DNA of 64,000 nucleotides from contig CAVJPS010000009.1 of the NCBI GenBank assembly GCA_963651465.1, positions 52,395-116,394 on the forward strand, read 5' to 3'. The notes beneath the pieces were generated by a model that worked only from the letters and a program-made list of their open reading frames with translations, was not told the DNA's origin and did not search any database. Shown here piece after piece: positions 1 through 64,000 of the stretch. The stretch's first letter is position 1; the number at the start of each line of letters is the position of its first letter. A program made the translations under genes and the position numbers. The stretch comes from a bacterium (GTDB lineage Bacteria; Bacillota_I; Bacilli_A; RFN20; CAG-826).

Positions 1-583
1 ATGCTTCAATACCAACTGCTAAACCTAAACGGTCATCAAAAGCTTTAGCAAGTAAACGTTCACCATTATTTAAAGTAGCAAATTTACCTTCAATAACCAT
101 GAAGTTACCAATGGTAACTCCTGCTTCTTCAGCTTCTTCTTTAGTTTTAAAACCAAAGTCAAATAACATTGAATCAAGTTTAGTTGGTCTTTCACGGTCA
201 GCTGCACTCATTAAATGAGGTGGAATTGAACCAATAGAACCATATAAATAACCTTGATCACCTTTTAATAATACACGGGAAGATAACAAAGTTTGTTCAT
301 TTAATCCACCAACTGGATAAGCTTTGATCATACCATTACCAGTTATACCAACAACTAAAAATCCCACTTCATCCATATGTCCAACTACTAATACTTTTTT
401 AGCGTTTGGATTTTTTGATTTTTTAACTGCAAAAATAGAACCTAAATTATCTTTAATTGTTTCGAATCCTAATTTTGCAAAAGTTTCTTTAAGATAATCT
501 CTAACTTCTTTTTCGTGGCCAGCAACGCCATTTAATTGAGTTAAAGTTTCAAGCAATTCTAAAGAGTGTTTATTTAAACTCAT
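1..583 (-). CDS. M42-family aminopeptidase/glutamyl aminopeptidase-like, 5' part only (the gene runs off the window edge)
   Basis: The reverse-strand translation from the ATG at 583 reads MSLNKHSLELLETLTQLNGVAGHEKEV...VLVVGHMDEVGFLVVGITGNGMIKAYPVGG, a typical M42 (FrvX/CelM/PepA-like) N-terminus. An RBS GGAGGAA lies 8 nt upstream of the start. The start overlaps the trmB stop. Confidence 0.7.
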   Translation of the reverse strand, partial: MSLNKHSLELLETLTQLNGVAGHEKEVRDYLKETFAKLGFETIKDNLGSIFAVKKSKNPNAKKVLVVGHMDEVGFLVVGITGNGMIKAYPVGGLNEQTLLSSRVLLKGDQGYLYGSIGSIPPHLMSAADRERPTKLDSMLFDFGFKTKEEAEEAGVTIGNFMVIEGKFATLNNGERLLAKAFDDRLGLAVGIEA

Positions 584-1220
584 CTGTATTTCCTCCTTTT
601 TGAACAATTGCACGATTAATATTTTTGCCTTTTGATCTGAATTTCATTTCATATTCAGTTGGCACATCAAATTCAGCTTTTTGATAATCATTATCTACAC
701 TTATAATTTCCCAATTAGTTTCTTTAAAAGATTCTAATGAGTATGCAAATAAGTCATCGTTATCAGTTTTTTGAATAATACGACCATTATCTACTAAAAT
801 TGAAGCATATCCTTTTAACATTTCAGGATATGTTAATCTTCTTTTAGCATGTCTTTTCTTTGGCCATGGATCACTGAAATTTAAGAAAATTCCTTCAAAA
901 TGATGACGTGGTAAATGCTCAAGTAAATATTTAACATCAAGATTAATAAGTTTTACATTGTTAAGATTATTTTCCACAATTTTTTTAGCACAAAATGCTA
1001 AAGCTGTTGCGTTTATCTCAACACCTAGGAAATTAATATCAGGATTTTCTTTTGCCATTCCTAATATAAAATCACCTTTTCCAGTACCAATTTCCATATA
1101 AATTGGTTTTTTATTTATAAATTGTCTATTACTATCATTTTCTAAAGTCATAATTGTGATGACTAATTCATTATGTTCTTCTAAAAATGGTTCTGCCCAA
1201 GTTTTATGTTTTATTCTCAT
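570..1220 (-). CDS. trmB: tRNA (guanine46-N7)-methyltransferase
   Basis: 216 aa with the SAM-binding motif EIGTGKGDF and a TrmB-like layout. Confidence 0.85.
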   Translation of the reverse strand: MRIKHKTWAEPFLEEHNELVITIMTLENDSNRQFINKKPIYMEIGTGKGDFILGMAKENPDINFLGVEINATALAFCAKKIVENNLNNVKLINLDVKYLLEHLPRHHFEGIFLNFSDPWPKKRHAKRRLTYPEMLKGYASILVDNGRIIQKTDNDDLFAYSLESFKETNWEIISVDNDYQKAEFDVPTEYEMKFRSKGKNINRAIVQKGGNTDEFK

Positions 1221-2575
1221 TTAAGTTCAGTTCCTAATGATACTATTGCATGAGCGTATAGAATCATACTCTTTCTAAAATGTTCTAACATAATAAATTC
1301 ATTATCGTTGTGAATACGGCAATCTACGCCAGGAAATGCACTACCAAATGCAACAGTATTTTTAGTTTCTTTTGCATATGTGCCACCACCAATAGTCATC
1401 ATTTTATTTGTAGTGTCACCAGTTTCCTCAACGTAAATGCTAGCTAATTTTTGAATAAATTTAGAATTTGGGTCAAATAGTAATGGAGATGATGGTTCAC
1501 CTAACATTTCGGTTTTGAAAGGTGATCTAGATTTAATTCTTTCTGTAATAGCCGTTGGTGAGACACCATCAGGGAAACGGAAATTAACTATCATATCAAA
1601 TTTCATATTACTATATGTGATAATTCCGACATTGTATGTTGTTGTATGTAAATCTTTAGATGAATAACATTCATTTAGAGAACTACCATCACTTTTTTCG
1701 TATAAAGCAGCTAATTGTTTAAGTTCATCAATATCATATTTGTTACCCAAAAATTTAATTAATTGTAATCCAGCATTAACTCCAAGTTCTGGTGTACTAC
1801 CATGAGCTGCTTTACCAAAAATGGTAATACTTGTTGATTCCTTATTTTGTGTAACTTCATAATCATAACCAGTCTCCTTTAAAGATTCTTCGATTGTTAG
1901 GTCAGAAGCAACAGTTGCGCGAGCAACATCTATAACTGAATTTACAACAACACCTGCATTTATACTATATATAGGATATAAGTCAACAGTATCAAAAGTA
2001 TGATAGTTAACGATACCTTTTTCACCGTATATTAATGGGAATTCACCATCTGGAGTAAATCCATAATCAGGATATTTTTTCTTAAGTACATTATAATAAT
2101 ATTCTAAACATGCACTTCCACGTTCTTCGTTACCACCAATAACAAGTGTTACACGATATCCACGAATTAAACCAGCTTCTTTTAATGCAAGTAATGCATA
2201 GAACGAAGCCATTGCTGGTCCTTTATCATCACTAGTACCACGGCCATACATAGTATCATTTTCGATATCACCGCTAAATGGTCCGTGTTTCCATTCTCCT
2301 GATACTGGAACAACATCACAGTGAGCAAAGATACCAATTAATTTTGGTCCTTTACCATATGCGATTTCAGTGCAATAGCCATCACATCTATCGACTTCAA
2401 AGCCTTTAGATACAGCAAGGTCACCAATATAATCAAGTGCTTGTTTAACACCTTCACCAAATGGTGCTTCTTTACTAATTGATGTTTCATCATATGTACT
2501 GTCAATTCGAATCCATGATTGTAATTTACGGATTGCTTCATCATAATATGATTTAACTAATTCTTCATATTTCAT
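1217..2575 (-). CDS. M20-family dipeptidase (PepV/Sapep-like)
   Basis: 452 aa with HCDVVPV...GRGTSDDKGP and the GGNEERGS metal-binding motifs of M20A peptidases. Confidence 0.8.
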   Translation of the reverse strand: MKYEELVKSYYDEAIRKLQSWIRIDSTYDETSISKEAPFGEGVKQALDYIGDLAVSKGFEVDRCDGYCTEIAYGKGPKLIGIFAHCDVVPVSGEWKHGPFSGDIENDTMYGRGTSDDKGPAMASFYALLALKEAGLIRGYRVTLVIGGNEERGSACLEYYYNVLKKKYPDYGFTPDGEFPLIYGEKGIVNYHTFDTVDLYPIYSINAGVVVNSVIDVARATVASDLTIEESLKETGYDYEVTQNKESTSITIFGKAAHGSTPELGVNAGLQLIKFLGNKYDIDELKQLAALYEKSDGSSLNECYSSKDLHTTTYNVGIITYSNMKFDMIVNFRFPDGVSPTAITERIKSRSPFKTEMLGEPSSPLLFDPNSKFIQKLASIYVEETGDTTNKMMTIGGGTYAKETKNTVAFGSAFPGVDCRIHNDNEFIMLEHFRKSMILYAHAIVSLGTELK

Positions 2576-2617
2576 ATTTATGCCTCCAGAGGTTTTACCT
2601 CAAATAAACAAATTTTA

Positions 2618-3271
2618 TTAATCGTCTGTTTCTTCTACATTTTCTTCATCATTAACATCTTCTAATGTTTTCTTGCGAGAATTAATTTGTTTAATGACGA
2701 TTTGAATTAATTTACTAATTACTGGTACCATAATAACTGTAAAAGTAAATTCAATTAAGAAATTACATAGAAATGTAGTAGTAAAAAGTATTTTTAATGC
2801 TTCTGCAGCACTTTCACCAAATAACGGAACAAACCATAATGAAACTCCAGCAAAGAATAATGATGTGTTAACAATTGGAACAATAACAGAAGAAAGACCA
2901 GTTGTTAAAATCATATTGAGTTTTGTTTTGCTAAGCCATTTAAATAAGAATCCTACAAGTAATCCTGCAATACCTGTTTTTAATAAACAAAGGAATACTG
3001 TTGCAACTGGATTATAAGCTAGAAAGCCTGCAGTACTTGGAGCAGTTAAAATAATAGCACCATCAACAATACCTAACATCAAACCAACAGTTGGTCCATA
3101 AATACATGCTCCAATAATGATTGGTATTAATGCTAAATTAATATTAATTGTACCATTTATAACTACGTAGTTAGAAATAAAAGCTAAGACAACTACCGTA
3201 GCAAGTAAGATGCCTAAGCCAGTAATGTATCTGATTTTTTCAGAACGAGTTTTTGATTTAAACATATTCAT
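2618..3271 (-). CDS. ECF transporter S component (putative pantothenate-specific, PanT-like)
   Basis: 217 aa polytopic membrane protein of ECF-S type. It lies directly downstream of coaX, which suggests pantothenate specificity. This is inference only. Confidence 0.5.
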   Translation of the reverse strand: MNMFKSKTRSEKIRYITGLGILLATVVVLAFISNYVVINGTININLALIPIIIGACIYGPTVGLMLGIVDGAIILTAPSTAGFLAYNPVATVFLCLLKTGIAGLLVGFLFKWLSKTKLNMILTTGLSSVIVPIVNTSLFFAGVSLWFVPLFGESAAEALKILFTTTFLCNFLIEFTFTVIMVPVISKLIQIVIKQINSRKKTLEDVNDEENVEETDD

Positions 3272-3290
3272 AATTTTCTTATTTTTCCTC

Positions 3291-4055
3291 TTATTTGATA
3301 TTCTTTTTTAAAGCAAAGAAAAGACCATCTAAAACTAGACTGCTATCATGTACAAAGTCTTTATTTAAATGGTCACGTACTAACGGTGCGTAACCACCCG
3401 TCAAAATTCTTTGACACTTGTAACCTAATTCGTTTTCGATCTTAGTGCATAATCCTTCAATCATCGCAATAGTGCCATAGATTGATCCTGAGTTAACTGA
3501 GTCAGGAGTGTTTTTTCCAATTACTTTTTCAGGGCATTCAAGAGATACTTCTGAAAGTAATGCAGCTTGATTAGTTAAAGCTTTAGTAGCAATCATAATG
3601 CCAGCCATAACTACTCCACCAACAAAACAACCATCTTTATCTAAGACAATAATCTTGCTAGCAGTACCTAAATCTACGATTAATGTTGCAGGGCCGTATT
3701 TTTGTAAAGCTCCTACACAATCGCAAACTAAGTCTGCACCAACTTCAGACGGATTATCCATTTTAATTTTTAATCCTGTCTTGAGACCTGGGCCTACTGT
3801 TTTAACTTCAGTTTTAAATGTTTCTTTAACAACACTAGTAATTAATTTGTTAAGAGAAGGTACTACTGAAGAAAGGATTGCACCATCACAAGGTTCAATA
3901 AGATTTTTCTCACTAATAAATCTATTAAAGATTGATAAATACTCATCATAACTCTTAGATTTGTCAGTAAGAGTACGGAAAGTATGGACTAATGTTCCAT
4001 CTTTGTAAACACCAACAAATATGTTAGTGTTTCCCATATCTATTGTTATATTCAT
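3291..4055 (-). CDS. coaX: type III pantothenate kinase
   Basis: 254 aa starting MNITIDMGNTNIFVGVY, with the ASKH-fold motifs DLGTASK and TGG of CoaX. Confidence 0.85.
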   Translation of the reverse strand: MNITIDMGNTNIFVGVYKDGTLVHTFRTLTDKSKSYDEYLSIFNRFISEKNLIEPCDGAILSSVVPSLNKLITSVVKETFKTEVKTVGPGLKTGLKIKMDNPSEVGADLVCDCVGALQKYGPATLIVDLGTASKIIVLDKDGCFVGGVVMAGIMIATKALTNQAALLSEVSLECPEKVIGKNTPDSVNSGSIYGTIAMIEGLCTKIENELGYKCQRILTGGYAPLVRDHLNKDFVHDSSLVLDGLFFALKKNIK

Positions 4056-4260
4056 AATGTCCTCCTGCTATGATGTTATCAAAATAACTATCATGCAAGA
4101 ATATTATAAAATAATATTCACTCATTAACAATTAAATTGTTATGTAAGCATTATCATTTAAAATTTTTTCTTAATAAGCTCTTTATTTATCATAATTAAA
4201 TTGTTAAAATATAAGTAACAATGGAAAAGGAATTAAATTAGGTAACAAAGGAGGACATAA

Positions 4261-5199
4261 TTGATGAAAAATAAATCATTACCTATTTTAGGACTTGCTT
4301 TAGGTTCAGTCCTAGCATTAACCGGTTGTAACGGTCAAGCAATTACACAAGAGAAAGCAAAAGCTAATTTACAAAAAGCTCAAGAAAAAGTTGAAGAAGC
4401 TAATGCATATACAGTAAACGTTTCTAGTAACATAACTGCTGCATTTAGTGCAACTTTAAACGATTCAACAACAAGCACTTCTTTAACTGCTACAAATAAT
4501 ATTAAAGGAGGAGTTAAACTAAACGAAGAAAAAACTTCTCAAGAAAAAAGTTTTATTACAACTGATATAAATTTATCTTCTCAAGTAAATAATGAAGCTG
4601 CTGAAACAGTAGCAACACAATCAACAAAATTATATTTTGTAAATGATTCCTTATATTCACAAATTGATTCATCTAAGAGTAAAGTTTCTCTTACAACTGA
4701 AATATTAGCAGAATATAGTGCATCTATTGATATTCCAGGCTTCTCTGCATCATTTAAATTAGATCTTAATGAATTAGTTGAAAATGTTGTTACAAAATAT
4801 TCAACTGAATCAAATGTCGAATACCGTCAATCGTTTGGTAAAACAATGTATATTTACCATATTCAAGAAAGCGCTGTTAAATCTACTGCTTCTGCAGCGT
4901 TAAGTTCAACTACTTCAGATAATACAGATACAACAACTTCAACATTAATTGCTTCATTAATGAGTGAATTTACTGTTAGTGATTCATATGTTAAATTTAC
5001 ATTCAATCAAAACGCTACATTCCTTGAACTTGAATCTGTAATTAACGCAAATGCTACTAAGAGTCTTGAAATTGGTTCTACTAAAGCATCAGTATCATTT
5101 AGCTATGCTTCAGCAGATAAAATCACATTTAACTTATCTGATAACTTAAGCGATAGTGATTTCCCATCAACAGAAGAATTAAATAATTGGGTACTCTAA
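4261..5199 (+). CDS. Ser/Thr-rich lipoprotein, function unknown
   Basis: Signal peptide with lipobox LTGC. Low-complexity S/T-rich sequence, with an RBS AAGGAGG upstream. Confidence 0.6.
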   Translation: MMKNKSLPILGLALGSVLALTGCNGQAITQEKAKANLQKAQEKVEEANAYTVNVSSNITAAFSATLNDSTTSTSLTATNNIKGGVKLNEEKTSQEKSFITTDINLSSQVNNEAAETVATQSTKLYFVNDSLYSQIDSSKSKVSLTTEILAEYSASIDIPGFSASFKLDLNELVENVVTKYSTESNVEYRQSFGKTMYIYHIQESAVKSTASAALSSTTSDNTDTTTSTLIASLMSEFTVSDSYVKFTFNQNATFLELESVINANATKSLEIGSTKASVSFSYASADKITFNLSDNLSDSDFPSTEELNNWVL

Positions 5200-5410
5200 T
5201 TCCAATTCTAGTCTTTAAAGAGATACGATATGTATCTCTTTTTTTTACATTTTTATAAACATTTTTATAAAATATCTTTACATTTTTGTAAATATTTGAT
5301 AATATAATTGTGTAATCTAAATCTCCATAGATTACATTTCTCCACTTAATATATCATTCCCCTATTAAGTGTATCAAACCTCCGGGTGTATCTCTCCTAT
5401 ATAAAACACC

Positions 5411-5457
5411 CAACAAAAAAAGACTTCCAGTGTGTGTGGGAAGTCTTTTATTTTTTT
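5411..5457. terminator. bidirectional rho-independent terminator between convergent lipoprotein and tex genes
   Basis: GC-containing hairpin AGACTTCC...GGAAGTCT flanked by an A-run and a T-run. Confidence 0.7.
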
Positions 5458-7618
5458 ATTCAACTTGCTTTAATGATAATCCAATACGTTCTTTAGCAAC
5501 ATCAATTGAAATAACTTTTACTTTAACAATGTCATTAACGTGAACGATATCTAAAGGATGCTTAACAAATTTTGTTGATAATTCACTAATATGAATAAAT
5601 CCATCATGGTGAACACCAATATCAACAAAGACACCAAAGTCCATAATATTACGAACTGTACCTTCCAAAATCATACCTTCTTTAAGATCTTTTATTTCTA
5701 AAATATCTTGTCTTAATGTGGCACTTTGAGTATCTTCACGTGGGTCACGACCTGGTTTTTTAAGTTCTTCAATAATATCATGTAAAGTTGGTTCGCCAAC
5801 TTTTAATTTTGTAGCTAAGGTTTTTTCATCATTAATACTATTTAATTTTTCTAAACATTTAGGTGTATTTAAATCTTTAGTAGTTAAGCCTAATTCTTTT
5901 AATAAGTTTTTAGCTACTTCATATGATTCAGGGTGAACACCTGTATTTTCTAAAGCATCTCCATCAGTAATACGCAAGAAACCTGCACATTGTTCGTATG
6001 CTTTAGGGCCTAACTTTGAAACATTTAATAATTCTTCATGATTCATAAAACGACCGTTGTCTTCACGATATTTAACAATATTAGTAGCAATTTGAGGTGT
6101 AACACCAGCAACATATTCTAATAATGAAGGTGAAGCTAAGTTAACATCAACACCAACTGAGTTAACACAATCTTCAACAACACCACCTAAAACCGTATTA
6201 AGTTTCTTTTGGTTCATATCGTGTTGATATTGACCAACTCCAATTGCTTCTGGTGGTATTTTAACTAATTCAGCAAGGGGATCTTGAATACGACGAGCAA
6301 TTGAAACAGCACTACGTAAATTTGTATCGTAATCTGGGAATTCCTTTGCAGCCAATTTAGTTGCACTATAAACCGAAGCACCAGCTTCTGAAACTACTGT
6401 ATAAGAACAATTTTGTTTAATAACATCTGGTAAGGAATCTAAGACATCGCGAATAAATGCTTGTGATTCTCTAGAAGCTGTGCCGTTACCAATAGCAATT
6501 AAATTAATCTTATGTTTTCTAATCATATTAGAAACAATAATTTTTGCACTATCAATTTGGTTACGTGGTGGGGTTGGATAAATAACACCAGTATCTAAAA
6601 CTTTACCCGTTTCATCAACTACTGCAAGTTTACATCCATGAGCGTATCCTGGGTCAAAACCCAAAACAACTTTATGATGGACAGGAGCGACCAATAATAA
6701 TTGATGTAAATTTTCTTTAAATACAATAATAGAAGCATCTTCAGCTTTTTCGGTTAATTCATTATGAATTTCAGTTGTAATTGAAGGTAAAATCAAACGT
6801 TTATAACCATCTTCAATAGCAGCACATAATTCTTTTTCAAATGGGGAATTTTGTTTAATGATTTTCTTTTTAATATAATTAACAACTTCTTCATCTGGAA
6901 TTTCATATGTAACTTTTAAAGCTTTAGTATTTTCACCACGATTAATAGCTAATACACGATGGTTAGCAATTGATTTGACAGGTTCATTATAATCTTTGTA
7001 CATATCGAAAATACCTTTTTCGTCACGTACGTTTTCTTTTGTTACAATTTTACCAAATTCTTTAAAAATAAAACGACAACGTTTATTATAGTCAGCTTCG
7101 TCAGATACAATTTCAGCAATAATATCTAAAGCGCCTTGAATAGCATCTTCAATAGTTAACACTTTCTTTTCTTCATTAATAAATTCTTTAGCATATTCAT
7201 TAAGTGGTTTTTCTTCTTTTTGAGCAAGAATATATTTTGCTAAAGGTTCCAAACCTTTTTCTTTAGCAACAATAGCTCTTGTTTTCTTTTTAGGTTTATA
7301 AGGACGATATACGTCTTCAAGTTCTGTCATTGTTTTACATGCTAAAACTGTTGCTTTTAATTCATCTGTTAATAAGCCTTGTTCTTCAATTGACTTTAAA
7401 ACTGTATTCATTCTTTCTTCAAAGTTACGTAAATATGTAAGTCTAGTATCAAATTTACGTAAAATTTCATCATCTAAAGAACCAGTAACTTCTTTACGAT
7501 AACGAGCGATAAAGGGAATTGTGTTTCCTTCATCAATTAATTGAATAACTGTGTTAACTTGTTCAACAGTTATTCCTAATTCTTCTGAAATAATTTTTGA
7601 AATATCCATTTTGTTCAC
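5456..7618 (-). CDS. tex: Tex-like transcription accessory protein with S1 RNA-binding domain
   Basis: 720 aa. N-terminal HTH/YqgF-like region, an HhH region and a C-terminal S1 domain (GTVRNIMDFGVFVDIG). Confidence 0.85.
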   Translation of the reverse strand: MNKMDISKIISEELGITVEQVNTVIQLIDEGNTIPFIARYRKEVTGSLDDEILRKFDTRLTYLRNFEERMNTVLKSIEEQGLLTDELKATVLACKTMTELEDVYRPYKPKKKTRAIVAKEKGLEPLAKYILAQKEEKPLNEYAKEFINEEKKVLTIEDAIQGALDIIAEIVSDEADYNKRCRFIFKEFGKIVTKENVRDEKGIFDMYKDYNEPVKSIANHRVLAINRGENTKALKVTYEIPDEEVVNYIKKKIIKQNSPFEKELCAAIEDGYKRLILPSITTEIHNELTEKAEDASIIVFKENLHQLLLVAPVHHKVVLGFDPGYAHGCKLAVVDETGKVLDTGVIYPTPPRNQIDSAKIIVSNMIRKHKINLIAIGNGTASRESQAFIRDVLDSLPDVIKQNCSYTVVSEAGASVYSATKLAAKEFPDYDTNLRSAVSIARRIQDPLAELVKIPPEAIGVGQYQHDMNQKKLNTVLGGVVEDCVNSVGVDVNLASPSLLEYVAGVTPQIATNIVKYREDNGRFMNHEELLNVSKLGPKAYEQCAGFLRITDGDALENTGVHPESYEVAKNLLKELGLTTKDLNTPKCLEKLNSINDEKTLATKLKVGEPTLHDIIEELKKPGRDPREDTQSATLRQDILEIKDLKEGMILEGTVRNIMDFGVFVDIGVHHDGFIHISELSTKFVKHPLDIVHVNDIVKVKVISIDVAKERIGLSLKQVE

Positions 7619-7729
7619 CTTTTGTTATAAAAATAACTCTCTTGTTATAATTTTATCATATTATAGATATCTTTTTTAATATTAATATTAAAAAAAGATT
7701 GTTAAATTAATAACAATCTTTAATACGTA

Positions 7730-10123
7730 TTAAGCACCAATTACAATGTTAACAATTTTGCCTTTAACAACAATAATCTTTTTGATTTCATGGCCATCAA
7801 CAAACTTTTTAACATTTTCATTTGCAAGTGCAATTTCTTTAATTCTATCTTCTGTTTCATTAACAGAAATATTAATTGTACCTCTTAATTTACCATTAAC
7901 TTGAACACCAATTGTAACTTCATTTTTAACAAGTTTACTTTCATCAAATGTAGGCCATCTTTCATAGTCAATAATATTAGAATTGCCCATTAATGACCAT
8001 AATTCTTCACCGACATGAGGAGTAATTGGGAACATTAATTTAATAAAATTAAGCATATATGGTTTATAAATAGAATTAGCTTTATATACTTCATTAATAA
8101 ATATCATCATTGCGGATATTGCAGTATTAAATTGTAAATTTTCAAAGTCTTCAGTAACTTTTTTAACAACTGCATTATATGCAAAATCTAATGAACCATC
8201 ATTTGTATCACTGAATTTAGATGTAAATTGTTCATCAGTATATAAACGGAATACACGTTCAATAAAACGTTTAGCACCATCAAGACCACCAGTACTCCAA
8301 GGCAATGAAGCATCAAGAGGTCCCATAAACATTTCATATAATCTTAAAGTATCAGCACCATAGTCATTACAAATATCATCAGGGTTAACAACGTTACCTC
8401 TTGATTTAGACATTTTTTCGCCATTTTCACCTAAAATCATACCTTGGTGGAATAATTTCTTGAATGGTTCTTCAACTGGTACTATACCTTTATCGTGTAA
8501 ATATTTTGTATAGAAACGAGAATATAATAAGTGTCCAACAGCGTGTTCTGCTCCACCAATATATAAATCAACCGGTAACCAGTGTTTCATTAATTCTTCA
8601 TCACACATTGCATTTTCATTATGTGGATCAATATAACGAATAAAGTACCATGAGGAAGCAGCACTACCTGGCATTGTTGTAGTTTCTCTTTTACCACCTT
8701 TATATTTAACCCATTCTTCAGCATTTTCAAGTGGAGGTTGTCCATTTACTTTTGCCTTATATTGGTCTAATTTAGGTAATATAAGTGGTAATTCACTATC
8801 AGGTAATAATTCATCATGGTCAGCATAGTGAACAACAGGAATTGGTTCACCCCAATAACGTTGACGAGCAAAAATCCAGTTACGTAATTTGTAAGTTACT
8901 TTACGGCCACCAACTTTATTTTCTTCTAACCAGTTATACATTGTTTCTTTAGCTTCAGCAATATTTTTACCATCTAAGAAGCCACTATTAACGTGAAGTC
9001 CATCTTCTTCGTAAGCACCTTTTGAAATATCGCCACCAGATACAACTTCAATCATATCTAAACCAAATTTCTTAGCAAAAGCATAATCACGACTATCGTG
9101 ACTTGGAACAGCCATAACTGCACCAGTTCCGTAACTTCCTAAAACATAGTCACTAATCCAAACTGGAATCTTTTTACCATTAACAGGATTAATAGAGTAA
9201 GCCCCTGTAAATACACCAGTTTTATCTTTATTTAATTCAGTTCTATCTAAATCACTTTTACGGCTAACTTCTTCTTTATATGCTTTAACAGCACTTTCTT
9301 GTTCTTTAGTTGTAATTTTATCAACTAAAGGATGTTCAGGGGCTAAAACAACATAAGTAGCACCGAATAAAGTATCGCAACGTGTTGTAAATACTTCAAA
9401 AGTATCGTCACTATCTGCGATTTTAAATACAACTGTAGCACCTACTGATTTACCAATCCAGTTACGTTGAATTTCTTTTGTGGATTCAGGCCAATCAATA
9501 GTATTTAAACCATCTAATAATTTTTCAGCATATTTAGGAATTTCAATAACCCATTGTTTCATGTTTTTACGAACAACAGGGAAACCACCACGTTCAGATT
9601 TACCATCAATAATTTCATCATTAGCTAAGACTGTACCTAATTCTTCACACCAGTTAACTGGCATATCAACATATTTAGCAATACCATCTTGAACCATTTG
9701 TTTAAAAATCCATTGTGTCCATTTATAATATTCAGGATCACAAGTAGCAATTTCTTTAGACCAGTCATAAGACAAACCTAACATTTTAATTTGTCTTTTA
9801 AATGTTTCAATATTTTTACGAGTAAATCCATCTGGGTGATTACCAGTATTAATTGCAAATTGTTCTGCTGGTAAACCAAATGCATCCCATCCCATTGGAT
9901 GTAAAACATTAAATCCTTGCATTCTTTTCATACGGGATACAATATCAGTTGCAGTATATCCTTCTGGGTGTCCAACATGTAAGCCATTTCCAGATGGATA
10001 TGGAAACATGTCTAAACAATAAAATGGTTTTTTAGAAAAATCACGGACATCACAATAATATGTATTATGTTCTTCCCAATATTTTTGCCATTTTCTTTCT
10101 ATAGCATAGAAATCATAAATCAT
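7730..10123 (-). CDS. leuS: leucyl-tRNA synthetase
   Basis: 797 aa with the class I HIGH (HVGH) and KMSKS motifs and the LeuS editing-domain layout. Confidence 0.95.
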
Positions 10124-10134
10124 ATTTAAATCCT

Positions 10135-10385
10135 CCTTATAAATATAAAAACGTCCTTAATAATAAGGACGTTTAGTAAACGCGGTACCACCTTAATTCA
10201 TAACTATTACAATAATAATTATGCACTTCATTTATTATCATTAACGCTGATAAACGGATATTTCTATAATGTCGAGTTCATTACATCATCATGTTAATTT
10301 TCACCAACCATTAACTCTCTATAAAGATTAAGTAATTACTACTACATTTATCAAAATTATTTTACCAAATTAATAAGTTATGTCA
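10135..10385 (-). ncRNA. T-box leader (tRNA-sensing riboswitch) controlling leuS
   Basis: On the minus strand there is an AGAGA stem-I motif (reverse complement near 10305-10320). The conserved T-box AATTAAGGTGGTACCGCG is the reverse complement of 10177-10194. An intrinsic terminator AAACGTCCTTATTATTAAGGACGTTT plus T-run lies just before the leuS RBS. Confidence 0.8.
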
Positions 10386-10396
10386 ATAATAATAAA

Positions 10397-12076
10397 TTAA
10401 TTATTAGTGCTTACTTTGTACATTTGAATTTGTTTTTGACCACTTGTGTAATTTAAGAAACGTGGGCTACCACTATTATATTGAATATATCCATAAGATT
10501 CTGTAACATTTAAAATCTTAACATTATTTGATTCAAAGCTAATTGACCAAGTTGAACCTGTACCTGTTAAAGTTAAATTTTTATTATCACTAGCACCAAC
10601 ATATTGTCCATCAGATGTTTTTAATTTCCAAGCACCAGAAGAACCTTCTAATGTGAAGATCATAGCACTTGCTGGAACAGTAACGATTGAATTCGTACCA
10701 AATGTTGCAGCAGCACTTGTAAAGTATTTAGTTTGGAATGATGAAGCAACTACATTACAATCTTTACAGCCTAAGATGAAATTCATACCTGCAACAAGTG
10801 AATCAGTACTTGTTACTAAATCGTATTTTACAGTACTCTTTTCAGTTGTAATACCCGAAATAGAAACTCTTTGTCCACAATAATATGCATAAACTTTAGT
10901 ACAGCCTTCGCCTAAGTTTCCAGTGTAATCTGATGAATTAACAAATCTAACAATTGAATTACTTAATGTAACTTTTGTGTTATCACTATAATTAGCAGTA
11001 AATGTAAGACCAGTTGGGTCAAATTCATCACCTGCAGTGTAAGTTGTTTTTGTTAAAGTACCACTAACTGATACAGAAGTTAATCTCTTACCGACTGATA
11101 AAGATGTATCTTCTAAAGCACCAGCACCATTATACGTTGAATCCCAAATCATTGTTGCAAATTCAGGATGATCAATAAATGGGTTACGGTTACCTTGAAT
11201 ATCATCAGTAGCATTATTACGATATAATTCATTATATGAAGGAGCATATTCATTGTTCCATTCAAGTAATGTTGATAATTTACCAAAAACTTTATCAGTT
11301 TTACTTGCAGTTTCACCAACAGTATAGCCTAATGAAGCATAGCGAGTTGCAACATAGAAAATACTTCTAGCAGCATCTCCTCTATATGCATTGTTAGGAT
11401 CAAAAGCAACGCTTGAATATTTAGATTCAGTATTACGAGGAGTACCTCCCATATCTGTTTCGGTTGCTGTTGTACCATCCGTAACAAAGTCATAATATAA
11501 GTCACCACGTGTATTATTAATATCTTTTTCTGATGGGTGAACATTATAAATGTCTGAACCAGCATAGGAATCTTCATAGTCACCTAAGAACGATTGACAC
11601 CAAACATGTTCACGATTGATACGACCTTTAAAGTCCCCATCAAATTTAAATGGTGTACCTGTATAATAGCCAACCATTTTTGAACTATCATATAAATCAG
11701 GATCACTAACTGGATAATAAGTTGATAATCCATTATAAGAAACTTGCTTAATAGTATGTTTACTAGTTGTTAAAGTAGTAAGTGCACTTAATAAAGCACT
11801 ACCTTTTAATCCTCTTACAGATTCATAATAATCATCACTGACGACAGAAGGTTCAGTAATAATTTCACTTTTATAAGTTATGCCACCAACTGTATTACTA
11901 TTGTCATTATCATCATTATTATTGTTATTGTCATTATCATTATCATTATTGTTATTGTTGTCATTATCATTGTCATTAACATTTTCTTTTTCGTTATTCT
12001 TACAAGAACTTAATAAAAATGATGTAGTAGTACATAAAGCAACTAACCCTAGTACTAATAATTTATTTTTTTTCAT
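10397..12076 (-). CDS. extracellular Endonuclease I-family nuclease lipoprotein with Asp/Asn repeat linker
   Basis: Start MKKNKLL with a GAGGAG RBS; lipobox LSSC. Endonuclease I (EndA/Vvn/Bsn) motifs are present: REHVWCQS, NVHPSEKDINNTRGD, RGDAARSIFYVATRY and QGNRNPFIDHPE. Confidence 0.75.
   Translation of the reverse strand: MKKNKLLVLGLVALCTTTSFLLSSCKNNEKENVNDNDNDNNNNNDNDNDNNNNNDDNDNSNTVGGITYKSEIITEPSVVSDDYYESVRGLKGSALLSALTTLTTSKHTIKQVSYNGLSTYYPVSDPDLYDSSKMVGYYTGTPFKFDGDFKGRINREHVWCQSFLGDYEDSYAGSDIYNVHPSEKDINNTRGDLYYDFVTDGTTATETDMGGTPRNTESKYSSVAFDPNNAYRGDAARSIFYVATRYASLGYTVGETASKTDKVFGKLSTLLEWNNEYAPSYNELYRNNATDDIQGNRNPFIDHPEFATMIWDSTYNGAGALEDTSLSVGKRLTSVSVSGTLTKTTYTAGDEFDPTGLTFTANYSDNTKVTLSNSIVRFVNSSDYTGNLGEGCTKVYAYYCGQRVSISGITTEKSTVKYDLVTSTDSLVAGMNFILGCKDCNVVASSFQTKYFTSAAATFGTNSIVTVPASAMIFTLEGSSGAWKLKTSDGQYVGASDNKNLTLTGTGSTWSISFESNNVKILNVTESYGYIQYNSGSPRFLNYTSGQKQIQMYKVSTNN
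11890..11980 (-). repeat. in-frame GAT/AAT-type codon repeat encoding a (D/N)n linker
   Basis: On the plus strand the tract reads gtcattatcattatcattattgttattgtt...; it encodes DNDNDNNNNNDNDNDNNNNNDDNDN. Confidence 0.8.
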
Positions 12077-12157
12077 ATATAATCTCCTCATCAATATATT
12101 AACATATTATATTGTTTTATTAAAACAATAAATATTAACCACCTTTACAAATATATA

Positions 12158-12181
12158 AAAGCCACCGAAGTGGCTTTATAC
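12158..12181 (-). terminator. rho-independent terminator after nuclease gene 2
   Basis: Hairpin AAAGCCACTTCGGTGGCTTT next to the stop codon. Confidence 0.6.
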
Positions 12182-14143
12182 TTAAGCACTATAGTTAATA
12201 CCTAATCCCATTAAATAGAATGTGCTATTAACATTAGTAATCTCAATTTTAACTACACCAGAAGTTTCAGCAAAATTTATTTTAAAATCTGATGCTTGTC
12301 CATCACTACTATAAGTAATATCTGTAGTGCCTACGAGTACATCATTAACATATCCTTTTAATGTATAAATCTTACCCGATCCAGGTAAACAACATACATG
12401 TATAGATGAGACGTTATTTAAAGATTCAACACTTGTAAACGTTACAGTACCAGCACTTTTAGAAGAACTACTAATTTGAATACCTTTATTAGTTTTAAAA
12501 CTATACGAATTTTTAGTGCCAGTAAACTTATAAACAAACTCTTTATTACTTAATAAAATATTATGATCAGTGTTAGCAGCAGTTGTTGTACCATTTTTGT
12601 CCTTGTCTAATTCATTTTTATTTGCAAATGTATGAGTCCAAGTACAAGCAGTATAGTCAGCATCTAATACTTCAATATTGTACTTAATTAATTGACCATG
12701 TACATTCACAATAATTTCTCGACTTGATGAAATATCACTATTTGTAAATGTATAGTTATATTGAGTACCAATTGTGGTATAGTTATCAACAGCAACTGGA
12801 GTTTCACTATAATCGTATTTAACAGCTACAACATTAAAATCAGAAGATTTAAATGTTTCGCCTACTTTATAAGTATGTTTAACATTATCAATTGCATAGT
12901 AAGCTATTTGATCTTTATCTAATTGTAAACGTTTTGCTGAAGGACGTAAACTTTCAAGTGAACCAGCTTGGTCTTGTTTAGAACCAAATGCATAATCAAC
13001 AAGTTCAGGATAATCAACATAAACATTACGATTACCTTGTTCACTATAAACATAAGTCATATGTTGATATTCTTCTCTATCAACTGGAATTTCATTGAAA
13101 CGAAGTAAATCACTTAAATTACCATGTGAATATAAATAAGCTCCTACTGGATTCTCAGTTAAAGTAACACCTTGGTTATAAACTAATTTTTTAACTGAAC
13201 CATCTTCGTTATATAAAGTATTAATTACATCATTTCCGCTTTCATCCTTAACTGTTTCAGTTGCTTTAGTAGTATCATTTGCGTAATCTAATGTATTATC
13301 GTCAAATAATGTTGCAATATAGAAAATAGAACGTGCAAGTTTACCTTTATCTTCATCAGCAGGTTCAAATGTATTGTTTGTACTATCTAATATTCCCGAA
13401 TACTTAGTTGAAGTAGTACCGGTAGTAGTATCTGCATAACCCAAGTTATTGTTACTACGTGCGCCATTACCTGCTTGGTTAGATGCCCATAAGTTGTGAA
13501 AGTCAGTAGCCCTTCCTTTATATTGGACAGCATCACCAGTCATAACTCCTGTCATTAAAGATGCACAGAAAGCATGTTCTCTTTGCCAACCACCAGTTTT
13601 ATTACCATTAGTATCGGTTTTCCATTCATCATTACTACTATAAACAACATTAACCATTGAGTGATTAAATAATGATTGGTCAGCTTTCTTATTTGTAAAC
13701 CAGTTAGCAGAATTACCTTCTGAATCTGTTCCGTTATAATGATTCATAGTATAACCATTTTTCATTAAATCTTTTAATTTAGCTCTTAAATCTGCTCCAT
13801 CAGTCCAACTAGTTAAGTTGTTATAGTAATTTCCATATGCTGCAGGAATAGCGTAGGTAGTTCCTTCGGCATCTTCAGTATCATCATACAAATGTAATGT
13901 ACTATAGTCTTCACTAGGTTCAACTGGGTCTACCGGATCAACAGGATCTACAGGATCTACTGGGTCTACCGGATCAACAGGATCCACAGGTTCAACCGGA
14001 TCTACAGGATCTACTGGGTCTACCGGATCAACAGGATCAACCGGCTCCACAGGAGTGTTATTGTTATTTTTATCCTTACAACCCACAAATGTAAAAGATG
14101 AAATTAACAATAACGGTATAATAAATAATCTTTTCTTTCTCAT
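12182..14143 (-). CDS. extracellular Endonuclease I-family nuclease lipoprotein with (PVD)n repeat linker
   Basis: 653 aa with lipobox FVGC. Motifs: [46 protein letters not shown] and [14 protein letters not shown] paralogue of the upstream nuclease gene. Confidence 0.75.
13915..14055 (-). repeat. about 15 tandem copies of a 9-nt unit (GGATCNACN) encoding PVDPVDPVE...
   Basis: Periodicity is directly visible: ccggatcaacaggatctacaggatctactgggtctaccggatcaacagga... Confidence 0.85.
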
Positions 14144-14240
14144 TGTTTTTTCCTCTATAAAATTATATTAACATAAAAATTATAATAAATTGAAATCTAA
14201 ATACAAAATAATATAATTAATAATAAGGAAGGTATTAAAA

Positions 14241-14711
14241 ATGATTAAATTAGAAATTGAAAATTACGGTGATATTTTATTAGAATTAGATCCTAAAAAT
14301 GCACCTTTAACAGTAGAAAACTTTGAAAAATTAGTATCTAAAGGTTTTTATGATGGTTTAACTTTCCATCGTGTAATTAAAGGATTTATGATTCAAGGTG
14401 GTTGCCCAAAAGGTAACGGTACTGGAGGTCCTGGTTATACTATTAAAGGTGAATTTAGTTCAAACGGTGTAAATAACCCTATTGAACATAAACGCGGAGT
14501 AATCTCAATGGCTCGTGCATATGACCCTGATTCTGCAGGTTCTCAATTCTTTATTATGCATAAAGATGCACCTTATTTAGATGGACAATATGCTGCATTT
14601 GGTCATGTTGTAGAAGGAATCGAAGTTGTAGATAAAATTGCTTCAGTTCGTACTTCACCAAGTGACCGTCCACTTGAAAGAGTTGTTATTAAAAAAGCAT
14701 CTATTATCTAA
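14241..14711 (+). CDS. ppiB: peptidyl-prolyl cis-trans isomerase (cyclophilin type)
   Basis: 156 aa with [13 protein letters not shown] and the SQFFI motifs. Confidence 0.9.
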
Positions 14712-14724
14712 TTAAATTTAAAAA

Positions 14725-14768
14725 ACAAAAAACGTTAAGGTTATTTCCTTAACGTTTGTTTTTTTATT
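14725..14768. terminator. bidirectional terminator between ppiB and adhE
   Basis: AACGTTAAGG-ttatttc-CTTAACGTT hairpin flanked by A and T runs. Confidence 0.7.
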
Positions 14769-17394
14769 GTCCGACTTTTGTACCTTTATAAGCACATTTT
14801 AAGATTTCTTCCATGTCTTTTACAAGAGGTACTCTTGGGTTAGCTGGTGAGCATTGATCTTCGTAAGCAAGAACTGCGATTCTTTCAATTTTAGAATTCC
14901 ATTCTGCTTCATCAATACCTAATTTATCAAATGAAGTTTCAAGTCCAATATCACGAGCTAATTCTTCACAAGCTGTAGCAAGAGCTTCAACACCTTGTTC
15001 TGGAGTTTCAGCTTTTAATCCTAATAAATGAGCAATTTCAAGATATTTCTTGTCTGCACAGTAGTGATTATATTTTGGCCATACTGATAATTTTGTTGGA
15101 ACTTGACCATTATATCTAATTACGTATGGTAAGAAGATAGAACATGTATAACCGTGAACTGTATGGAATTCAGCACCTACTTTATGTGATAAAGAGTGAG
15201 CCATACCTAAGAATGCGTTAGCAAATGCCATACCAGCAATTGTTGCAGCATTGTGCATTTTTTCACGTGCTTCTAAATCGTTTTTACCATTTTTAACACA
15301 ACGAGGTAAATATTCAAATACTAATTTGATTGCTTGTAATGCTAAACCATCAGTGTAGTCATTTGCAAGAACACTAGCATATGCCTCAATAGCGTGTGTT
15401 AAGACATCCATACCAGTCATAGCTGTTGGGCGTGCTGGTAAATTAGTTGTAAATTCAGGATCAACAATAGCAACTGTTGGAGTAAGTGAATAGTCTGTTA
15501 AAGGATATTTCTTGTTATTTGCTTTATCGGAGATAACAGCAAATGGTGTAACTTCTGAACCAGTACCAGATGTAGTAGGAATACAAATTAATTTTGATTT
15601 CTTACCTAATTCTGGATACTTAAATGCTCTTTTACGAATATCCATAAATTTTTGTTTTAAATCATCAAAGTTAACTTCTGGGTGTTCGTAGAATAACCAC
15701 ATACCTTTTGCACAGTCCATAACACTACCACCACCAAGAGCAATAATAGTATCAGGTTGGAATGAATTCATTATTTCAGTACCTTTTCTTACAGTTGAAA
15801 TATCTGGGTCAGGTTCAACTGCTGTAAATAATTGAATTGTAACATCGTTTCTTCTTAAATTTAATTGTTCAGTAATCTTATCTAAGAAACCGAATTGAAC
15901 CATTGAGTTATCTGTAACAATAAATACTTTTTCTAAACCACGGCATGATTGTAAATATTGAATTGAATTTCTTTCAAAATAGATTTTACTTGGAACTTTG
16001 AACCATTGCATAGTATTTCTTCTTTTACCTACTTTCTTGACATTTAATAAATTGACTGCTGAGATATTACCTCCAACAGAGTTATGACCATAAGAACCAC
16101 AACCTAATGTTAATGAAGGAAGGAATGAGTTATAAACATTACCAATACCACCAAATGTTGAAGGTGAATTCCAAATAATTCTCATAGCTTTTACTTTTTC
16201 ACCAAATGCATCAGCCATTGCTTGATCATGACAATGAATTGCAGCACTATGACCTAAACCATTAAATTCAACCATTTGAGCTGCTTTTTCAAATCCTTCA
16301 TTTTCGTCTTTAACTTTAAAGATTGCTAGGACTGGTGAAAGTTTTTCTCTTGATAAAGGTTCGTTGACACCAACTTCACTACATTCAGCACAAATAATTG
16401 ATGTATCTGCAGGAACTTCAAATCCAGCTTCGTGAGCAATAAATGAAGCACTCTTACCAACAATTACAGGATTTAATTTTGCTAATTGAACTTGATCTTT
16501 TGATTCAACACCAAACATATATTTTTCAAGTAATGCTTTTTCTTGTTTATTAACAAAGTAAGCTTTAAATCTCTTAAATAAATCTTTTGCTTCGTTATAA
16601 ATTTCAGCATCGATAATAGCAGCTTGTTCAGAAGCACAAATCATACCATTATCGAATGATTTAGATAATACGATATCATTAACTGCTTGTTCGACGTTTG
16701 CACTCTTATTGATATAAGAAGGAACATTACCAGCTCCAACGCCTAAAGCAGGTTTACCACATGAGTATGCAGCTTTAACCATTGCATTACCACCAGTTGC
16801 AAGAATTGTAGCAACACCAGGGTGATTCATTAATGCACTAGTTGCATCCATTGAAGGATGTTCAATCCATTGAATACAGTTTTCAGGTGCACCAGCAGCA
16901 ACAGCAGCGTCACGCATAACAATAGCTGCTAATTTTGAACTTTCTTGTGCATTTGGGTGGAAAGCAAAAATAATAGGGTTACGTGTTTTTAAACAAATTA
17001 ATGATTTAAAAATAACAGTACTAGTTGGATTTGTAACTGGAGTAATACCACATACAACACCAATTGGATCAGCGATTTCAGTAATACCTGTTACTGGATC
17101 ATCTGAAATAACTCCAACAGTTTTTAAATGACGCATGTTATTAACAACATATTCACATGCAAATAAGTTTTTAGTAGCTTTATCTTCAAAGACACCTCTA
17201 CCTGTTTCGTCAATAGCAGCTTTTGCTAAAGTACCATGGTTATCTAACCCAGCAACTGAACATTTAGCAACGATGTAATCAATCTTTTCTTGATCTAAGT
17301 TTAAAAATTCATCTAATGCTACTTGTGCTTTTGAAACCAAGCCATTAACTTCAGCATTAACTTCTTCAATAGTTAAATTCACTTTTTCAGCCAT
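14764..17394 (-). CDS. adhE: bifunctional acetaldehyde-CoA/alcohol dehydrogenase
   Basis: 876 aa with an N-terminal ALDH domain and a C-terminal Fe-ADH domain. Confidence 0.95.
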
Positions 17395-17396
17395 AT

Positions 17397-18041
17397 TTAT
17401 TCTCCTTTGATTTTGTTATTTAACCTATGTGATAGCATACCTAATGAGGCAGCTAAATCAACATTTTCAACAACGATATTATCGTTAATATTAAGATGGA
17501 CAGGAACGAAATTCCAAATTGCTTTTATATTACACTTTTGTAATCTATCAACAATACTTTGAGCGTAATCGCTTGGGACAGTAAGAATTGCAATATTAAC
17601 ATTCAATTCTTTAATCTTATCTTCAAGCTCTGAAATACTATAAATTACTTTATCATTTATAACAGTTCCAATTTTTTGGGGATTATTATCAAAACCTGCC
17701 AAAATGTTTAATCCTATTTTATTAAATCCACTATAACGTAAAATAGCACCACCAAGGCCACCAGCACCAATTAAAATAGCATTAGTAACATCGTTATAAC
17801 CTAATATGTTTTCAATACTATTAATAAGTGTATTAACGTCACGGCCACAACCTGGTTTACTATTTTCTTTACTTATAGATTGAAAGTCTTTTCTAACTTG
17901 TTCTTCCGAACATTTAAATTCATTTGCTATGGTAGCACTTGAAACAGTTAGAATACCTTCCTCTTTTAAAGAATTTAAGTATTTTAGATACGCGGGATAT
18001 CTTTCGAGTTGTCTTTTTGTAATCGTCTTAATATTACCCAT
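17397..18041 (-). CDS. rex: redox-sensing transcriptional repressor Rex
   Basis: 214 aa with an N-terminal wHTH and a Rossmann GAGGLGGAI motif. Its stop abuts the adhE start. Confidence 0.9.
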   Translation of the reverse strand: MGNIKTITKRQLERYPAYLKYLNSLKEEGILTVSSATIANEFKCSEEQVRKDFQSISKENSKPGCGRDVNTLINSIENILGYNDVTNAILIGAGGLGGAILRYSGFNKIGLNILAGFDNNPQKIGTVINDKVIYSISELEDKIKELNVNIAILTVPSDYAQSIVDRLQKCNIKAIWNFVPVHLNINDNIVVENVDLAASLGMLSHRLNNKIKGE

Positions 18042-18183
18042 AATAACTCCTTTGGTATTTTTTTACCGAAGTTAATATAACATATAATGAACTTCCGTTC
18101 AATTGATTTTAACTAAAAAAATAAAGATAACGCTTACATAAATTTAAAGAAAAATAATAATAGCGCTTTCATTAAATTGCATT

Positions 18184-18212
18184 AAAAAAAGAGGAAAAAA
18201 TTTCCTCTTTTA
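18184..18212 (-). terminator. terminator after pflA
   Basis: AGAGGAAA-aaatt-TCCTCT hairpin plus T-run. Confidence 0.6.
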
Positions 18213-18215
18213 TTC

Positions 18216-18959
18216 TTATTTATAATTACCAATTTTTAAAACATTTTCTGCGTGCTTTACACTTTCTTTTGTTGGCATATTAACATCTTTTAAAGAATAT
18301 TCAATACCAAGTTCATCATATTTTGGTAATGCAAATGGATGATAAGGTAAAACCTCTAATCTTTTAATATTATTAAATTTAGCTAAGAAGTCACTACTTT
18401 TTTGAAGTACATCTTCACTATCAGTGTATCCTGGTAATAAAACATAACGAACCCAAATTGGAAAATTTATTTCATTAAGATAATTAAATAATTCTTGAAC
18501 GTTTTTACCGTCATGGCCAGTAATTTTAGTATGTAATTCTTCATTAGGTGCTTTTAAATCTAATAATAATAAATCAGTATATTTTAATAATTCTTTAAAC
18601 TTAGAGAAGAAAGGTTCTTCAAATGTAAAAGGTCCTCCTGCAGTATCAATACAAGTAGAAAAACCTTTTTCTTTGGCTTTCTTAAATAAATCAATTAAGA
18701 AATCAATTTGAAGTAATGGTTCACCACCACTAATAGTAATACCACCATTATCTCGCCAATAAGTTTTATATCGAGCAAGTTTTGCAAGTGCTTCATCACT
18801 AGTTATAGAAGTAGCATTCTTATTACTCCAAGTTTCAGGATTGTGACAATATAAGCAACGAAATGGACATCCAGATAAGAAAAGGACGGACCTGACACCA
18901 GGTCCATCCACTAAAGCAAATGATTCGAAACTTGAATAATAGCCAATTTCACTCATCAA
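18216..18959 (-). CDS. pflA: pyruvate formate-lyase activating enzyme (radical SAM)
   Basis: 247 aa with the CPFRCLYCHN cluster motif. Confidence 0.9.
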   Translation of the reverse strand: MMSEIGYYSSFESFALVDGPGVRSVLFLSGCPFRCLYCHNPETWSNKNATSITSDEALAKLARYKTYWRDNGGITISGGEPLLQIDFLIDLFKKAKEKGFSTCIDTAGGPFTFEEPFFSKFKELLKYTDLLLLDLKAPNEELHTKITGHDGKNVQELFNYLNEINFPIWVRYVLLPGYTDSEDVLQKSSDFLAKFNNIKRLEVLPYHPFALPKYDELGIEYSLKDVNMPTKESVKHAENVLKIGNYK

Positions 18960-21221
18960 TTATAAGCTTTCATGGCAAGTTCTTGAAATAACATCTAATT
19001 GTTGTTCTTTTGTTAAATCAATGAACTTAACTGCATATCCACTAACTCTAATTGTAAAGTTTTGATATTCTTCTTTTTCTGGATGATTCATAGCATCAAT
19101 TAATTTTTCAGTACCGAATACGTTAACATTTAAGTGATGAGCATCTTGATCAAAGTAGCCGTCTAAGATTTGAGCTAAGTTAACTTTTCTTTCATCATCA
19201 TTGTGACCTAAAGCATTAGGGTTAACTGTTTGAGTATTTGAAATACCATCTAAAGCATATTCATATGGTAATTTTGCGACTGAGTTAAGTGAAGCAAGTA
19301 AACCATTCTTTTCTGCACCATATGCTGGGTTAGCACCTGGTGATAATGGTTCGCCTTGTTTTCTACCATCTGGTAAAGAACCAGTAGCCTTACCATAAAC
19401 AACGTTTGAAGTAATTGTTAAAATTGAAGTTGATGGGACAGAATCACGATATGTGTGGTGTCTTGCAATCTTGTGCATAAAGACTTTTAATAACCAAACT
19501 GCGATTTCATCAGCACGGTTGTCATCGTTACCATAACGTGGGAAATCACCAATTGTTTCAAAATCAGTGACAATGCCTGTTTCGTCACGGACACATTTTA
19601 CAGTTGCATATTTAATAGCACTTAATGAGTCAACAACGTGTGAGAAACCAGCAATACCTGTAGCAAATGATCTTTCAACATTTGTATCAATTAATGCCAT
19701 TTCAGCAGCTTCATAATAATATTTATCGTGCATATAGTGAATGACATTTAAAGTATTAACATAGATTTCAGCAAGCCATTCCATCATAGCTTCGTATTTT
19801 GGTAAGACTTCATCATATGTAAGAATTTCACTTGTAATAGGTTTAATTTCAGGTCCGACTTGTTGGTGAGTTAATTCATCAACACCACCGTTTATTGCAT
19901 ATAATAAACATTTAGCTAAGTTAGCTCTAGCACCGAAGAATTGCATTTCTTTACCAGTCTTTGTAGCACTAACACAGCAGCAGATACTATAGTCATCAGT
20001 CCAAATTGGTCTCATAACACAGTCATTTTCGTATTGAATTGAACTTGTTTTAACAGAAATTAATGCAGCGTATTTCTTGAAAGTATCAGGTAATCTACTT
20101 GACCATAAAACTGTTAAGTTTGGTTCTGGTGCAGGTCCCATATTTTCAAGTGTGTGTAAGAAACGATAGTCGTTCTTTGTAACTAATGTACGTCCATCAC
20201 TACCCATACCAGCTACTTCAAGAGTTGCCCATACTGGGTCGCCTGAGAATAATTGGTTATATGATGGAATACGTGCGAATTTAACCATTCTGAATTTCAT
20301 AACCATATGGTCAACTAATTCTTGAGCTTCTTTTTCAGTTAATGTACCAGCAGCTAAATCTCTTTCAATATAAATATCTAAGAATGTTGAAATACGTCCA
20401 ACTGACATAGCAGCACCATTTTGAGTTTTGATAGCAGCTAAGTAACCAAAGTATAACCATTGGAATGCTTCCTTAGCGTTTTTAGCTGGTTCGCTAATAT
20501 CAAAGCCATAAATTTTAGCCATTTCTTTCATTTCTTTTAAAGCTTTGATTTGCATTGAAATTTCTTCTCTTAATCTAACGACATCTTCTGTCATACCTCT
20601 TAAACCAGTATATTTAAGATTGTCTTGTTTTTCAGCAATAATATTGTCAATACCATATAAAGCAACACGACGATAGTCACCAACAATACGGCCTCTACCA
20701 TATGTATCTGGTAAGCCAGTAATAATCTTGTTGTGACGGCAACGTAACATTTCATCAGTATAAGCATCAAAGACACCATCATTGTGAGTCTTATGATATT
20801 TTGTAAAGACTTCGTGAATCTTTGGTGAAGGTGTGTAACCGTAAGCTGTACATGCTTGTTCAGCCATTTTAATACCACCATAAGGCATAAATGCTCTCTT
20901 TAATGGTTTGTCTGTTTGAAGACCAACGACTTTTTCTAAATCTTTTGTTTCTTCGTCAATATATCCAGGACCGTAAGCTGTTAATGAGGAAACAATTTCA
21001 GTTTCCATATCAAGAACTCCGCCCTTTTTTCTTTCTTCAATTTGTAATGCACTTAACTTTTTCCAAAGAATATTTGTAGCTTCAGTTGCATCCTCTAAGA
21101 ATGATTCATCTCCAAGATATGGAGTGTAGTTTTCTTGAATAAAGTCTCTAACGTTAATAGAAGTTTTCCAATTTACGCCTTTAAAACTTTTCCAAGCAGT
21201 TTCATCAAAATTTTTGATCAT
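18960..21221 (-). CDS. pflB: formate C-acetyltransferase (pyruvate formate-lyase)
   Basis: The start was reassigned to [13 protein letters not shown], which has an AAGGAGG RBS. The C-terminal glycyl-radical motif is RVSGYAV, and the catalytic CC motif is present. Confidence 0.9.
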
Positions 21222-21292
21222 ATTTGTATATCCTCCTTGATAACCTAATGTAGAATAACACTTTTTAAATATTTTTAAAACATTTTTGCTCA

Positions 21293-21327
21293 AAAATGAA
21301 AATAAAACCCCTTTCATTTTATGAAAG
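21293..21327 (-). promoter_or_regulatory. palindromic candidate operator upstream of pflB (Rex- or FNR-like half sites TGAAA/TTTCA)
   Basis: The palindrome AAAATGAAA-n11-TTTCATTTT-ATGAAA lies 70-100 nt upstream of the pflB start. Confidence 0.3.
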
Positions 21328-21371
21328 ATGATTTATTAAAAGATTTTTCTCTCAATCTTACAAATAAAACA

Positions 21372-21400
21372 CAAAAAAGTAGGTTTTTGACGAACCTACT
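21372..21400 (-). terminator. terminator after glgA
   Basis: AAGTAGGTT-tttgacg-AACCTACTT hairpin plus T-run. Confidence 0.65.
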
Positions 21401-22836
21401 TATTTTTCTTTTGCTCCTCCATAAATATTTAAATATTCATCAGCAGAACGAGACCAGTCATTATTACATGACATAGCATTTAGTCTTAATTTTTTAAATA
21501 AATCTTTATTGTCGTAGCATTTAATAGCCCAGTCAATTGTATTCACAATTGCATGCTTGTCATATGCGTAAAAACCAAATCCTGTTGCAACGTTTTCATT
21601 TCCTTCAATAGCAGGAATAACAGTATCATTTAATCCACCAGTCATACGGACTAATGGTAATGTACCATAACGAAGAGCAATCATTTGGCCAATACCACAA
21701 GGTTCAAATAATGACGGCATTAAAAAGATATCACTTGATGCATAAATCATATGAGCCAATCCATCATTGTAACCAATATAAATTCCCATTTGATTTGGAT
21801 ATTCTGCTCTTAGTTTTTCAAGCTCTTGTTCAAAACCATATTCCCCACTACCAAGAACAATTAATGAAGCTCCACTTGATAAAATTTTGCGTGCTCCTTC
21901 GATGACTAAATCAGCACCTTTTTGCCAAGTTAAACGAGATACCATACCAAATAAAGGTTTGTCAGTTGGTGAAAGATGCATTTCTTCAAGTAATGTATCT
22001 TTATTTTCTTTTTTACCTTCTTCTATAGTTTTCTTAGTATATGTTTTTTTAATTTTCTTATCTTTTGCTGGATTAAATTCGACATAGTCGATACCATTTA
22101 AAACGCCACAGAAATCATAACGTCTTAATTCGAGCACTGTATGTAAATCATGTCCACTATTGTCACTTAATAATTCTTCAGCGTGAGTAGGACTTACAGT
22201 TGTAATTTTATCACAATACATAATTGCAGCTTTTAAAGTACTACATTCATTGTTGTAACGAATTGCACCATTATCGTATAATTCGTCACTTAATCCATAG
22301 TAATCATTGATAAAATAACGATTAAACATTCCTTTAAATGCTGGATTATGAATGGTTAATACAAAACGTGTATTTTTAAATACATCTTCGTATCTATTTT
22401 GTTCTTTAATTAAAACTGGTAGCATTCCAACTTGCCAGTCATGAATATGAATAATGTCAAAGCATAAATTCTGTTCTTGAATTATTTTACGAATTCCTAA
22501 AGTAAAGAAAGCAAAACGTTCATTATCGTCATCATAACCGTATAAATTGTCACGGTTAAAATACCTTACATTACCTAAAAGGTAATAAGTAATGCCGTCA
22601 ATTTCAGTTTTATAAACTTCACATTCTTGATTACGCCATGATAATTGAACACTATATTTTGCTAAAGGTGTTACTCTAATATTATCATTATTACGAATTT
22701 TATCGTAATACGGAATAACAATACTAACTTCGTGACCTTTCTTAACGAGTTCAGCTGATAAAGCATGAACTACATCAGCTAGACCACCAGTTTTAGCTAA
22801 AGGGGTAGATTCACTTGCACACATTAAAATTTTCAT
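21400..22836 (-). CDS. glgA: glycogen synthase
   Basis: 478 aa with the KTGGLADV N-terminal motif. Confidence 0.9.
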   Translation of the reverse strand: MKILMCASESTPLAKTGGLADVVHALSAELVKKGHEVSIVIPYYDKIRNNDNIRVTPLAKYSVQLSWRNQECEVYKTEIDGITYYLLGNVRYFNRDNLYGYDDDNERFAFFTLGIRKIIQEQNLCFDIIHIHDWQVGMLPVLIKEQNRYEDVFKNTRFVLTIHNPAFKGMFNRYFINDYYGLSDELYDNGAIRYNNECSTLKAAIMYCDKITTVSPTHAEELLSDNSGHDLHTVLELRRYDFCGVLNGIDYVEFNPAKDKKIKKTYTKKTIEEGKKENKDTLLEEMHLSPTDKPLFGMVSRLTWQKGADLVIEGARKILSSGASLIVLGSGEYGFEQELEKLRAEYPNQMGIYIGYNDGLAHMIYASSDIFLMPSLFEPCGIGQMIALRYGTLPLVRMTGGLNDTVIPAIEGNENVATGFGFYAYDKHAIVNTIDWAIKCYDNKDLFKKLRLNAMSCNNDWSRSADEYLNIYGGAKEK

Positions 22837-22837
22837 A

Positions 22838-23953
22838 TTAGATAATATCTCCTTGTTTTACGTAAAGTGGATTTTTAGATGTTCCATTTAATTTTTTAAC
22901 AGTAATAACTCGAGCGTACTTATCAACAATACAATTTTCTAAAATAGTATCGTTACCTACAACACAATATCCTAGAATAACAGAATTTTTAATAACAGCG
23001 CCTTCACCAATTACTACTCCACGAGAAATAACACTATTTTCAACTTTCCCGTTAATAATTGCACCATTTGCAACAAACGAATTTGACACATCAGCCTTAC
23101 GGCCATAACGAGTTGGAGGTGTGTCGTGAGTAACTGTATAAATTGGCCACTCGGGTTTAAATAATTCTTTACGAGCATCGTAAGATAATAATTCAGTTGA
23201 TACTTCTAAGTATTTTGCCATTGAATCAACTATACGAACAAAGCCATCATAACGATATCCACGAATATCGTATTTTTTTACATTGTAAGCTAAGAACTCA
23301 CTTAAACTAAAAACCGCGGATTGTTCACTAGATTCTTTTAATATGCGTTTTAAAGTTGACATTGACATAACGTAACTTTCCATTGAAATATCAGCTTCGT
23401 CATCAATACCACGATTTTGACGAATATGATGTACTTTATTAGAATCTTCGTTAAATAATAATTTATCATAACCAACACTATCAACTTTAGCATTAGTCAT
23501 ATGAGTATAAACAATAGTTATGTCAGCGTTACTCTTAATATGTTCATCAATTACTTTAGAATAATCAATAGCACATAAGAAATGAACTGGAGCAATAACA
23601 ACTAAATCAGCACTACTTGCTAATAAGAACCAGTCATTAGCACGAATGTTATTCAAGTCATTATTGTAACGAGGGTTATGATAATATTCCTCATTTTGCA
23701 TAATGACGTTTTTACCAATTTTAGTATTTAAGTTCCATGAGTTATGGAAACCTAAATGTTTATTTAAAGAACGGATATGATGTTTACATAACACACCAAT
23801 TTCATCAATTCCTGAATTAGAAAAATTCGATAAAGTAAAATCAATAAAAGCAAAACGTCCTAAGAAGGAAGTAGATGCTAATGAACGTGATGAAGTTAAT
23901 TCACCAATATCAGGAGAAACGTGTAAATTACAAAAGCCAATAACTCTTCTCAT
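22838..23953 (-). CDS. glgD: glucose-1-phosphate adenylyltransferase regulatory subunit GlgD
   Basis: 371 aa GlgC paralogue. It lacks the canonical GGxGxRL motif. Firmicutes-type glgCD pair. Confidence 0.8.
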   Translation of the reverse strand: MRRVIGFCNLHVSPDIGELTSSRSLASTSFLGRFAFIDFTLSNFSNSGIDEIGVLCKHHIRSLNKHLGFHNSWNLNTKIGKNVIMQNEEYYHNPRYNNDLNNIRANDWFLLASSADLVVIAPVHFLCAIDYSKVIDEHIKSNADITIVYTHMTNAKVDSVGYDKLLFNEDSNKVHHIRQNRGIDDEADISMESYVMSMSTLKRILKESSEQSAVFSLSEFLAYNVKKYDIRGYRYDGFVRIVDSMAKYLEVSTELLSYDARKELFKPEWPIYTVTHDTPPTRYGRKADVSNSFVANGAIINGKVENSVISRGVVIGEGAVIKNSVILGYCVVGNDTILENCIVDKYARVITVKKLNGTSKNPLYVKQGDII

Positions 23954-23964
23954 AATTTATCCTC

Positions 23965-25077
23965 CTATTTTATAAAAAGGCAGACATCTTCGCCTTTAAC
24001 ATTTACATCAGTATTATCAGGAACAATAGCGTTGTTTCCAATAATCGCTTTATTAATACGACAATTTTGACCAATTTGAGCACCAGGCATAATTACTGAA
24101 TCTGTGATAATAGAACCTTTACCAATTAAAGTTTCATTAAAGATAACTGAGTGATTAACTTTACCTAAGATAATTGCTCCTTGGTTAACAATAGAATCTT
24201 TTACTTCTGCTAATTTACCTACGTATTGGGGTACCGATAAAGTATCTTCAGAATAGATTCTAAAATTATTTGAATAAATATCAACATCATCTTCTCCGTC
24301 AAGTAAATCCATGTTTGCTTGCCATAAAGATTTAATAGTTCCAACGTCACGCCAGTAACCTTCAAATTTATATGCCATTAATTTTTTATTTTTCCCAAGC
24401 ATATATGGAATAATATCTTTACCAAAATCATGACTTGATTCTGGTTTGTTATGATCTAAGGTTAAAGCTCTTTTAAGTTCTTTATAATTAAAAATATAAA
24501 TACCCATTGAAGCAAGTGTTGATTTTGGTTTTTTAGGCTTTTCTTCAAATTCATAAATTGACATATCGTGATTAACATTCATAATACCGAATCTACTAGC
24601 TTCACTAATATCAACATTAATGACAGCAATAGTAGCGTCAGCATTAGTTTCTTTATGATAATCAAGCATTCTCTCGTAATTCATTTTATAGATGTGATCA
24701 CCAGATAAAATTAATACATATTGAGGCTTTATTGATTCTAAAAAGTCTAAATTTTGATAAATTGCATCAGCTGTACCTTCATACCAATTCATACCAGTTT
24801 CAGTTTGTCTTGCTGGTAAAAGAGAAATTAATGAACGGACTCCATCAAGTCCCCATTTATTTCCATCTCCGATATAATTGTTTAAATCGACTGATTCATA
24901 TTGAGTTAATATTCCAACGACATCAATTCCACTATTAGCACAGTTTGAAATTGGAAAGTCAATGATTCTATATTTTCCTCCATAACTAACTGCAGGTTTT
25001 GCTACTTTTTTAGTAAGGCCTTCTAACCTAGTACCTTTACCTCCTGCAAGTAACATAGCAACAATTTCTTTTCCCAT
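23965..25077 (-). CDS. glgC: glucose-1-phosphate adenylyltransferase
   Basis: 370 aa with LAGGKGTRL. Confidence 0.9.
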
Positions 25078-25140
25078 ATTGTTCCCCCTATTATTTGTTT
25101 TTTTAATTTACAAAATTATTTTAACATAAAACCTTATATT

Positions 25141-25186
25141 ATTTTAATAATATATGAAAAAAAGTGTCGATAAAAATCGACACTAA
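25141..25186 (-). terminator. terminator after the SMC-like ATPase gene
   Basis: AGTGTCGA-taaaaa-TCGACACT hairpin overlapping the stop codon, followed by a T-run on the minus strand. Confidence 0.7.
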
Positions 25187-28100
25187 TTCTTAATTTTATT
25201 TTCTTCAGCATATAATCTAACACTTGATGAACTCTTATCGTGTAATACGACTAATGTTTCATCAACAAGTTCACTAATATCTGCAACTTTGTCAGATGGT
25301 GCTGATAAAATAACTTGTAAACCAAATTTACCTAATAAACGAATAGATTCTTTGATTCTGCCTCTATCCATTTTAGAGAACGCTTCATCAAAGATAATAA
25401 GTCTAAATGAGTTACCTAAATCGCCTGGTTCATTAACACGGTATAATTGAGCAAATGATGCAAGAACTGCAATATAGAAAGGTGTTTGTGTTTCACCACC
25501 GGATTTTTTCTTAATTGTTTTTGATAAACGTTGTTCAACACCATCTTTATCAGTGACAACAATATCAAAATCAAGATAAGAACGATAATCTGTGAATTTT
25601 TCAACATTAGCTAAAACTGCAGCATTACGATCACCATGATCACCAACATCAACAATTTGACGGAATAAATCATCCATTACTTCTTTATATTTATTAACGA
25701 AGGCACTATCATCTTCACCCATTTCAAGTAACAAGTCATCTTTAATCATATCGTAATAACGACGATATTCAACTGATGGCTTTACAATAAAACGATATTT
25801 ATCGTTACCGAATTGTGAACTTTCTAATGCAATGTTAAGATCATCAATTTGTGTTTCAACAGTTTCAATAGCTGTTCTTAATTTATTGATGAAATCATCT
25901 TTAAATTCTTTTGTAGCTTTACGGTATGAATCATCAATTGCTGCTTGATATTGTGGTAATTTAATATCACGCATTTCAGTTAATTCATTATCATAAACAT
26001 GGTTATCTGGTCCATCAACATCGTAAGTTAAACGATAATCACGAACATAGTCTTTACGAAGTTTTACAACATTGTTCTTTAATGAGTTAGCAAAGTATTG
26101 AACTTTAGATAAACTAATCTTTGTTTCACCAATAATATCAATTGTTGATTTACCTTCGTCAACTAATTTTTGATATTCAACATTACCAATTTCATCAACA
26201 AAGAAACCATCATATGCATTTTCTAAGCGATCTTTACGTCCTTGTGCATTAGCTTCTTCAGCAGGTAATTTGTCTTCTTTGTATGTTGAAATTTGGTTTT
26301 GTAAATTACCTTTTTCAAGAATTAAGTTTTCTTTATTAGAAGCCAATTCTTGTAAATCACGTTCAAGATCTTCGATACGTTGATCAAATGATTTAATTTG
26401 TGTTAAATCATGCTTGCCTAATTCTTCGTTAATGTAAGCTAAGTTACCTTCAATAGCTTTTATTTGAGAAGTCTTTTCGATAAAACTAATAGAAGAAGAA
26501 ACTTCGTATGAGTTAATAACTTCTAAGTCACTTGCAACTGAAATAACATTACGAAGTGAGCAATATGTTTCAGTTAATTTTTGACTATCGATAACATCTT
26601 GGTGTTTTGCTTTAATTTGTTCAGCACCAATACGGCGGCCAATATAAGAAACATTATATGTCTCAGGTCTTAAAACAGATAATGTGAAATTACGATATAA
26701 ATCACATTCTTTAGTAATACCATTACCAGAGTTACGAGCTTCCTTAACATTTTGACACTTCATTAATCGACCAATTAAGAAGTTACTATAAATACGAGCT
26801 CCCACGTGATCAGTAATAATTTCTTCAGCAAGAGATCCTCTTTCACAAGCAAAATTCTTTTCGATAATCTTTGCTTGGTCAACTAAAGATGTACCATAGA
26901 AACTTGTTCTAGAACATAATTCTTTTAAAATTTCATGAGCTTCTAAATAATATTCAGGTTCAACAAATAAATTGAATTTTTGGTTATTTAAGAATCCTTC
27001 AATTGCTTTACCCCATTTTTCATCTCTAATGTCAATAAGGTCAGCAAATATAGCCACTTCAACTGGTTTTCCATGACGGCGAGTTAAAGCACCAGCCAAT
27101 TCATTTTTAACAAATGTTAAACCACGAACATAAGACTTACCACCATTTTGCATATCACTTTCTTGTTGCTTTAATATAGCAGTTTTTTGTTCGTTTAGAG
27201 TAATAATCTTATTTAAATTAACATTTAAATAAGAAATATGACGACGGAAGTTTTCTAGTAAAGTACGCCAGTTTTGTAAAATTTCAACTGAAACAGTACT
27301 TAAATCAACTAAGAACTTATCTTTGAATAATAAACATTGATCACGAACTTCACGAGAAATATCCATTAAAGTAGAGATATCGTCCATATTTTCTTCACTA
27401 ACTTTGCTTAAATCAATATTTTCTAAAGTTTGGTTAATTGATTCTGCACATTCTAAATAAGAAGTAGCATAACGCATTAAGTTAGAACGAACTGTATCTT
27501 CGTTATCGTGAATTTCTTTTAATTGATCTTCATATTTCTTCTTTTCTTCCCATAATTCATCAGTTAACTTATATGTGTCATTAGATAACTTATCAGCAGT
27601 TAACTTTTCTTTTTTACGAGTAAGTTGTGAAGTTTGATCTTCATTATAGGCTAAATCAGCTTCGATTTCTTTTAAACGTTTTTCAGCTGAACTAATAGCT
27701 TCTTGGTATGTTCTAATACGAGCTAAGTCATTTTCGTATTCAGCTCTTTCAATAATATATGAATATAAAGTTTCATTTTTACGTTGTGAAACTTCTTTTT
27801 GATAAGCGGCATTAATTTCATTTAAACGGCTAATACGTTGAGCCATTGTATTAGCTTCGACTTGTAATTTCTTATATTGCAAAATATTTTCTTGCATTGA
27901 AGTAATATTAATATTTGCTTGAGAATCACAAATGTATTCAGTAATAAACGTTTCAATATCAGTAATTGGTGTAAACGAAACAGCCTTCTTAAATAATGAG
28001 AAGTATTTATCTTTAAGACCACCAAAACGACGTTTTAATAAGTCTTGATATTGCTTATTAGTATCTAGGAAACGATATTTACCAGCATAATTTTCTTGGA

Positions 28101-28563
28101 AATATGCATTTAATGTTTTATACTCCATTGGAATGTTATCTTTAACAAATTCATTTTCAGGAATTTTATCATCTAAACAGAAGAAACGATGCTCATCAGT
28201 TCCATCTGGGAACGAATCAAAGACAATACCAAATGTAAATGATGTATCATTAACATCATCATAGAATTCCATTGCAATGTATGATGTAAAACGACCTGGT
28301 CTTAAATATCTAAAGCCACCATCTTCAGCATCACCTAATTCACATCTTAAATATCCTTTAAGAGTACGAGCTGATTTTTCCGTTGCAGCTTTGTTAAAGA
28401 AACGACCACTTGTATCACCTAAAAGTAATACTTGCATAGCGTCGATAAGAGTTGATTTACCCGAACCATTTAGACCTGTTAAGAAAACTAAAGGACTAAA
28501 TTCAATAGTTTGATTCCAGAAATAGTGCCAGTTAATTAATTTCATTTTCTTTAATGATTTCAT
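25183..28563 (-). CDS. SMC/SbcC-like ATPase, JetC/MksB-like
   Basis: 1126 aa. Walker A GLNGSGKST is at the N-terminus. A very long heptad-rich coiled-coil middle follows. The C-terminus carries the signature SGGETQ, Walker B LIIFDEAF and the D-loop. The start overlaps the upstream stop (TAATG). Confidence 0.75.
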   Translation of the reverse strand: MKSLKKMKLINWHYFWNQTIEFSPLVFLTGLNGSGKSTLIDAMQVLLLGDTSGRFFNKAATEKSARTLKGYLRCELGDAEDGGFRYLRPGRFTSYIAMEFYDDVNDTSFTFGIVFDSFPDGTDEHRFFCLDDKIPENEFVKDNIPMEYKTLNAYFQENYAGKYRFLDTNKQYQDLLKRRFGGLKDKYFSLFKKAVSFTPITDIETFITEYICDSQANINITSMQENILQYKKLQVEANTMAQRISRLNEINAAYQKEVSQRKNETLYSYIIERAEYENDLARIRTYQEAISSAEKRLKEIEADLAYNEDQTSQLTRKKEKLTADKLSNDTYKLTDELWEEKKKYEDQLKEIHDNEDTVRSNLMRYATSYLECAESINQTLENIDLSKVSEENMDDISTLMDISREVRDQCLLFKDKFLVDLSTVSVEILQNWRTLLENFRRHISYLNVNLNKIITLNEQKTAILKQQESDMQNGGKSYVRGLTFVKNELAGALTRRHGKPVEVAIFADLIDIRDEKWGKAIEGFLNNQKFNLFVEPEYYLEAHEILKELCSRTSFYGTSLVDQAKIIEKNFACERGSLAEEIITDHVGARIYSNFLIGRLMKCQNVKEARNSGNGITKECDLYRNFTLSVLRPETYNVSYIGRRIGAEQIKAKHQDVIDSQKLTETYCSLRNVISVASDLEVINSYEVSSSISFIEKTSQIKAIEGNLAYINEELGKHDLTQIKSFDQRIEDLERDLQELASNKENLILEKGNLQNQISTYKEDKLPAEEANAQGRKDRLENAYDGFFVDEIGNVEYQKLVDEGKSTIDIIGETKISLSKVQYFANSLKNNVVKLRKDYVRDYRLTYDVDGPDNHVYDNELTEMRDIKLPQYQAAIDDSYRKATKEFKDDFINKLRTAIETVETQIDDLNIALESSQFGNDKYRFIVKPSVEYRRYYDMIKDDLLLEMGEDDSAFVNKYKEVMDDLFRQIVDVGDHGDRNAAVLANVEKFTDYRSYLDFDIVVTDKDGVEQRLSKTIKKKSGGETQTPFYIAVLASFAQLYRVNEPGDLGNSFRLIIFDEAFSKMDRGRIKESIRLLGKFGLQVILSAPSDKVADISELVDETLVVLHDKSSSSVRLYAEENKIKN

Positions 28564-29204
28564 TAATCTTCACCTCCATAACTAGAATTTAAACGATCTA
28601 ATGCTTCACTCATTGCAGCAATTTTTTGATTGTCAACTGCAAATGTAATTGAAGGTAAGATATAGAAAGAAACGTTACCTTCATCAAATGAACCAGTAAC
28701 TTTTGAAATAATATTGTGTTGATAAGCAAAACGCAAGCAACGTCCTAGTAAACGTCCTGTTAATTTCTTACCTTGCATTACAATACCATGGTCAAGCATA
28801 AATCTTAATAACTCGCCTGTAGTTAAATAAACATTTTTACCTGAACCTAAAGTTGACTCACTTTGTTCATCGTTTTGTTCTTCATAAATAAATCTTAATG
28901 TAAATAAGATAAGAGAAATTTCACGATCAATTTTTAAACGGTTTTGATCATAATTGTTTTTAATAGCAATGACACCATTGCCAGTATCTTTATCAATTGT
29001 CCAACCAGCATATTTTAAGTAAATTTCAAACATTTCGTAATAGCGTTCAATAAAACGATAATCAGAACTTACTTTAATCATTTTATCTCTAGAATCGTAA
29101 TATTCACGAACAATGAATGATTCACTTAGTAAATTATTAACAACTTCACTAAACATTCTTTGGTCAGCAGTTGATAACTTTTCATATTCTTCTTCGAATA
29201 ACAT
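28563..29204 (-). CDS. JetB/MksE-like (DUF4194-type) small subunit
   Basis: 213 aa acidic protein lying between the kleisin-like and ATPase genes. Size and position match JetB/MksE. Assignment is by architecture, not by a motif hit. Confidence 0.55.
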   Translation of the reverse strand: MLFEEEYEKLSTADQRMFSEVVNNLLSESFIVREYYDSRDKMIKVSSDYRFIERYYEMFEIYLKYAGWTIDKDTGNGVIAIKNNYDQNRLKIDREISLILFTLRFIYEEQNDEQSESTLGSGKNVYLTTGELLRFMLDHGIVMQGKKLTGRLLGRCLRFAYQHNIISKVTGSFDEGNVSFYILPSITFAVDNQKIAAMSEALDRLNSSYGGED

Positions 29205-29205
29205 A

Positions 29206-30639
29206 CTAATTTAATTTCTCCTTTCTTCTAAATGTAAAGTTTGGAAGGATATATCCTTGAGAATGAATTTTTCCTTCATCTTGTATAATTTCGTAAAAAC
29301 ATTTTTCGTCGTCTTTCTTAAGAGAACCTAAGATAAGAAGAACAAATGCTTCAAAGTTAGGAAGTGGTACATCTCCAATAAAGATTTCATCTTCTCCTTG
29401 GAATGCTCTTTCCATAAATTCATAAATCATATCGTCAGTATATGATGATTGTGCTTCTCGTAAGAAACTTTCCATCATATAATCCCCAGCTTCTTCTGGT
29501 GTAGATACTAATTCCAAAGGCTCATATTCTTCTCGTAATGAACGAATAATAGGAAGAGTAATTGAATCCGGATCAATAAATCCTTGAGCCGTAATATTAA
29601 TACTTTTTTGCATTTCAGTAAGAATTTGGGCCAACCCAATTCCTTCACGATTTGCAACTGCGTATGATTTAAAAATATTTTCAAGGTGACCTTTAATCGA
29701 TTTATCAGTGCTATTAAGATAAATAATCTTAGTAGCAGAAGATTTAGTATATTCACTATGTTTTTGGTCAATATCACCAATCATACTATTAATTTGTTCG
29801 TAAAGATCACAAATATAGTTGATTTTTTCAATTACGTCAGCTTCAGCTTCCTCTCTTGGCTTTTGACGTCCAAAAGAAATTGATTGCATAACAATTTTTG
29901 AACGAATTTCATCATTGCGCATCCACTTTTGTAAAATATTAATAATTGGTCGTTTAAATTTTGTAACCGAATCAAAAGTTTTAAGTGGGTGATACAATCT
30001 ATCAGCAATTTTTACTTTGTATTCATCAAAATGGTCATGTAAGATTTCGTTAGTTGTAAATATCTTTCCTAATTTATTTTGGAACATTCGAATTTGGTGT
30101 CCGATTGTTATTAATTCAACTTTTAAATTCTTAGTATTTTCGTATACACGCATTAAAGTAGCATACATAAATTCATCTTGTTCTTCATCCTCGAGTTTAA
30201 GTTCACTATAAGTTGAATGAACTAAAGAATTATAAGCAGTTTCAGTATCAGAAACAAAATTGTTAATAACGGATAACATTTGAATTGAATATGTTGGTAA
30301 AATAATATATTCATCAAATGAATCAGTACGAATTTCAGTTTCAATCCATCCAGTTTCTTCTAAACGTCGGACAATATAAGCTACCTTGGAAGGTAATGTA
30401 TTTAATTGTTCTCTATCGTCTTCTTCTGGAATATCAGCTTCATCATCATCTAACTCTAAATTCATGACTAAATCAGTTGCTTTCTCACGAAGCATTCTAA
30501 CATAGTCATCTTTTTTAATAGACATTTCTTCTGTTTGAAGTGATTTATATAAGACGATTAATGCCATCGCATATATTTCTTTATTTTTACTCGAGAGAAT
30601 GGAAAAAAAGTTCTCTGGTATAAAATCAAATAGCTTCAA
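29206..30639 (-). CDS. JetA/MksF-like (DUF3375-type) kleisin-like subunit
   Basis: 477 aa. It uses a TTG start with a GGGAG RBS and an in-frame stop two codons upstream. It is the first gene of a three-gene coupled operon. Size and order match JetA. Confidence 0.55.
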   Translation of the reverse strand: MKLFDFIPENFFSILSSKNKEIYAMALIVLYKSLQTEEMSIKKDDYVRMLREKATDLVMNLELDDDEADIPEEDDREQLNTLPSKVAYIVRRLEETGWIETEIRTDSFDEYIILPTYSIQMLSVINNFVSDTETAYNSLVHSTYSELKLEDEEQDEFMYATLMRVYENTKNLKVELITIGHQIRMFQNKLGKIFTTNEILHDHFDEYKVKIADRLYHPLKTFDSVTKFKRPIINILQKWMRNDEIRSKIVMQSISFGRQKPREEAEADVIEKINYICDLYEQINSMIGDIDQKHSEYTKSSATKIIYLNSTDKSIKGHLENIFKSYAVANREGIGLAQILTEMQKSINITAQGFIDPDSITLPIIRSLREEYEPLELVSTPEEAGDYMMESFLREAQSSYTDDMIYEFMERAFQGEDEIFIGDVPLPNFEAFVLLILGSLKKDDEKCFYEIIQDEGKIHSQGYILPNFTFRRKEKLN

Positions 30640-30869
30640 TTTAGTATTCTCCCTTCATTTTCTTTATTATTATATCATAATAATAAGTATACATTAAGTG
30701 ATTTTTTTACTAGTTATGTATTTTTGTTATAATCAAATTAATTTAGTTATTTTTTAAAAAATATTTAACTTTTATTCTAAAATTTATTGCAATAATTCTT
30801 TTAAAATGTTATTATCTATTAGCGTGTGTTATTACACATTCGGTATTTTCATTAAGGGAGGTTAAAAAT

Positions 30870-31064
30870 ATGTCAAGAGTTTGCCCAGTTACAGGTAAAG
30901 GCCCAGTCAGCGGAAATAATCGTTCCCACTCTTTAAGAGCTACACGTCGTAAATGGAACGTTAATCTTCAACCTTACAAAGTTATGGTTGACGGACAAGT
31001 TAAAACAGTTCGTATGTCTGCACGTGCTTATAGAACCCTTAATAAAGTTTCAAAAGAAAACTAA
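30870..31064 (+). CDS. rpmB: 50S ribosomal protein L28
   Basis: 64 aa reading MSRVCPVTGKGPVSGNNRSHSLRATRRKWNVNLQ; RBS GGGAGG. Confidence 0.95.
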   Translation: MSRVCPVTGKGPVSGNNRSHSLRATRRKWNVNLQPYKVMVDGQVKTVRMSARAYRTLNKVSKEN

Positions 31065-31065
31065 T

Positions 31066-31096
31066 AAAAAACACCTTATTAAAGGTGTTTTTTTTT
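31066..31096. terminator. bidirectional terminator after rpmB
   Basis: ACACCTT-attaa-AGGTGT hairpin plus T8. Confidence 0.7.
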
Positions 31097-31736
31097 ATAA
31101 GCTTATTCCAGTTGCAAGTAAGATAACTTGTAATACATTAATAAATAAGAATAGCCATTCAGTAAAAGCAAGAATAAAAATCTTTGGACGAATTTCCATA
31201 CCATTCTCATCGGTTTCTAAATTCATCCATTTTTTTAATTTAGGATTAAAAATTAATATTAATTGAATAAGACATAGAGCGAATAATAAATATGGTAATG
31301 CATCATTAATAACATAAATATTAAATACAAGATTTGCGTATCCTAAAAAGGCAGTGTGAATTGTCGACATTGCAAAATAAATTGACGACAATATGACATG
31401 AATTTGATCTGTTAAGATACGTACCATAAATAATACTAATGTTAGTAAAGAAACAAGTGCACCTAACGCAATTTCAATTTTATAAATTGTATAGCCTAAG
31501 TCTTTAAAAACATAAATATAAAATGATGCAAGAACAGCTATGAAAGTACCATAAAGTATAATCATAAGTGGTCGTAATTTCATTCTTATATTATCGTTAA
31601 ATTCATATGGAAAATTTTGTAAAAATGAATATTTTTTTTGATATGTCATTTTATAATTAAGAGTTCCGAATAAGATAACAAATATAAATGCAACTACAAC
31701 ACAAAGTGCCATAATAAGATAACCAATAGTTATCAT
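31095..31736 (-). CDS. polytopic membrane protein, unknown function
   Basis: 213 aa with 5-6 predicted TM helices. Confidence 0.5.
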   Translation of the reverse strand: MITIGYLIMALCVVVAFIFVILFGTLNYKMTYQKKYSFLQNFPYEFNDNIRMKLRPLMIILYGTFIAVLASFYIYVFKDLGYTIYKIEIALGALVSLLTLVLFMVRILTDQIHVILSSIYFAMSTIHTAFLGYANLVFNIYVINDALPYLLFALCLIQLILIFNPKLKKWMNLETDENGMEIRPKIFILAFTEWLFLFINVLQVILLATGISL

Positions 31737-32410
31737 TATTTAATACGACCTTTTAAGATATTAATTCTTTCACCAATATTGTCTTGGTTGAACAAATATG
31801 ATCCAGCAACTAATACATCAGCACCTGCAGCAATACATTCGCCACAAGTGTTTTTATTAATGCCACCATCAACTTCAATCTTAACTTTACCAGTTAAACC
31901 CATTTCATCAATATATCTTCTTACTTTTCTAATCTTTTGAGGAGTATCTTCAATAAATGTTTGTCCTCCTGCTCCTGGTTCAACTGACATAATTAGAACT
32001 AAATCTAATTTTTCAAGGAATCCTTGAACAAGTGAAATTGGAGTATTTGGTTTAATTGACATACCAGCTTTCATACCATGATTGTGAATTTCATCAATCA
32101 TCATATTACGTTCGCCATCATCATAAAATGATTCATAGTGGAAAGTTAAATACTTAGCACCTGCATTTTCAAAGTCCTCAATATAATCAAAAGGATTTGC
32201 AACCATCAAATGGACATCGTTTACCATATGATGATATTTTTCAAGAGATTTTAAATAGTCACTACCAAATGTGACATTACGAACAAATACACCATCCATT
32301 ACATCAAAATGAAGCCATTCAGCGCCATATTGTTGCATAAGTGATAATTGAGTAGGAGCATCCTCCTTTTTACATGCTAATAAAGATGGAGCAACAATAA
32401 TATCAGCCAT
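31736..32410 (-). CDS. rpe: ribulose-phosphate 3-epimerase
   Basis: 224 aa with HFDVMDG and the VDGG motifs. Confidence 0.9.
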   Translation of the reverse strand: MADIIVAPSLLACKKEDAPTQLSLMQQYGAEWLHFDVMDGVFVRNVTFGSDYLKSLEKYHHMVNDVHLMVANPFDYIEDFENAGAKYLTFHYESFYDDGERNMMIDEIHNHGMKAGMSIKPNTPISLVQGFLEKLDLVLIMSVEPGAGGQTFIEDTPQKIRKVRRYIDEMGLTGKVKIEVDGGINKNTCGECIAAGADVLVAGSYLFNQDNIGERINILKGRIK

Positions 32411-33267
32411 TAATATTTTACCTTCCTTTCTTTTGCTTCTTTAAGTAAGAGCAAATAATTTTCATATGTTTGTTTAGGAATATTAATTCCTACCTCTAAT
32501 TTTACTTTACAATTTTTTTCATGTTCATGCAAACAATTAGAGAAAAAACATTTACCAATATAGTCTTTAATAAGTGGAAAGGATGAATTAACATCTTGAG
32601 GAGTTAATTCAATATCTAAACTTGAAAAGCCTGGAGTGTCTGCAATATATCCATTTTTGTATGGTAATAATACAACTTCTTTGGTTTGGTGTTTGCCACG
32701 GCCTAAAGCTTCTGAATACTCTCCAACCATACGTTTATATGATGGAACAATTGTATTTAAAAGAGAAGATTTACCTACCCCAGATTGTCCCATTAAAACA
32801 GTAACTTTATTTTTAAAGCATTCTTCTATTTCATCAATACCTTCTTTAGTAACTTTTGAAAAAAGAATAACTTTAATTCCATATGATTCAATAATATTTT
32901 TATAAATCTCCACTATTGAATCATCACTAACTTTATCTAATTTTGTAATAATAACTAAAGGTTTAACTTCGTTATAATTAATATATGTTAAAAACTTATC
33001 AACTAAGAACATTGAAAACTCCGGTTCTTTAATCGACATTACAATTGCGGCTTGATCAACATTCGCAATTAAAGGACGAATAAAGAAATTTCTTTGTTCA
33101 TAAACGTCTGTAATAATATTCTCGTTTGGGTCAAATTCAACAAAATCTCCAACAACTAATTTCCGTTTTTTGTGTTTGAAAAGTCCCCGAGCAGAAACAC
33201 AGAATTCTTCTTCGTTTACTCTTACTTTATATAGACCACAAACCGAAGCAACTATTATACCTTTCAT
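32410..33267 (-). CDS. rsgA: ribosome small-subunit-dependent GTPase A
   Basis: 285 aa with GQSGVGKSSLLN and a C-terminal Zn-finger with Cys/His ligands. Confidence 0.9.
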   Translation of the reverse strand: MKGIIVASVCGLYKVRVNEEEFCVSARGLFKHKKRKLVVGDFVEFDPNENIITDVYEQRNFFIRPLIANVDQAAIVMSIKEPEFSMFLVDKFLTYINYNEVKPLVIITKLDKVSDDSIVEIYKNIIESYGIKVILFSKVTKEGIDEIEECFKNKVTVLMGQSGVGKSSLLNTIVPSYKRMVGEYSEALGRGKHQTKEVVLLPYKNGYIADTPGFSSLDIELTPQDVNSSFPLIKDYIGKCFFSNCLHEHEKNCKVKLEVGINIPKQTYENYLLLLKEAKERKVKY

Positions 33268-34310
33268 TATTTTTTTATAACTCCTTCATGTTTAGCACGA
33301 AGTTGACCACATGCAGCATCAATATCACTACCAAATTCTTTACGAACAGTGACCATAACACCTTTCTTTTTTAAACGATCAAAAAAGGCTTTAACATTAT
33401 TTGAACGTTTATATCCATTTTCGTCAACTTCATTGTATGGAATTAAATTAATATGGCCAAATGTTGGCTTAATTAATTCAGCTAATTCATCGGCGTTTTC
33501 TAAACTATCGTTAACGCCACGTAATAAGATATATTCATAAGTTACACGACGATCAGCAATTTTGTTATATTCAGCAATTGCAGGAATTAAAACTTCTAAA
33601 GGATAAGCTTTATTTACTTTCATAATTTTATTACGTATTTCATTATTTGGAGCATGTAAAGAAATAGCAAGATTAATTTGTAATCCTTCATTTGCATAAT
33701 CAATAATACGTGGAGCAACACCACAAGTTGAAACAGTAATATGACGAGCACCAATAGCAAGTGCTTTTGGGTGATTAATAATACGAACAAAATCCATTAC
33801 ATTTTCGTAATTATCAAATGGTTCTCCAGTACCCATAACATCAATATGAGTAATTCTTTGGCCAGGTTCTTCGTTATCTAAAACTTCATTCATAGCAAGA
33901 ACTTGTCCAACCATTTCGTAAGTTTCAAGATTTCTTTGCTTTTTTAAAAGTCCTGAAGCACAGAAAGAACATCCCATATTACAACCAACCTGAGAAGATA
34001 CACATAATGCGTTTCCGTAATTATAACGCATTATGACAGATTCAATTTTTGAACCATCTTCTAATTCAAGTAAACATTTAATAGTATTATCAAATGATTT
34101 TTGTACAGTAAAAACTTTTGGTTTTATAAGACAATATTTTTCTTTAAGTACTTCTCTAAATTTTAATGAAATATCAGTCATTTCATCAAATGAAGTTGCT
34201 TTCTTCTCATAAATCCAAGTATATAGTTGAGTAGCTCTAAATTTTGTTTGTCCTTCTTGGAGCATTAAAGCTTCAAGCTTTTTAATTTCTAAACCATATA
34301 AATTAATCAT
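33267..34310 (-). CDS. rlmN: 23S rRNA/tRNA adenine-C2 methyltransferase RlmN (radical SAM)
   Basis: 347 aa with the CNMGCSFC motif. Confidence 0.9.
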   Translation of the reverse strand: MINLYGLEIKKLEALMLQEGQTKFRATQLYTWIYEKKATSFDEMTDISLKFREVLKEKYCLIKPKVFTVQKSFDNTIKCLLELEDGSKIESVIMRYNYGNALCVSSQVGCNMGCSFCASGLLKKQRNLETYEMVGQVLAMNEVLDNEEPGQRITHIDVMGTGEPFDNYENVMDFVRIINHPKALAIGARHITVSTCGVAPRIIDYANEGLQINLAISLHAPNNEIRNKIMKVNKAYPLEVLIPAIAEYNKIADRRVTYEYILLRGVNDSLENADELAELIKPTFGHINLIPYNEVDENGYKRSNNVKAFFDRLKKKGVMVTVRKEFGSDIDAACGQLRAKHEGVIKK

Positions 34311-34315
34311 ATCTA

Positions 34316-35593
34316 TTAACCTTGTTTTCTTAAAATTGCGAAGTAATAATCAGTTTTACGACGATCAAGTTCAAGAGATTGTCTTTCCTCTAAAAGTTTA
34401 TATTCAGGATGGAAGTTTAAGAATGATTTAATTAATAAACGACCTTCTTTATTATTACAAGTTTCAACTGTATATACTAAAGTTCCCCCGTCTATAACAT
34501 AGCGAGCGCCCTCTTCTAAAGCATCCATTTCAGCAAGAATAATTTCATCTAATTCACGTTGATCTAAATGCATAAAGAAATCAGGTATTGCACGAATTGC
34601 ATTAAAATTAGTAGATGTTGGTGCAACTACAACAACATCTTTTTCTCTAGTAACATAAGTTTCTAACACTTGAAGAGTTCCGGCTGCAAATTCCATCTTT
34701 TCAAAGCCATATTTTTGCGACATAATTTTAGCTTTTAAACGTTCAGCATCATCTTCATAATATACTCTAACGTAAGCACGGTTGGCTGCTTGTTCTGCTA
34801 ATGCAAATCCAATATTTGTATTAGCGTAGTCAATTACTAAAACATCTTCTGTTTTAATTCTTAATTTATTAACAAGATGATTTAAGCCATTACTAATTGG
34901 AATTAAATATCCATCTTCAACAAATTTAGATGTAGCCATTTCTTTATCTGGTTTAAAGGTAACGTCAGTACCAGATAAAGATAAACCATGAACGTAATGA
35001 CGTTCACCATTATCAATTATATATTTTTGAGTAGTTTTTAATTTATTAACACGCATTGATAAAGTTGGTGCTTTACGGGTATGTTCAGCAAGTTTTGTTG
35101 AAATAATCTTGCCGTAATGTTTACTCCACATAGTTACTAACCAAGATGGAATATTATTTTCTAAAGATACATATTTAGCTGAATCTTTAGCAACATTTGT
35201 TGGAACTAAAGTTTTATATTTTGCTTTATTCTCAAACAACTTTTCTACTAAATCATAGGAAACAAGAGACTTATTAGTTTTAAATAAATCACTAAGTTCA
35301 GTAAGTATTTCATCAGAACTAATTCCAGAAGTAAAAATATATGCTGCAAGAGCAACACCTATCATATAACGATCATTATTTCTAATTGCTTGAAATGCGT
35401 AATCAATAATATTAAATATTGCTAATTGATGACGAAAAAAAGAAACACAAACCTTTTTTAATAATTTCCTATTATCAGGATTTAATGTATGATTTTCTAG
35501 ATATTGTTTTAATGAAGTTGATAAGTGATATCGTTTTTGATATACCTTATAACATATTTCGTATGAAGCATGAATAAGTTCCATATAAGTCAT
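34316..35593 (-). CDS. RsmB/Sun-family rRNA m5C methyltransferase-like protein (catalytic motifs appear degenerate)
   Basis: 425 aa. N-terminal NusB-like region and a C-terminal MTase fold with TLVYTVETCNNKEG (motif VI-like). The motif IV Pro-Cys is replaced by APTSTN. The SAM motif is diverged. Confidence 0.55.
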   Translation of the reverse strand: MTYMELIHASYEICYKVYQKRYHLSTSLKQYLENHTLNPDNRKLLKKVCVSFFRHQLAIFNIIDYAFQAIRNNDRYMIGVALAAYIFTSGISSDEILTELSDLFKTNKSLVSYDLVEKLFENKAKYKTLVPTNVAKDSAKYVSLENNIPSWLVTMWSKHYGKIISTKLAEHTRKAPTLSMRVNKLKTTQKYIIDNGERHYVHGLSLSGTDVTFKPDKEMATSKFVEDGYLIPISNGLNHLVNKLRIKTEDVLVIDYANTNIGFALAEQAANRAYVRVYYEDDAERLKAKIMSQKYGFEKMEFAAGTLQVLETYVTREKDVVVVAPTSTNFNAIRAIPDFFMHLDQRELDEIILAEMDALEEGARYVIDGGTLVYTVETCNNKEGRLLIKSFLNFHPEYKLLEERQSLELDRRKTDYYFAILRKQG

Positions 35594-35670
35594 CTCCTAT
35601 ATATAAATAATTTTAACATTTGAGTATCTTATACTCAATAAAAAAACGTGGAAGTTTTCCACGTATTTGT

Positions 35671-36168
35671 TTACTTGTTTTTATCGTCAATTTTAAATTC
35701 ATCGTAACCTTGTTCACGACGCTTTTCTTCTATTTTCTCTTCTAAGTTTTCAAAGATATTACCAGTATATACATTTTCAATATCTTCTTCGCTATAATCA
35801 TCATCGACATTTACAGTATTAGAATCGGTGATGTATAAAGGATAATCGTCATTAATAAAGTCATAACTATTATCTTCATCGTGATAAATGAATTTAACAT
35901 GCATATGAATAACATATTTCTTTAAAGTTTCAACAATAAACTTATAAACTAGTTTTTCAAAAACTTCAAATTCACGAGAAGCTTCAACTTTAACAATAAC
36001 GTTAAATGAAGTTTGATCAACACCATTATGAATAACCATAGCTTGTGGTGCAATAAATAAAATTTCACTTTCGTCAATTTCGTAAATATTTGCTAAACGA
36101 CTAGTAACTTCAGCCGAGTAATCTGCAATAACAAATTGATCTAAACCAATAATAGAAACTGTAATCAT
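35671..36168 (-). CDS. hypothetical acidic protein
   Basis: 165 aa with a D/E-rich C-terminus. It sits where rpoZ is often found (downstream of gmk) but has no RpoZ similarity. Confidence 0.4.
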   Translation of the reverse strand: MITVSIIGLDQFVIADYSAEVTSRLANIYEIDESEILFIAPQAMVIHNGVDQTSFNVIVKVEASREFEVFEKLVYKFIVETLKKYVIHMHVKFIYHDEDNSYDFINDDYPLYITDSNTVNVDDDYSEEDIENVYTGNIFENLEEKIEEKRREQGYDEFKIDDKNK

Positions 36169-36214
36169 AATAATTCTCCTTTTAAGTAAAAAAAGATATT
36201 TAATATATCTTCTT

Positions 36215-36799
36215 CTACTTTATTATTTTAGCATTAATCTTGCTTCTGATAATAGATTTAATTTCATCAGCAGCTCTTTCAACGCGATCATTTAATACAA
36301 TATAATGGTAATTATATTTTTCAGGTATCTCACGACGTGCCTTTTCAATACGTTCTTTAATAATTTCTTCAGACTCAGTTTTACGTCCACGGATTCTTTC
36401 TTCTAAAGCTTTCATAGATGGAGGCATTAAGAAAATTGAAAAAACATCATTTCCTTTACATCTTGAAAGTACTTGCTTAGCGCCTTCAATTTCAATTTCA
36501 AGAATTACGTTTTTTCCTTCGTTTCTTAATTTTTCAACATAATCTCTTGGAGTTCCATAACGATTACCAACAAAAGAAGCGTACTCTAAGAAATTGTCGT
36601 TTGTAATATTACGATCAAATTCCTCATTACTTACAAAGAAATAATCAACCCCGTCAACTTCTTCATTTCTTGGTTTACGTGTTGTCATGGAAATAGAATA
36701 AGCAAGGTTTAAGGAATCATCTTCCATAATACGGCGACGAACTGTACCTTTACCTACTCCACTAGGTCCACTGATAATAATTAATAGTCCTTTTTGCAT
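36215..36799 (-). CDS. gmk: guanylate kinase
   Basis: 194 aa with GPSGVGKGT. Confidence 0.9.
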   Translation of the reverse strand: MQKGLLIIISGPSGVGKGTVRRRIMEDDSLNLAYSISMTTRKPRNEEVDGVDYFFVSNEEFDRNITNDNFLEYASFVGNRYGTPRDYVEKLRNEGKNVILEIEIEGAKQVLSRCKGNDVFSIFLMPPSMKALEERIRGRKTESEEIIKERIEKARREIPEKYNYHYIVLNDRVERAADEIKSIIRSKINAKIIK

Positions 36800-36956
36800 A
36801 CTAAATTACCTTTCCACATAAATAGGTATATTTATTATAATTTTTTAGAATATATATTGCAAGGAAAAATAAGGGTAAGAAAACGCTTTTATTTTTACTA
36901 TCTTCTAAGAAAAAAAGACTCTTATTACTAATAAGAGCCTTTAAATACATTTTTAA

Positions 36957-38273
<1,317 letters not shown>

Positions 38274-38396
38274 TTAAATGTGATATTTACACACTAATGA
38301 TTTTATTACATAGTAATAAATATTGTCAAGAAACACGATAATTAAAAAAGCGTTTTCATATAAAAAAATTGCAGATTTTATTCTGCAATTGTATTT

Positions 38397-38918
38397 TTAT
38401 TTATTTTCTTCAAAAAGGAAGTTTTCGCCTTTAATAACTTCATGACGGACTAAACCGTTAAAATTATTTTGACGGCATACTTCACTAGCAACGATAGCTA
38501 CACAATTTGATAAATTCATACTTCGAGCATTTTCTACCATTGGAATACGTAATGAATGATCAAAATGTTCACGTAATATATCGTGGTCAATACCAGTAGA
38601 TTCTCGACCAAACATTAAATAAACATCATTAGAAGTATAATCTCCGTAATTAACATCTGTATAAGTTTTATTAGAATAACGAGTAATGTACCAAATTACT
38701 TTGTCACTATTTTTTTCTAAAAATTCTTCATAATTATGGTAATAAACCATTTGTAATTCATCAATATAATCCATGCCAGCTCTTTTTAATGATTTTTCAT
38801 TCAATGTAAAAGGTAAAGGTCCAATAATATGAAGTTTTGCATTTAAAGCAACGCAGGTTCTCATAATATTACCAGTATTTTGAGGAATCTCAGGATGATA
38901 TAAAATAATATTTAACAT
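38397..38918 (-). CDS. trmL: tRNA (cytidine/uridine34-2'-O)-methyltransferase, SpoU/TrmL family
   Basis: 173 aa starting MLNIILYHPEIPQNTGNIMRTC. Confidence 0.8.
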   Translation of the reverse strand: MLNIILYHPEIPQNTGNIMRTCVALNAKLHIIGPLPFTLNEKSLKRAGMDYIDELQMVYYHNYEEFLEKNSDKVIWYITRYSNKTYTDVNYGDYTSNDVYLMFGRESTGIDHDILREHFDHSLRIPMVENARSMNLSNCVAIVASEVCRQNNFNGLVRHEVIKGENFLFEENK

Positions 38919-38996
38919 AGTTAACCTCCAACATATAATACTTTTTTTAAGTTCTTTAATAGTATATAATTAATTATAAAGAAAGGGTACAAGAAA

Positions 38997-39863
38997 ATGT
39001 CTAATGTTAAAAAAATATTTGAATCTTTAGTTAATACTAGGATGTATACGATTCAAACACTTAATAAAGGTCTAACAAATAATTCATATCTTGTAAATAA
39101 CACATATTTTTTTAGTATGAAAAAGAAAAAAATGTGTCCTTTTTATAATCCTTATAATGAAATAATAGTAGCAGAAGACCTAGCTCCAACTCATATTGAT
39201 TTTTATTGTAAAGCTCGTGATTTAAAAGGTAATAAAGTTACAATTTATGAACCTTTAGCAATTGAATTTGTTCCATCAAAATGTACTAAAAATCAATTAG
39301 AAAAAATTGCTAATGCATTTATTACTATTCACAATACCAAAACAAGATTAATTGACGAATTTAATTATCTAGATAGATTAAAATTTTATCGTAGTTATGT
39401 ATTTGATCAAGTCTTTGATAAAAATTTAGACAAACAGGTAAAACAAAATGCCAAAAAATATTTTGCAAATTGTCCAAAAGTTCTATGTCACAATAACGTT
39501 GATAAATTAAATATTGTTTTTATAGAAGATCAAATTAGAATAATTGATTTTGAAGACGCATGTTTAAACGATCCAATGTTTGATTTAGTAACCTTCTTGT
39601 CTAACTGTAATATTACGTCATATGACCAAATAACTACATTATTAAAATGTTATTATAAGAATAGTTACAACAAGTACTTATACCAAAAAGCAATCGATTA
39701 TTATCAAATGATTGATTATATAAATTATTATAAATACATGACCTTATATTTAATAAGTAAAGATGATGAATTTATATTAAAAGCAGACGATTGTAAAGGA
39801 AGACTAGAAGAAATATATAACTTCCCACTTAAAAAGAAGAAAACAAAAAAAGAAAGCGAATAA
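38997..39863 (+). CDS. phosphotransferase-family kinase (choline/aminoglycoside kinase-like)
   Basis: 288 aa with a Brenner-like HNNVDKLN and an IIDFEDA (DFG-equivalent) motif. Confidence 0.6.
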   Translation: MSNVKKIFESLVNTRMYTIQTLNKGLTNNSYLVNNTYFFSMKKKKMCPFYNPYNEIIVAEDLAPTHIDFYCKARDLKGNKVTIYEPLAIEFVPSKCTKNQLEKIANAFITIHNTKTRLIDEFNYLDRLKFYRSYVFDQVFDKNLDKQVKQNAKKYFANCPKVLCHNNVDKLNIVFIEDQIRIIDFEDACLNDPMFDLVTFLSNCNITSYDQITTLLKCYYKNSYNKYLYQKAIDYYQMIDYINYYKYMTLYLISKDDEFILKADDCKGRLEEIYNFPLKKKKTKKESE

Positions 39864-39927
39864 GCTTTCTTTTCTTCTTTTTGGAATCTTATAATTTGCT
39901 AATAAGCTATATTGTACGCTTCAAAAC

Positions 39928-40152
39928 TTAGCAAGGTAAAATTCTACAAATTGTGCCTTTAGCAATCATGAAGATTAAGTCTAAAATCCACATAATGAAT
40001 CCTAAACCAATAAGACGTAAAATACCAGCAACGATTTTACCTTCCATGAAACGTGTGATAAAACCAAATAACCATGCTGTTACTGGGATGATTGCGAAAA
40101 TGATAGAAAGTACTCTACCAAAACCGAAATAACCTTTTGAACCTTTTGCCAT
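39928..40152 (-). CDS. small membrane protein (two TM helices)
   Basis: The start is placed at MAKGSKGYF, which has an AGGAGG RBS. 74 aa. Confidence 0.5.
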   Translation of the reverse strand: MAKGSKGYFGFGRVLSIIFAIIPVTAWLFGFITRFMEGKIVAGILRLIGLGFIMWILDLIFMIAKGTICRILPC

Positions 40153-40285
40153 TATAAATTTCCTCCTATTACTGCTATTATAACATATCAAATATTTATA
40201 ACGTTAGTACTATCAAATAAAAATATCAATTTTTTATCGAAAAAAGAAAGAAAAAAAGACTTGTACAATACAAGTCTTTAGTTAG

Positions 40286-40921
40286 CTATTTCTTTGATGC
40301 GTCTGCAAAGATTTTTAAGCCGGCATCTGTTAATGGATGTTTAACCATTTTCTTTAAAACAGCAGCTGGAATTGTAGCAATATCAGCTCCTGCTAAAGCA
40401 GCTTGTTCAACGTGAGCTAAGTTACGAATTGATGCTGCAATAACTTTAGTTTCATAACCATAGTTATTAATCATTTCCATGACTTTAGCAACAACTTCTT
40501 CCCCGCTAGAACCCATATCATCAACACGACCCATAAAAGGTGAAATAAATGTTGCACCAGCTTCACATGCCATTAATGCTTGTGGAACACTGAAGATTAA
40601 TGTAACGTTAGTATGGATTCCTAATTTTGTTAATTCACTACATGCATGAACACCATCAAGTGTCATAGGTAATTTAATAACAATATTTTTATGAATTTTA
40701 ACTAATTCTTTAGCTTGAGCAACCATTGTTTCCCAAGAAGATTCATCAACTTCAGCACTAATTGGTCCATCAACTAATGTAACAATTTCTTTAATTACAT
40801 CTTCAAGTTTACGGCCTTCTTTAGCGATTAATGAAGGGTTTGTTGTAACACCAGAGATTACACCCCATTGTGCAGCTTCACGAATATCATCAATATTAGC
40901 TGTATCAATAAATAATTTCAT
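40286..40921 (-). CDS. fructose-6-phosphate aldolase/transaldolase (TalC/Fsa family)
   Basis: 211 aa starting [31 protein letters not shown]. Confidence 0.85.
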
Positions 40922-40936
40922 ATCAAAATTCTCCTT

Positions 40937-41467
40937 TTATTTGTGAAATTTATCTTTATATGCTTGAATACATTTCTTAACAACTCTAACAGCTTCTTCT
41001 CTATTACCAGCAGAAATAATTTTAGTATTTTTACCTTCAAGAGTTTTATAAACTGTAAAGAAGTGTTCGATTTCATCAACAATATGTTGAGGTAATTCAG
41101 ACATATCTTTGTATGAGTTATAGACAGGGTCACTTGAACAAATAGCAATAATCTTTTCGTCATTCGAACCATTGTCAATCATATTAACAATGCCGATTGG
41201 GTAACATTTGACTAATGCAAGAGGAATAATCTCTTCTGAGCAAATAACAAGTACGTCTAATGGGTCATTATCTTCAGAATATGTTCTTGGAATAAAGCCA
41301 TAGTTGTGTGGATAATGTGTTGAAGTGTATAAAATACGATCGAGAATTAAACGACCAGTCGATTTATCGAGTTCGTATTTGTTTTTACTTCCTTTGGAAA
41401 TTTCTACACAGACGATGAATTCTTCAGGGGAAATTCTACTCTCTTCAATGTCATGCCATAAATTCAT
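40937..41467 (-). CDS. ppa: inorganic pyrophosphatase (family I)
   Basis: The start is placed at MNLWHD, which has an AGGAGG RBS. DPLDVLV motif present. Confidence 0.85.
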   Translation of the reverse strand: MNLWHDIEESRISPEEFIVCVEISKGSKNKYELDKSTGRLILDRILYTSTHYPHNYGFIPRTYSEDNDPLDVLVICSEEIIPLALVKCYPIGIVNMIDNGSNDEKIIAICSSDPVYNSYKDMSELPQHIVDEIEHFFTVYKTLEGKNTKIISAGNREEAVRVVKKCIQAYKDKFHK

Positions 41468-41583
41468 CTTAATCCCTCCTATCATAGAGATATTATAGCA
41501 TACACACCATTTAATAAAAATCAAAAAATAAATATTATTTCGAAGAATTTTAGTATATATTGAATGTGTAAAGGAGGAAAATT

Positions 41584-42075
41584 ATGAAACTTAATAAATC
41601 CATTATTTCATTATCATTAATTCCTTTACTAACTCTAAGTGGTTGCACCCATAAAAATGATATTACAATTGAAGTTTTAACTAACGCAAATATTATTTAT
41701 GATGAATCTAAAACATCATTTGCAGATTACACTACTAGTCTTTCTACCGATGATATAAATGATAAACTAGATAACTTAGAGTCTTTTATTCTGATTTTAT
41801 ATAGTGATACTTGTAGTGTTTGTAATGAGGTTAAACCTTATATTATTGATTATATATGTTCAAATCAATATGTTTTTTATGGAGTAGGTATATATGATTA
41901 TGAAAATACTGCTTTAAAAGAAGCACTTGATAGAATACATAAATTTGACTCCCTTGCAGCTCCCCGTATATTTTTTGTAAGTAATGGTAACGAACTATAC
42001 ACTCAAAATGGATTTAATAAAAAAGAACGTAATGCTAATTATATAAAAACAACATGTGATTATTATATAAACTAA
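41584..42075 (+). CDS. thioredoxin-like lipoprotein (CxxC)
   Basis: Lipobox LSGC and a CSVC redox motif, in a Trx-like context. Confidence 0.5.
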   Translation: MKLNKSIISLSLIPLLTLSGCTHKNDITIEVLTNANIIYDESKTSFADYTTSLSTDDINDKLDNLESFILILYSDTCSVCNEVKPYIIDYICSNQYVFYGVGIYDYENTALKEALDRIHKFDSLAAPRIFFVSNGNELYTQNGFNKKERNANYIKTTCDYYIN

Positions 42076-42151
42076 AAAACTACTCATTTTTGAATTAATC
42101 AATAACTGAGTAGTTTTAATTTTACTTAACTTTTTTTGTTGTGGAAAATGT

Positions 42152-43396
42152 TTACTTAGTTGTAGCCTTTTTTTGTGATACAGCTTTCTTTGAAGTTTCA
42201 TTTTTAGTATTTAATTCAAGTTTCCAACATCTTCTTTTTTTATGTAATACTTTTTCATAATCTTTCCATTGGTCTTGAACTCCACTATTAATTTCTGCTT
42301 CCGGACCTGATTCAGCATATTTAATACCATTTCTTATACATGCTTTAATACCTTCAAGCATAATAATGCCATTAACGCCTTTTCCCATATATTCTGGGAT
42401 AACTCCAATTGAATATAAGTCTACAGTATCATTATGTTTTAAGTCCTTTATTAAATTAATAATGCCTTTAGGTGATAATTTACCACCACAAATTTTCATT
42501 GCTCTAGATAATGATGGAGCAAAAAAGCCATACGCTACTAATTTATTATTTTGATCTTCAACCGCAAATAAATATTCGGTATTAAGAACTATACCAAAGT
42601 TACAAATAAATTCATCCATTTGACGTTCACTTAAACTTGTAAAACCAGGAAGGCCATCGTAAACTTCATTCATAATAGTTAAACCCTTACGAATATAAGG
42701 ATAAATTTCTTTCTTATTTTTAAAATATTTAACATGCAAATTAAAATGATTTAAAGTAAGATTTGAAATTCTTTCTAATCTTTGAACACGAGGATCTTCT
42801 ATTGAAGTAGGAAGAGTAATATGATATTCATTCCAATCATTTTCTTTTCCAAATCCTAATTTTTCCATATGTTTTAAATAATATGGATAATTCCATAAAG
42901 TAATGTACATTGATAATTGATCAAAGCCATCAATTAACATACCTTCTTGGTCTAAATCACTAAAGCCAATTGGTCCAATTACCTCTGTGCATTTTCTTTC
43001 TTTAGCCCATTCTACAACGACGTCAACTAACCCTTTTGAAACTTCATAATCATCAATAAAGTCAAAACGTGTAAAGCGCATTATTTCTTTATTAACTTTT
43101 TTATTAAACTTGTGGTTTAAAATTGCACCAATACGGCCAACAATTTTATTACCTACATAAGCTAACCAATAACGGACTTCTGACCATTCAAAAGCACCAT
43201 TTTTTTTAGGTTTAAGAGTGTTATATTCATCACCATCTAATAGTGGAACATATTCTTTTACATTTTTAAATAATTCGTGTGGAAAACGGACAAATTTCAA
43301 CATTGCCTTTTTATCATTAATCTTAATTTCTTTTATATCTATCATACATTTACCCTTTATTGCTTTTATTTTACTATTCATTAAAGAATCTTTCAA
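42152..43396 (-). CDS. hypothetical protein, possibly GNAT-fold acyltransferase-like
   Basis: 414 aa with no clear catalytic motif recognised and a basic C-terminal tail. Confidence 0.3.
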   Translation of the reverse strand: MKDSLMNSKIKAIKGKCMIDIKEIKINDKKAMLKFVRFPHELFKNVKEYVPLLDGDEYNTLKPKKNGAFEWSEVRYWLAYVGNKIVGRIGAILNHKFNKKVNKEIMRFTRFDFIDDYEVSKGLVDVVVEWAKERKCTEVIGPIGFSDLDQEGMLIDGFDQLSMYITLWNYPYYLKHMEKLGFGKENDWNEYHITLPTSIEDPRVQRLERISNLTLNHFNLHVKYFKNKKEIYPYIRKGLTIMNEVYDGLPGFTSLSERQMDEFICNFGIVLNTEYLFAVEDQNNKLVAYGFFAPSLSRAMKICGGKLSPKGIINLIKDLKHNDTVDLYSIGVIPEYMGKGVNGIIMLEGIKACIRNGIKYAESGPEAEINSGVQDQWKDYEKVLHKKRRCWKLELNTKNETSKKAVSQKKATTK

Positions 43397-43439
43397 TTAT
43401 TATTTAATGCTTAAAAAAAAGATAGTTTGATAACTATCT

Positions 43440-43837
43440 TTATTTCTTATTATATACTTCATCACGAAGGAGTGCTCTTGCTAAGGCAAGACGAGCACGT
43501 TTCATATCAATATTTGGATCATTTGAATTTAAACGTTTATTAGCTCTTTCTTCAGCTCTTTTTGCACGTTCAATATCAATTTCATCTTTTCTTTCAATCA
43601 TGTTAGCTAGTAACAACGTACTTTCTTCATTAACATTAATGACACCACCATGAATAGCGTATTCAGTTGTGATACCATTTGCACGTATAGACATTGCACA
43701 TGGAGTTACCATACTAACAAGAGGCATATGATGAGGTAAAATTCCAACGTAACCATCATTTAACTTGATATTTAAGATATCAACTTCTCCTTCAAAATAT
43801 ACTTTTTCAGGAGTAACTATTTTTAATTTAAAACTCA

Positions 43838-43838
<1 letters not shown>
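43440..43838 (-). CDS. atpC: F0F1 ATP synthase epsilon subunit
   Basis: 132 aa, last gene of the atp operon; a terminator follows. Confidence 0.9.
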
Positions 43839-45256
<1,418 letters not shown>

Positions 45257-45263
45257 CTACCTC

Positions 45264-46112
45264 CTATTTATTAATAGCGCCACCAACAACCTCAGTAATT
45301 TCTTGAGTAATTGCTGCTTGACGTGCTTTGTTATAATCTAATTGTAATTTTTCAATTAATTCTTCTGAGTTATCTGTAGCTGTTTCCATAGCTGTACGAC
45401 GAGAAGCTTGCTCAGATACTTGAGATTCAATTAATTTTCCATATAAAACACTTTTAATATATAAAGGAATTAAAGTGTCTAATATTTCTTCTGGACTTGG
45501 TTCCATTAATATATCTTTTCCAGTTGATTTTTTAGCATCAAAATTTGTAACTGGTAAAAGAGTTAATAATTCTGGAACAAAAGTTAATGAGTTAACGTAC
45601 TTTGTATAGATTAAATGAATATGATCAAAATTTCCTTTGGAATATTCATTTAATAAATCATTTGCCATTGATTCTACTCTTGCGTACTCAATACTATTAC
45701 TAATATCAATATATTTTGTATCTATATTAGAATAAATATTTTGATAATGAGTAAAACCTTTTAAACCAACTATAACTACTTTATCGTTTGGTTTAACATA
45801 TTCGTTAACCTTTTTATAAATATCGTAATTAAATCCAGCACAAAGACCTAGGTTAGACGTAATGACTATGTATAAATCTTTACCACATGAATTACCTTTA
45901 ATGTAAGGTGATTCAAGTTGTCCATCACTAACACGTCCTAAAACATCATTAGCTAATTCAATCATTGCCTTTGTATATTCTGAATTTTGAATAAGTTTAT
46001 CTTTCCAAGTTTTTAATTTTGCAGTTGCGACAAGTTCCATCGCTTTTGTAATTTTTTTTGTGGACTGGACTGATTGTATTCTTTTTTTAGTACCTTCCAT
46101 TCCTAATGACAT
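45264..46112 (-). CDS. atpG: F0F1 ATP synthase gamma subunit
   Basis: 282 aa, positioned between the alpha and beta subunit genes. Confidence 0.9.
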   Translation of the reverse strand: MSLGMEGTKKRIQSVQSTKKITKAMELVATAKLKTWKDKLIQNSEYTKAMIELANDVLGRVSDGQLESPYIKGNSCGKDLYIVITSNLGLCAGFNYDIYKKVNEYVKPNDKVVIVGLKGFTHYQNIYSNIDTKYIDISNSIEYARVESMANDLLNEYSKGNFDHIHLIYTKYVNSLTFVPELLTLLPVTNFDAKKSTGKDILMEPSPEEILDTLIPLYIKSVLYGKLIESQVSEQASRRTAMETATDNSEELIEKLQLDYNKARQAAITQEITEVVGGAINK

Positions 46113-46136
46113 AACTTGTCACCTCCGTTCATAAAA

Positions 46137-48197
<2,061 letters not shown>

Positions 48198-48198
<1 letters not shown>

Positions 48199-48758
48199 TA
48201 GTCATCAACTTCCTTTATAAATTGCTCTACTAATTTCGAGTCATCTTTTTCATTAATTTCACGTTCTAGAATAGATTTAGAAGCATCTAATGCAACTGAA
48301 ACAATTTCATTATGAATATCTTCTAAGGCCTTTTTCTTAGATTGTTCAATTTCAACACTAGCTTGAAGTTTAGTTTGCTTAACTTCTTCTTGAGTATCAC
48401 TCATAATTTGATTGTGAGCTTTAATAGCATCATCTTTAGCATCGTTAATTATTTTACGTGCTTCAATTTCACTTTTATCAATGTTTTCACGAGCAATACT
48501 TTCGTGTTTAATAGCTTCAGCATTCTTTTCTTCAGCATTTTTAATATTACCTTCAACATATTTTGCTCTTTCAGTTAATATTCTTTTAACTGGTTTGTAG
48601 CCCAAAAAGATACCAGCTAAAACTAGTACTAAAAAGGCTAAAAATTGAGCGACAAATGGTAATATTCCGTTAGGGAAAATCTTGTTAATAAAATCTTGGG
48701 CATCAAAGCCTAAATCAATAAGTGATTTAACCATTGTCGATATTGTAATAATATCCAT
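48198..48758 (-). CDS. atpF: F0F1 ATP synthase subunit b
   Basis: One N-terminal TM helix followed by a long charged helix. Confidence 0.85.
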
Positions 48759-48786
48759 GTTAAAAACCCCCCTTATAAATCTAGGC

Positions 48787-49062
48787 TTAAATAGCGACTA
48801 AGAATAAAAGTAAGAATGAAATAATTAATGAGTAAATACCAGTAGTTTCAACTAAAGCACAACCAATAATCATTGTTGATCTAACTTTACCAGCAGCATC
48901 TGGGTTACGACCAATAGCTTCAACAGCTCTAGCAGTTGTAAGACCTTCACCGATAGCACAACCAGCACCACCTAAAATAGAAATACCAGCTGATAAACTA
49001 GCAATAGCTTTAACAGTGAATTCATTTGCAACAGCTTCTAATAAAACAGTTAAAAAGTTCAT
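48787..49062 (-). CDS. atpE: F0F1 ATP synthase subunit c
   Basis: 91 aa hairpin proteolipid with a conserved carboxylate helix. Confidence 0.9.
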   Translation of the reverse strand: MNFLTVLLEAVANEFTVKAIASLSAGISILGGAGCAIGEGLTTARAVEAIGRNPDAAGKVRSTMIIGCALVETTGIYSLIISFLLLFLVAI

Positions 49063-49076
49063 ATTTTTTCTCCTTT

Positions 49077-49868
49077 CTATTTATTTATTGGAGCAGCTTT
49101 TAATTCTGCTTCATCTTCCTCAGGACCTTCTTGTGCAATCAATAACATTGTTAACATTGCAAATACAAGTGTTTGAATAGCACCTGAGAATAAATCAAAA
49201 TAAGCATGGAATATTGGTGTAATAAATGGTGGAAGCACCAATATTGAACCAAATATCATGTTTGAAATGCCTTCAATAGCTGAATATAAAAGTGTCATTA
49301 AGACATATCCACCTAAAGCATTACCAAATAAACGGCATGACATACTAATCAATGGAGCCCACATAGATATAAGATTTATAGGTAAGAAAATAGCAAATGG
49401 GGATGTATATCGTTTAAAATATGCCCATTTTTGATATTTAACAGCTGTAGCATGTATCAAAATAAAAGTAACTAACGATACTGATACAGGTACCATTAAA
49501 TATTGCATTGGGTTTGCAAGCCCAGTAATTCCGATAAAGAAACAACCAAATATATAATAGAAAACAACAAATAAATAAGCACTAAATTTTTCAAAACGTT
49601 TACCCATATTGTCATAAACTAAAGAATCAATTTTAGTAACAGCAATTTCCATTAAAGCAATAATACCTTTTGGTTTCTTTAATGGGTCTACTTTACGAGC
49701 TTTAAGCCAAACAATAAAGAAGAAAACAATTCCAATAAAACATACTAAAAACGATGAATAAATTTCAGCTGGTAAACCTTTCTCAGTTGAAGAAGGTATA
49801 TTTATTGCACATGATGATAATGAAGAACAAATTAAAAACATTGAAAATATTTTAATCAATTTTTTCAT
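49077..49868 (-). CDS. atpB: F0F1 ATP synthase subunit a
   Basis: The start is placed at MKKLIK, which has an AAGGAGG RBS. Polytopic, with a conserved Arg helix. Confidence 0.85.
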   Translation of the reverse strand: MKKLIKIFSMFLICSSLSSCAINIPSSTEKGLPAEIYSSFLVCFIGIVFFFIVWLKARKVDPLKKPKGIIALMEIAVTKIDSLVYDNMGKRFEKFSAYLFVVFYYIFGCFFIGITGLANPMQYLMVPVSVSLVTFILIHATAVKYQKWAYFKRYTSPFAIFLPINLISMWAPLISMSCRLFGNALGGYVLMTLLYSAIEGISNMIFGSILVLPPFITPIFHAYFDLFSGAIQTLVFAMLTMLLIAQEGPEEDEAELKAAPINK

Positions 49869-50319
49869 TGTTTTGCTCCTCCTTACCATTATTTTCAATA
49901 GTAATACTGTTGCTAATAGTTGTGTAATCTTTTGTAACTAAACTAACAATTAATAATGTTACAATTGAAACCATATAACCAGATGCAACTAAGTACACAT
50001 TAAAAAGTTTAATATTAAAATGATTTAATAATAATGCTAATGCTATTCCTAATCCATAAAGAACAAATCTAATAAGATAATTAAAAGTTCCAGTTGCTTT
50101 TGGATGTTTAAAAGATAAAGTATGTTTTACTTGATAAACAAGAAGTAAATAACAACAATATCCAATTAAAAGCCCTAACATTAGTCCTAAAGTAATATCG
50201 TATAAACCAAAAAATACAAAAGGTATTGATAATACACTTAAGCCAATTGACACAAAAAAAGATATATATGCAGCCTTTATTTCAACAGGTGATATTTTAA
50301 TCTTTTCTTTTAATGTCAT
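49852..50319 (-). CDS. atpI: ATP synthase protein I-like small membrane protein
   Basis: 155 aa with 4 TM helices; first gene of the atp operon. Confidence 0.6.
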   Translation of the reverse strand: MTLKEKIKISPVEIKAAYISFFVSIGLSVLSIPFVFFGLYDITLGLMLGLLIGYCCYLLLVYQVKHTLSFKHPKATGTFNYLIRFVLYGLGIALALLLNHFNIKLFNVYLVASGYMVSIVTLLIVSLVTKDYTTISNSITIENNGKEEQNNEKID

Positions 50320-50576
50320 ATTAACTCCTTGGTTCTATATATCACAAATAGATACAATGCTATTTTATAATAAAATAGCTAAATTTTCATTAAAAAAAGA
50401 TTAAAAAATCTATTCTTTTACTATAAAGTTTCGAAATTGAGGAAGGTATAAAAATTTTCTATCACCCTTACGAGAAATTAGATAATAAAATGATTTTATT
50501 AAAACTTAGTGTAAGCGCTTTATTTTTATCTAAGAAATGATATAATAATAAAGCATCCGTAAAGGAGGAAAAGAAT

Positions 50577-52220
50577 ATGGATTTTACAATTAAGTATGAT
50601 GGAAAAGAAATTGTTTGTCCTAAAAAGGTTAGTTTACATTCCTTAGTTGATAAGGACCGTAAAGACGTCGTATGTGCTCTTGTTAATAACAGAGTTCGTG
50701 AATTATCATACGAAGTATATTATGATGCAACAATCAAATTTTTAACCTGTAAAGACCAACAAGCAATTCGTATCTATGAAACATCATTACGTTATATTGT
50801 TGCAATGGCAATTGAAAGAGTTTATCCAAAATTACAATTCCGTTTCAGTTACAATATTTCACGTTCTATTTTCATTGAATTCCTTGATAAGAGTATTCGT
50901 GTTGATTCTACTCTTGTAAGAAACATCAAACAAGAAATGGATAAGATTATTGAGCAAGACTTACCATTCACAAGAAAAATCGTTTCAAACGTAGAAGCTC
51001 AAAAGATTTTTGAAGATAAAGGATACACAGATAAGAGTGCTATCTTAAAATATCGTCCTGAAAAAACAGTTCACTTATATGAATGTGATGGATATCTAAA
51101 CTATATGTACGGACATATGGTACCATCATCAGGTTACCTAGCAAATTATCGTATCCGTTTATATTCCCCAGGTATTATTATTCAATACCCACGTTCTGAA
51201 TGTAATGGTGACATCCCTGATTTCAAAGACGCACCTACATTTGGTAAAACATTAAAAGCATCACACAAATGGTCACATGCTGTTGGGGCTGACTCCATTG
51301 CTGGCATTAATGACTATATTAAAAACAACAACATTGTTGATTTTATTAACTTATGTGAAGCAAAACATACAGACATGCTTTGTGAATTAGGTAATACTAT
51401 TGAAACAAACATGGATGATATTCGTTTAATTTGTATTGCTGGACCATCAAGTTCAGGTAAAACTACTTTTGCTAACAGATTAAGAACTGAATTACTTGGC
51501 CGTGGTATTAAACCAATTCGTATTTCAATTGATGACTATTACTTACCACGTGATCAAGCACCTAAAGATGAAGAAGGTAATCCTGATTTAGAAAGTATTT
51601 ACGCACTTGATATTGAATTATTCAATAAAAATATGTCTGATTTAATTAATGGTGAAGAAGTTCAATTACCTTGTTTTGACTTCAAACTTGGTAAGAGAGT
51701 TCCAGGACGTAAGTTATCAGTTGGTATGAATGAACCAATCATTATTGAAGGTATTCATGCATTAAATGATACATTAACTCCTTCAATTCCACGTCACCAA
51801 AAGTTCAAAATCTTCATTGCTCCACAAGCACAAATTAACTTAGACAACCATAACCCAATTTCTTTAACTGACTTAAGACTTCTAAGAAGACTTGTCCGTG
51901 ATAAGAAATTTAGAAACGCACCTGCTGAATTGACATTCCAAATGTGGCCATCAGTTCGTAAAGGTGAATTTACTTGGATTTATGATACACAAGAAGGTGC
52001 TGACTTCGTCTTCAACTCACTTCTTTCATATGAAATCTGTGTTATGAAGAAATATGCACTTCCATTATTACAAGGTATTGAAAAAGATAGTGAATTCTAT
52101 CCTTTAGCAGAAAGATTAATTAAATTCCTAAAATACTTTAGTGATATGGACGATGAATGGGTTCCATGTAATTCATTATTACGCGAATTCATTGGTGGCT
52201 CTTGCTACGCTGATGTTTAG
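50577..52220 (+). CDS. uridine kinase-family protein with N-terminal TGS/ThrRS-like domain
   Basis: 547 aa. P-loop IAGPSSSGKTTFANRL lies in the C-terminal PRK/Udk-like domain. RBS AAGGAGG. Confidence 0.75.
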   Translation: MDFTIKYDGKEIVCPKKVSLHSLVDKDRKDVVCALVNNRVRELSYEVYYDATIKFLTCKDQQAIRIYETSLRYIVAMAIERVYPKLQFRFSYNISRSIFIEFLDKSIRVDSTLVRNIKQEMDKIIEQDLPFTRKIVSNVEAQKIFEDKGYTDKSAILKYRPEKTVHLYECDGYLNYMYGHMVPSSGYLANYRIRLYSPGIIIQYPRSECNGDIPDFKDAPTFGKTLKASHKWSHAVGADSIAGINDYIKNNNIVDFINLCEAKHTDMLCELGNTIETNMDDIRLICIAGPSSSGKTTFANRLRTELLGRGIKPIRISIDDYYLPRDQAPKDEEGNPDLESIYALDIELFNKNMSDLINGEEVQLPCFDFKLGKRVPGRKLSVGMNEPIIIEGIHALNDTLTPSIPRHQKFKIFIAPQAQINLDNHNPISLTDLRLLRRLVRDKKFRNAPAELTFQMWPSVRKGEFTWIYDTQEGADFVFNSLLSYEICVMKKYALPLLQGIEKDSEFYPLAERLIKFLKYFSDMDDEWVPCNSLLREFIGGSCYADV

Positions 52221-52289
52221 TAAACCAAAATTAAAAGGTAACTATATTTATAGTTACCTATTTTTATTTTATTTCAATTTAAAGAAATG

Positions 52290-55073
52290 TTATTTATTGT
52301 TTATAATATCAACTGGTTTCTTTCTTAATATATTAATACATGGTATTAATGCACCAATTAGTATAGCTATAATCGTGATAACAAATATTAACCCTATTTG
52401 TTTCCATGAAAAGAATACAAACGATAATATTGAATTATTTTGTTCAATAAATACGTTATTACAAATTGTACAAACAATTAAGGAAGATATACTTGCCAGA
52501 ATAAATGTAAACAAACTAATAACACTATTTCCTAAAGCAAATACTTTTGCTAATTCTTTATTCTTTACACCCATAGACCTTAAAATACCAATTGAATGTC
52601 TAGAGTCATAAATTACTCCACTATAGTAGAAGTATACAAATACAATTGAAAATAAAATTAACACATATGATGAATATCTAAATATATCTTGAAATGAATT
52701 AGATACTTCATAGACATTATCTAACGCACGAATATATTCGGATGATATTTCATATCTACTATATAAATAATCATAGCTTTTGTATTTACCATATTTTGTA
52801 TAAATCGAATCTTGGTATTGTTTGTCTCTATATGATACTTTATTAATCATTGAATTTAAATTATTATCAACAGGTATTAGAACAAAACAATAATCATTAT
52901 AGTAATCGTATAAATCTACATAAGTTGTTTCAAACGATTTCTCGGTTAAAAAAATCGACTCCTTATTTGGATCAAGTGGATTATCTATATCGTTAATGTA
53001 TCCAACAACATTATATTGGTATTGATGTTCAGAATATAAATTGTAATTATCCTCTAAAGCAGTAGAAGTATCACTATAGTGACAAGTCAAATTACATTTA
53101 CTATTATATCCAATATTTTCTTCAATATAGTAATTAATGTAATAACTAATAAAATAATCCTTATTTCCACCTTGTTCAAGATATGGATCATAATAATCAT
53201 TATCAATAAGTATTTGCTTATAACCACCATCATCTAATATTTCACTATTACCACCTTGGCTAGCAATAACTTTTGAAGCGGTAATATAATTTAAATTAAT
53301 GTATTTTTCTAAAGCTATTTCAAATAAATCATTTGAACAAGTACATTCATTGAAAATAGTAGAAAGACATAATATCACACCATCAGTATCGCTTTTTGAC
53401 TTACCAATATAAGTGATTTCATGAGCTCCATGATATTTCACAATTTTTTTTGGCTTAAATGTCCATTTATTAACGTAAAAATAATTGTAACTTCCACCAT
53501 ACCCTATTTTAGGAAAAATAATTTCATTATCATTTTTATCACTTTTTATATTTCTCTCATAGAATCCGACATTTAAAAACAATGAATTATGTATACCATT
53601 TTCCATAAGATCACTAAATTCAGTTCCTTTTGATATTTGACTTTCAACACTAAAATCATAATCGGTTTTTTGGTAATATTTATTTCGATTTAATTTTGTG
53701 TCAACAACACCAACAATTTTGAATTTATATACTTCATCATAGTTGTTAATTAATATATTTTTGCCAAGTAAATCATCAATTGAATGAATTTGACATAATT
53801 CACTGCCATTTTTATATCCGTTTTGTTCAAACATTTCATACATATATTGAGTTATAACAGCTTCATCATCGGCTGTTGGAATTTTACCTGTAAATTCAAA
53901 ATTATATTTACTACAAAAATTTTCATCCATTTCAACAAAATCTATAACTTCAGAACTATAATAATTTTTGTAATTATTTGCTGATACTGCGTTATCAAAA
54001 TTCATAATTTTACTATTAATTCCATGATACACAATATCAACTTCACAATTTAAATCATTATTTATTCTAGTAATGTCGTCATCGTTTAATTTTTGATATT
54101 GACTCAAAGAATTTTTCCAATTATAAGTTTGAGCTTCAGTATCCCAAGTAAAATACATTTCTTTTTGCAATGTCAAATATCCAGCATTATTATCAATCAT
54201 AGATTTAGCTAAAATTAGATTTTTACTATTATTAGACATTGAGGAAGATAATGCAAAAAGAGTCAAAGCTGATAGACTCATTAAGAAAGATAAAGCAAAT
54301 CTAATTGGCTTTTTCTTAAAAAAATTAAAAGCTAAGTTACCAATAGTACTAAACTTCATTTTATATTGTTTAGTTGAATAACTATTTTGCAAATTATTTA
54401 AATTAGTTTTTACTAAGTCACTAACAATCTTTCCATCTTCTAAAGTAATGATTCTATCGCCATACTTTTCTGCAGATTCTTTATCGTGAGATACAATAAC
54501 GACTAATGTTTCATTACTTATACTTTTTAATAAATCAAAAACAATTCTACTATTTTCAGAATCTAACGCACCAGTGGGTTCATCACATAATAACAATCTA
54601 GGCTTTTTAATTAAAGCACGAGCAATTGCTACTCTTTGTTTTTGCCCACCAGAAAGTTCTTTTATCTTACGTTTTTCAAAACCTTTTAAATCTACCTTTT
54701 CTAATACTTCTTTTACATATTCAACATTAATAGCAGTATTTTGTAACTTTAAACTAATTAAAATATTATCAATTACATTATATTCCTCTAATAAATTTAT
54801 TTCTTGAAATACAAATCCTACATAATCGTTACGATATGAATCATAATCTTTAGTTTTAAAAACATTTAATGAACAATCATTAATAAACATTTCACCAGAG
54901 TCATATTTATCTAAGGTACCTAAAATATTTAATAAAGTTGTTTTACCACAACCGGATTTACCTACAATAAAAACAACTCCTTTATTTGGCAGTTCTAAAT
55001 TTATATTATTAAGTGCAAAAACATCATTACTTTTAGAATGATATATTTTGCATATATTCTTTAATGTAATCAT
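52290..55073 (-). CDS. fused ABC transporter ATPase / FtsX-family permease (MacB-like)
   Basis: 927 aa. N-terminal NBD with [17 protein letters not shown] and LLLCDEPT. Then one TM helix, a large extracytoplasmic domain of about 480 aa and a C-terminal FtsX 4-TM bundle. Confidence 0.8.
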
Positions 55074-55094
55074 TACTAAATGCCCCTTTACATA

Positions 55095-55709
55095 TTAACA
55101 AATACTATATTTTATGCAAAGTCTTACTTTACTAATACAGAAATTTTCATTTTTATCACTATCATAATGAAGTTCAATTGATTTAACCTTACAAGCTTGA
55201 TACATAGTCAATTTAACATCATATTTTTGTAGAATAAGTGCAATTTCACTGGTTAATAATAAACCATTACTTACGAATGAAACTAATACTTCTTTTCTAA
55301 GAAGATTACTTTTATCTTTACAATAATCACTTATATCTAAAATTGTTTTTAAGTTTAATAATGGTTCGCCATATCCACTTAAATCGACAAAATATTTTTC
55401 GCAATTAGGAAATATATTAATCATTTTATCAATAATAGAAATAGCCTCATTAGAAGTCATTATCTTCCCCGTCTTAGCACTATTAAAGCAGTAACTGCAT
55501 TTCAAATTGCATGCATTACTTATTGATAAACATATATTAATAAATTTTGGCTCAAATAATTCAATGTATTCATCAACATCTAGATATCCATCAAAGAAGC
55601 ATTCATTTTCATTAAAAGAAAATTTTCCAGATGCGACATTCATATAAATATTTTCACCTAAAAAATTAAAGTAATAATTAGACACACTTTCTATCCTTTC
55701 ATCGCACAC
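55095..55709 (-). CDS. short radical-SAM domain protein (possibly truncated)
   Basis: 204 aa with CNLKCSYCFN (CxxxCxxC) and the GYGEPLL SAM-binding motif. There are only about 130 aa after the cluster motif, which is shorter than a full rSAM core. Confidence 0.5.
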   Translation of the reverse strand: MCDERIESVSNYYFNFLGENIYMNVASGKFSFNENECFFDGYLDVDEYIELFEPKFINICLSISNACNLKCSYCFNSAKTGKIMTSNEAISIIDKMINIFPNCEKYFVDLSGYGEPLLNLKTILDISDYCKDKSNLLRKEVLVSFVSNGLLLTSEIALILQKYDVKLTMYQACKVKSIELHYDSDKNENFCISKVRLCIKYSIC

Positions 55710-55953
55710 TTGTATTTGTAGTAATCAAAACCACCTTTATGCAGATACTACTAAAGAATAACACTTTAAAAAGAAAAAAACAACAACTTTTTTTATAATT
55801 TGACTTTTTATTCTATAGAATGATATTTTTCTACGATTTCATTTTTTTTTAAAATTATCGCATAAGAAAACCCAGTGAGTAAAACACTTTTATATTAAGT
55901 GTATATCACTGAGTAAATTGTGTCTTTTATACGTTTTTAAAAATATTTTCTAT

Positions 55954-56661
55954 TTATTCTTCAACCGGAGTAGCTTCTAGCTTTGCTTTACGTTTGTCTT
56001 CTTTTAAATAGAATAAAATTGCAAATACAATTAAACATATTTCTCCAAACATTGATAATAAGAATAAATAATTAAATAATCCTAGAACTGGTCCAATTAC
56101 TGAGAAAAAGAACATTAATGCTCCTGATAATAATAAATGTACATTTTTGTTCTTTTTAATTTGAATAATACCAATTACAATTAATGGAATGATTGAAATT
56201 ACATTAAATACAGTAGGGATTTTTTGAACAATCTTTGGTGTAACTTCTTTATCAACTACTAAACGAGATACTCCTGCAAGTTCAGTAACTTTGTATGTTG
56301 CTAAGAATGAATTAACAATACCAATAGCAATGAAAACACCAGTTAATACAAAGAATGTAATTTTTAAAGGCTTTTTCATTTCAATAGATTCTTCTGCAAT
56401 TATGAATAATAACGGAACAAGTCCTCCATGTAAGATGAATCTTACTCGACTGACAAACAACATTTTTTCAGCACTAATAACTGAACCTAAACTAATGATG
56501 AATGCGTCAAAAAATAATCCAAAAGTTATAATTGCTGTCATTAAAATAAATAATGATTTAGTTTTAACAAATTTATAAACTAAATAAACAAGCAATGCTA
56601 ACTCGATAACACTAACAATCCATACGACTGGTACTGTAAGTGCATTAAAAATTTTTTCCAT
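55954..56661 (-). CDS. polytopic membrane protein, unknown function
   Basis: 235 aa with about 7 TM helices and a charged C-terminus. Confidence 0.5.
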   Translation of the reverse strand: MEKIFNALTVPVVWIVSVIELALLVYLVYKFVKTKSLFILMTAIITFGLFFDAFIISLGSVISAEKMLFVSRVRFILHGGLVPLLFIIAEESIEMKKPLKITFFVLTGVFIAIGIVNSFLATYKVTELAGVSRLVVDKEVTPKIVQKIPTVFNVISIIPLIVIGIIQIKKNKNVHLLLSGALMFFFSVIGPVLGLFNYLFLLSMFGEICLIVFAILFYLKEDKRKAKLEATPVEE

Positions 56662-56726
56662 ATTTCTCTCCTTATCTCTTTCCTTTATTATACAATAATT
56701 AAAAAAAGACGGAACAATAAAAATAA

Positions 56727-56755
56727 AGACTATATAACAAAATATAGTCTTTTAG
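56727..56755 (-). terminator. terminator after the 390-aa unknown gene
   Basis: AAGACTATAT-aacaaa-ATATAGTCTT hairpin plus T-run on the minus strand. Confidence 0.65.
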
Positions 56756-56761
56756 TCTTAT

Positions 56762-57934
56762 TTATTCGATTGTTTTATCAATTTCACTACGATCATCATG
56801 GTAAATTGAATTGATTATATGTTCACTTGTAGTTTCAAACAATGTTTTTTCAATATTTAAAATCTTTTTAATTTCAGTAAGTCTAACTTCGCGCATCTTA
56901 TTATATGCTTGCTTAGTTGCATCATCACATTGTTCGTTAACAGTTTTAGCAAATAGTTCTTCTATTCTAACAAATGATTCTAAAGTGCCTACTAAGGTCA
57001 TATTAAAAAAGAATCGTTTATCACTATATACTAGTAATGGTGAACCATGGGCGATTTCACTAGAAATTTCATACCATTCATTTAAATCTTCTAATCCGGC
57101 TACATATTCAATGCCCATTCTAAAATTAATTTTAAATGTTGGGTCATCTTTTATGCCTTCAATAGCATATAACCAACCGTTTTCAATATAACGTTTCATA
57201 TCTTTACTCTTAAGGCCTAATGCTTTCATTTCGCCTTTAAGTTGTTCAAATATCTTATCTTGTTCTTGTAAATCAATAATTGAATTGCGATAAGCTAAGT
57301 TATAGGTCATATGTTTAATATATGAATCTAATGTTTCAGGATATTTATTGAGAATAATTAGAATACATTCTGTTTCGTGAACTGTACGCCAAGTAGCTAA
57401 TGCTTCAGTTTCAAATCCTTTAGAAAGAAGTTCAACAATACAATGACACATTGTAAAATATTTTAAAAATATATCATTTAATAATGTATTAGGAATTTTA
57501 CGACTTGGTAATTTTGCAAGAATTCGTAAAACATTATTTAAATATAATTCAAGGGAAGAAAGTGGTGGATAATATTTATTAGCTGTGGAAGTCATAATGT
57601 ATGATAAATGTTCTAAAGTTAAATACTTATCAATACATACATTAGACATACCAATAACAAAGCCATCTATTTGGTGAAGTAATTGAATGTCTTTTTCTTC
57701 CATATTGCGTGTTGAATACATATATTCAGCAACAATATAATTCCAAACAGCAAGTGGGTTAATTAAACTTTCACTATCAAAAACTTGATTAGTTGTAATA
57801 TTTTTAACAATTGACGTTAATGTAATGCAATAAACTTTATAAAGTAGTTCTAAGTTTGCATTATTAGGAACTGGGGATTGGCTTAATAAAAAATTAAAAA
57901 AATCACGACTTAAAAATTTGTTATCTTTTGTCAT
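56762..57934 (-). CDS. hypothetical protein (390 aa)
   Basis: Long ORF with no recognisable motif. Its start overlaps the upstream gene's stop (ATGA). Confidence 0.5.
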   Translation of the reverse strand: MTKDNKFLSRDFFNFLLSQSPVPNNANLELLYKVYCITLTSIVKNITTNQVFDSESLINPLAVWNYIVAEYMYSTRNMEEKDIQLLHQIDGFVIGMSNVCIDKYLTLEHLSYIMTSTANKYYPPLSSLELYLNNVLRILAKLPSRKIPNTLLNDIFLKYFTMCHCIVELLSKGFETEALATWRTVHETECILIILNKYPETLDSYIKHMTYNLAYRNSIIDLQEQDKIFEQLKGEMKALGLKSKDMKRYIENGWLYAIEGIKDDPTFKINFRMGIEYVAGLEDLNEWYEISSEIAHGSPLLVYSDKRFFFNMTLVGTLESFVRIEELFAKTVNEQCDDATKQAYNKMREVRLTEIKKILNIEKTLFETTSEHIINSIYHDDRSEIDKTIE

Positions 57935-58590
57935 AATGTTATCTCCTCGATTCCTATATTTTTTTCTTTTGCAATCGAATTAAGTTCTTCTTTTAACTCA
58001 TCATCAATTGTAGATTTATAAATAATTCGTTTTGCAATTGGAGCAAAAAACACTCCATTTAATAAATTACATTTATCCATTATAATAACGTGTTCACCTT
58101 CGTTACCTATTAATGAATATTTCAATTGTTCAATATCGTTTTTTAACACTGCTTTTTCATCTGGACTAATTTGCCATGTTTCAATATCGTGTTTTCTAAA
58201 AAAGTTAGGAAATAGACAATTAAATCCATTATCATCAATTAGATTAAAATCATATTCAATCCAGAAAGGAGCACTTTCATCTATTTCTTCATATAAATTT
58301 AAAAATTGAAATGAATCATTAAGGTTAACTTCTATTTCTCTTCTTAAATCTTCATTTGGTAAATGATTAGGATCAATAATTAAATCATCAAACAATAAAG
58401 TATCGTCTAATAAAGATTCAATTGCTGGATAATGAACACGACCCTTTGAATCTAATTTAATATCAATATCACCTTTGGCATACAAAAGATTTTCAAACAT
58501 CCAATCCTTTTTAATTGTTAATGCTTGAAATACGACTGCATCATTATCGGAGTATAAATCGTTAAATACTTTTAAATCTTCTGTTGCCAT
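57931..58590 (-). CDS. hypothetical acidic protein (219 aa)
   Basis: Long ORF, translationally coupled to the 390-aa gene. Confidence 0.5.
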   Translation of the reverse strand: MATEDLKVFNDLYSDNDAVVFQALTIKKDWMFENLLYAKGDIDIKLDSKGRVHYPAIESLLDDTLLFDDLIIDPNHLPNEDLRREIEVNLNDSFQFLNLYEEIDESAPFWIEYDFNLIDDNGFNCLFPNFFRKHDIETWQISPDEKAVLKNDIEQLKYSLIGNEGEHVIIMDKCNLLNGVFFAPIAKRIIYKSTIDDELKEELNSIAKEKNIGIEEITL

Positions 58591-58604
58591 AATTAATTAC
58601 TCCT

Positions 58605-59960
58605 TTATTTTTTCATGTATTTTTCAATATCTTTAACTTCTTTAATAATTTCTTCTGATAAACAAACTGAACCATCTTCAGTAATTAAAATATCATCTTC
58701 AATACGGATACCAATTCCGTATTCTTCCATATATAAACCAGGTTCATCTGTAACAACCATACCAGGTACAAGTTTTGCATTACGTTCGGATTGATCGTGA
58801 ACGTCAAGACCTAAATGGTGAGAAACACTATGACAATAATATTTTAATACTTGTTCATTTATAAAATGTCTTACTAATTCTTGGAATTCAGCTGGACTTA
58901 TTGGTGCAGTTTGCGTAGCAATTTCTTTTGCACGTATTTCAGCATCTTCTCTTGCCTTAGCTTCATTAATATATCCATGTTCTAAAAGTTCAGCTTTAAG
59001 GAAATCAAATGTAAATTGTTGACATTGATATAATGTAACACCAGGCTTCATATATTCTTGTACTGCCTTATTACATCTTAAAACCATTTCATATACTTCT
59101 TTTTGACGGTCTGTAAATTTACCATTAATAGGGTATGTACGAGAAATATCTGCGCGATACATATCTTTTTCAGCGCCTAAATCTAAAAGTAATAATTCAT
59201 TATCATGTAATTTTTCAGTTGGAGTTGGATAATGCAAAATAACTGCATTTTTACCTGAAGCAGCTATAGTTGGAAATGATAATCCACTATAGTTATGATC
59301 TCTAATTGTATATTCAAATAAAGATGCCATTTGGTATTCGTATTTGTTTGGCTCTAGATTTTTTAAAATTGCTTGAAGACCTAAATTTGTAGTGTGAATT
59401 GAAGCCTTAATTTCTTCAATTTCAGCTGGTGATTTAACCATACGTAATTCAATTAATAAAGGAAAAGCATTTTCAACTTTGATCTTAGCGTCACTAAATT
59501 GTTTAGCAAACATTGTAGTGGTTAAATCCATATTAATAAATAAATGATCTTCTAAATCAAAATAAATTTTTTTGAATTTATTCAAATTACCAATTTTTAA
59601 TAATTCAGGATTATTTTCAAAACTTTCTTCACCAAATGTAATTACATCATTAATACCAGATAATGCTCTTGCTTCATCTACACTAAGCATACGTCCAGTC
59701 CATTTAACTTTGAATTCATCAATTGGATCGATTAATAAAACAACGCGTGATTTTCTATTATTATGTTTAAAAATTACTAAAATACTATTTTTTTGTTTAA
59801 TACCAGTTAAATAGAAAAAGTTTGTATTTACAACAAATTCATGAGTACTATCAGCACTTGCTTTCATTTCACAACCTGCAAATAAAACCATTGCAGAATT
59901 GTTTTTCATTTTTTCTATAACTTTATTACGTCTTTCAATATATTCACTAGCTTTAATCAT
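58605..59960 (-). CDS. pepP: Xaa-Pro aminopeptidase (M24B)
   Basis: 451 aa with the metal ligands HHLGLDVHD and EPG...IRIEDD. Confidence 0.85.
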   Translation of the reverse strand: MIKASEYIERRNKVIEKMKNNSAMVLFAGCEMKASADSTHEFVVNTNFFYLTGIKQKNSILVIFKHNNRKSRVVLLIDPIDEFKVKWTGRMLSVDEARALSGINDVITFGEESFENNPELLKIGNLNKFKKIYFDLEDHLFINMDLTTTMFAKQFSDAKIKVENAFPLLIELRMVKSPAEIEEIKASIHTTNLGLQAILKNLEPNKYEYQMASLFEYTIRDHNYSGLSFPTIAASGKNAVILHYPTPTEKLHDNELLLLDLGAEKDMYRADISRTYPINGKFTDRQKEVYEMVLRCNKAVQEYMKPGVTLYQCQQFTFDFLKAELLEHGYINEAKAREDAEIRAKEIATQTAPISPAEFQELVRHFINEQVLKYYCHSVSHHLGLDVHDQSERNAKLVPGMVVTDEPGLYMEEYGIGIRIEDDILITEDGSVCLSEEIIKEVKDIEKYMKK

Positions 59961-59961
59961 A

Positions 59962-60789
59962 TTATTTACCTCCCATAATCTTAATTTCTTTTACTAAATC
60001 AGCAAGATATATATTTGAATCAATTGCTTCAACATTACCTTCATCGACTGCTTTTGCAATTTCAGGATTAAATGGAATTCGTCCTAAAATTTTTAGATTG
60101 TAATTTTTTGCAATTTCTTCAACGTGAGAATGTCCGAAAATTTCAATTTTTTCTTTACAATTTGGACATTCAACATATGCCATATTTTCAACTATACCAA
60201 GAATTGGAATATTCATCATATTTGCCATTTTAACAGCCTTACGAACAATCATACTTACTAATTCTTGTGGTGAAGTTACAATAACAATACCATCAACTGG
60301 TAAGCTTTGGAAAATTGTTAAAGCAACATCCCCAGTTCCTGGTGGCATATCACAAATTAAATAATCAATATTGTTCCAATATACATCAGTATAAAATTGA
60401 GTGACCATTGATGATATTAAAGAGCCTCTCCATAAAACAGGATCATCTTCGTTTTCTAAAAACATATTTGCAGAGATAATATCAATACCTTCACTTGATG
60501 AAATTGGGAAGATATATTGTCCATCTCCACGAGCTTGTCCGTGAATTCCAAATGAGCTTGGAATACTAGGACCTGTAATATCAGCGTCTAAAATACCAAT
60601 ATGGTACATACTTTTATTTAATGCTGTTGCAAGTAAAGAAGTAACCAAAGATTTACCAACTCCACCTTTGCCTGAAACAACACCAATAACGTGATTTACG
60701 CTACTTAAATCATTTAATCTAGCTTTTTCAATTTGTCTTTCTGCGCAGTTTTCTGAACATGATGCGCAATCATGATTACATTCACTCAT
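59962..60789 (-). CDS. Mrp/ApbC-family Fe-S cluster carrier ATPase
   Basis: 275 aa with a P-loop SGKGGVGKS, an N-terminal Cys-rich CNHDCASCSENC and CxxC. Confidence 0.85.
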   Translation of the reverse strand: MSECNHDCASCSENCAERQIEKARLNDLSSVNHVIGVVSGKGGVGKSLVTSLLATALNKSMYHIGILDADITGPSIPSSFGIHGQARGDGQYIFPISSSEGIDIISANMFLENEDDPVLWRGSLISSMVTQFYTDVYWNNIDYLICDMPPGTGDVALTIFQSLPVDGIVIVTSPQELVSMIVRKAVKMANMMNIPILGIVENMAYVECPNCKEKIEIFGHSHVEEIAKNYNLKILGRIPFNPEIAKAVDEGNVEAIDSNIYLADLVKEIKIMGGK

Positions 60790-60797
60790 AAATTCAC

Positions 60798-61391
60798 CTA
60801 CTTCAATAAAATTTTAAAACCATTTTGTTCAATTTTAATGTTTCCATTAAAAAAAGATTTTACAACATTAATAATATCACTTTCTGAATAAAGTTCTAAT
60901 AAAATTGACTCGTCAAAAGTGACATTTTCATATAGAACATTATTTTGTGTACAAAACTTACGTATTAAATCGTATTGAGAGTGATTTATTTGAACTTTAT
61001 AAAAGTAATATTTTTGTAATTTTAATAATTTTGCATTATCTATAACTTTAATGCCTGCATCAACATAGGTACGTAATAATCTTCCTGCACCTAATAACGT
61101 TCCGCCAAAATAACGAACGACTGCTAAAAGTACATTATTTAATTCACGACGTTCAAGCAATTCTTGTAAAGGTCTTCCGGCCGTTCCTTTTGGTTCGCCA
61201 TCATCAGAACTTTTATAATTACCTTCTAAACAAAATGCATAACAAATATGTCTTGCTTTAGGATTGTCTTTACGTAATTTTAATAAGCATTCTTTTGCAT
61301 TTTCTTCGTTTTTTATAGGAATCAAATATGAAATAAAAGTTGAGCGTTCTACCTCAATTTCACTTTTAAATTCTTGATTAATTGAAAACAT
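60798..61391 (-). CDS. yigZ: YigZ/IMPACT-family protein
   Basis: The start is reassigned to MFSINQEFKSEIEVERSTF. KGTAGRPL motif present. Confidence 0.75.
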   Translation of the reverse strand: MFSINQEFKSEIEVERSTFISYLIPIKNEENAKECLLKLRKDNPKARHICYAFCLEGNYKSSDDGEPKGTAGRPLQELLERRELNNVLLAVVRYFGGTLLGAGRLLRTYVDAGIKVIDNAKLLKLQKYYFYKVQINHSQYDLIRKFCTQNNVLYENVTFDESILLELYSESDIINVVKSFFNGNIKIEQNGFKILLK

Positions 61392-61452
61392 AAAATCACC
61401 TATGTCAATTATAAAGCAAAATAAAAGAGGTATCAATGATACCTCAATTATA

Positions 61453-64000
61453 TTAAACATTCATTATAGAAACAATTTTTTCTGCTTTTGCTTTCCAAGT
61501 TGGTTGGTCTGCAACTAAAGTATTAAGACTTATTCCATTATATTGATATTTTTCAAGGAATACTTTATAAAGTAAATCGTTTAACATTGTACCAGTAGCA
61601 CTTGTTGATCCATAAGTATCTAATTTTTCCATAGCACTAACAAAATCATTTTGATAAGTAGTGTTATGTCTATCAGTTGCAAGTGTTGTATATTTATCTT
61701 TTGCAATTAATGCATCATTAATAGCATTAGCACTTTCATGAGTTAACAATTCATAATTATTTGCTCTCCATTTATGATTAGCACTTAAAGTACTATCTAA
61801 TGTATCAAATAAGTTTTGTAATACACCAGCCATCATTTCTGAAGCTAAATAAGCACGATTAGTACCATCACTTCCAACACAATACTTAATTGTATCAATT
61901 AATCCACCAGCACTTGAGCTTGTTGCTTCACCTAAATCGACTTCTTCAATGTTAGCTAATGCAAGGATAAGTTGATCAAGCGCAGAGCCTTCAACAGATT
62001 TATTAGTTTCAGCATCTAATGCTGTTTGGAAATCAGATTTTGCAAATAATGAATTAATTGTTGCGATTTTTTGTTCAGTTGTGCCACCGTAAGCACTTGT
62101 AGTTTCATCACTACAAATATAAGCATCTGCGCCAACTTTTGAGAAAACATTAGTAATAATAGCACCATTATTTCCACTTAAAATCTTAGATGTATCTAGG
62201 CCATAAATAATTGTACTTAAAGATTTTCCATCTTTAATAAAGTTACTAATTGTATTACGATCACCAGATGAGAAATCTAACATTGTATTGTCGGATTTCT
62301 TTAAAGAATCTAACATATCAGTCATTAAATCAATTTCAGAATCGTATGCTAGTTTCTTTTCTTGTGTAGTCATATCTTGATTTGATAAATAATAATCAGG
62401 AGTTGTTGAGCAAAGGTCAGCAATACTAATAGCACTAAATGCTGTTTCAAATAAACGTCCCATTGAACCTGTTAATAATTTAGAATTATTAACATCTTTT
62501 AATAAAGCATTGAGTTTAGTACTATCAAGACTACTCATATTATCAGAACCTAAAGAATCGATATTTAAGTCTTTAAATGCTTTAAAGACATTAACTAAAT
62601 TTTCAACTTCGCTATCTGTCCATTCATTTGTTGAATCTGTTTCAACTACAAGATTGTTTTCAATAGCAATAATATTATCAATGACTTTAGCTTCTTTTTC
62701 TTCTTCAGTTGCGCCACTAGCAACTAAATAAGTATCTAAAGTTGTAAGTTTTAAAATATATTTAATTAATTTTTCATAAGCACTTAATGAAGTACGCTTA
62801 CTTGTTACTTCATCAAAAGTTACTTCACCATTAACTTTATTAAAAATTCCAGATGTAGCAAGTTTTTCTAATACGTCTTTTAAGTCATCAGTATTAACAT
62901 CGTCTATAGATGTGAATCCTTTTAAACTACTATATGAATCTATTAATGAAGATAATTCGCTACCAATTTTAATATTATCAAAGTTAAGGTCGCTTCCACC
63001 AAATCCAAAGTCATCACCAAATGTAATTGAAGAAGCCATAGATTTAAGGACACATGGAATCATATAACTAAATAATTTTGAATCATCAATATATGAAGTA
63101 GCAGCTTTAATAGAAGCTTTTTGCTCATCACTATCAAGATTTAAACCATTCATTAAGTTACCATCAACTAATAATGATTTACCAGCTTTTAATACTGATT
63201 TAATTTCGTTTTTAATTAATGCTTTAGTATTTAAAGAATCGACAATTTCATCTAATTTTTCTTGTTCAATTGAACTACCATAAGTTTCATTAGATGTAAT
63301 TAATGAAGTACATTTACCGATTAATTTATCAAAAGAATTATAGATTAAGTTACTATCTAATAAACAAGTTTCTCCAGCTTCATATTCTCCGTCACTTTCA
63401 CCAGTAATTAAAGGAATAATATAGTCAGCTTTTTCTAAAAGTTTATCAATAAATGACTTATCTTCTTCTGTTTTTTCAGTTGAAGTATCAGGTTCACTTT
63501 CATATAAAATGTGTCGATCTTTCATACCATATGTTAGACGACGTTCTTCTTTACCAAAACGAGCAGCTTCTTCAATTGTTGGCTCCTTTGTAGAAGAAGT
63601 AGTAATTAATTCGTTAATATCAAGTTCTGCCTTTTCTTCAAGATTAACAGCAAAATCATAAATAAGAGATAATTCACTACCCCAAGAAATATTTGCATAT
63701 GTTTCCCAAGAAGATGATAAGAATGTTCCAAGTCCAGTAGCGTTACCATCACTATCAGTTTTATTTGCCATTGTATATAAAACTGAAGGTAATACTGCAC
63801 TTAAAACTTTTGAATTATCAAATGAAGTAAAGATTTTTCTCATTGATACGATTTTATCTGCTTCAGTATCTTTATCAACTGGAATTCTTAAAGCAGCAGT
63901 TTTATCAGTAAAACTATCGACAAGTCCAGCATCGTATACAGCTTGATAAATTGTATTAATATTTTCAATTTCATCTTTCCAGCTAACATCACTTAAATCA
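61453..64000 (-). CDS. large S/T/D-rich protein, unknown function (N-terminus beyond window)
   Basis: The reading frame stays open through 64000, so the true protein is longer than 848 aa. The M at 63843 is internal. Confidence 0.5.
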   Translation of the reverse strand, partial: DLSDVSWKDEIENINTIYQAVYDAGLVDSFTDKTAALRIPVDKDTEADKIVSMRKIFTSFDNSKVLSAVLPSVLYTMANKTDSDGNATGLGTFLSSSWETYANISWGSELSLIYDFAVNLEEKAELDINELITTSSTKEPTIEEAARFGKEERRLTYGMKDRHILYESEPDTSTEKTEEDKSFIDKLLEKADYIIPLITGESDGEYEAGETCLLDSNLIYNSFDKLIGKCTSLITSNETYGSSIEQEKLDEIVDSLNTKALIKNEIKSVLKAGKSLLVDGNLMNGLNLDSDEQKASIKAATSYIDDSKLFSYMIPCVLKSMASSITFGDDFGFGGSDLNFDNIKIGSELSSLIDSYSSLKGFTSIDDVNTDDLKDVLEKLATSGIFNKVNGEVTFDEVTSKRTSLSAYEKLIKYILKLTTLDTYLVASGATEEEKEAKVIDNIIAIENNLVVETDSTNEWTDSEVENLVNVFKAFKDLNIDSLGSDNMSSLDSTKLNALLKDVNNSKLLTGSMGRLFETAFSAISIADLCSTTPDYYLSNQDMTTQEKKLAYDSEIDLMTDMLDSLKKSDNTMLDFSSGDRNTISNFIKDGKSLSTIIYGLDTSKILSGNNGAIITNVFSKVGADAYICSDETTSAYGGTTEQKIATINSLFAKSDFQTALDAETNKSVEGSALDQLILALANIEEVDLGEATSSSAGGLIDTIKYCVGSDGTNRAYLASEMMAGVLQNLFDTLDSTLSANHKWRANNYELLTHESANAINDALIAKDKYTTLATDRHNTTYQNDFVSAMEKLDTYGSTSATGTMLNDLLYKVFLEKYQYNGISLNTLVADQPTWKAKAEKIVSIMNV

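Follow-up and report, generated by a model that had tools for sequence, protein, structure and literature searches.

Two adjacent endonuclease I-family genes encoding predicted surface-tethered nucleases with different C-terminal modules in a Bacilli genome

Vvn (1OUO/1OUP), the EndoI enzymes of V. cholerae and V. salmonicida (2G7E, 2PU3) and E. coli EndA are soluble periplasmic enzymes of the endonuclease I family (PF04231), each a single domain of ~210 aa. In the active site of Vvn, His80 is the general base, Glu79 contacts the metal, Asn127 binds it and Arg99, in the omega-loop, stabilises the transition state (PMC5758888). The activation of periplasmic endonuclease I on export has been attributed to disulfide bonds, and the PF04231 family, which also includes the extracellular RNase Bsn of Bacillus subtilis, has documented and typical fusions to Ig-like surface domains (PMC5714182). 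Flavobacterium johnsoniae carries EndA1 and EndA2 (Fjoh_4721/4723), near-adjacent multi-domain PF04231 nucleases that are induced by phosphate starvation (PMC8115612). Their induction upon phosphate depletion fits scavenging. The Mycoplasma proteins Mhp379, MnuA and Mpn133 are lipoprotein-anchored surface nucleases in reduced low-GC bacteria, where they serve nucleotide acquisition and the degradation of host DNA and NETs; they belong to thermonuclease/SNase-like or EEP families, not to PF04231. Mollicute lipoproteins are also classically size-variable, through in-frame repeats.

Proteins 1 and 2, encoded by adjacent genes in a 64-kb window (the whole stretch of DNA that we analysed), share with Vvn, EndoI and EndA the PF04231 domain, a His-Me finger core, the Glu-His pair of strand 1, the helix Asn and the RGxxAR and QGNxN motifs. 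Unlike these soluble enzymes, they are predicted to be lipid-anchored, stalked and multi-domain, and they have one Cys in the nuclease domain and a shorter omega-loop where Vvn carries Arg99 (PMC5758888). Sequence identity is about 24% to E. coli EndA (MAFFT) and 16-20% to Vvn and Vibrio EndoI (Foldseek structural alignment). Bsn, a PF04231 member like proteins 1 and 2, shows that PF04231 enzymes can act on RNA. As in F. johnsoniae, two near-adjacent PF04231 genes encode predicted outer-surface multi-domain nucleases. The F. johnsoniae enzymes pair the nuclease with fn3 and lamin-tail (LTD) domains, whereas proteins 1 and 2 carry a Big_3-like Ig domain followed by a beta-trefoil or a CBM6/35-like jelly roll; they also come from a low-GC Bacilli lineage and are predicted to be anchored as lipoproteins. 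The Mycoplasma membrane nucleases offer a functional analogy with no homology.

The two genes and their setting

Both genes lie on the minus strand, as do all features given below, at the coordinates stated in a sequence-only reading of the window. Gene A (10397..12076; protein 1, 559 aa) is identified by its open reading frame, a GAGGAG ribosome-binding site, an NCBI match and an AF2 model, and gene B (12182..14143; protein 2, 653 aa) by its open reading frame, an AF2 model and a family of homologues. The open reading frame listed for gene A reaches a TTG at 12094, and it is the ATG at 12076 that the GAGGAG precedes. Protein 1 is NCBI protein P0001 (559 aa; 100% identity, 100% query coverage), and a genome contig search with it returned only distant loci (32-34% identity). 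Protein 2 has no exact copy in the protein collection searched; its relatives are ~600-aa proteins named 'endonuclease [Bacilli bacterium]' (33-44% identity). Each protein runs from a lipobox signal peptide through a stalk to an endonuclease I domain, which in protein 2 carries an insertion, and then to an Ig-like domain and, at the C-terminus, a beta-trefoil (protein 1) or a jelly roll (protein 2); the mean pLDDT of the AF2 models is 85 and 82.5, respectively.

An intrinsic-terminator-like hairpin directly 3' of gene B (12158..12177; AAAGCCACTTCGGTGGCTTT, then a T-run) lies between the genes and points to separate transcription units. The neighbours of the pair are leuS with a T-box, ppiB and adhE. 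As to the wall-less state raised in the sequence-only reading, a LeuRS comparison places the host lineage near Anaeroplasma/Erysipelotrichaceae, but the contig of the closest relative, from a gut metagenome, carries asd and dapF. A Wadjet JetABC anti-plasmid operon is present in the same 64-kb window.

Endonuclease I domains and catalytic residues

The sequence-only reading had assigned both proteins to the Endonuclease I family, and a PF04231 search bears this out with scores that greatly exceed the 25-bit gathering score (protein 1, 107.4 bits, E 1.2e-30; protein 2, 58.8 bits, E 9e-16). The His-Me finger domain of protein 1 spans aa 80-325 (11102..11839), as delimited by PF04231, a Vvn profile match, Foldseek and conservation, and that of protein 2 spans aa 96-400 (12944..13858), by PF04231, a Vvn profile match and conservation. 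Because phmmer with protein 1 as a single sequence found no match in the PDB, family profiles were needed for this search: the protein 1 profile reached the Vvn crystal structures 1OUP/1OUO at E 5e-17, and the protein 2 profile reached Vvn at E 4e-4. Foldseek with the protein 1 model matched Vvn and V. cholerae endonuclease I.

The motifs quoted in the sequence-only reading, EHVW/EHAF and QGNRNP/QGNRNV, are present, together with YNVHPS..NNTRG, and the catalytic residues are intact across about 100 homologues of each protein. When aligned with E. coli EndA by MAFFT, the Glu-His pair, DxxN, the metal-binding Asn, the Arg, RGxxAR..Y and QGNxN are invariant. The catalytic-site motif is Glu156-His157 in protein 1 (11606-11611) and Glu189-His190 in protein 2 (13574-13579), and the metal-binding Asn187 (11516-11518) and Asn226 (13466-13468) occupy an invariant column common with EndA. 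Within the protein 1 family (100 sequences), E156, H157, N187, R190 and the remaining motif residues show conservation of 90% or more, and within the protein 2 family (103 sequences), R188, E189, H190, D214, H216, N226, G267, R271, Q369, N371 and N373 are invariant. In both AF2 models, the His ends strand 1, the omega-loop lies between the strands and the Asn sits in the helix that follows strand 2. The family consensus also aligns to the Vvn 'NGDRSN' motif.

The equivalent of Vvn Arg99 is not alignable, with the proteobacterial omega-loop replaced by a shorter loop in both proteins; Arg211 of this loop in protein 2 (13511-13513) is conserved in its family alignment, and the protein 1 loop has neither Lys nor Arg. 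The His of the 'DxH' motif is Tyr or Phe in protein 1 and its closest relatives. Each nuclease domain holds a single Cys and lacks the eight-Cys disulfide framework found in the periplasmic enzymes; the disulfide-stabilised fold is a trait of the proteobacterial subgroup, not of the whole PF04231 family. The protein 2 domain carries a beta-rich insertion of 55-60 aa, at about aa 282-340, with low pLDDT at aa 290-320. With a pI of 4.6-4.7, the nuclease domains are acidic, and the C-terminal modules are near-neutral (pI 7.0-8.5); these values offer no clear electrostatic signature for DNA binding. On this evidence, proteins 1 and 2 are members of the Endonuclease I (EndA/Vvn/Bsn, PF04231) family that retain its catalytic residues.

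Membrane anchors, stalks and C-terminal modules

Lipoboxes were evaluated with a PROSITE PS51257-type pattern: a basic n-region, a hydrophobic h-region and [LVI..][ASTVI..][GAS]C, with the Cys at 15-35. The proposed lipoboxes LSSC and FVGC are both present and both satisfy this rule. The predicted signal peptide and lipobox of protein 1 (12002..12076) read MKKNKLLVLGLVALCTTTSFLLSS|C, where LLSS before Cys25 passes, and in those of protein 2 (14078..14143) FVG before Cys22 passes. Conservation of Cys22 is 90% or more across the protein 2 family alignment. Neither lgt nor lspA was seen within the 64-kb window. Two other metagenome contigs carry lspA two genes downstream of a protein-2-type gene.

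Both stalks are predicted to be disordered. The protein 1 stalk (aa 26-79; 11840..12001) is an acidic, Asn/Asp-rich, low-complexity region with a pI of 4.05, pLDDT below 50 at aa 16-58 and 70-79 in the AF2 model, and DNA tandem repeats at 11893-11983. The protein 2 stalk, (Pro-Val-Asp/Glu)x15 (13916..14053), is encoded by a 9-bp tandem repeat of repeat family D1, recorded by TRF as an array at 13920-14054. Three conspecific assemblies contain 15, 9 and 46 (PV[DE])n units, with the remainder of protein 2 99-100% identical. If this length polymorphism of the proline-rich stalk is real, it would serve as a simple strain marker and might exemplify size variation of surface proteins beyond the classical mycoplasmas.

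The long, divergent C-terminal extensions noted from the sequence are present and unrelated to each other, and fold prediction resolves each into an Ig-like spacer and a distal module. The spacer of protein 1 (aa 330-413; 10838..11089) matches Big_3 (PF07523; E 4.8e-5, 24 bits against a cutoff of 21.2) and is all-beta in the AF2 model, with pLDDT 80-94. The spacer of protein 2 (aa 408-495; 12659..12922) matches Big_3 weakly (E 0.04) and is all-beta with pLDDT above 90. The distal module of protein 1, CTD-A (aa 414-559; 10400..10837), is modelled as a beta-trefoil with pLDDT above 90, and its Foldseek matches are fascin and, with target TM 0.63-0.70, FRG1, FGF1, Symfoil, the lysenin C-domain, HA33 and BEL lectin. 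No Pfam model among those tested matches CTD-A, and it has no PDB relative by sequence. Its family nevertheless comprises 1441 representative proteins at E ≤ 1e-3, with an invariant N..PRF..Y..S signature. Thirty-one of the best 150 of these 1441 relatives have an endonuclease I domain; a Pfam scan of 62 of the best 150 found PF04231 in 15 and PF01223, a separate nuclease family, in 2. Most proteins that carry the module are large surface proteins that also contain Big_2, Flg_new, CHB_HEX_C and Fn3_assoc modules, and it is often present in 2-5 copies. Inspection of aa 414-559 revealed no QxW lectin motif, RicinB_lectin_2 matches 1 of 28 family members (E 0.21), and the best weak match, Fascin (E 0.007), falls below threshold. 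With neither QxW nor a ricin-type Pfam match, we reject CTD-A as a ricin-type lectin (CBM13).

The distal module of protein 2, CTD-B (aa 496-653; 12185..12658), is a predicted beta-jelly-roll, delimited by Foldseek and a homologue survey; it is present in 118 of the 120 protein 2 homologues listed. Its Foldseek matches are CBM6, CBM35, CBM61 and CBM86 structures (1gmm, 1uxx, 2w3j, 4qb2, 6sgf, 2xom), with E 5e-5 to 2e-4 and target TM 0.43-0.52 against 1gmm, 1uxx, 1o8s, 2w3j and 4qb2. No CBM Pfam family matches protein 2 even at E ≤ 1, and CTD-B is 8-16% identical to its structural matches. CTD-A is absent from protein 2, further copies of either module were not found in the 64-kb window, and CTD-B was not detected in the paralogue P0002, although a MAFFT co-alignment looked suggestive. 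Fold similarity (TM about 0.45-0.70, identity 8-16%) suggests that the C-terminal modules may bind ligands. As the sequence-only reading had supposed of targeting, the C-termini differ, and their Foldseek folds look like those of targeting modules.

Origin, role and meaning of the pair

The two genes had been taken for paralogues that duplicated and then diverged at their C-termini. They are paralogous at the level of the PF04231 family and not beyond it, as their nuclease domains are 26-27% identical; on this identity, we reject a recent tandem duplication. Also counting against the proposed duplication are closer kin elsewhere, lone protein-2-type genes and a locus without nuclease genes in the nearest relative. 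Protein 1 is closer to P0098 (38%), whose precomputed Pfam list is PF04231 alone, and to P0002 (62%), a third endonuclease I paralogue elsewhere in the same genome, than to protein 2. On two other metagenome contigs, protein-2-type genes stand alone between ftsZ and ileS-lspA. In the nearest relative (LeuRS 78%), ppiB adjoins leuS with no nuclease genes between them, and no nuclease gene remnants were found at that locus. A mobile-element insertion is unsupported: there are no meaningful direct or inverted repeats flanking the pair, and its GC content matches the surroundings. The nuclease domains of proteins 1 and 2 belong to two old subfamilies, and we read the pair as old paralogues that came to lie side by side at a plastic locus, not as a recent tandem duplication.

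With a probability of about 0.75, both genes encode active, cell-surface-tethered, sugar-non-specific endonuclease I (His-Me finger) nucleases, old paralogues at a plastic locus. Most likely, they would use Mg2+ to cut extracellular DNA/RNA non-specifically at the cell surface while their C-terminal modules hold them on a polymer. From the features above, we infer how the proteins may be lipidated, cleave, bind a ligand and serve the cell. Sec would export each precursor, the lipobox Cys (Cys25 or Cys22) would be lipidated and signal peptidase II would cleave, leaving the mature proteins hanging from the outer face of the membrane. An acidic disordered stalk would keep the catalytic domain off the membrane; in protein 1 it is rich in Asn/Asp, and in protein 2 it takes the form of a proline-rich (PV[DE])n rod. 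In the beta-beta-alpha-metal site, His157 or His190 would activate water, and Glu156 and Asn187, or Glu189 and Asn226, would hold Mg2+. The nuclease would then nick extracellular DNA, and probably RNA, without sequence specificity. The Ig-like spacer would present the distal beta-trefoil or CBM6/35-like jelly roll, which may dock the enzyme on a polymer, either a glycan matrix or the nucleic acid, and so give each enzyme different targets. The resulting fragments would supply the salvage of nucleotides and phosphate. By analogy with other organisms, it may be proposed that these proteins degrade NETs and scavenge nucleotides. A bolder reading, which we hold tentatively and consider doubtful, is that CTD-A, a 140-aa module whose large family lies outside the Pfam models tested, is dedicated to targeting secreted nucleases to a substrate or matrix, that the pair is a two-enzyme system for different extracellular polymers, and that the repeat-length-tunable proline stalk sets reach or antigenic appearance.

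The same enzymes could instead act as a barrier, destroying incoming plasmid, phage or transforming DNA ahead of its contact with the membrane, or process DNA for uptake, a role that the literature assigns to proteobacterial members such as periplasmic Vvn, EndA and Dns (PMC5714182). The JetABC operon in the window indicates that the genome invests in DNA defence, but proteins 1 and 2 match no PADLOC defence model, no competence genes adjoin them among leuS with its T-box, ppiB and adhE, and distal lectin-like modules on long stalks are better suited to an external matrix than to membrane gatekeeping. We consider this role unlikely, though barrier and feeding roles are not mutually exclusive. 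It is also quite unlikely that one or both proteins are mainly adhesins or matrix remodellers, whose C-terminal module binds host mucin, dietary glycan or biofilm polysaccharide while the nuclease clears local DNA (biofilm, NET, mucus) with no supply of nutrients. The C-terminal folds do match lectins and carbohydrate-binding modules, most proteins with CTD-A are large multi-module surface proteins that often hold 2-5 copies, the closest relative comes from a gut metagenome and the size-variable stalk resembles variable surface antigens. However, CTD-A lacks QxW motifs and a ricin-type Pfam match, beta-sandwich and trefoil folds bind many ligand classes, and this analysis found no sign of host contact.

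It is highly improbable that protein 2, or protein 1, has lost catalysis and is kept as a pseudo-nuclease that binds nucleic acids at the surface. Protein 2 is divergent (59 bits to Pfam, E 4e-4 by profile to Vvn) and contains the 55-60 aa insertion of low model confidence, and protein 1 lacks the 'DxH' His and an omega-loop Arg. In both families, however, the base His, the preceding Glu, the metal-binding Asn and QGNRN are invariant or at least 90% conserved across ~100 sequences, the pattern expected under selection for catalysis.

The nuclease call itself adds little, because public annotation already says 'endonuclease'. The new part is the domain resolution, an Ig spacer plus a beta-trefoil or CBM-like module, which provides testable handles on nuclease targeting and flags CTD-A as a large domain family outside every Pfam model tested here. 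The pair is ordinary nucleic-acid-scavenging equipment, to which the attached domains add a few modest twists. Gut Bacilli of uncultured, genome-reduced lineages close to Anaeroplasma/Erysipelotrichaceae are believed to rely heavily on building blocks that they scavenge. The host genome has at least three endonuclease I paralogues, two of them predicted to be surface-tethered, which suggests a route to extracellular DNA/RNA for such organisms.

Two divergent endonuclease I domains

Two long open reading frames lie head to tail on the reverse strand, gene A at 10397-12076 and gene B at 12182-14143, encoding proteins of 559 aa (protein 1) and 653 aa (protein 2). The sequence-only reading had called them adjacent endonuclease-family genes on the strength of short motifs, and we found all the motifs that it quoted. 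Both belong to the endonuclease I family, PF04231, scoring 107.4 bits (E 1.2e-30) for protein 1 and 58.8 bits (E 9e-16) for protein 2 against a curated threshold of 25 bits. We aligned both nuclease domains with E. coli EndA (MG1655 record) and homologues, and the catalytic residues are conserved in both proteins, as that reading had expected. The invariant columns are a Glu-His pair, the Asp of a DxxN motif, a helix Asn with the Arg that follows it, the Pro, Gly, Arg and Tyr of RGxxAR..Y, a Glu, and the Gln, Asn and Asn of QGNxN. Protein 1 fills them with E156, H157, D175, N187, R190, G233, R237, Y241, E283, Q294, N296 and N298; the counterparts in protein 2 include E189, H190, D214, N226, R229, G267, R271, Y275, E358, Q369, N371 and N373. 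The motif residues are at least 90% conserved across 100 protein-1 homologues, and invariant across 103 protein-2 homologues with the exception of R229, which is at least 90% conserved.

The family profiles of proteins 1 and 2 match crystal structures of Vvn (Vibrio vulnificus endonuclease I) and Vibrio endonuclease I, with E 5e-17 and E 4e-4, respectively. In Vvn, Glu79 touches Mg2+, as does Asn127, which also reaches the scissile phosphate; the general base is His80, and transition-state stabilisation falls to Arg99 (PMC5758888). Mean pLDDT is 85.1 for the AF2 model of protein 1 and 82.5 for that of protein 2, mostly above 90 in the nuclease cores, and both models follow the expected order of strand, omega-loop, strand and helix, with the His ending strand 1 and the helix carrying the Asn. 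A Foldseek search matched the protein 1 model to Vvn and V. cholerae EndoI.

The two domains also depart from the classical enzymes. Whereas the proteobacterial enzymes carry Arg99 on a Cys-rich omega-loop, proteins 1 and 2 have a shorter loop, which bears a conserved Arg211 in protein 2 and no basic residue in protein 1, and each nuclease domain contains only one Cys. The 'DxH' His of most family members is a Tyr or Phe in protein 1 and its nearest relatives. In protein 2, the RGxxAR helix is separated from the QGNRN motif by a beta-rich insertion of ~55-60 aa, modelled with low confidence at aa 290-320.

Predicted lipid anchors, stalks and C-terminal modules

Each N-terminus has a basic n-region, a hydrophobic core and a lipobox, and the lipoboxes proposed from the sequence, LLSS|C25 in protein 1 and FVG|C22 in protein 2, both satisfy a PROSITE-type pattern; in the protein 2 family (103 members) the lipobox Cys is at least 90% conserved. 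In both models the stretch from the putative lipid-anchor Cys to the start of the folded region is disordered. The stalk of protein 1 is an Asn/Asp-rich stretch, and that of protein 2 consists of 15 Pro-Val-Asp/Glu units coded by a 9-bp tandem array.

Two further assemblies of the same species have an identical peptidyl-prolyl isomerase (PPIase) and nucleases that are 99-100% identical. Their protein 2 orthologues carry 9 units (635 aa) and 46 units (746 aa), counts that need caution because the 9-bp array breaks short-read assemblies, and the stalk is the sole length difference; the protein 1 stalk is the same across these assemblies. Two short-read Logan contigs from the same samples, carrying the identical PPIase (loci L007 and L008, from SRR13434647 and SRR13434646), break off within the repeats that encode the N-terminal part of protein 2. 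The proline-rich stalk of protein 2 apparently varies in copy number, a modestly new observation drawn from metagenome assemblies.

The long C-terminal extensions pointed out from the sequence resolve in each protein into an all-beta Ig-like domain that follows the nuclease domain, and then a distinct terminal module, a beta-trefoil in one and a beta-jelly-roll in the other. The Ig-like domain of protein 1 scores 24 bits against Big_3 (cutoff 21.2), and that of protein 2 is a weak Big_3 match (E 0.04). The terminal module of protein 1 (CTD-A, aa 414-559) is confidently modelled as a beta-trefoil, with FRG1, FGF1, designed Symfoil, the lysenin C-domain, botulinum HA33, BEL lectin and fascin as its best Foldseek matches (target TM 0.63-0.70). 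None of the Pfam models tested covers it, it has no sequence relative among solved structures, and QxW lectin repeats are absent. It is marked by an invariant Asn..Arg-Phe..Tyr.Ser cluster, whose Asn, Arg, Phe and Tyr are N534, R539, F540 and Y543 of protein 1; the Pro ahead of the Arg is almost invariant, and two Trp are conserved.

Searched exhaustively with HMMER, a set of 1.84 billion representatives yielded 1441 proteins related to CTD-A at E<=1e-3. Among the best 150 of these, the module occurs two to five times in 64; 35 begin with a lipobox-like N-terminus, and an endonuclease I domain is present in 31. A Pfam scan of 62 of the best 150 identified PF04231 in 15, PF01223 (Endonuclease_NS, a separate Pfam family) in two and clostripain in three, together with many Big_2, Flg_new, CHB_HEX_C and Fn3_assoc modules. 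This large beta-trefoil family, outside the Pfam models tested and often joined to secreted nucleases, is modestly new. The terminal module of protein 2 (CTD-B, aa 496-653) is a beta-jelly-roll that matches carbohydrate-binding modules of types CBM6, 35, 61 and 86 in structure. It is present in 118 of 120 listed protein-2 homologues and is therefore integral to the architecture of the subfamily; a conserved CBM-like module there is likewise modestly new. For neither module is fold similarity by itself enough to name a ligand.

Gene layout and origin of the pair

The mechanical reading frame of gene A reaches a TTG at 12094, and a GAGGAG ribosome-binding site precedes the ATG at 12076; the product is 100% identical to NCBI protein P0001 (559 aa) along the full query length. 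TGA serves as a stop codon in this organism, since translation table 11 leaves long reading frames intact. Because a GC-rich hairpin with a T-run (12158-12177) lies immediately 3' of gene B, the two genes are probably transcribed separately. No terminator belonging to gene A itself precedes the T-box leader of leuS (10162-10351, reverse strand; Rfam RF00230, 98.4 bits), which lies directly upstream of leuS (7730-10123) and has its terminator-like hairpin at 10149-10174. A near-consensus promoter, TTGACA-16-TAAAAT with a TG, sits just past the gene A stop codon at 10359-10386. Upstream of gene B, on the opposite strand, are a cyclophilin-type PPIase gene (ppiB) and then adhE.

The sequence-only reading took the pair for a tandem duplication that later diverged, and here the comparison went against it: the nuclease domains are only 26-27% identical and protein 1 has closer relatives elsewhere, so that a recent tandem duplication is not supported. 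The protein 1 domain is 62% identical to that of P0002, a third paralogue (57-62% identical to protein 1) whose gene lies on a different contig of this genome (GCA_963623825.1; CAVFNR010000011.1, locus L010, 1957-3300, also L009). P0002 is 447 aa long, with a signal peptide, no lipobox and a Ser/Thr-rich linker; the two genes after its own encode a Flg_new-containing protein of 670 aa and then one of 503 aa without a Pfam match. Protein 1 is also nearer to the homologues P0098 and P0078 (38-43% identity; PF04231 is their only precomputed Pfam domain) than to its neighbour. The best relatives of protein 2 (33-44%), found in 'Bacilli bacterium' MAGs, are lipoproteins of ~600 aa.

Two metagenome contigs, independent of each other (L013, 6001-7926; L014, 6001-7806), have a lone protein-2-type gene between ftsZ and ileS-lspA, in a short mraZ-rsmH-ftsA-ftsZ cluster without mur or pbp genes. 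The order is mraZ-rsmH-(small ORFs)-ftsA-ftsZ-[nuclease]-ileS-lspA-rluD, with lspA two genes from the nuclease gene. At the ppiB-leuS locus of the nearest relative (LeuRS 78% identity, gut metagenome) there is only a 71-aa ORF and no trace of either nuclease gene. On the basis of the domain identities, the lone protein-2-type loci and this empty locus, we read the pair as two old paralogues that came to lie side by side in this lineage, at a plastic locus, and not as copies of a tandem duplication that later diverged. Neither repeats nor composition gave a mobile-element signal at the pair, where GC is ~30%, equal to the remainder of the window.

Beyond ppiB (14241-23953), the locus also appears to be a hotspot of gene-content change: the window has adhE-rex-pflA-pflB before glgA/glgD/glgC, and the nearest relative (locus L016, gut metagenome ERR2597442) has an aminotransferase, dapF and asd in their place. 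As regards a cell wall, it is of note that the closest relative's contig bears asd and dapF. Among named LeuRS matches, 'Bacilli bacterium' reaches 77%, 'Erysipelotrichaceae bacterium' 71% and 'Anaeroplasma / Anaeroplasmataceae' 69%, and sequence comparison places the source among uncultured low-GC Bacilli, close to the acholeplasma/anaeroplasma-erysipelotrich radiation.

Elsewhere in the window, PADLOC identified a type I Wadjet operon (25183-30639, reverse strand) with JetA at 29206-30639 (E 9e-132), JetB at 28563-29204 (E 2e-66) and JetC at 25183-28563 (1129 bits), all on that strand; the flanking ORFs tested include no JetD. Downstream, the operon is followed by a gene for a GlgC/D-like NTP-transferase; the 213-aa ORF on its upstream side had no match. 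The ORFs at 61453-63843 (796 aa), 42152-43396 (414 aa), 34316-35593 (425 aa) and 4261-5199 (312 aa) had no Pfam match at E<=1e-5.

Proposed function at the cell surface

Public annotation already labels homologues 'endonuclease', so the nuclease family of the pair is of a known kind. PF04231 includes the RNase Bsn, and fusion to Ig-like surface modules is typical of its domains (PMC5714182); in Flavobacterium johnsoniae, phosphate starvation induces a near-adjacent pair of multi-domain nucleases of this family (PMC8115612). The pair might instead provide a DNA barrier or serve competence, or remodel matrix, NETs or biofilm, and these rivals are not exclusive of surface scavenging. A third rival, a pseudo-enzyme, is unlikely with the catalytic residues conserved.

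We consider a surface nuclease mechanism with scavenging the most likely, and infer its activity, lipidation, ligand and physiological role. Each precursor would be exported and lipid-anchored, and the stalk would push the His-Me finger domain outward, where it would use Mg2+ for non-specific cleavage of DNA, and probably RNA, outside the cell. The Ig spacer and terminal module would tether each enzyme to a polymer, with different targets for the two enzymes, and the cleavage products would feed nucleotide and phosphate salvage.

What the first reader, a model, noticed from the sequence alone, without database searches (positions are those of the whole stretch)
25183..30639. Wadjet/MksBEF-like JetA-JetB-JetC operon lacking a JetD/MksG nuclease partner
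Three genes form one tightly coupled unit. The first is 477 aa with a TTG start, the second 213 aa, and the third a 1126-aa SMC/SbcC-type ATPase. Successive genes are joined by a one-nucleotide gap and then a TAATG overlap, and the unit has its own intrinsic terminator. The ATPase has Walker A GLNGSGKST, a very long coiled coil, an ABC signature SGGETQ and Walker B LIIFDEAF. This is the JetC/MksB architecture, and the sizes and order of the two upstream genes match JetA (kleisin-like, DUF3375) and JetB (DUF4194). Canonical Wadjet needs JetD (Toprim/DUF2220) for plasmid cleavage. Here the downstream neighbour is a terminator followed by glgC, and the upstream neighbour is rpmB. No JetD-like ORF exists in either flank. 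The unit therefore appears inserted as an island between core genes. It may be a JetD-less condensin-type MksBEF. It could be a defence module whose effector is encoded elsewhere. It could also be an uncharacterised variant.
Basis: partly seen in the sequence, partly recalled or inferred. Interest (0 to 1): 0.8.

Follow-up and report, generated by a model that had tools for sequence, protein, structure and literature searches.

The report
Nuclease-less Wadjet (JetABC) core operon
Three genes encode a Wadjet-type DNA-looping SMC motor (JetA, JetB, JetC) without its DNA-cutting partner JetD, and the trio has been inherited vertically next to the glycogen genes across a large clade of uncultured low-GC Bacilli, so it looks like a tamed chromosome-organising complex, not a mobile defence island.

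Summary
Three tightly coupled minus-strand genes encode JetA (477 aa, TTG start), JetB (213 aa) and JetC (1126 aa), followed by an intrinsic terminator. glgC lies downstream and rpmB lies divergently upstream.

No JetD exists in the 64-kb window. None was found within about 10 kb of the operon in 76 related loci. The JetD profile used was validated on an independent JetD (E = 2e-54).

The "inserted island" idea is not supported:
- There is no composition break.
- jetABC-glgCDA synteny holds in 61 of 76 relatives, down to 36% JetC identity.
- JetC distances track those of GlgA, GlgD and GlgC (Mantel r = 0.78-0.88).
- dN/dS is 0.003-0.07, the same as for the glg genes.
- The ATPase motifs are invariant in 71 clade JetCs.

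The clade is monophyletic (100/100) and nested among JetD-bearing relatives. The nearest one found has 33% JetC identity and a full jetABCD operon. JetD was therefore probably lost.

Best reading: a domesticated, nuclease-less Wadjet, equivalent to an MksBEF-type condensin. This kind is already known (P. aeruginosa MksBEF), so it is a new member, not a new system.

Two things remain untested: whether JetD is encoded elsewhere in the genome, and whether Smc-ScpAB is present. A JetB N-terminal motif resembling the JetD-docking motif is retained.

The parts
29206..30639 (-). jetA: kleisin subunit, 477 aa, TTG start
   Evidence: Pfam JetA PF18982, E = 8e-95, covering residues 30-473. PADLOC JetA1, 9e-132, full length. 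The start codon is confirmed by alignment with homologue N-termini.
28563..29204 (-). jetB: KITE subunit (DUF4194, MukE-like), 213 aa. It starts 1 nt after the jetA stop.
   Evidence: Pfam DUF4194, 7e-14. PADLOC JetB1, 2e-66. A profile matches solved JetB chains 8dk1_E and 8as8_C at 1e-11. The N-terminus MLFEEEY belongs to a near-invariant clade motif MFEE-x-[FY].
25183..28563 (-). jetC: SMC-like ABC ATPase, 1126 aa. Its ATG overlaps the jetB stop (TAATG).
   Evidence: PADLOC JetC1, E = 0, 1129 bits, residues 1-1123. Pfam AAA_29, SbcC_Walker_B and MukB N-terminal. A profile matches solved type I JetC 8as8_A at 1e-60. Residues 201-450 contain no P or G, followed by a P/G-containing hinge-like segment at 451-650.
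28450..28476 (-). Walker A codons (GLNGSGKST, JetC residues 30-38)
   Evidence: G30, N32, G35, K36, S37 and T38 are conserved in 69 of 71 clade JetCs. The other two sequences have a gap at these alignment columns.
25486..25503 (-). ABC signature codons (SGGETQ, residues 1021-1026)
   Evidence: S, G, G, E and Q are conserved in 71 of 71 clade JetCs. S1021 and G1023 are invariant in the JetD-bearing outgroups as well.
25363..25401 (-). Walker B and D-loop codons (LIIFDEAFSKMD, residues 1055-1066)
   Evidence: FDEAFSK.D is conserved in 71 of 71 clade JetCs.
25163..25184 (-). Intrinsic terminator hairpin immediately after the jetC stop, followed by a T-run
   Evidence: 9-bp stem with 4 G-C pairs and a 4-nt loop, then TTTTTTT.
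30649..30674 (-). Ribosome-binding site GAAGGGAG (30649-30656) and a TGnTATAAT-like extended -10 element (30669-30674) upstream of jetA. The promoter is putative.
   Evidence: Read directly from the sequence. The consensus scan did not list a full -35/-10 pair on this strand.
23965..25077 (-). glgC: the conserved downstream neighbour. This is context and not a subunit. glgD and glgA follow at 21400-23953.
   Evidence: Pfam NTP_transferase, 2e-71. glgC follows jetC in 61 of 76 related loci, sometimes only 4-30 nt after the jetC stop.

Best explanation
This is a nuclease-less derivative of a Wadjet system. JetA (kleisin), JetB (KITE dimer) and JetC (SMC-like ATPase) are expected to assemble into the usual MukBEF-like ATP-driven DNA-loop-extruding complex. 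The Toprim nuclease JetD that turns this motor into a plasmid cutter is missing.

The trio is not a mobile defence island. It is a fixed, vertically inherited core operon of a large clade of uncultured low-GC Bacilli, labelled in the databases as Bacilli, Erysipelotrichales or "Mollicutes"-like MAGs. In this clade it sits next to, and in some genomes probably in one transcript with, the glycogen genes glgCDA.

The most likely function is that of an MksBEF-type condensin: loop extrusion on the host chromosome for chromosome folding and segregation. It may act beside Smc-ScpAB or possibly instead of it.

Shown: gene identity, intact ATPase motifs, absence of a linked JetD, deep synteny, co-divergence with neighbours, strong purifying selection, and nesting among JetD-bearing relatives.

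Inferred: complex assembly, loop extrusion and the chromosomal role.
For: Identity:
- Pfam and PADLOC matches.
- Profile matches to solved type I JetC and JetB structures.

No JetD:
- A profile built from five annotated JetDs finds nothing (best E = 0.56) in any six-frame ORF of the window or of loci L001-L077.
- The profile recovers each seed when that seed is left out (E from 2e-49 to 2.5e-5).
- It detects an independent JetD at 2e-54.
- PADLOC finds nothing in the window ORFs that lack a Pfam match.

Vertical, core-like inheritance:
- 76 loci with 36-73% JetC identity, all from MAGs labelled mostly as uncultured Bacilli, Erysipelotrichales or Mollicutes.
- jetABC-glgCDA order holds in 61 of 76.
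- rpmB is divergent upstream in 25.
- The synteny is also seen on contigs longer than 1 Mb.
- Mantel r for JetC against GlgA, GlgD and GlgC is 0.88, 0.87 and 0.78, with p <= 0.002. JetC diverges at the same rate as GlgA, mean p-distance 0.52 against 0.53.
- dN/dS is 0.003-0.07 for jetA, jetB and jetC, equal to or below the glg genes.
- Walker A, signature and Walker B motifs are invariant in 71 clade JetCs.
- There is no GC break, and no relative was found on viral contigs.

Derived loss:
- The clade is monophyletic in 100 of 100 bootstraps.
- Its successive sister groups include a Clostridia MAG with a complete jetABCD operon at 33% JetC identity.
- JetD-bearing and JetD-less systems are interleaved outside the clade.

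Precedent:
- The field's own hypothesis is that loss of the nuclease locks a Wadjet into a segregation role (bioRxiv 10.1101/2025.03.10.642339).
Against: - No functional data exist for any member, and all relatives are uncultured.
- Only the window and about 10 kb around each related operon could be read. A JetD gene elsewhere in these genomes is not excluded.
- Whether the clade has Smc-ScpAB could not be tested.
- The JetB N-terminus is almost invariant across the clade (MFEE-x-[FY]). It closely resembles that of the nearest JetD-bearing relative (MTWEEQY). It also resembles, in character, the IFDR motif said to bind the JetD aCAP domain. An aromatic residue is also kept near the JetC region that aligns with E. 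coli F919, the JetD-docking residue. Retention of possible docking elements after loss of the partner is unexplained, unless they have another role.
- The linkage is not universal among related Bacilli. Some glgC relatives at 61-65% identity lack jetABC at this locus.
Confidence: 0.55

Rival explanations
1. It is still a plasmid-restriction Wadjet system. Its nuclease, either JetD or a substitute effector, is encoded at an unlinked site in the genome and recruited in trans.
For: - The near-invariant JetB N-terminal aromatic-acidic motif is shared with the nearest JetD-bearing relative. It is reminiscent of the JetD-binding IFDR motif.
- An aromatic residue is conserved near the JetC position that aligns with the JetD-docking F919.
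- Only about 10 kb on each side was inspected in relatives.
Against: - None of the 76 related loci, nor the 64-kb window, has a JetD-like ORF.
- In every JetD-bearing system seen here, jetD immediately follows jetC.
- A stable split arrangement held across a clade this deep has no precedent known to me.
- The same N-terminal and aromatic features also occur in other JetD-less systems, for example Agathobacter MFEYME and FYKKY. They may therefore be structural.
- Core-genome behaviour is atypical for defence genes.
Confidence: 0.2
2. It acts against plasmids or other episomes without cutting them. For example, it might fully extrude, compact, silence or mis-segregate small circular DNA, in analogy with Smc5/6 silencing of extrachromosomal DNA.
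For: - JetABC alone carries the circular-DNA shape and size sensing in Wadjet (PMC10586767).
- The ATPase is intact and under strong constraint.
- Retained partner-like motifs could serve a non-nuclease partner.
- A fast-evolving membrane protein follows jetC in about half of the relatives.
Against: - No evidence exists that any JetABC restricts plasmids without JetD. All four subunits are reported as essential for restriction.
- The extra membrane protein is absent from the window and from many relatives, and PADLOC gives it no significant match (one weak hit, E = 1e-4, to a candidate-system model in one of three members tested).
- Vertical, housekeeping-like evolution.
Confidence: 0.15
3. 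It is a recently acquired defence island, or a decaying remnant of a Wadjet operon that has just lost jetD.
For: - The operon has its own terminator and lies between unrelated core genes.
- Elsewhere, Wadjet systems are scattered and transferred horizontally.
Against: - No composition break.
- The 105-nt jetC-glgC spacer holds only a terminator and the glgC ribosome-binding site, with no jetD remnant.
- Synteny is conserved down to 36% JetC identity.
- dN/dS is 0.003-0.07.
- All catalytic motifs are invariant.
- No mobile-element genes lie nearby.
Confidence: 0.03

Closest known systems
Type I Wadjet / JetABCD (E. coli GF4-3, P. aeruginosa PA14; C. glutamicum MksBEFG)
   Same: - Same three core families in the same order jetA-jetB-jetC with translational coupling.
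- JetC and JetB profiles match the solved type I chains at 1e-60 and 1e-11.
- Same ATPase motifs.
- The nearest JetD-bearing relative found (Clostridia MAG, 33% JetC identity) uses the same PF18982 JetA family.
   Different: - No JetD, so no known means of cleaving plasmids.
- It sits in a conserved core-genome position instead of a variable region.
- JetB lacks the roughly 30-45-residue N-terminal extension of the proteobacterial JetBs.
- The JetA profile does not reach the solved JetA chains.
MksBEF condensin of Pseudomonas aeruginosa (nuclease-less Muk-like SMC complex; Petrushenko 2011, Lioy 2020)
   Same: - A kleisin-KITE-SMC operon without MksG/JetD.
- It is thought to derive from JetABCD by loss of the nuclease and to act on the chromosome.
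- This is the functional model adopted here.
   Different: - No close sequence relationship was tested here.
- MksBEF is described as scattered by horizontal transfer. This system is vertically inherited through a whole clade of Bacilli and linked to glgCDA.
- A chromosomal role is experimentally shown for P. aeruginosa. Here it is only inferred.
MukBEF of gamma-proteobacteria
   Same: - A distantly related SMC-kleisin-KITE complex (MukB matches at 5e-15 by profile).
- It is a clade-wide, vertically inherited chromosomal condensin, thought to descend from a Wadjet-like ancestor.
   Different: - MukBEF replaced Smc-ScpAB. Whether that happened here is unknown.
- The present proteins are still plainly Wadjet-type by sequence.
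Other JetD-less jetABC loci seen here (Agathobacter rectalis 251-kb replicon; Desulfoscipio geothermicus; Salipiger plasmid)
   Same: jetA-jetB-jetC with no annotated or detectable JetD nearby.
   Different: - They are unrelated lineages (17-28% JetC identity), each apparently an independent loss.
- None shows the glgCDA linkage.

Membership tests
Wadjet defence system (JetABCD) | JetA kleisin subunit | tested here: met
   Pfam PF18982, 8e-95. PADLOC JetA1, 9e-132.
Wadjet defence system (JetABCD) | JetB KITE subunit (DUF4194) | tested here: met
   Pfam PF13835, 7e-14. PADLOC JetB1, 2e-66. PDB JetB at 1e-11 by profile.
Wadjet defence system (JetABCD) | JetC SMC-like ATPase with intact Walker A, signature and Walker B motifs | tested here: met
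   PADLOC JetC1, E = 0. Motifs are invariant in the clade.
Wadjet defence system (JetABCD) | JetD Toprim/aCAP nuclease encoded with the operon | tested here: not met
   There is no JetD-like ORF in the window or within about 10 kb in 76 relatives. The profile was validated. The jetC-glgC spacer is 105 nt. Presence elsewhere in the genome could not be tested.
Wadjet defence system (JetABCD) | Restriction of small circular plasmids | not testable with these tools
   This needs transformation or cleavage assays.
MksBEF-type condensin (nuclease-less Muk-like SMC complex) | Operon of kleisin, KITE and SMC-like ATPase in F-E-B order, with no MksG/JetD | tested here: met
MksBEF-type condensin (nuclease-less Muk-like SMC complex) | Maintained as a host gene under purifying selection, with a functional ATPase | tested here: met
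   dN/dS 0.003-0.07. Co-divergence with neighbours. Invariant motifs.
MksBEF-type condensin (nuclease-less Muk-like SMC complex) | Contribution to chromosome organisation or segregation | not testable with these tools
   This needs Hi-C, ChIP or genetics. It is inferred by analogy with P. aeruginosa MksBEF.
Defence island or mobile element cargo | Variable genomic location, atypical composition, and neighbouring defence or mobility genes | tested here: not met
   Uniform GC of about 30%. The neighbours are rpmB, rpe, rsgA, glgCDA and pflB. Synteny is conserved. No viral-contig relatives were found.
Sole condensin replacing Smc-ScpAB (MukBEF-like takeover) | Absence of smc, scpA and scpB from the same genomes | not testable with these tools
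   No Smc, ScpA or ScpB gene lies in the window, and no Smc-like large Walker-A ORF other than JetC lies in L001-L084.

The most novel reading that the evidence does not exclude
In this clade of reduced-genome, uncultured Bacilli, the JetD-less JetABC may have become the principal, or only, chromosome condensin and displaced Smc-ScpAB. That would be a second, independent MukBEF-style takeover, caught at a stage where the complex is still recognisably Wadjet by sequence. The retained JetB N-terminal motif would then have been re-used for a new partner.
Probability: 0.15. Interest if true: 0.8.

Novelty: new member of a known kind. Interest (0 to 1): 0.4.

Why it matters
The field currently supposes that MukBEF and MksBEF arose when a Wadjet plasmid-defence system lost its nuclease and was domesticated for chromosome maintenance. 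This locus gives a clean natural example consistent with that route:
- The clade is monophyletic and still scores as Wadjet JetA, JetB and JetC.
- It sits phylogenetically among JetD-bearing systems.
- It has no linked JetD.
- It evolves like a housekeeping operon in a fixed chromosomal position.

It therefore gives a set of sequences in which to ask what changes, and what does not, when an SMC defence motor is repurposed. One example is the retained JetB N-terminal motif. If Smc-ScpAB turns out to be absent from these genomes, the case would become considerably more important.

It also has a practical consequence. Defence-system annotators that see JetA, JetB and JetC hits in these gut and digester Bacilli should not count them as Wadjet immunity.

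Tried and rejected
1. **Positional replacement of smc.** I asked whether jetABC sits in the rnc-smc-ftsY slot. The conserved flanking ORFs in distant relatives turned out to be a pullulanase, a PlsC-type acyltransferase and membrane proteins, not rnc or ftsY. Rejected.

2. **A fourth subunit replacing JetD.** A 285-348-aa protein with an N-terminal transmembrane hairpin lies between jetC and glgC in about half of the relatives.
   - The groups are related: hhalign probability above 99% for three groups and 86-87% for two more.
   - The protein has no Pfam match passing curated cut-offs and only one weak PADLOC hit.
   - It evolves very fast and is absent from the window.
   - It is not needed to explain the window. 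Noted only.

3. **Decay of JetD-docking elements.** Inconclusive.
   - The proteobacterial IFDR lies on an N-terminal extension that Firmicute JetBs lack.
   - Clade JetBs keep an invariant MFEE motif shared with a JetD-bearing relative.
   - E. coli JetC F919 aligns to a variable loop.

4. **Smc or ScpAB in the window and fetched loci.** None found. This is uninformative, because it is only a small part of each genome.

5. **JetA profile against solved structures.** No match.

6. **Relatives on viral contigs.** None.

7. **Literature on SMC content of RF39, RFN20 or Tenericutes-like lineages.** Nothing relevant.

8. **A first tree script.** It timed out and was rewritten.


Full report
**Observation**

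The three ORFs exist exactly as described, on the minus strand:
- 29206-30639, 477 aa, TTG start.
- 28563-29204, 213 aa.
- 25183-28563, 1126 aa.

The junctions are TAG-T-ATG and TAATG. The TTG start is the true start: homologues begin at the same aligned position (M[KNS]LF...), and a GAAGGGAG ribosome-binding site lies 9 nt upstream. A 9-bp hairpin followed by TTTTTTT abuts the jetC stop at 25184-25163. Walker A (GLNGSGKST), signature (SGGETQ) and Walker B (LIIFDEAF) are present at residues 30-38, 1021-1026 and 1055-1062.

**Identity**

- The 477-aa protein is Pfam JetA (PF18982, E = 8e-95).
- The 213-aa protein is DUF4194/JetB (7e-14).
- The ATPase matches AAA_29, SbcC_Walker_B and the MukB N-terminal domain.
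- PADLOC gives JetA1 (9e-132), JetB1 (2e-66) and JetC1 (E = 0, 1129 bits, full length).
- Profiles built with outgroup sequences match the solved type I JetC (8as8_A, 1e-60; PA14 8dk2_C, 2e-53) and JetB (1e-11). They match type II JetC (1e-16) and MukB (5e-15) less well.
- The JetA profile does not reach the solved JetA chains.
The family is PF18982, formerly DUF5716.

**Surroundings**

The window is ordinary core chromosome at about 30% GC with no composition break. Its genes are:
- trmB, coaX, tex and leuS.
- Two Endonuclease_1 proteins.
- adhE, rex and pflAB.
- glgA, glgD and glgC, then jetCBA, then rpmB (divergent).
- A 213-aa gene with no Pfam match, then rpe, rsgA, rlmN and a partial RsmB/F-like methyltransferase.
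- gmk, eno and the atp operon.
- An ABC-FtsX transporter and a DUF5677 protein.

No mobility, defence, Smc, ScpA or ScpB gene is present.

**Is JetD really absent?**

I built a JetD profile from five annotated JetDs found next to jetC on plasmids of Cohnella, Rossellomorea, Butyrivibrio, Erythrobacter and Variovorax.
- It finds nothing in any six-frame ORF of at least 50 aa in the window or in loci L001-L077. The best non-seed E-value is 0.56.
- It recovers each seed when that seed is left out, at E from 2e-49 to 2.5e-5.
- It detects an independent JetD at 2e-54.
- PADLOC finds nothing in the window ORFs without a Pfam match.
- The jetC-glgC spacer is 105 nt and holds only the terminator and the glgC ribosome-binding site.

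**Relatives**

- The exact JetC occurs on one Logan contig. Two NCBI MAGs of the same species (GCA_963623825.1, GCA_963632345.1) carry a glgC-identical locus with the same gene order and lengths.
- A genome-collection scan returned 76 loci with 36-73% JetC identity. All are MAGs, labelled mostly as Bacilli, Erysipelotrichales, Mollicutes, Tenericutes or Candidatus Onthovivens, with a few bins under other names.
- In 61 of the 76, glgC-glgD-glgA follow jetC. In several the gap is only 4-30 nt, which suggests co-transcription. The window instead has a terminator.
- rpmB lies divergently upstream within 3 kb in 25 of 61 evaluable loci, the nearer relatives.
- Distant relatives have a pullulanase and an acyltransferase upstream instead.
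- The arrangement recurs on contigs longer than 1 Mb.
- The protein databases hold hundreds of such JetCs. There are 985 hits at E <= 1e-10, and the top 120 are all at least 50% identical. There are 3204 50%-identity clusters at E <= 1e-3.
- No relative lies on viral contigs.

**Vertical or horizontal?**

- Across all pairs of loci, JetC distance correlates with GlgA (Mantel r = 0.88), GlgD (0.87) and GlgC (0.78), all with p <= 0.002.
- JetC diverges at the same rate as GlgA, with mean p-distance 0.52 against 0.53.
- dN/dS between close pairs is 0.003-0.07 for jetA, jetB and jetC, the same as or lower than for glgC, glgD and glgA.
- All ATPase motifs are invariant in 71 clade JetCs.
- The A-B and B-C junctions are translationally coupled throughout the clade.

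This is the behaviour of a housekeeping operon, not of a defence island.

**Sampling that does not depend on JetC**

I sampled through glgC homologues.
- At 100%, 72% and 69% GlgC identity, jetABC is upstream.
- At 63%, one locus has a JetC-like gene convergent with glgA.
- Two loci at 63-65%, and cultured Thomasclavelia at 61%, lack jetABC and have unrelated upstream genes.

The linkage therefore defines a bounded clade. No empty rpmB-glgC site was seen.

**Polarity**

In a neighbour-joining tree, the 74 clade JetCs are monophyletic in 100 of 100 bootstraps. The successive sister groups are:
- A JetD-less fragment (33% identity).
- A Clostridia MAG with a complete jetA (PF18982)-jetB-jetC-jetD (PF09983) operon (33% identity).
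- Desulfoscipio (no JetD) together with Rossellomorea (JetD).
- Agathobacter (no JetD) together with Butyrivibrio (JetD).

JetD is thus patchy outside the clade, and the clade is nested among JetD-bearing systems. This fits a loss of JetD at or before the base of the clade. Bulleidia extructa, a cultured member of the Erysipelotrichales, is reported to have all four genes (PMC12786226).

**Mechanism**

By homology with solved JetABC and MukBEF complexes, the expected assembly is as follows.
- JetC dimerises through its hinge.
- JetA bridges the JetC heads and dimerises through its N-terminal domain.
- A JetB dimer binds the middle of JetA.
- ATP hydrolysis drives loop extrusion.

Without JetD there is no known cleavage step. 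All four subunits are reported as essential for plasmid restriction.

The literature already treats P. aeruginosa MksBEF as a JetABCD that lost JetD and works on the chromosome (PMC10586767). It also proposes that loss of the nuclease locks a Wadjet into a segregation role. I therefore read this operon as a domesticated, MksBEF-type condensin (confidence about 0.55). Assembly, loop extrusion and the chromosomal role are inferred, not shown.

**What does not fit neatly**

- Clade JetBs have a nearly invariant N-terminus, MFEE-x-[FY]. It is very like that of the JetD-bearing Clostridia relative, MTWEEQY. It is similar in character to the IFDR motif that binds the JetD aCAP domain in type I systems.
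- The proteobacterial motif sits on a 30-45-residue extension that Firmicute JetBs lack, so homology of the motifs is uncertain.
- E. coli JetC F919, which docks JetD, aligns to a variable loop. There the clade keeps an aromatic residue in an F..KY motif, but so do both JetD-bearing and JetD-less outgroups.

These tests are inconclusive. They keep alive the rival that a nuclease or another partner is supplied in trans (0.2), and the rival of a cleavage-independent anti-episome role (0.15). Recent insertion or decay is effectively excluded (0.03).

**Limits**

Two decisive facts therefore remain open: whether JetD is encoded elsewhere, and whether Smc-ScpAB is present. Both can be checked directly on the named MAGs and on the >1-Mb contigs.

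**Verdict**

- The identification as JetABC without a linked JetD is confirmed.
- The "inserted island" inference is refuted.

The object is a new, clade-wide and vertically inherited member of the known class of nuclease-less Wadjet/MksBEF complexes. Interest is moderate (0.4). It would rise substantially if these genomes prove to lack Smc-ScpAB.

Noticed in passing
L006-L008, L016-L022, L026, L033-L048, L051-L058, L066-L077 (between jetC and glgC); absent from window 25078-25182: A fast-evolving protein of 285-348 aa with an N-terminal transmembrane hairpin sits between jetC and glgC in about half of the related loci. It has no Pfam match passing curated cut-offs and only one weak PADLOC hit (E = 1e-4, one member). 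The sequence groups are linked by hhalign, above 99% for three groups and 86-87% for two more. It appears ancestral at this position and lost in the window's lineage. Whether it relates to JetABC or to glycogen metabolism is unknown.
   Followed up: partly
L033, L036, L038-L047, L069-L072, L075, L076 (immediately after jetC): A second small family of about 145-160 aa, hydrophobic and apparently membrane-embedded (one member read), follows jetC directly in 18 distant relatives. It lies upstream of the 300-aa protein described above.
   Followed up: partly
L012, L074, L030, L027, L025, L023 (jetC-glgC junction): In several relatives glgC starts only 4-30 nt after the jetC stop. jetABC and glgCDA are then probably one transcript. 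The window instead has a 105-nt spacer with a terminator.
   Followed up: partly
window 10397-12094 (-) and 12182-14143 (-): Two tandem large proteins (565 and 653 aa) each carry an Endonuclease_1 (PF04231) domain. They may be nucleases for nucleotide scavenging; secretion signals were not examined.
   Followed up: no
window 56762-57934 (-); L017-L020, L026, L055, L058 upstream of jetA: A DUF5677 protein (390 aa) lies 26 kb from the operon in the window. In one subclade of relatives, a DUF5677 homologue (about 356 aa; confirmed by Pfam in L017, inferred from ORF size and position in the others) sits divergently right upstream of jetA.
   Followed up: no
window 14764-21317 (-): The adhE-rex-pflA-pflB block lies downstream of glgA in the window, where many relatives have leuS next (some followed by tex and/or coaX). 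This suggests a lineage-specific rearrangement or insertion downstream of the glycogen genes.
   Followed up: no
window 61453-63843 (-), 42152-43396 (-), 4261-5199 (+), 55954-56661 (-), 57931-58590 (-): Several sizeable ORFs (796, 414, 312, 235 and 219 aa) have no Pfam match. The first three also have no PADLOC match.
   Followed up: partly
L080 (Agathobacter rectalis NZ_CP143948.1), L083 (Salipiger NZ_CP014597.1), L100 (Desulfoscipio geothermicus), L098: Other unrelated lineages also carry jetABC with no JetD next to it. In Agathobacter, a gamma-carbonic anhydrase follows jetC. Loss of JetD therefore seems to have happened repeatedly.
   Followed up: partly
L097 9771-13110 (-): In one relative sampled through glgC (63% GlgC identity), a JetC-like gene lies convergent with glgA instead of upstream of glgC. 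The gene is rearranged but still linked to the glycogen operon.
   Followed up: no
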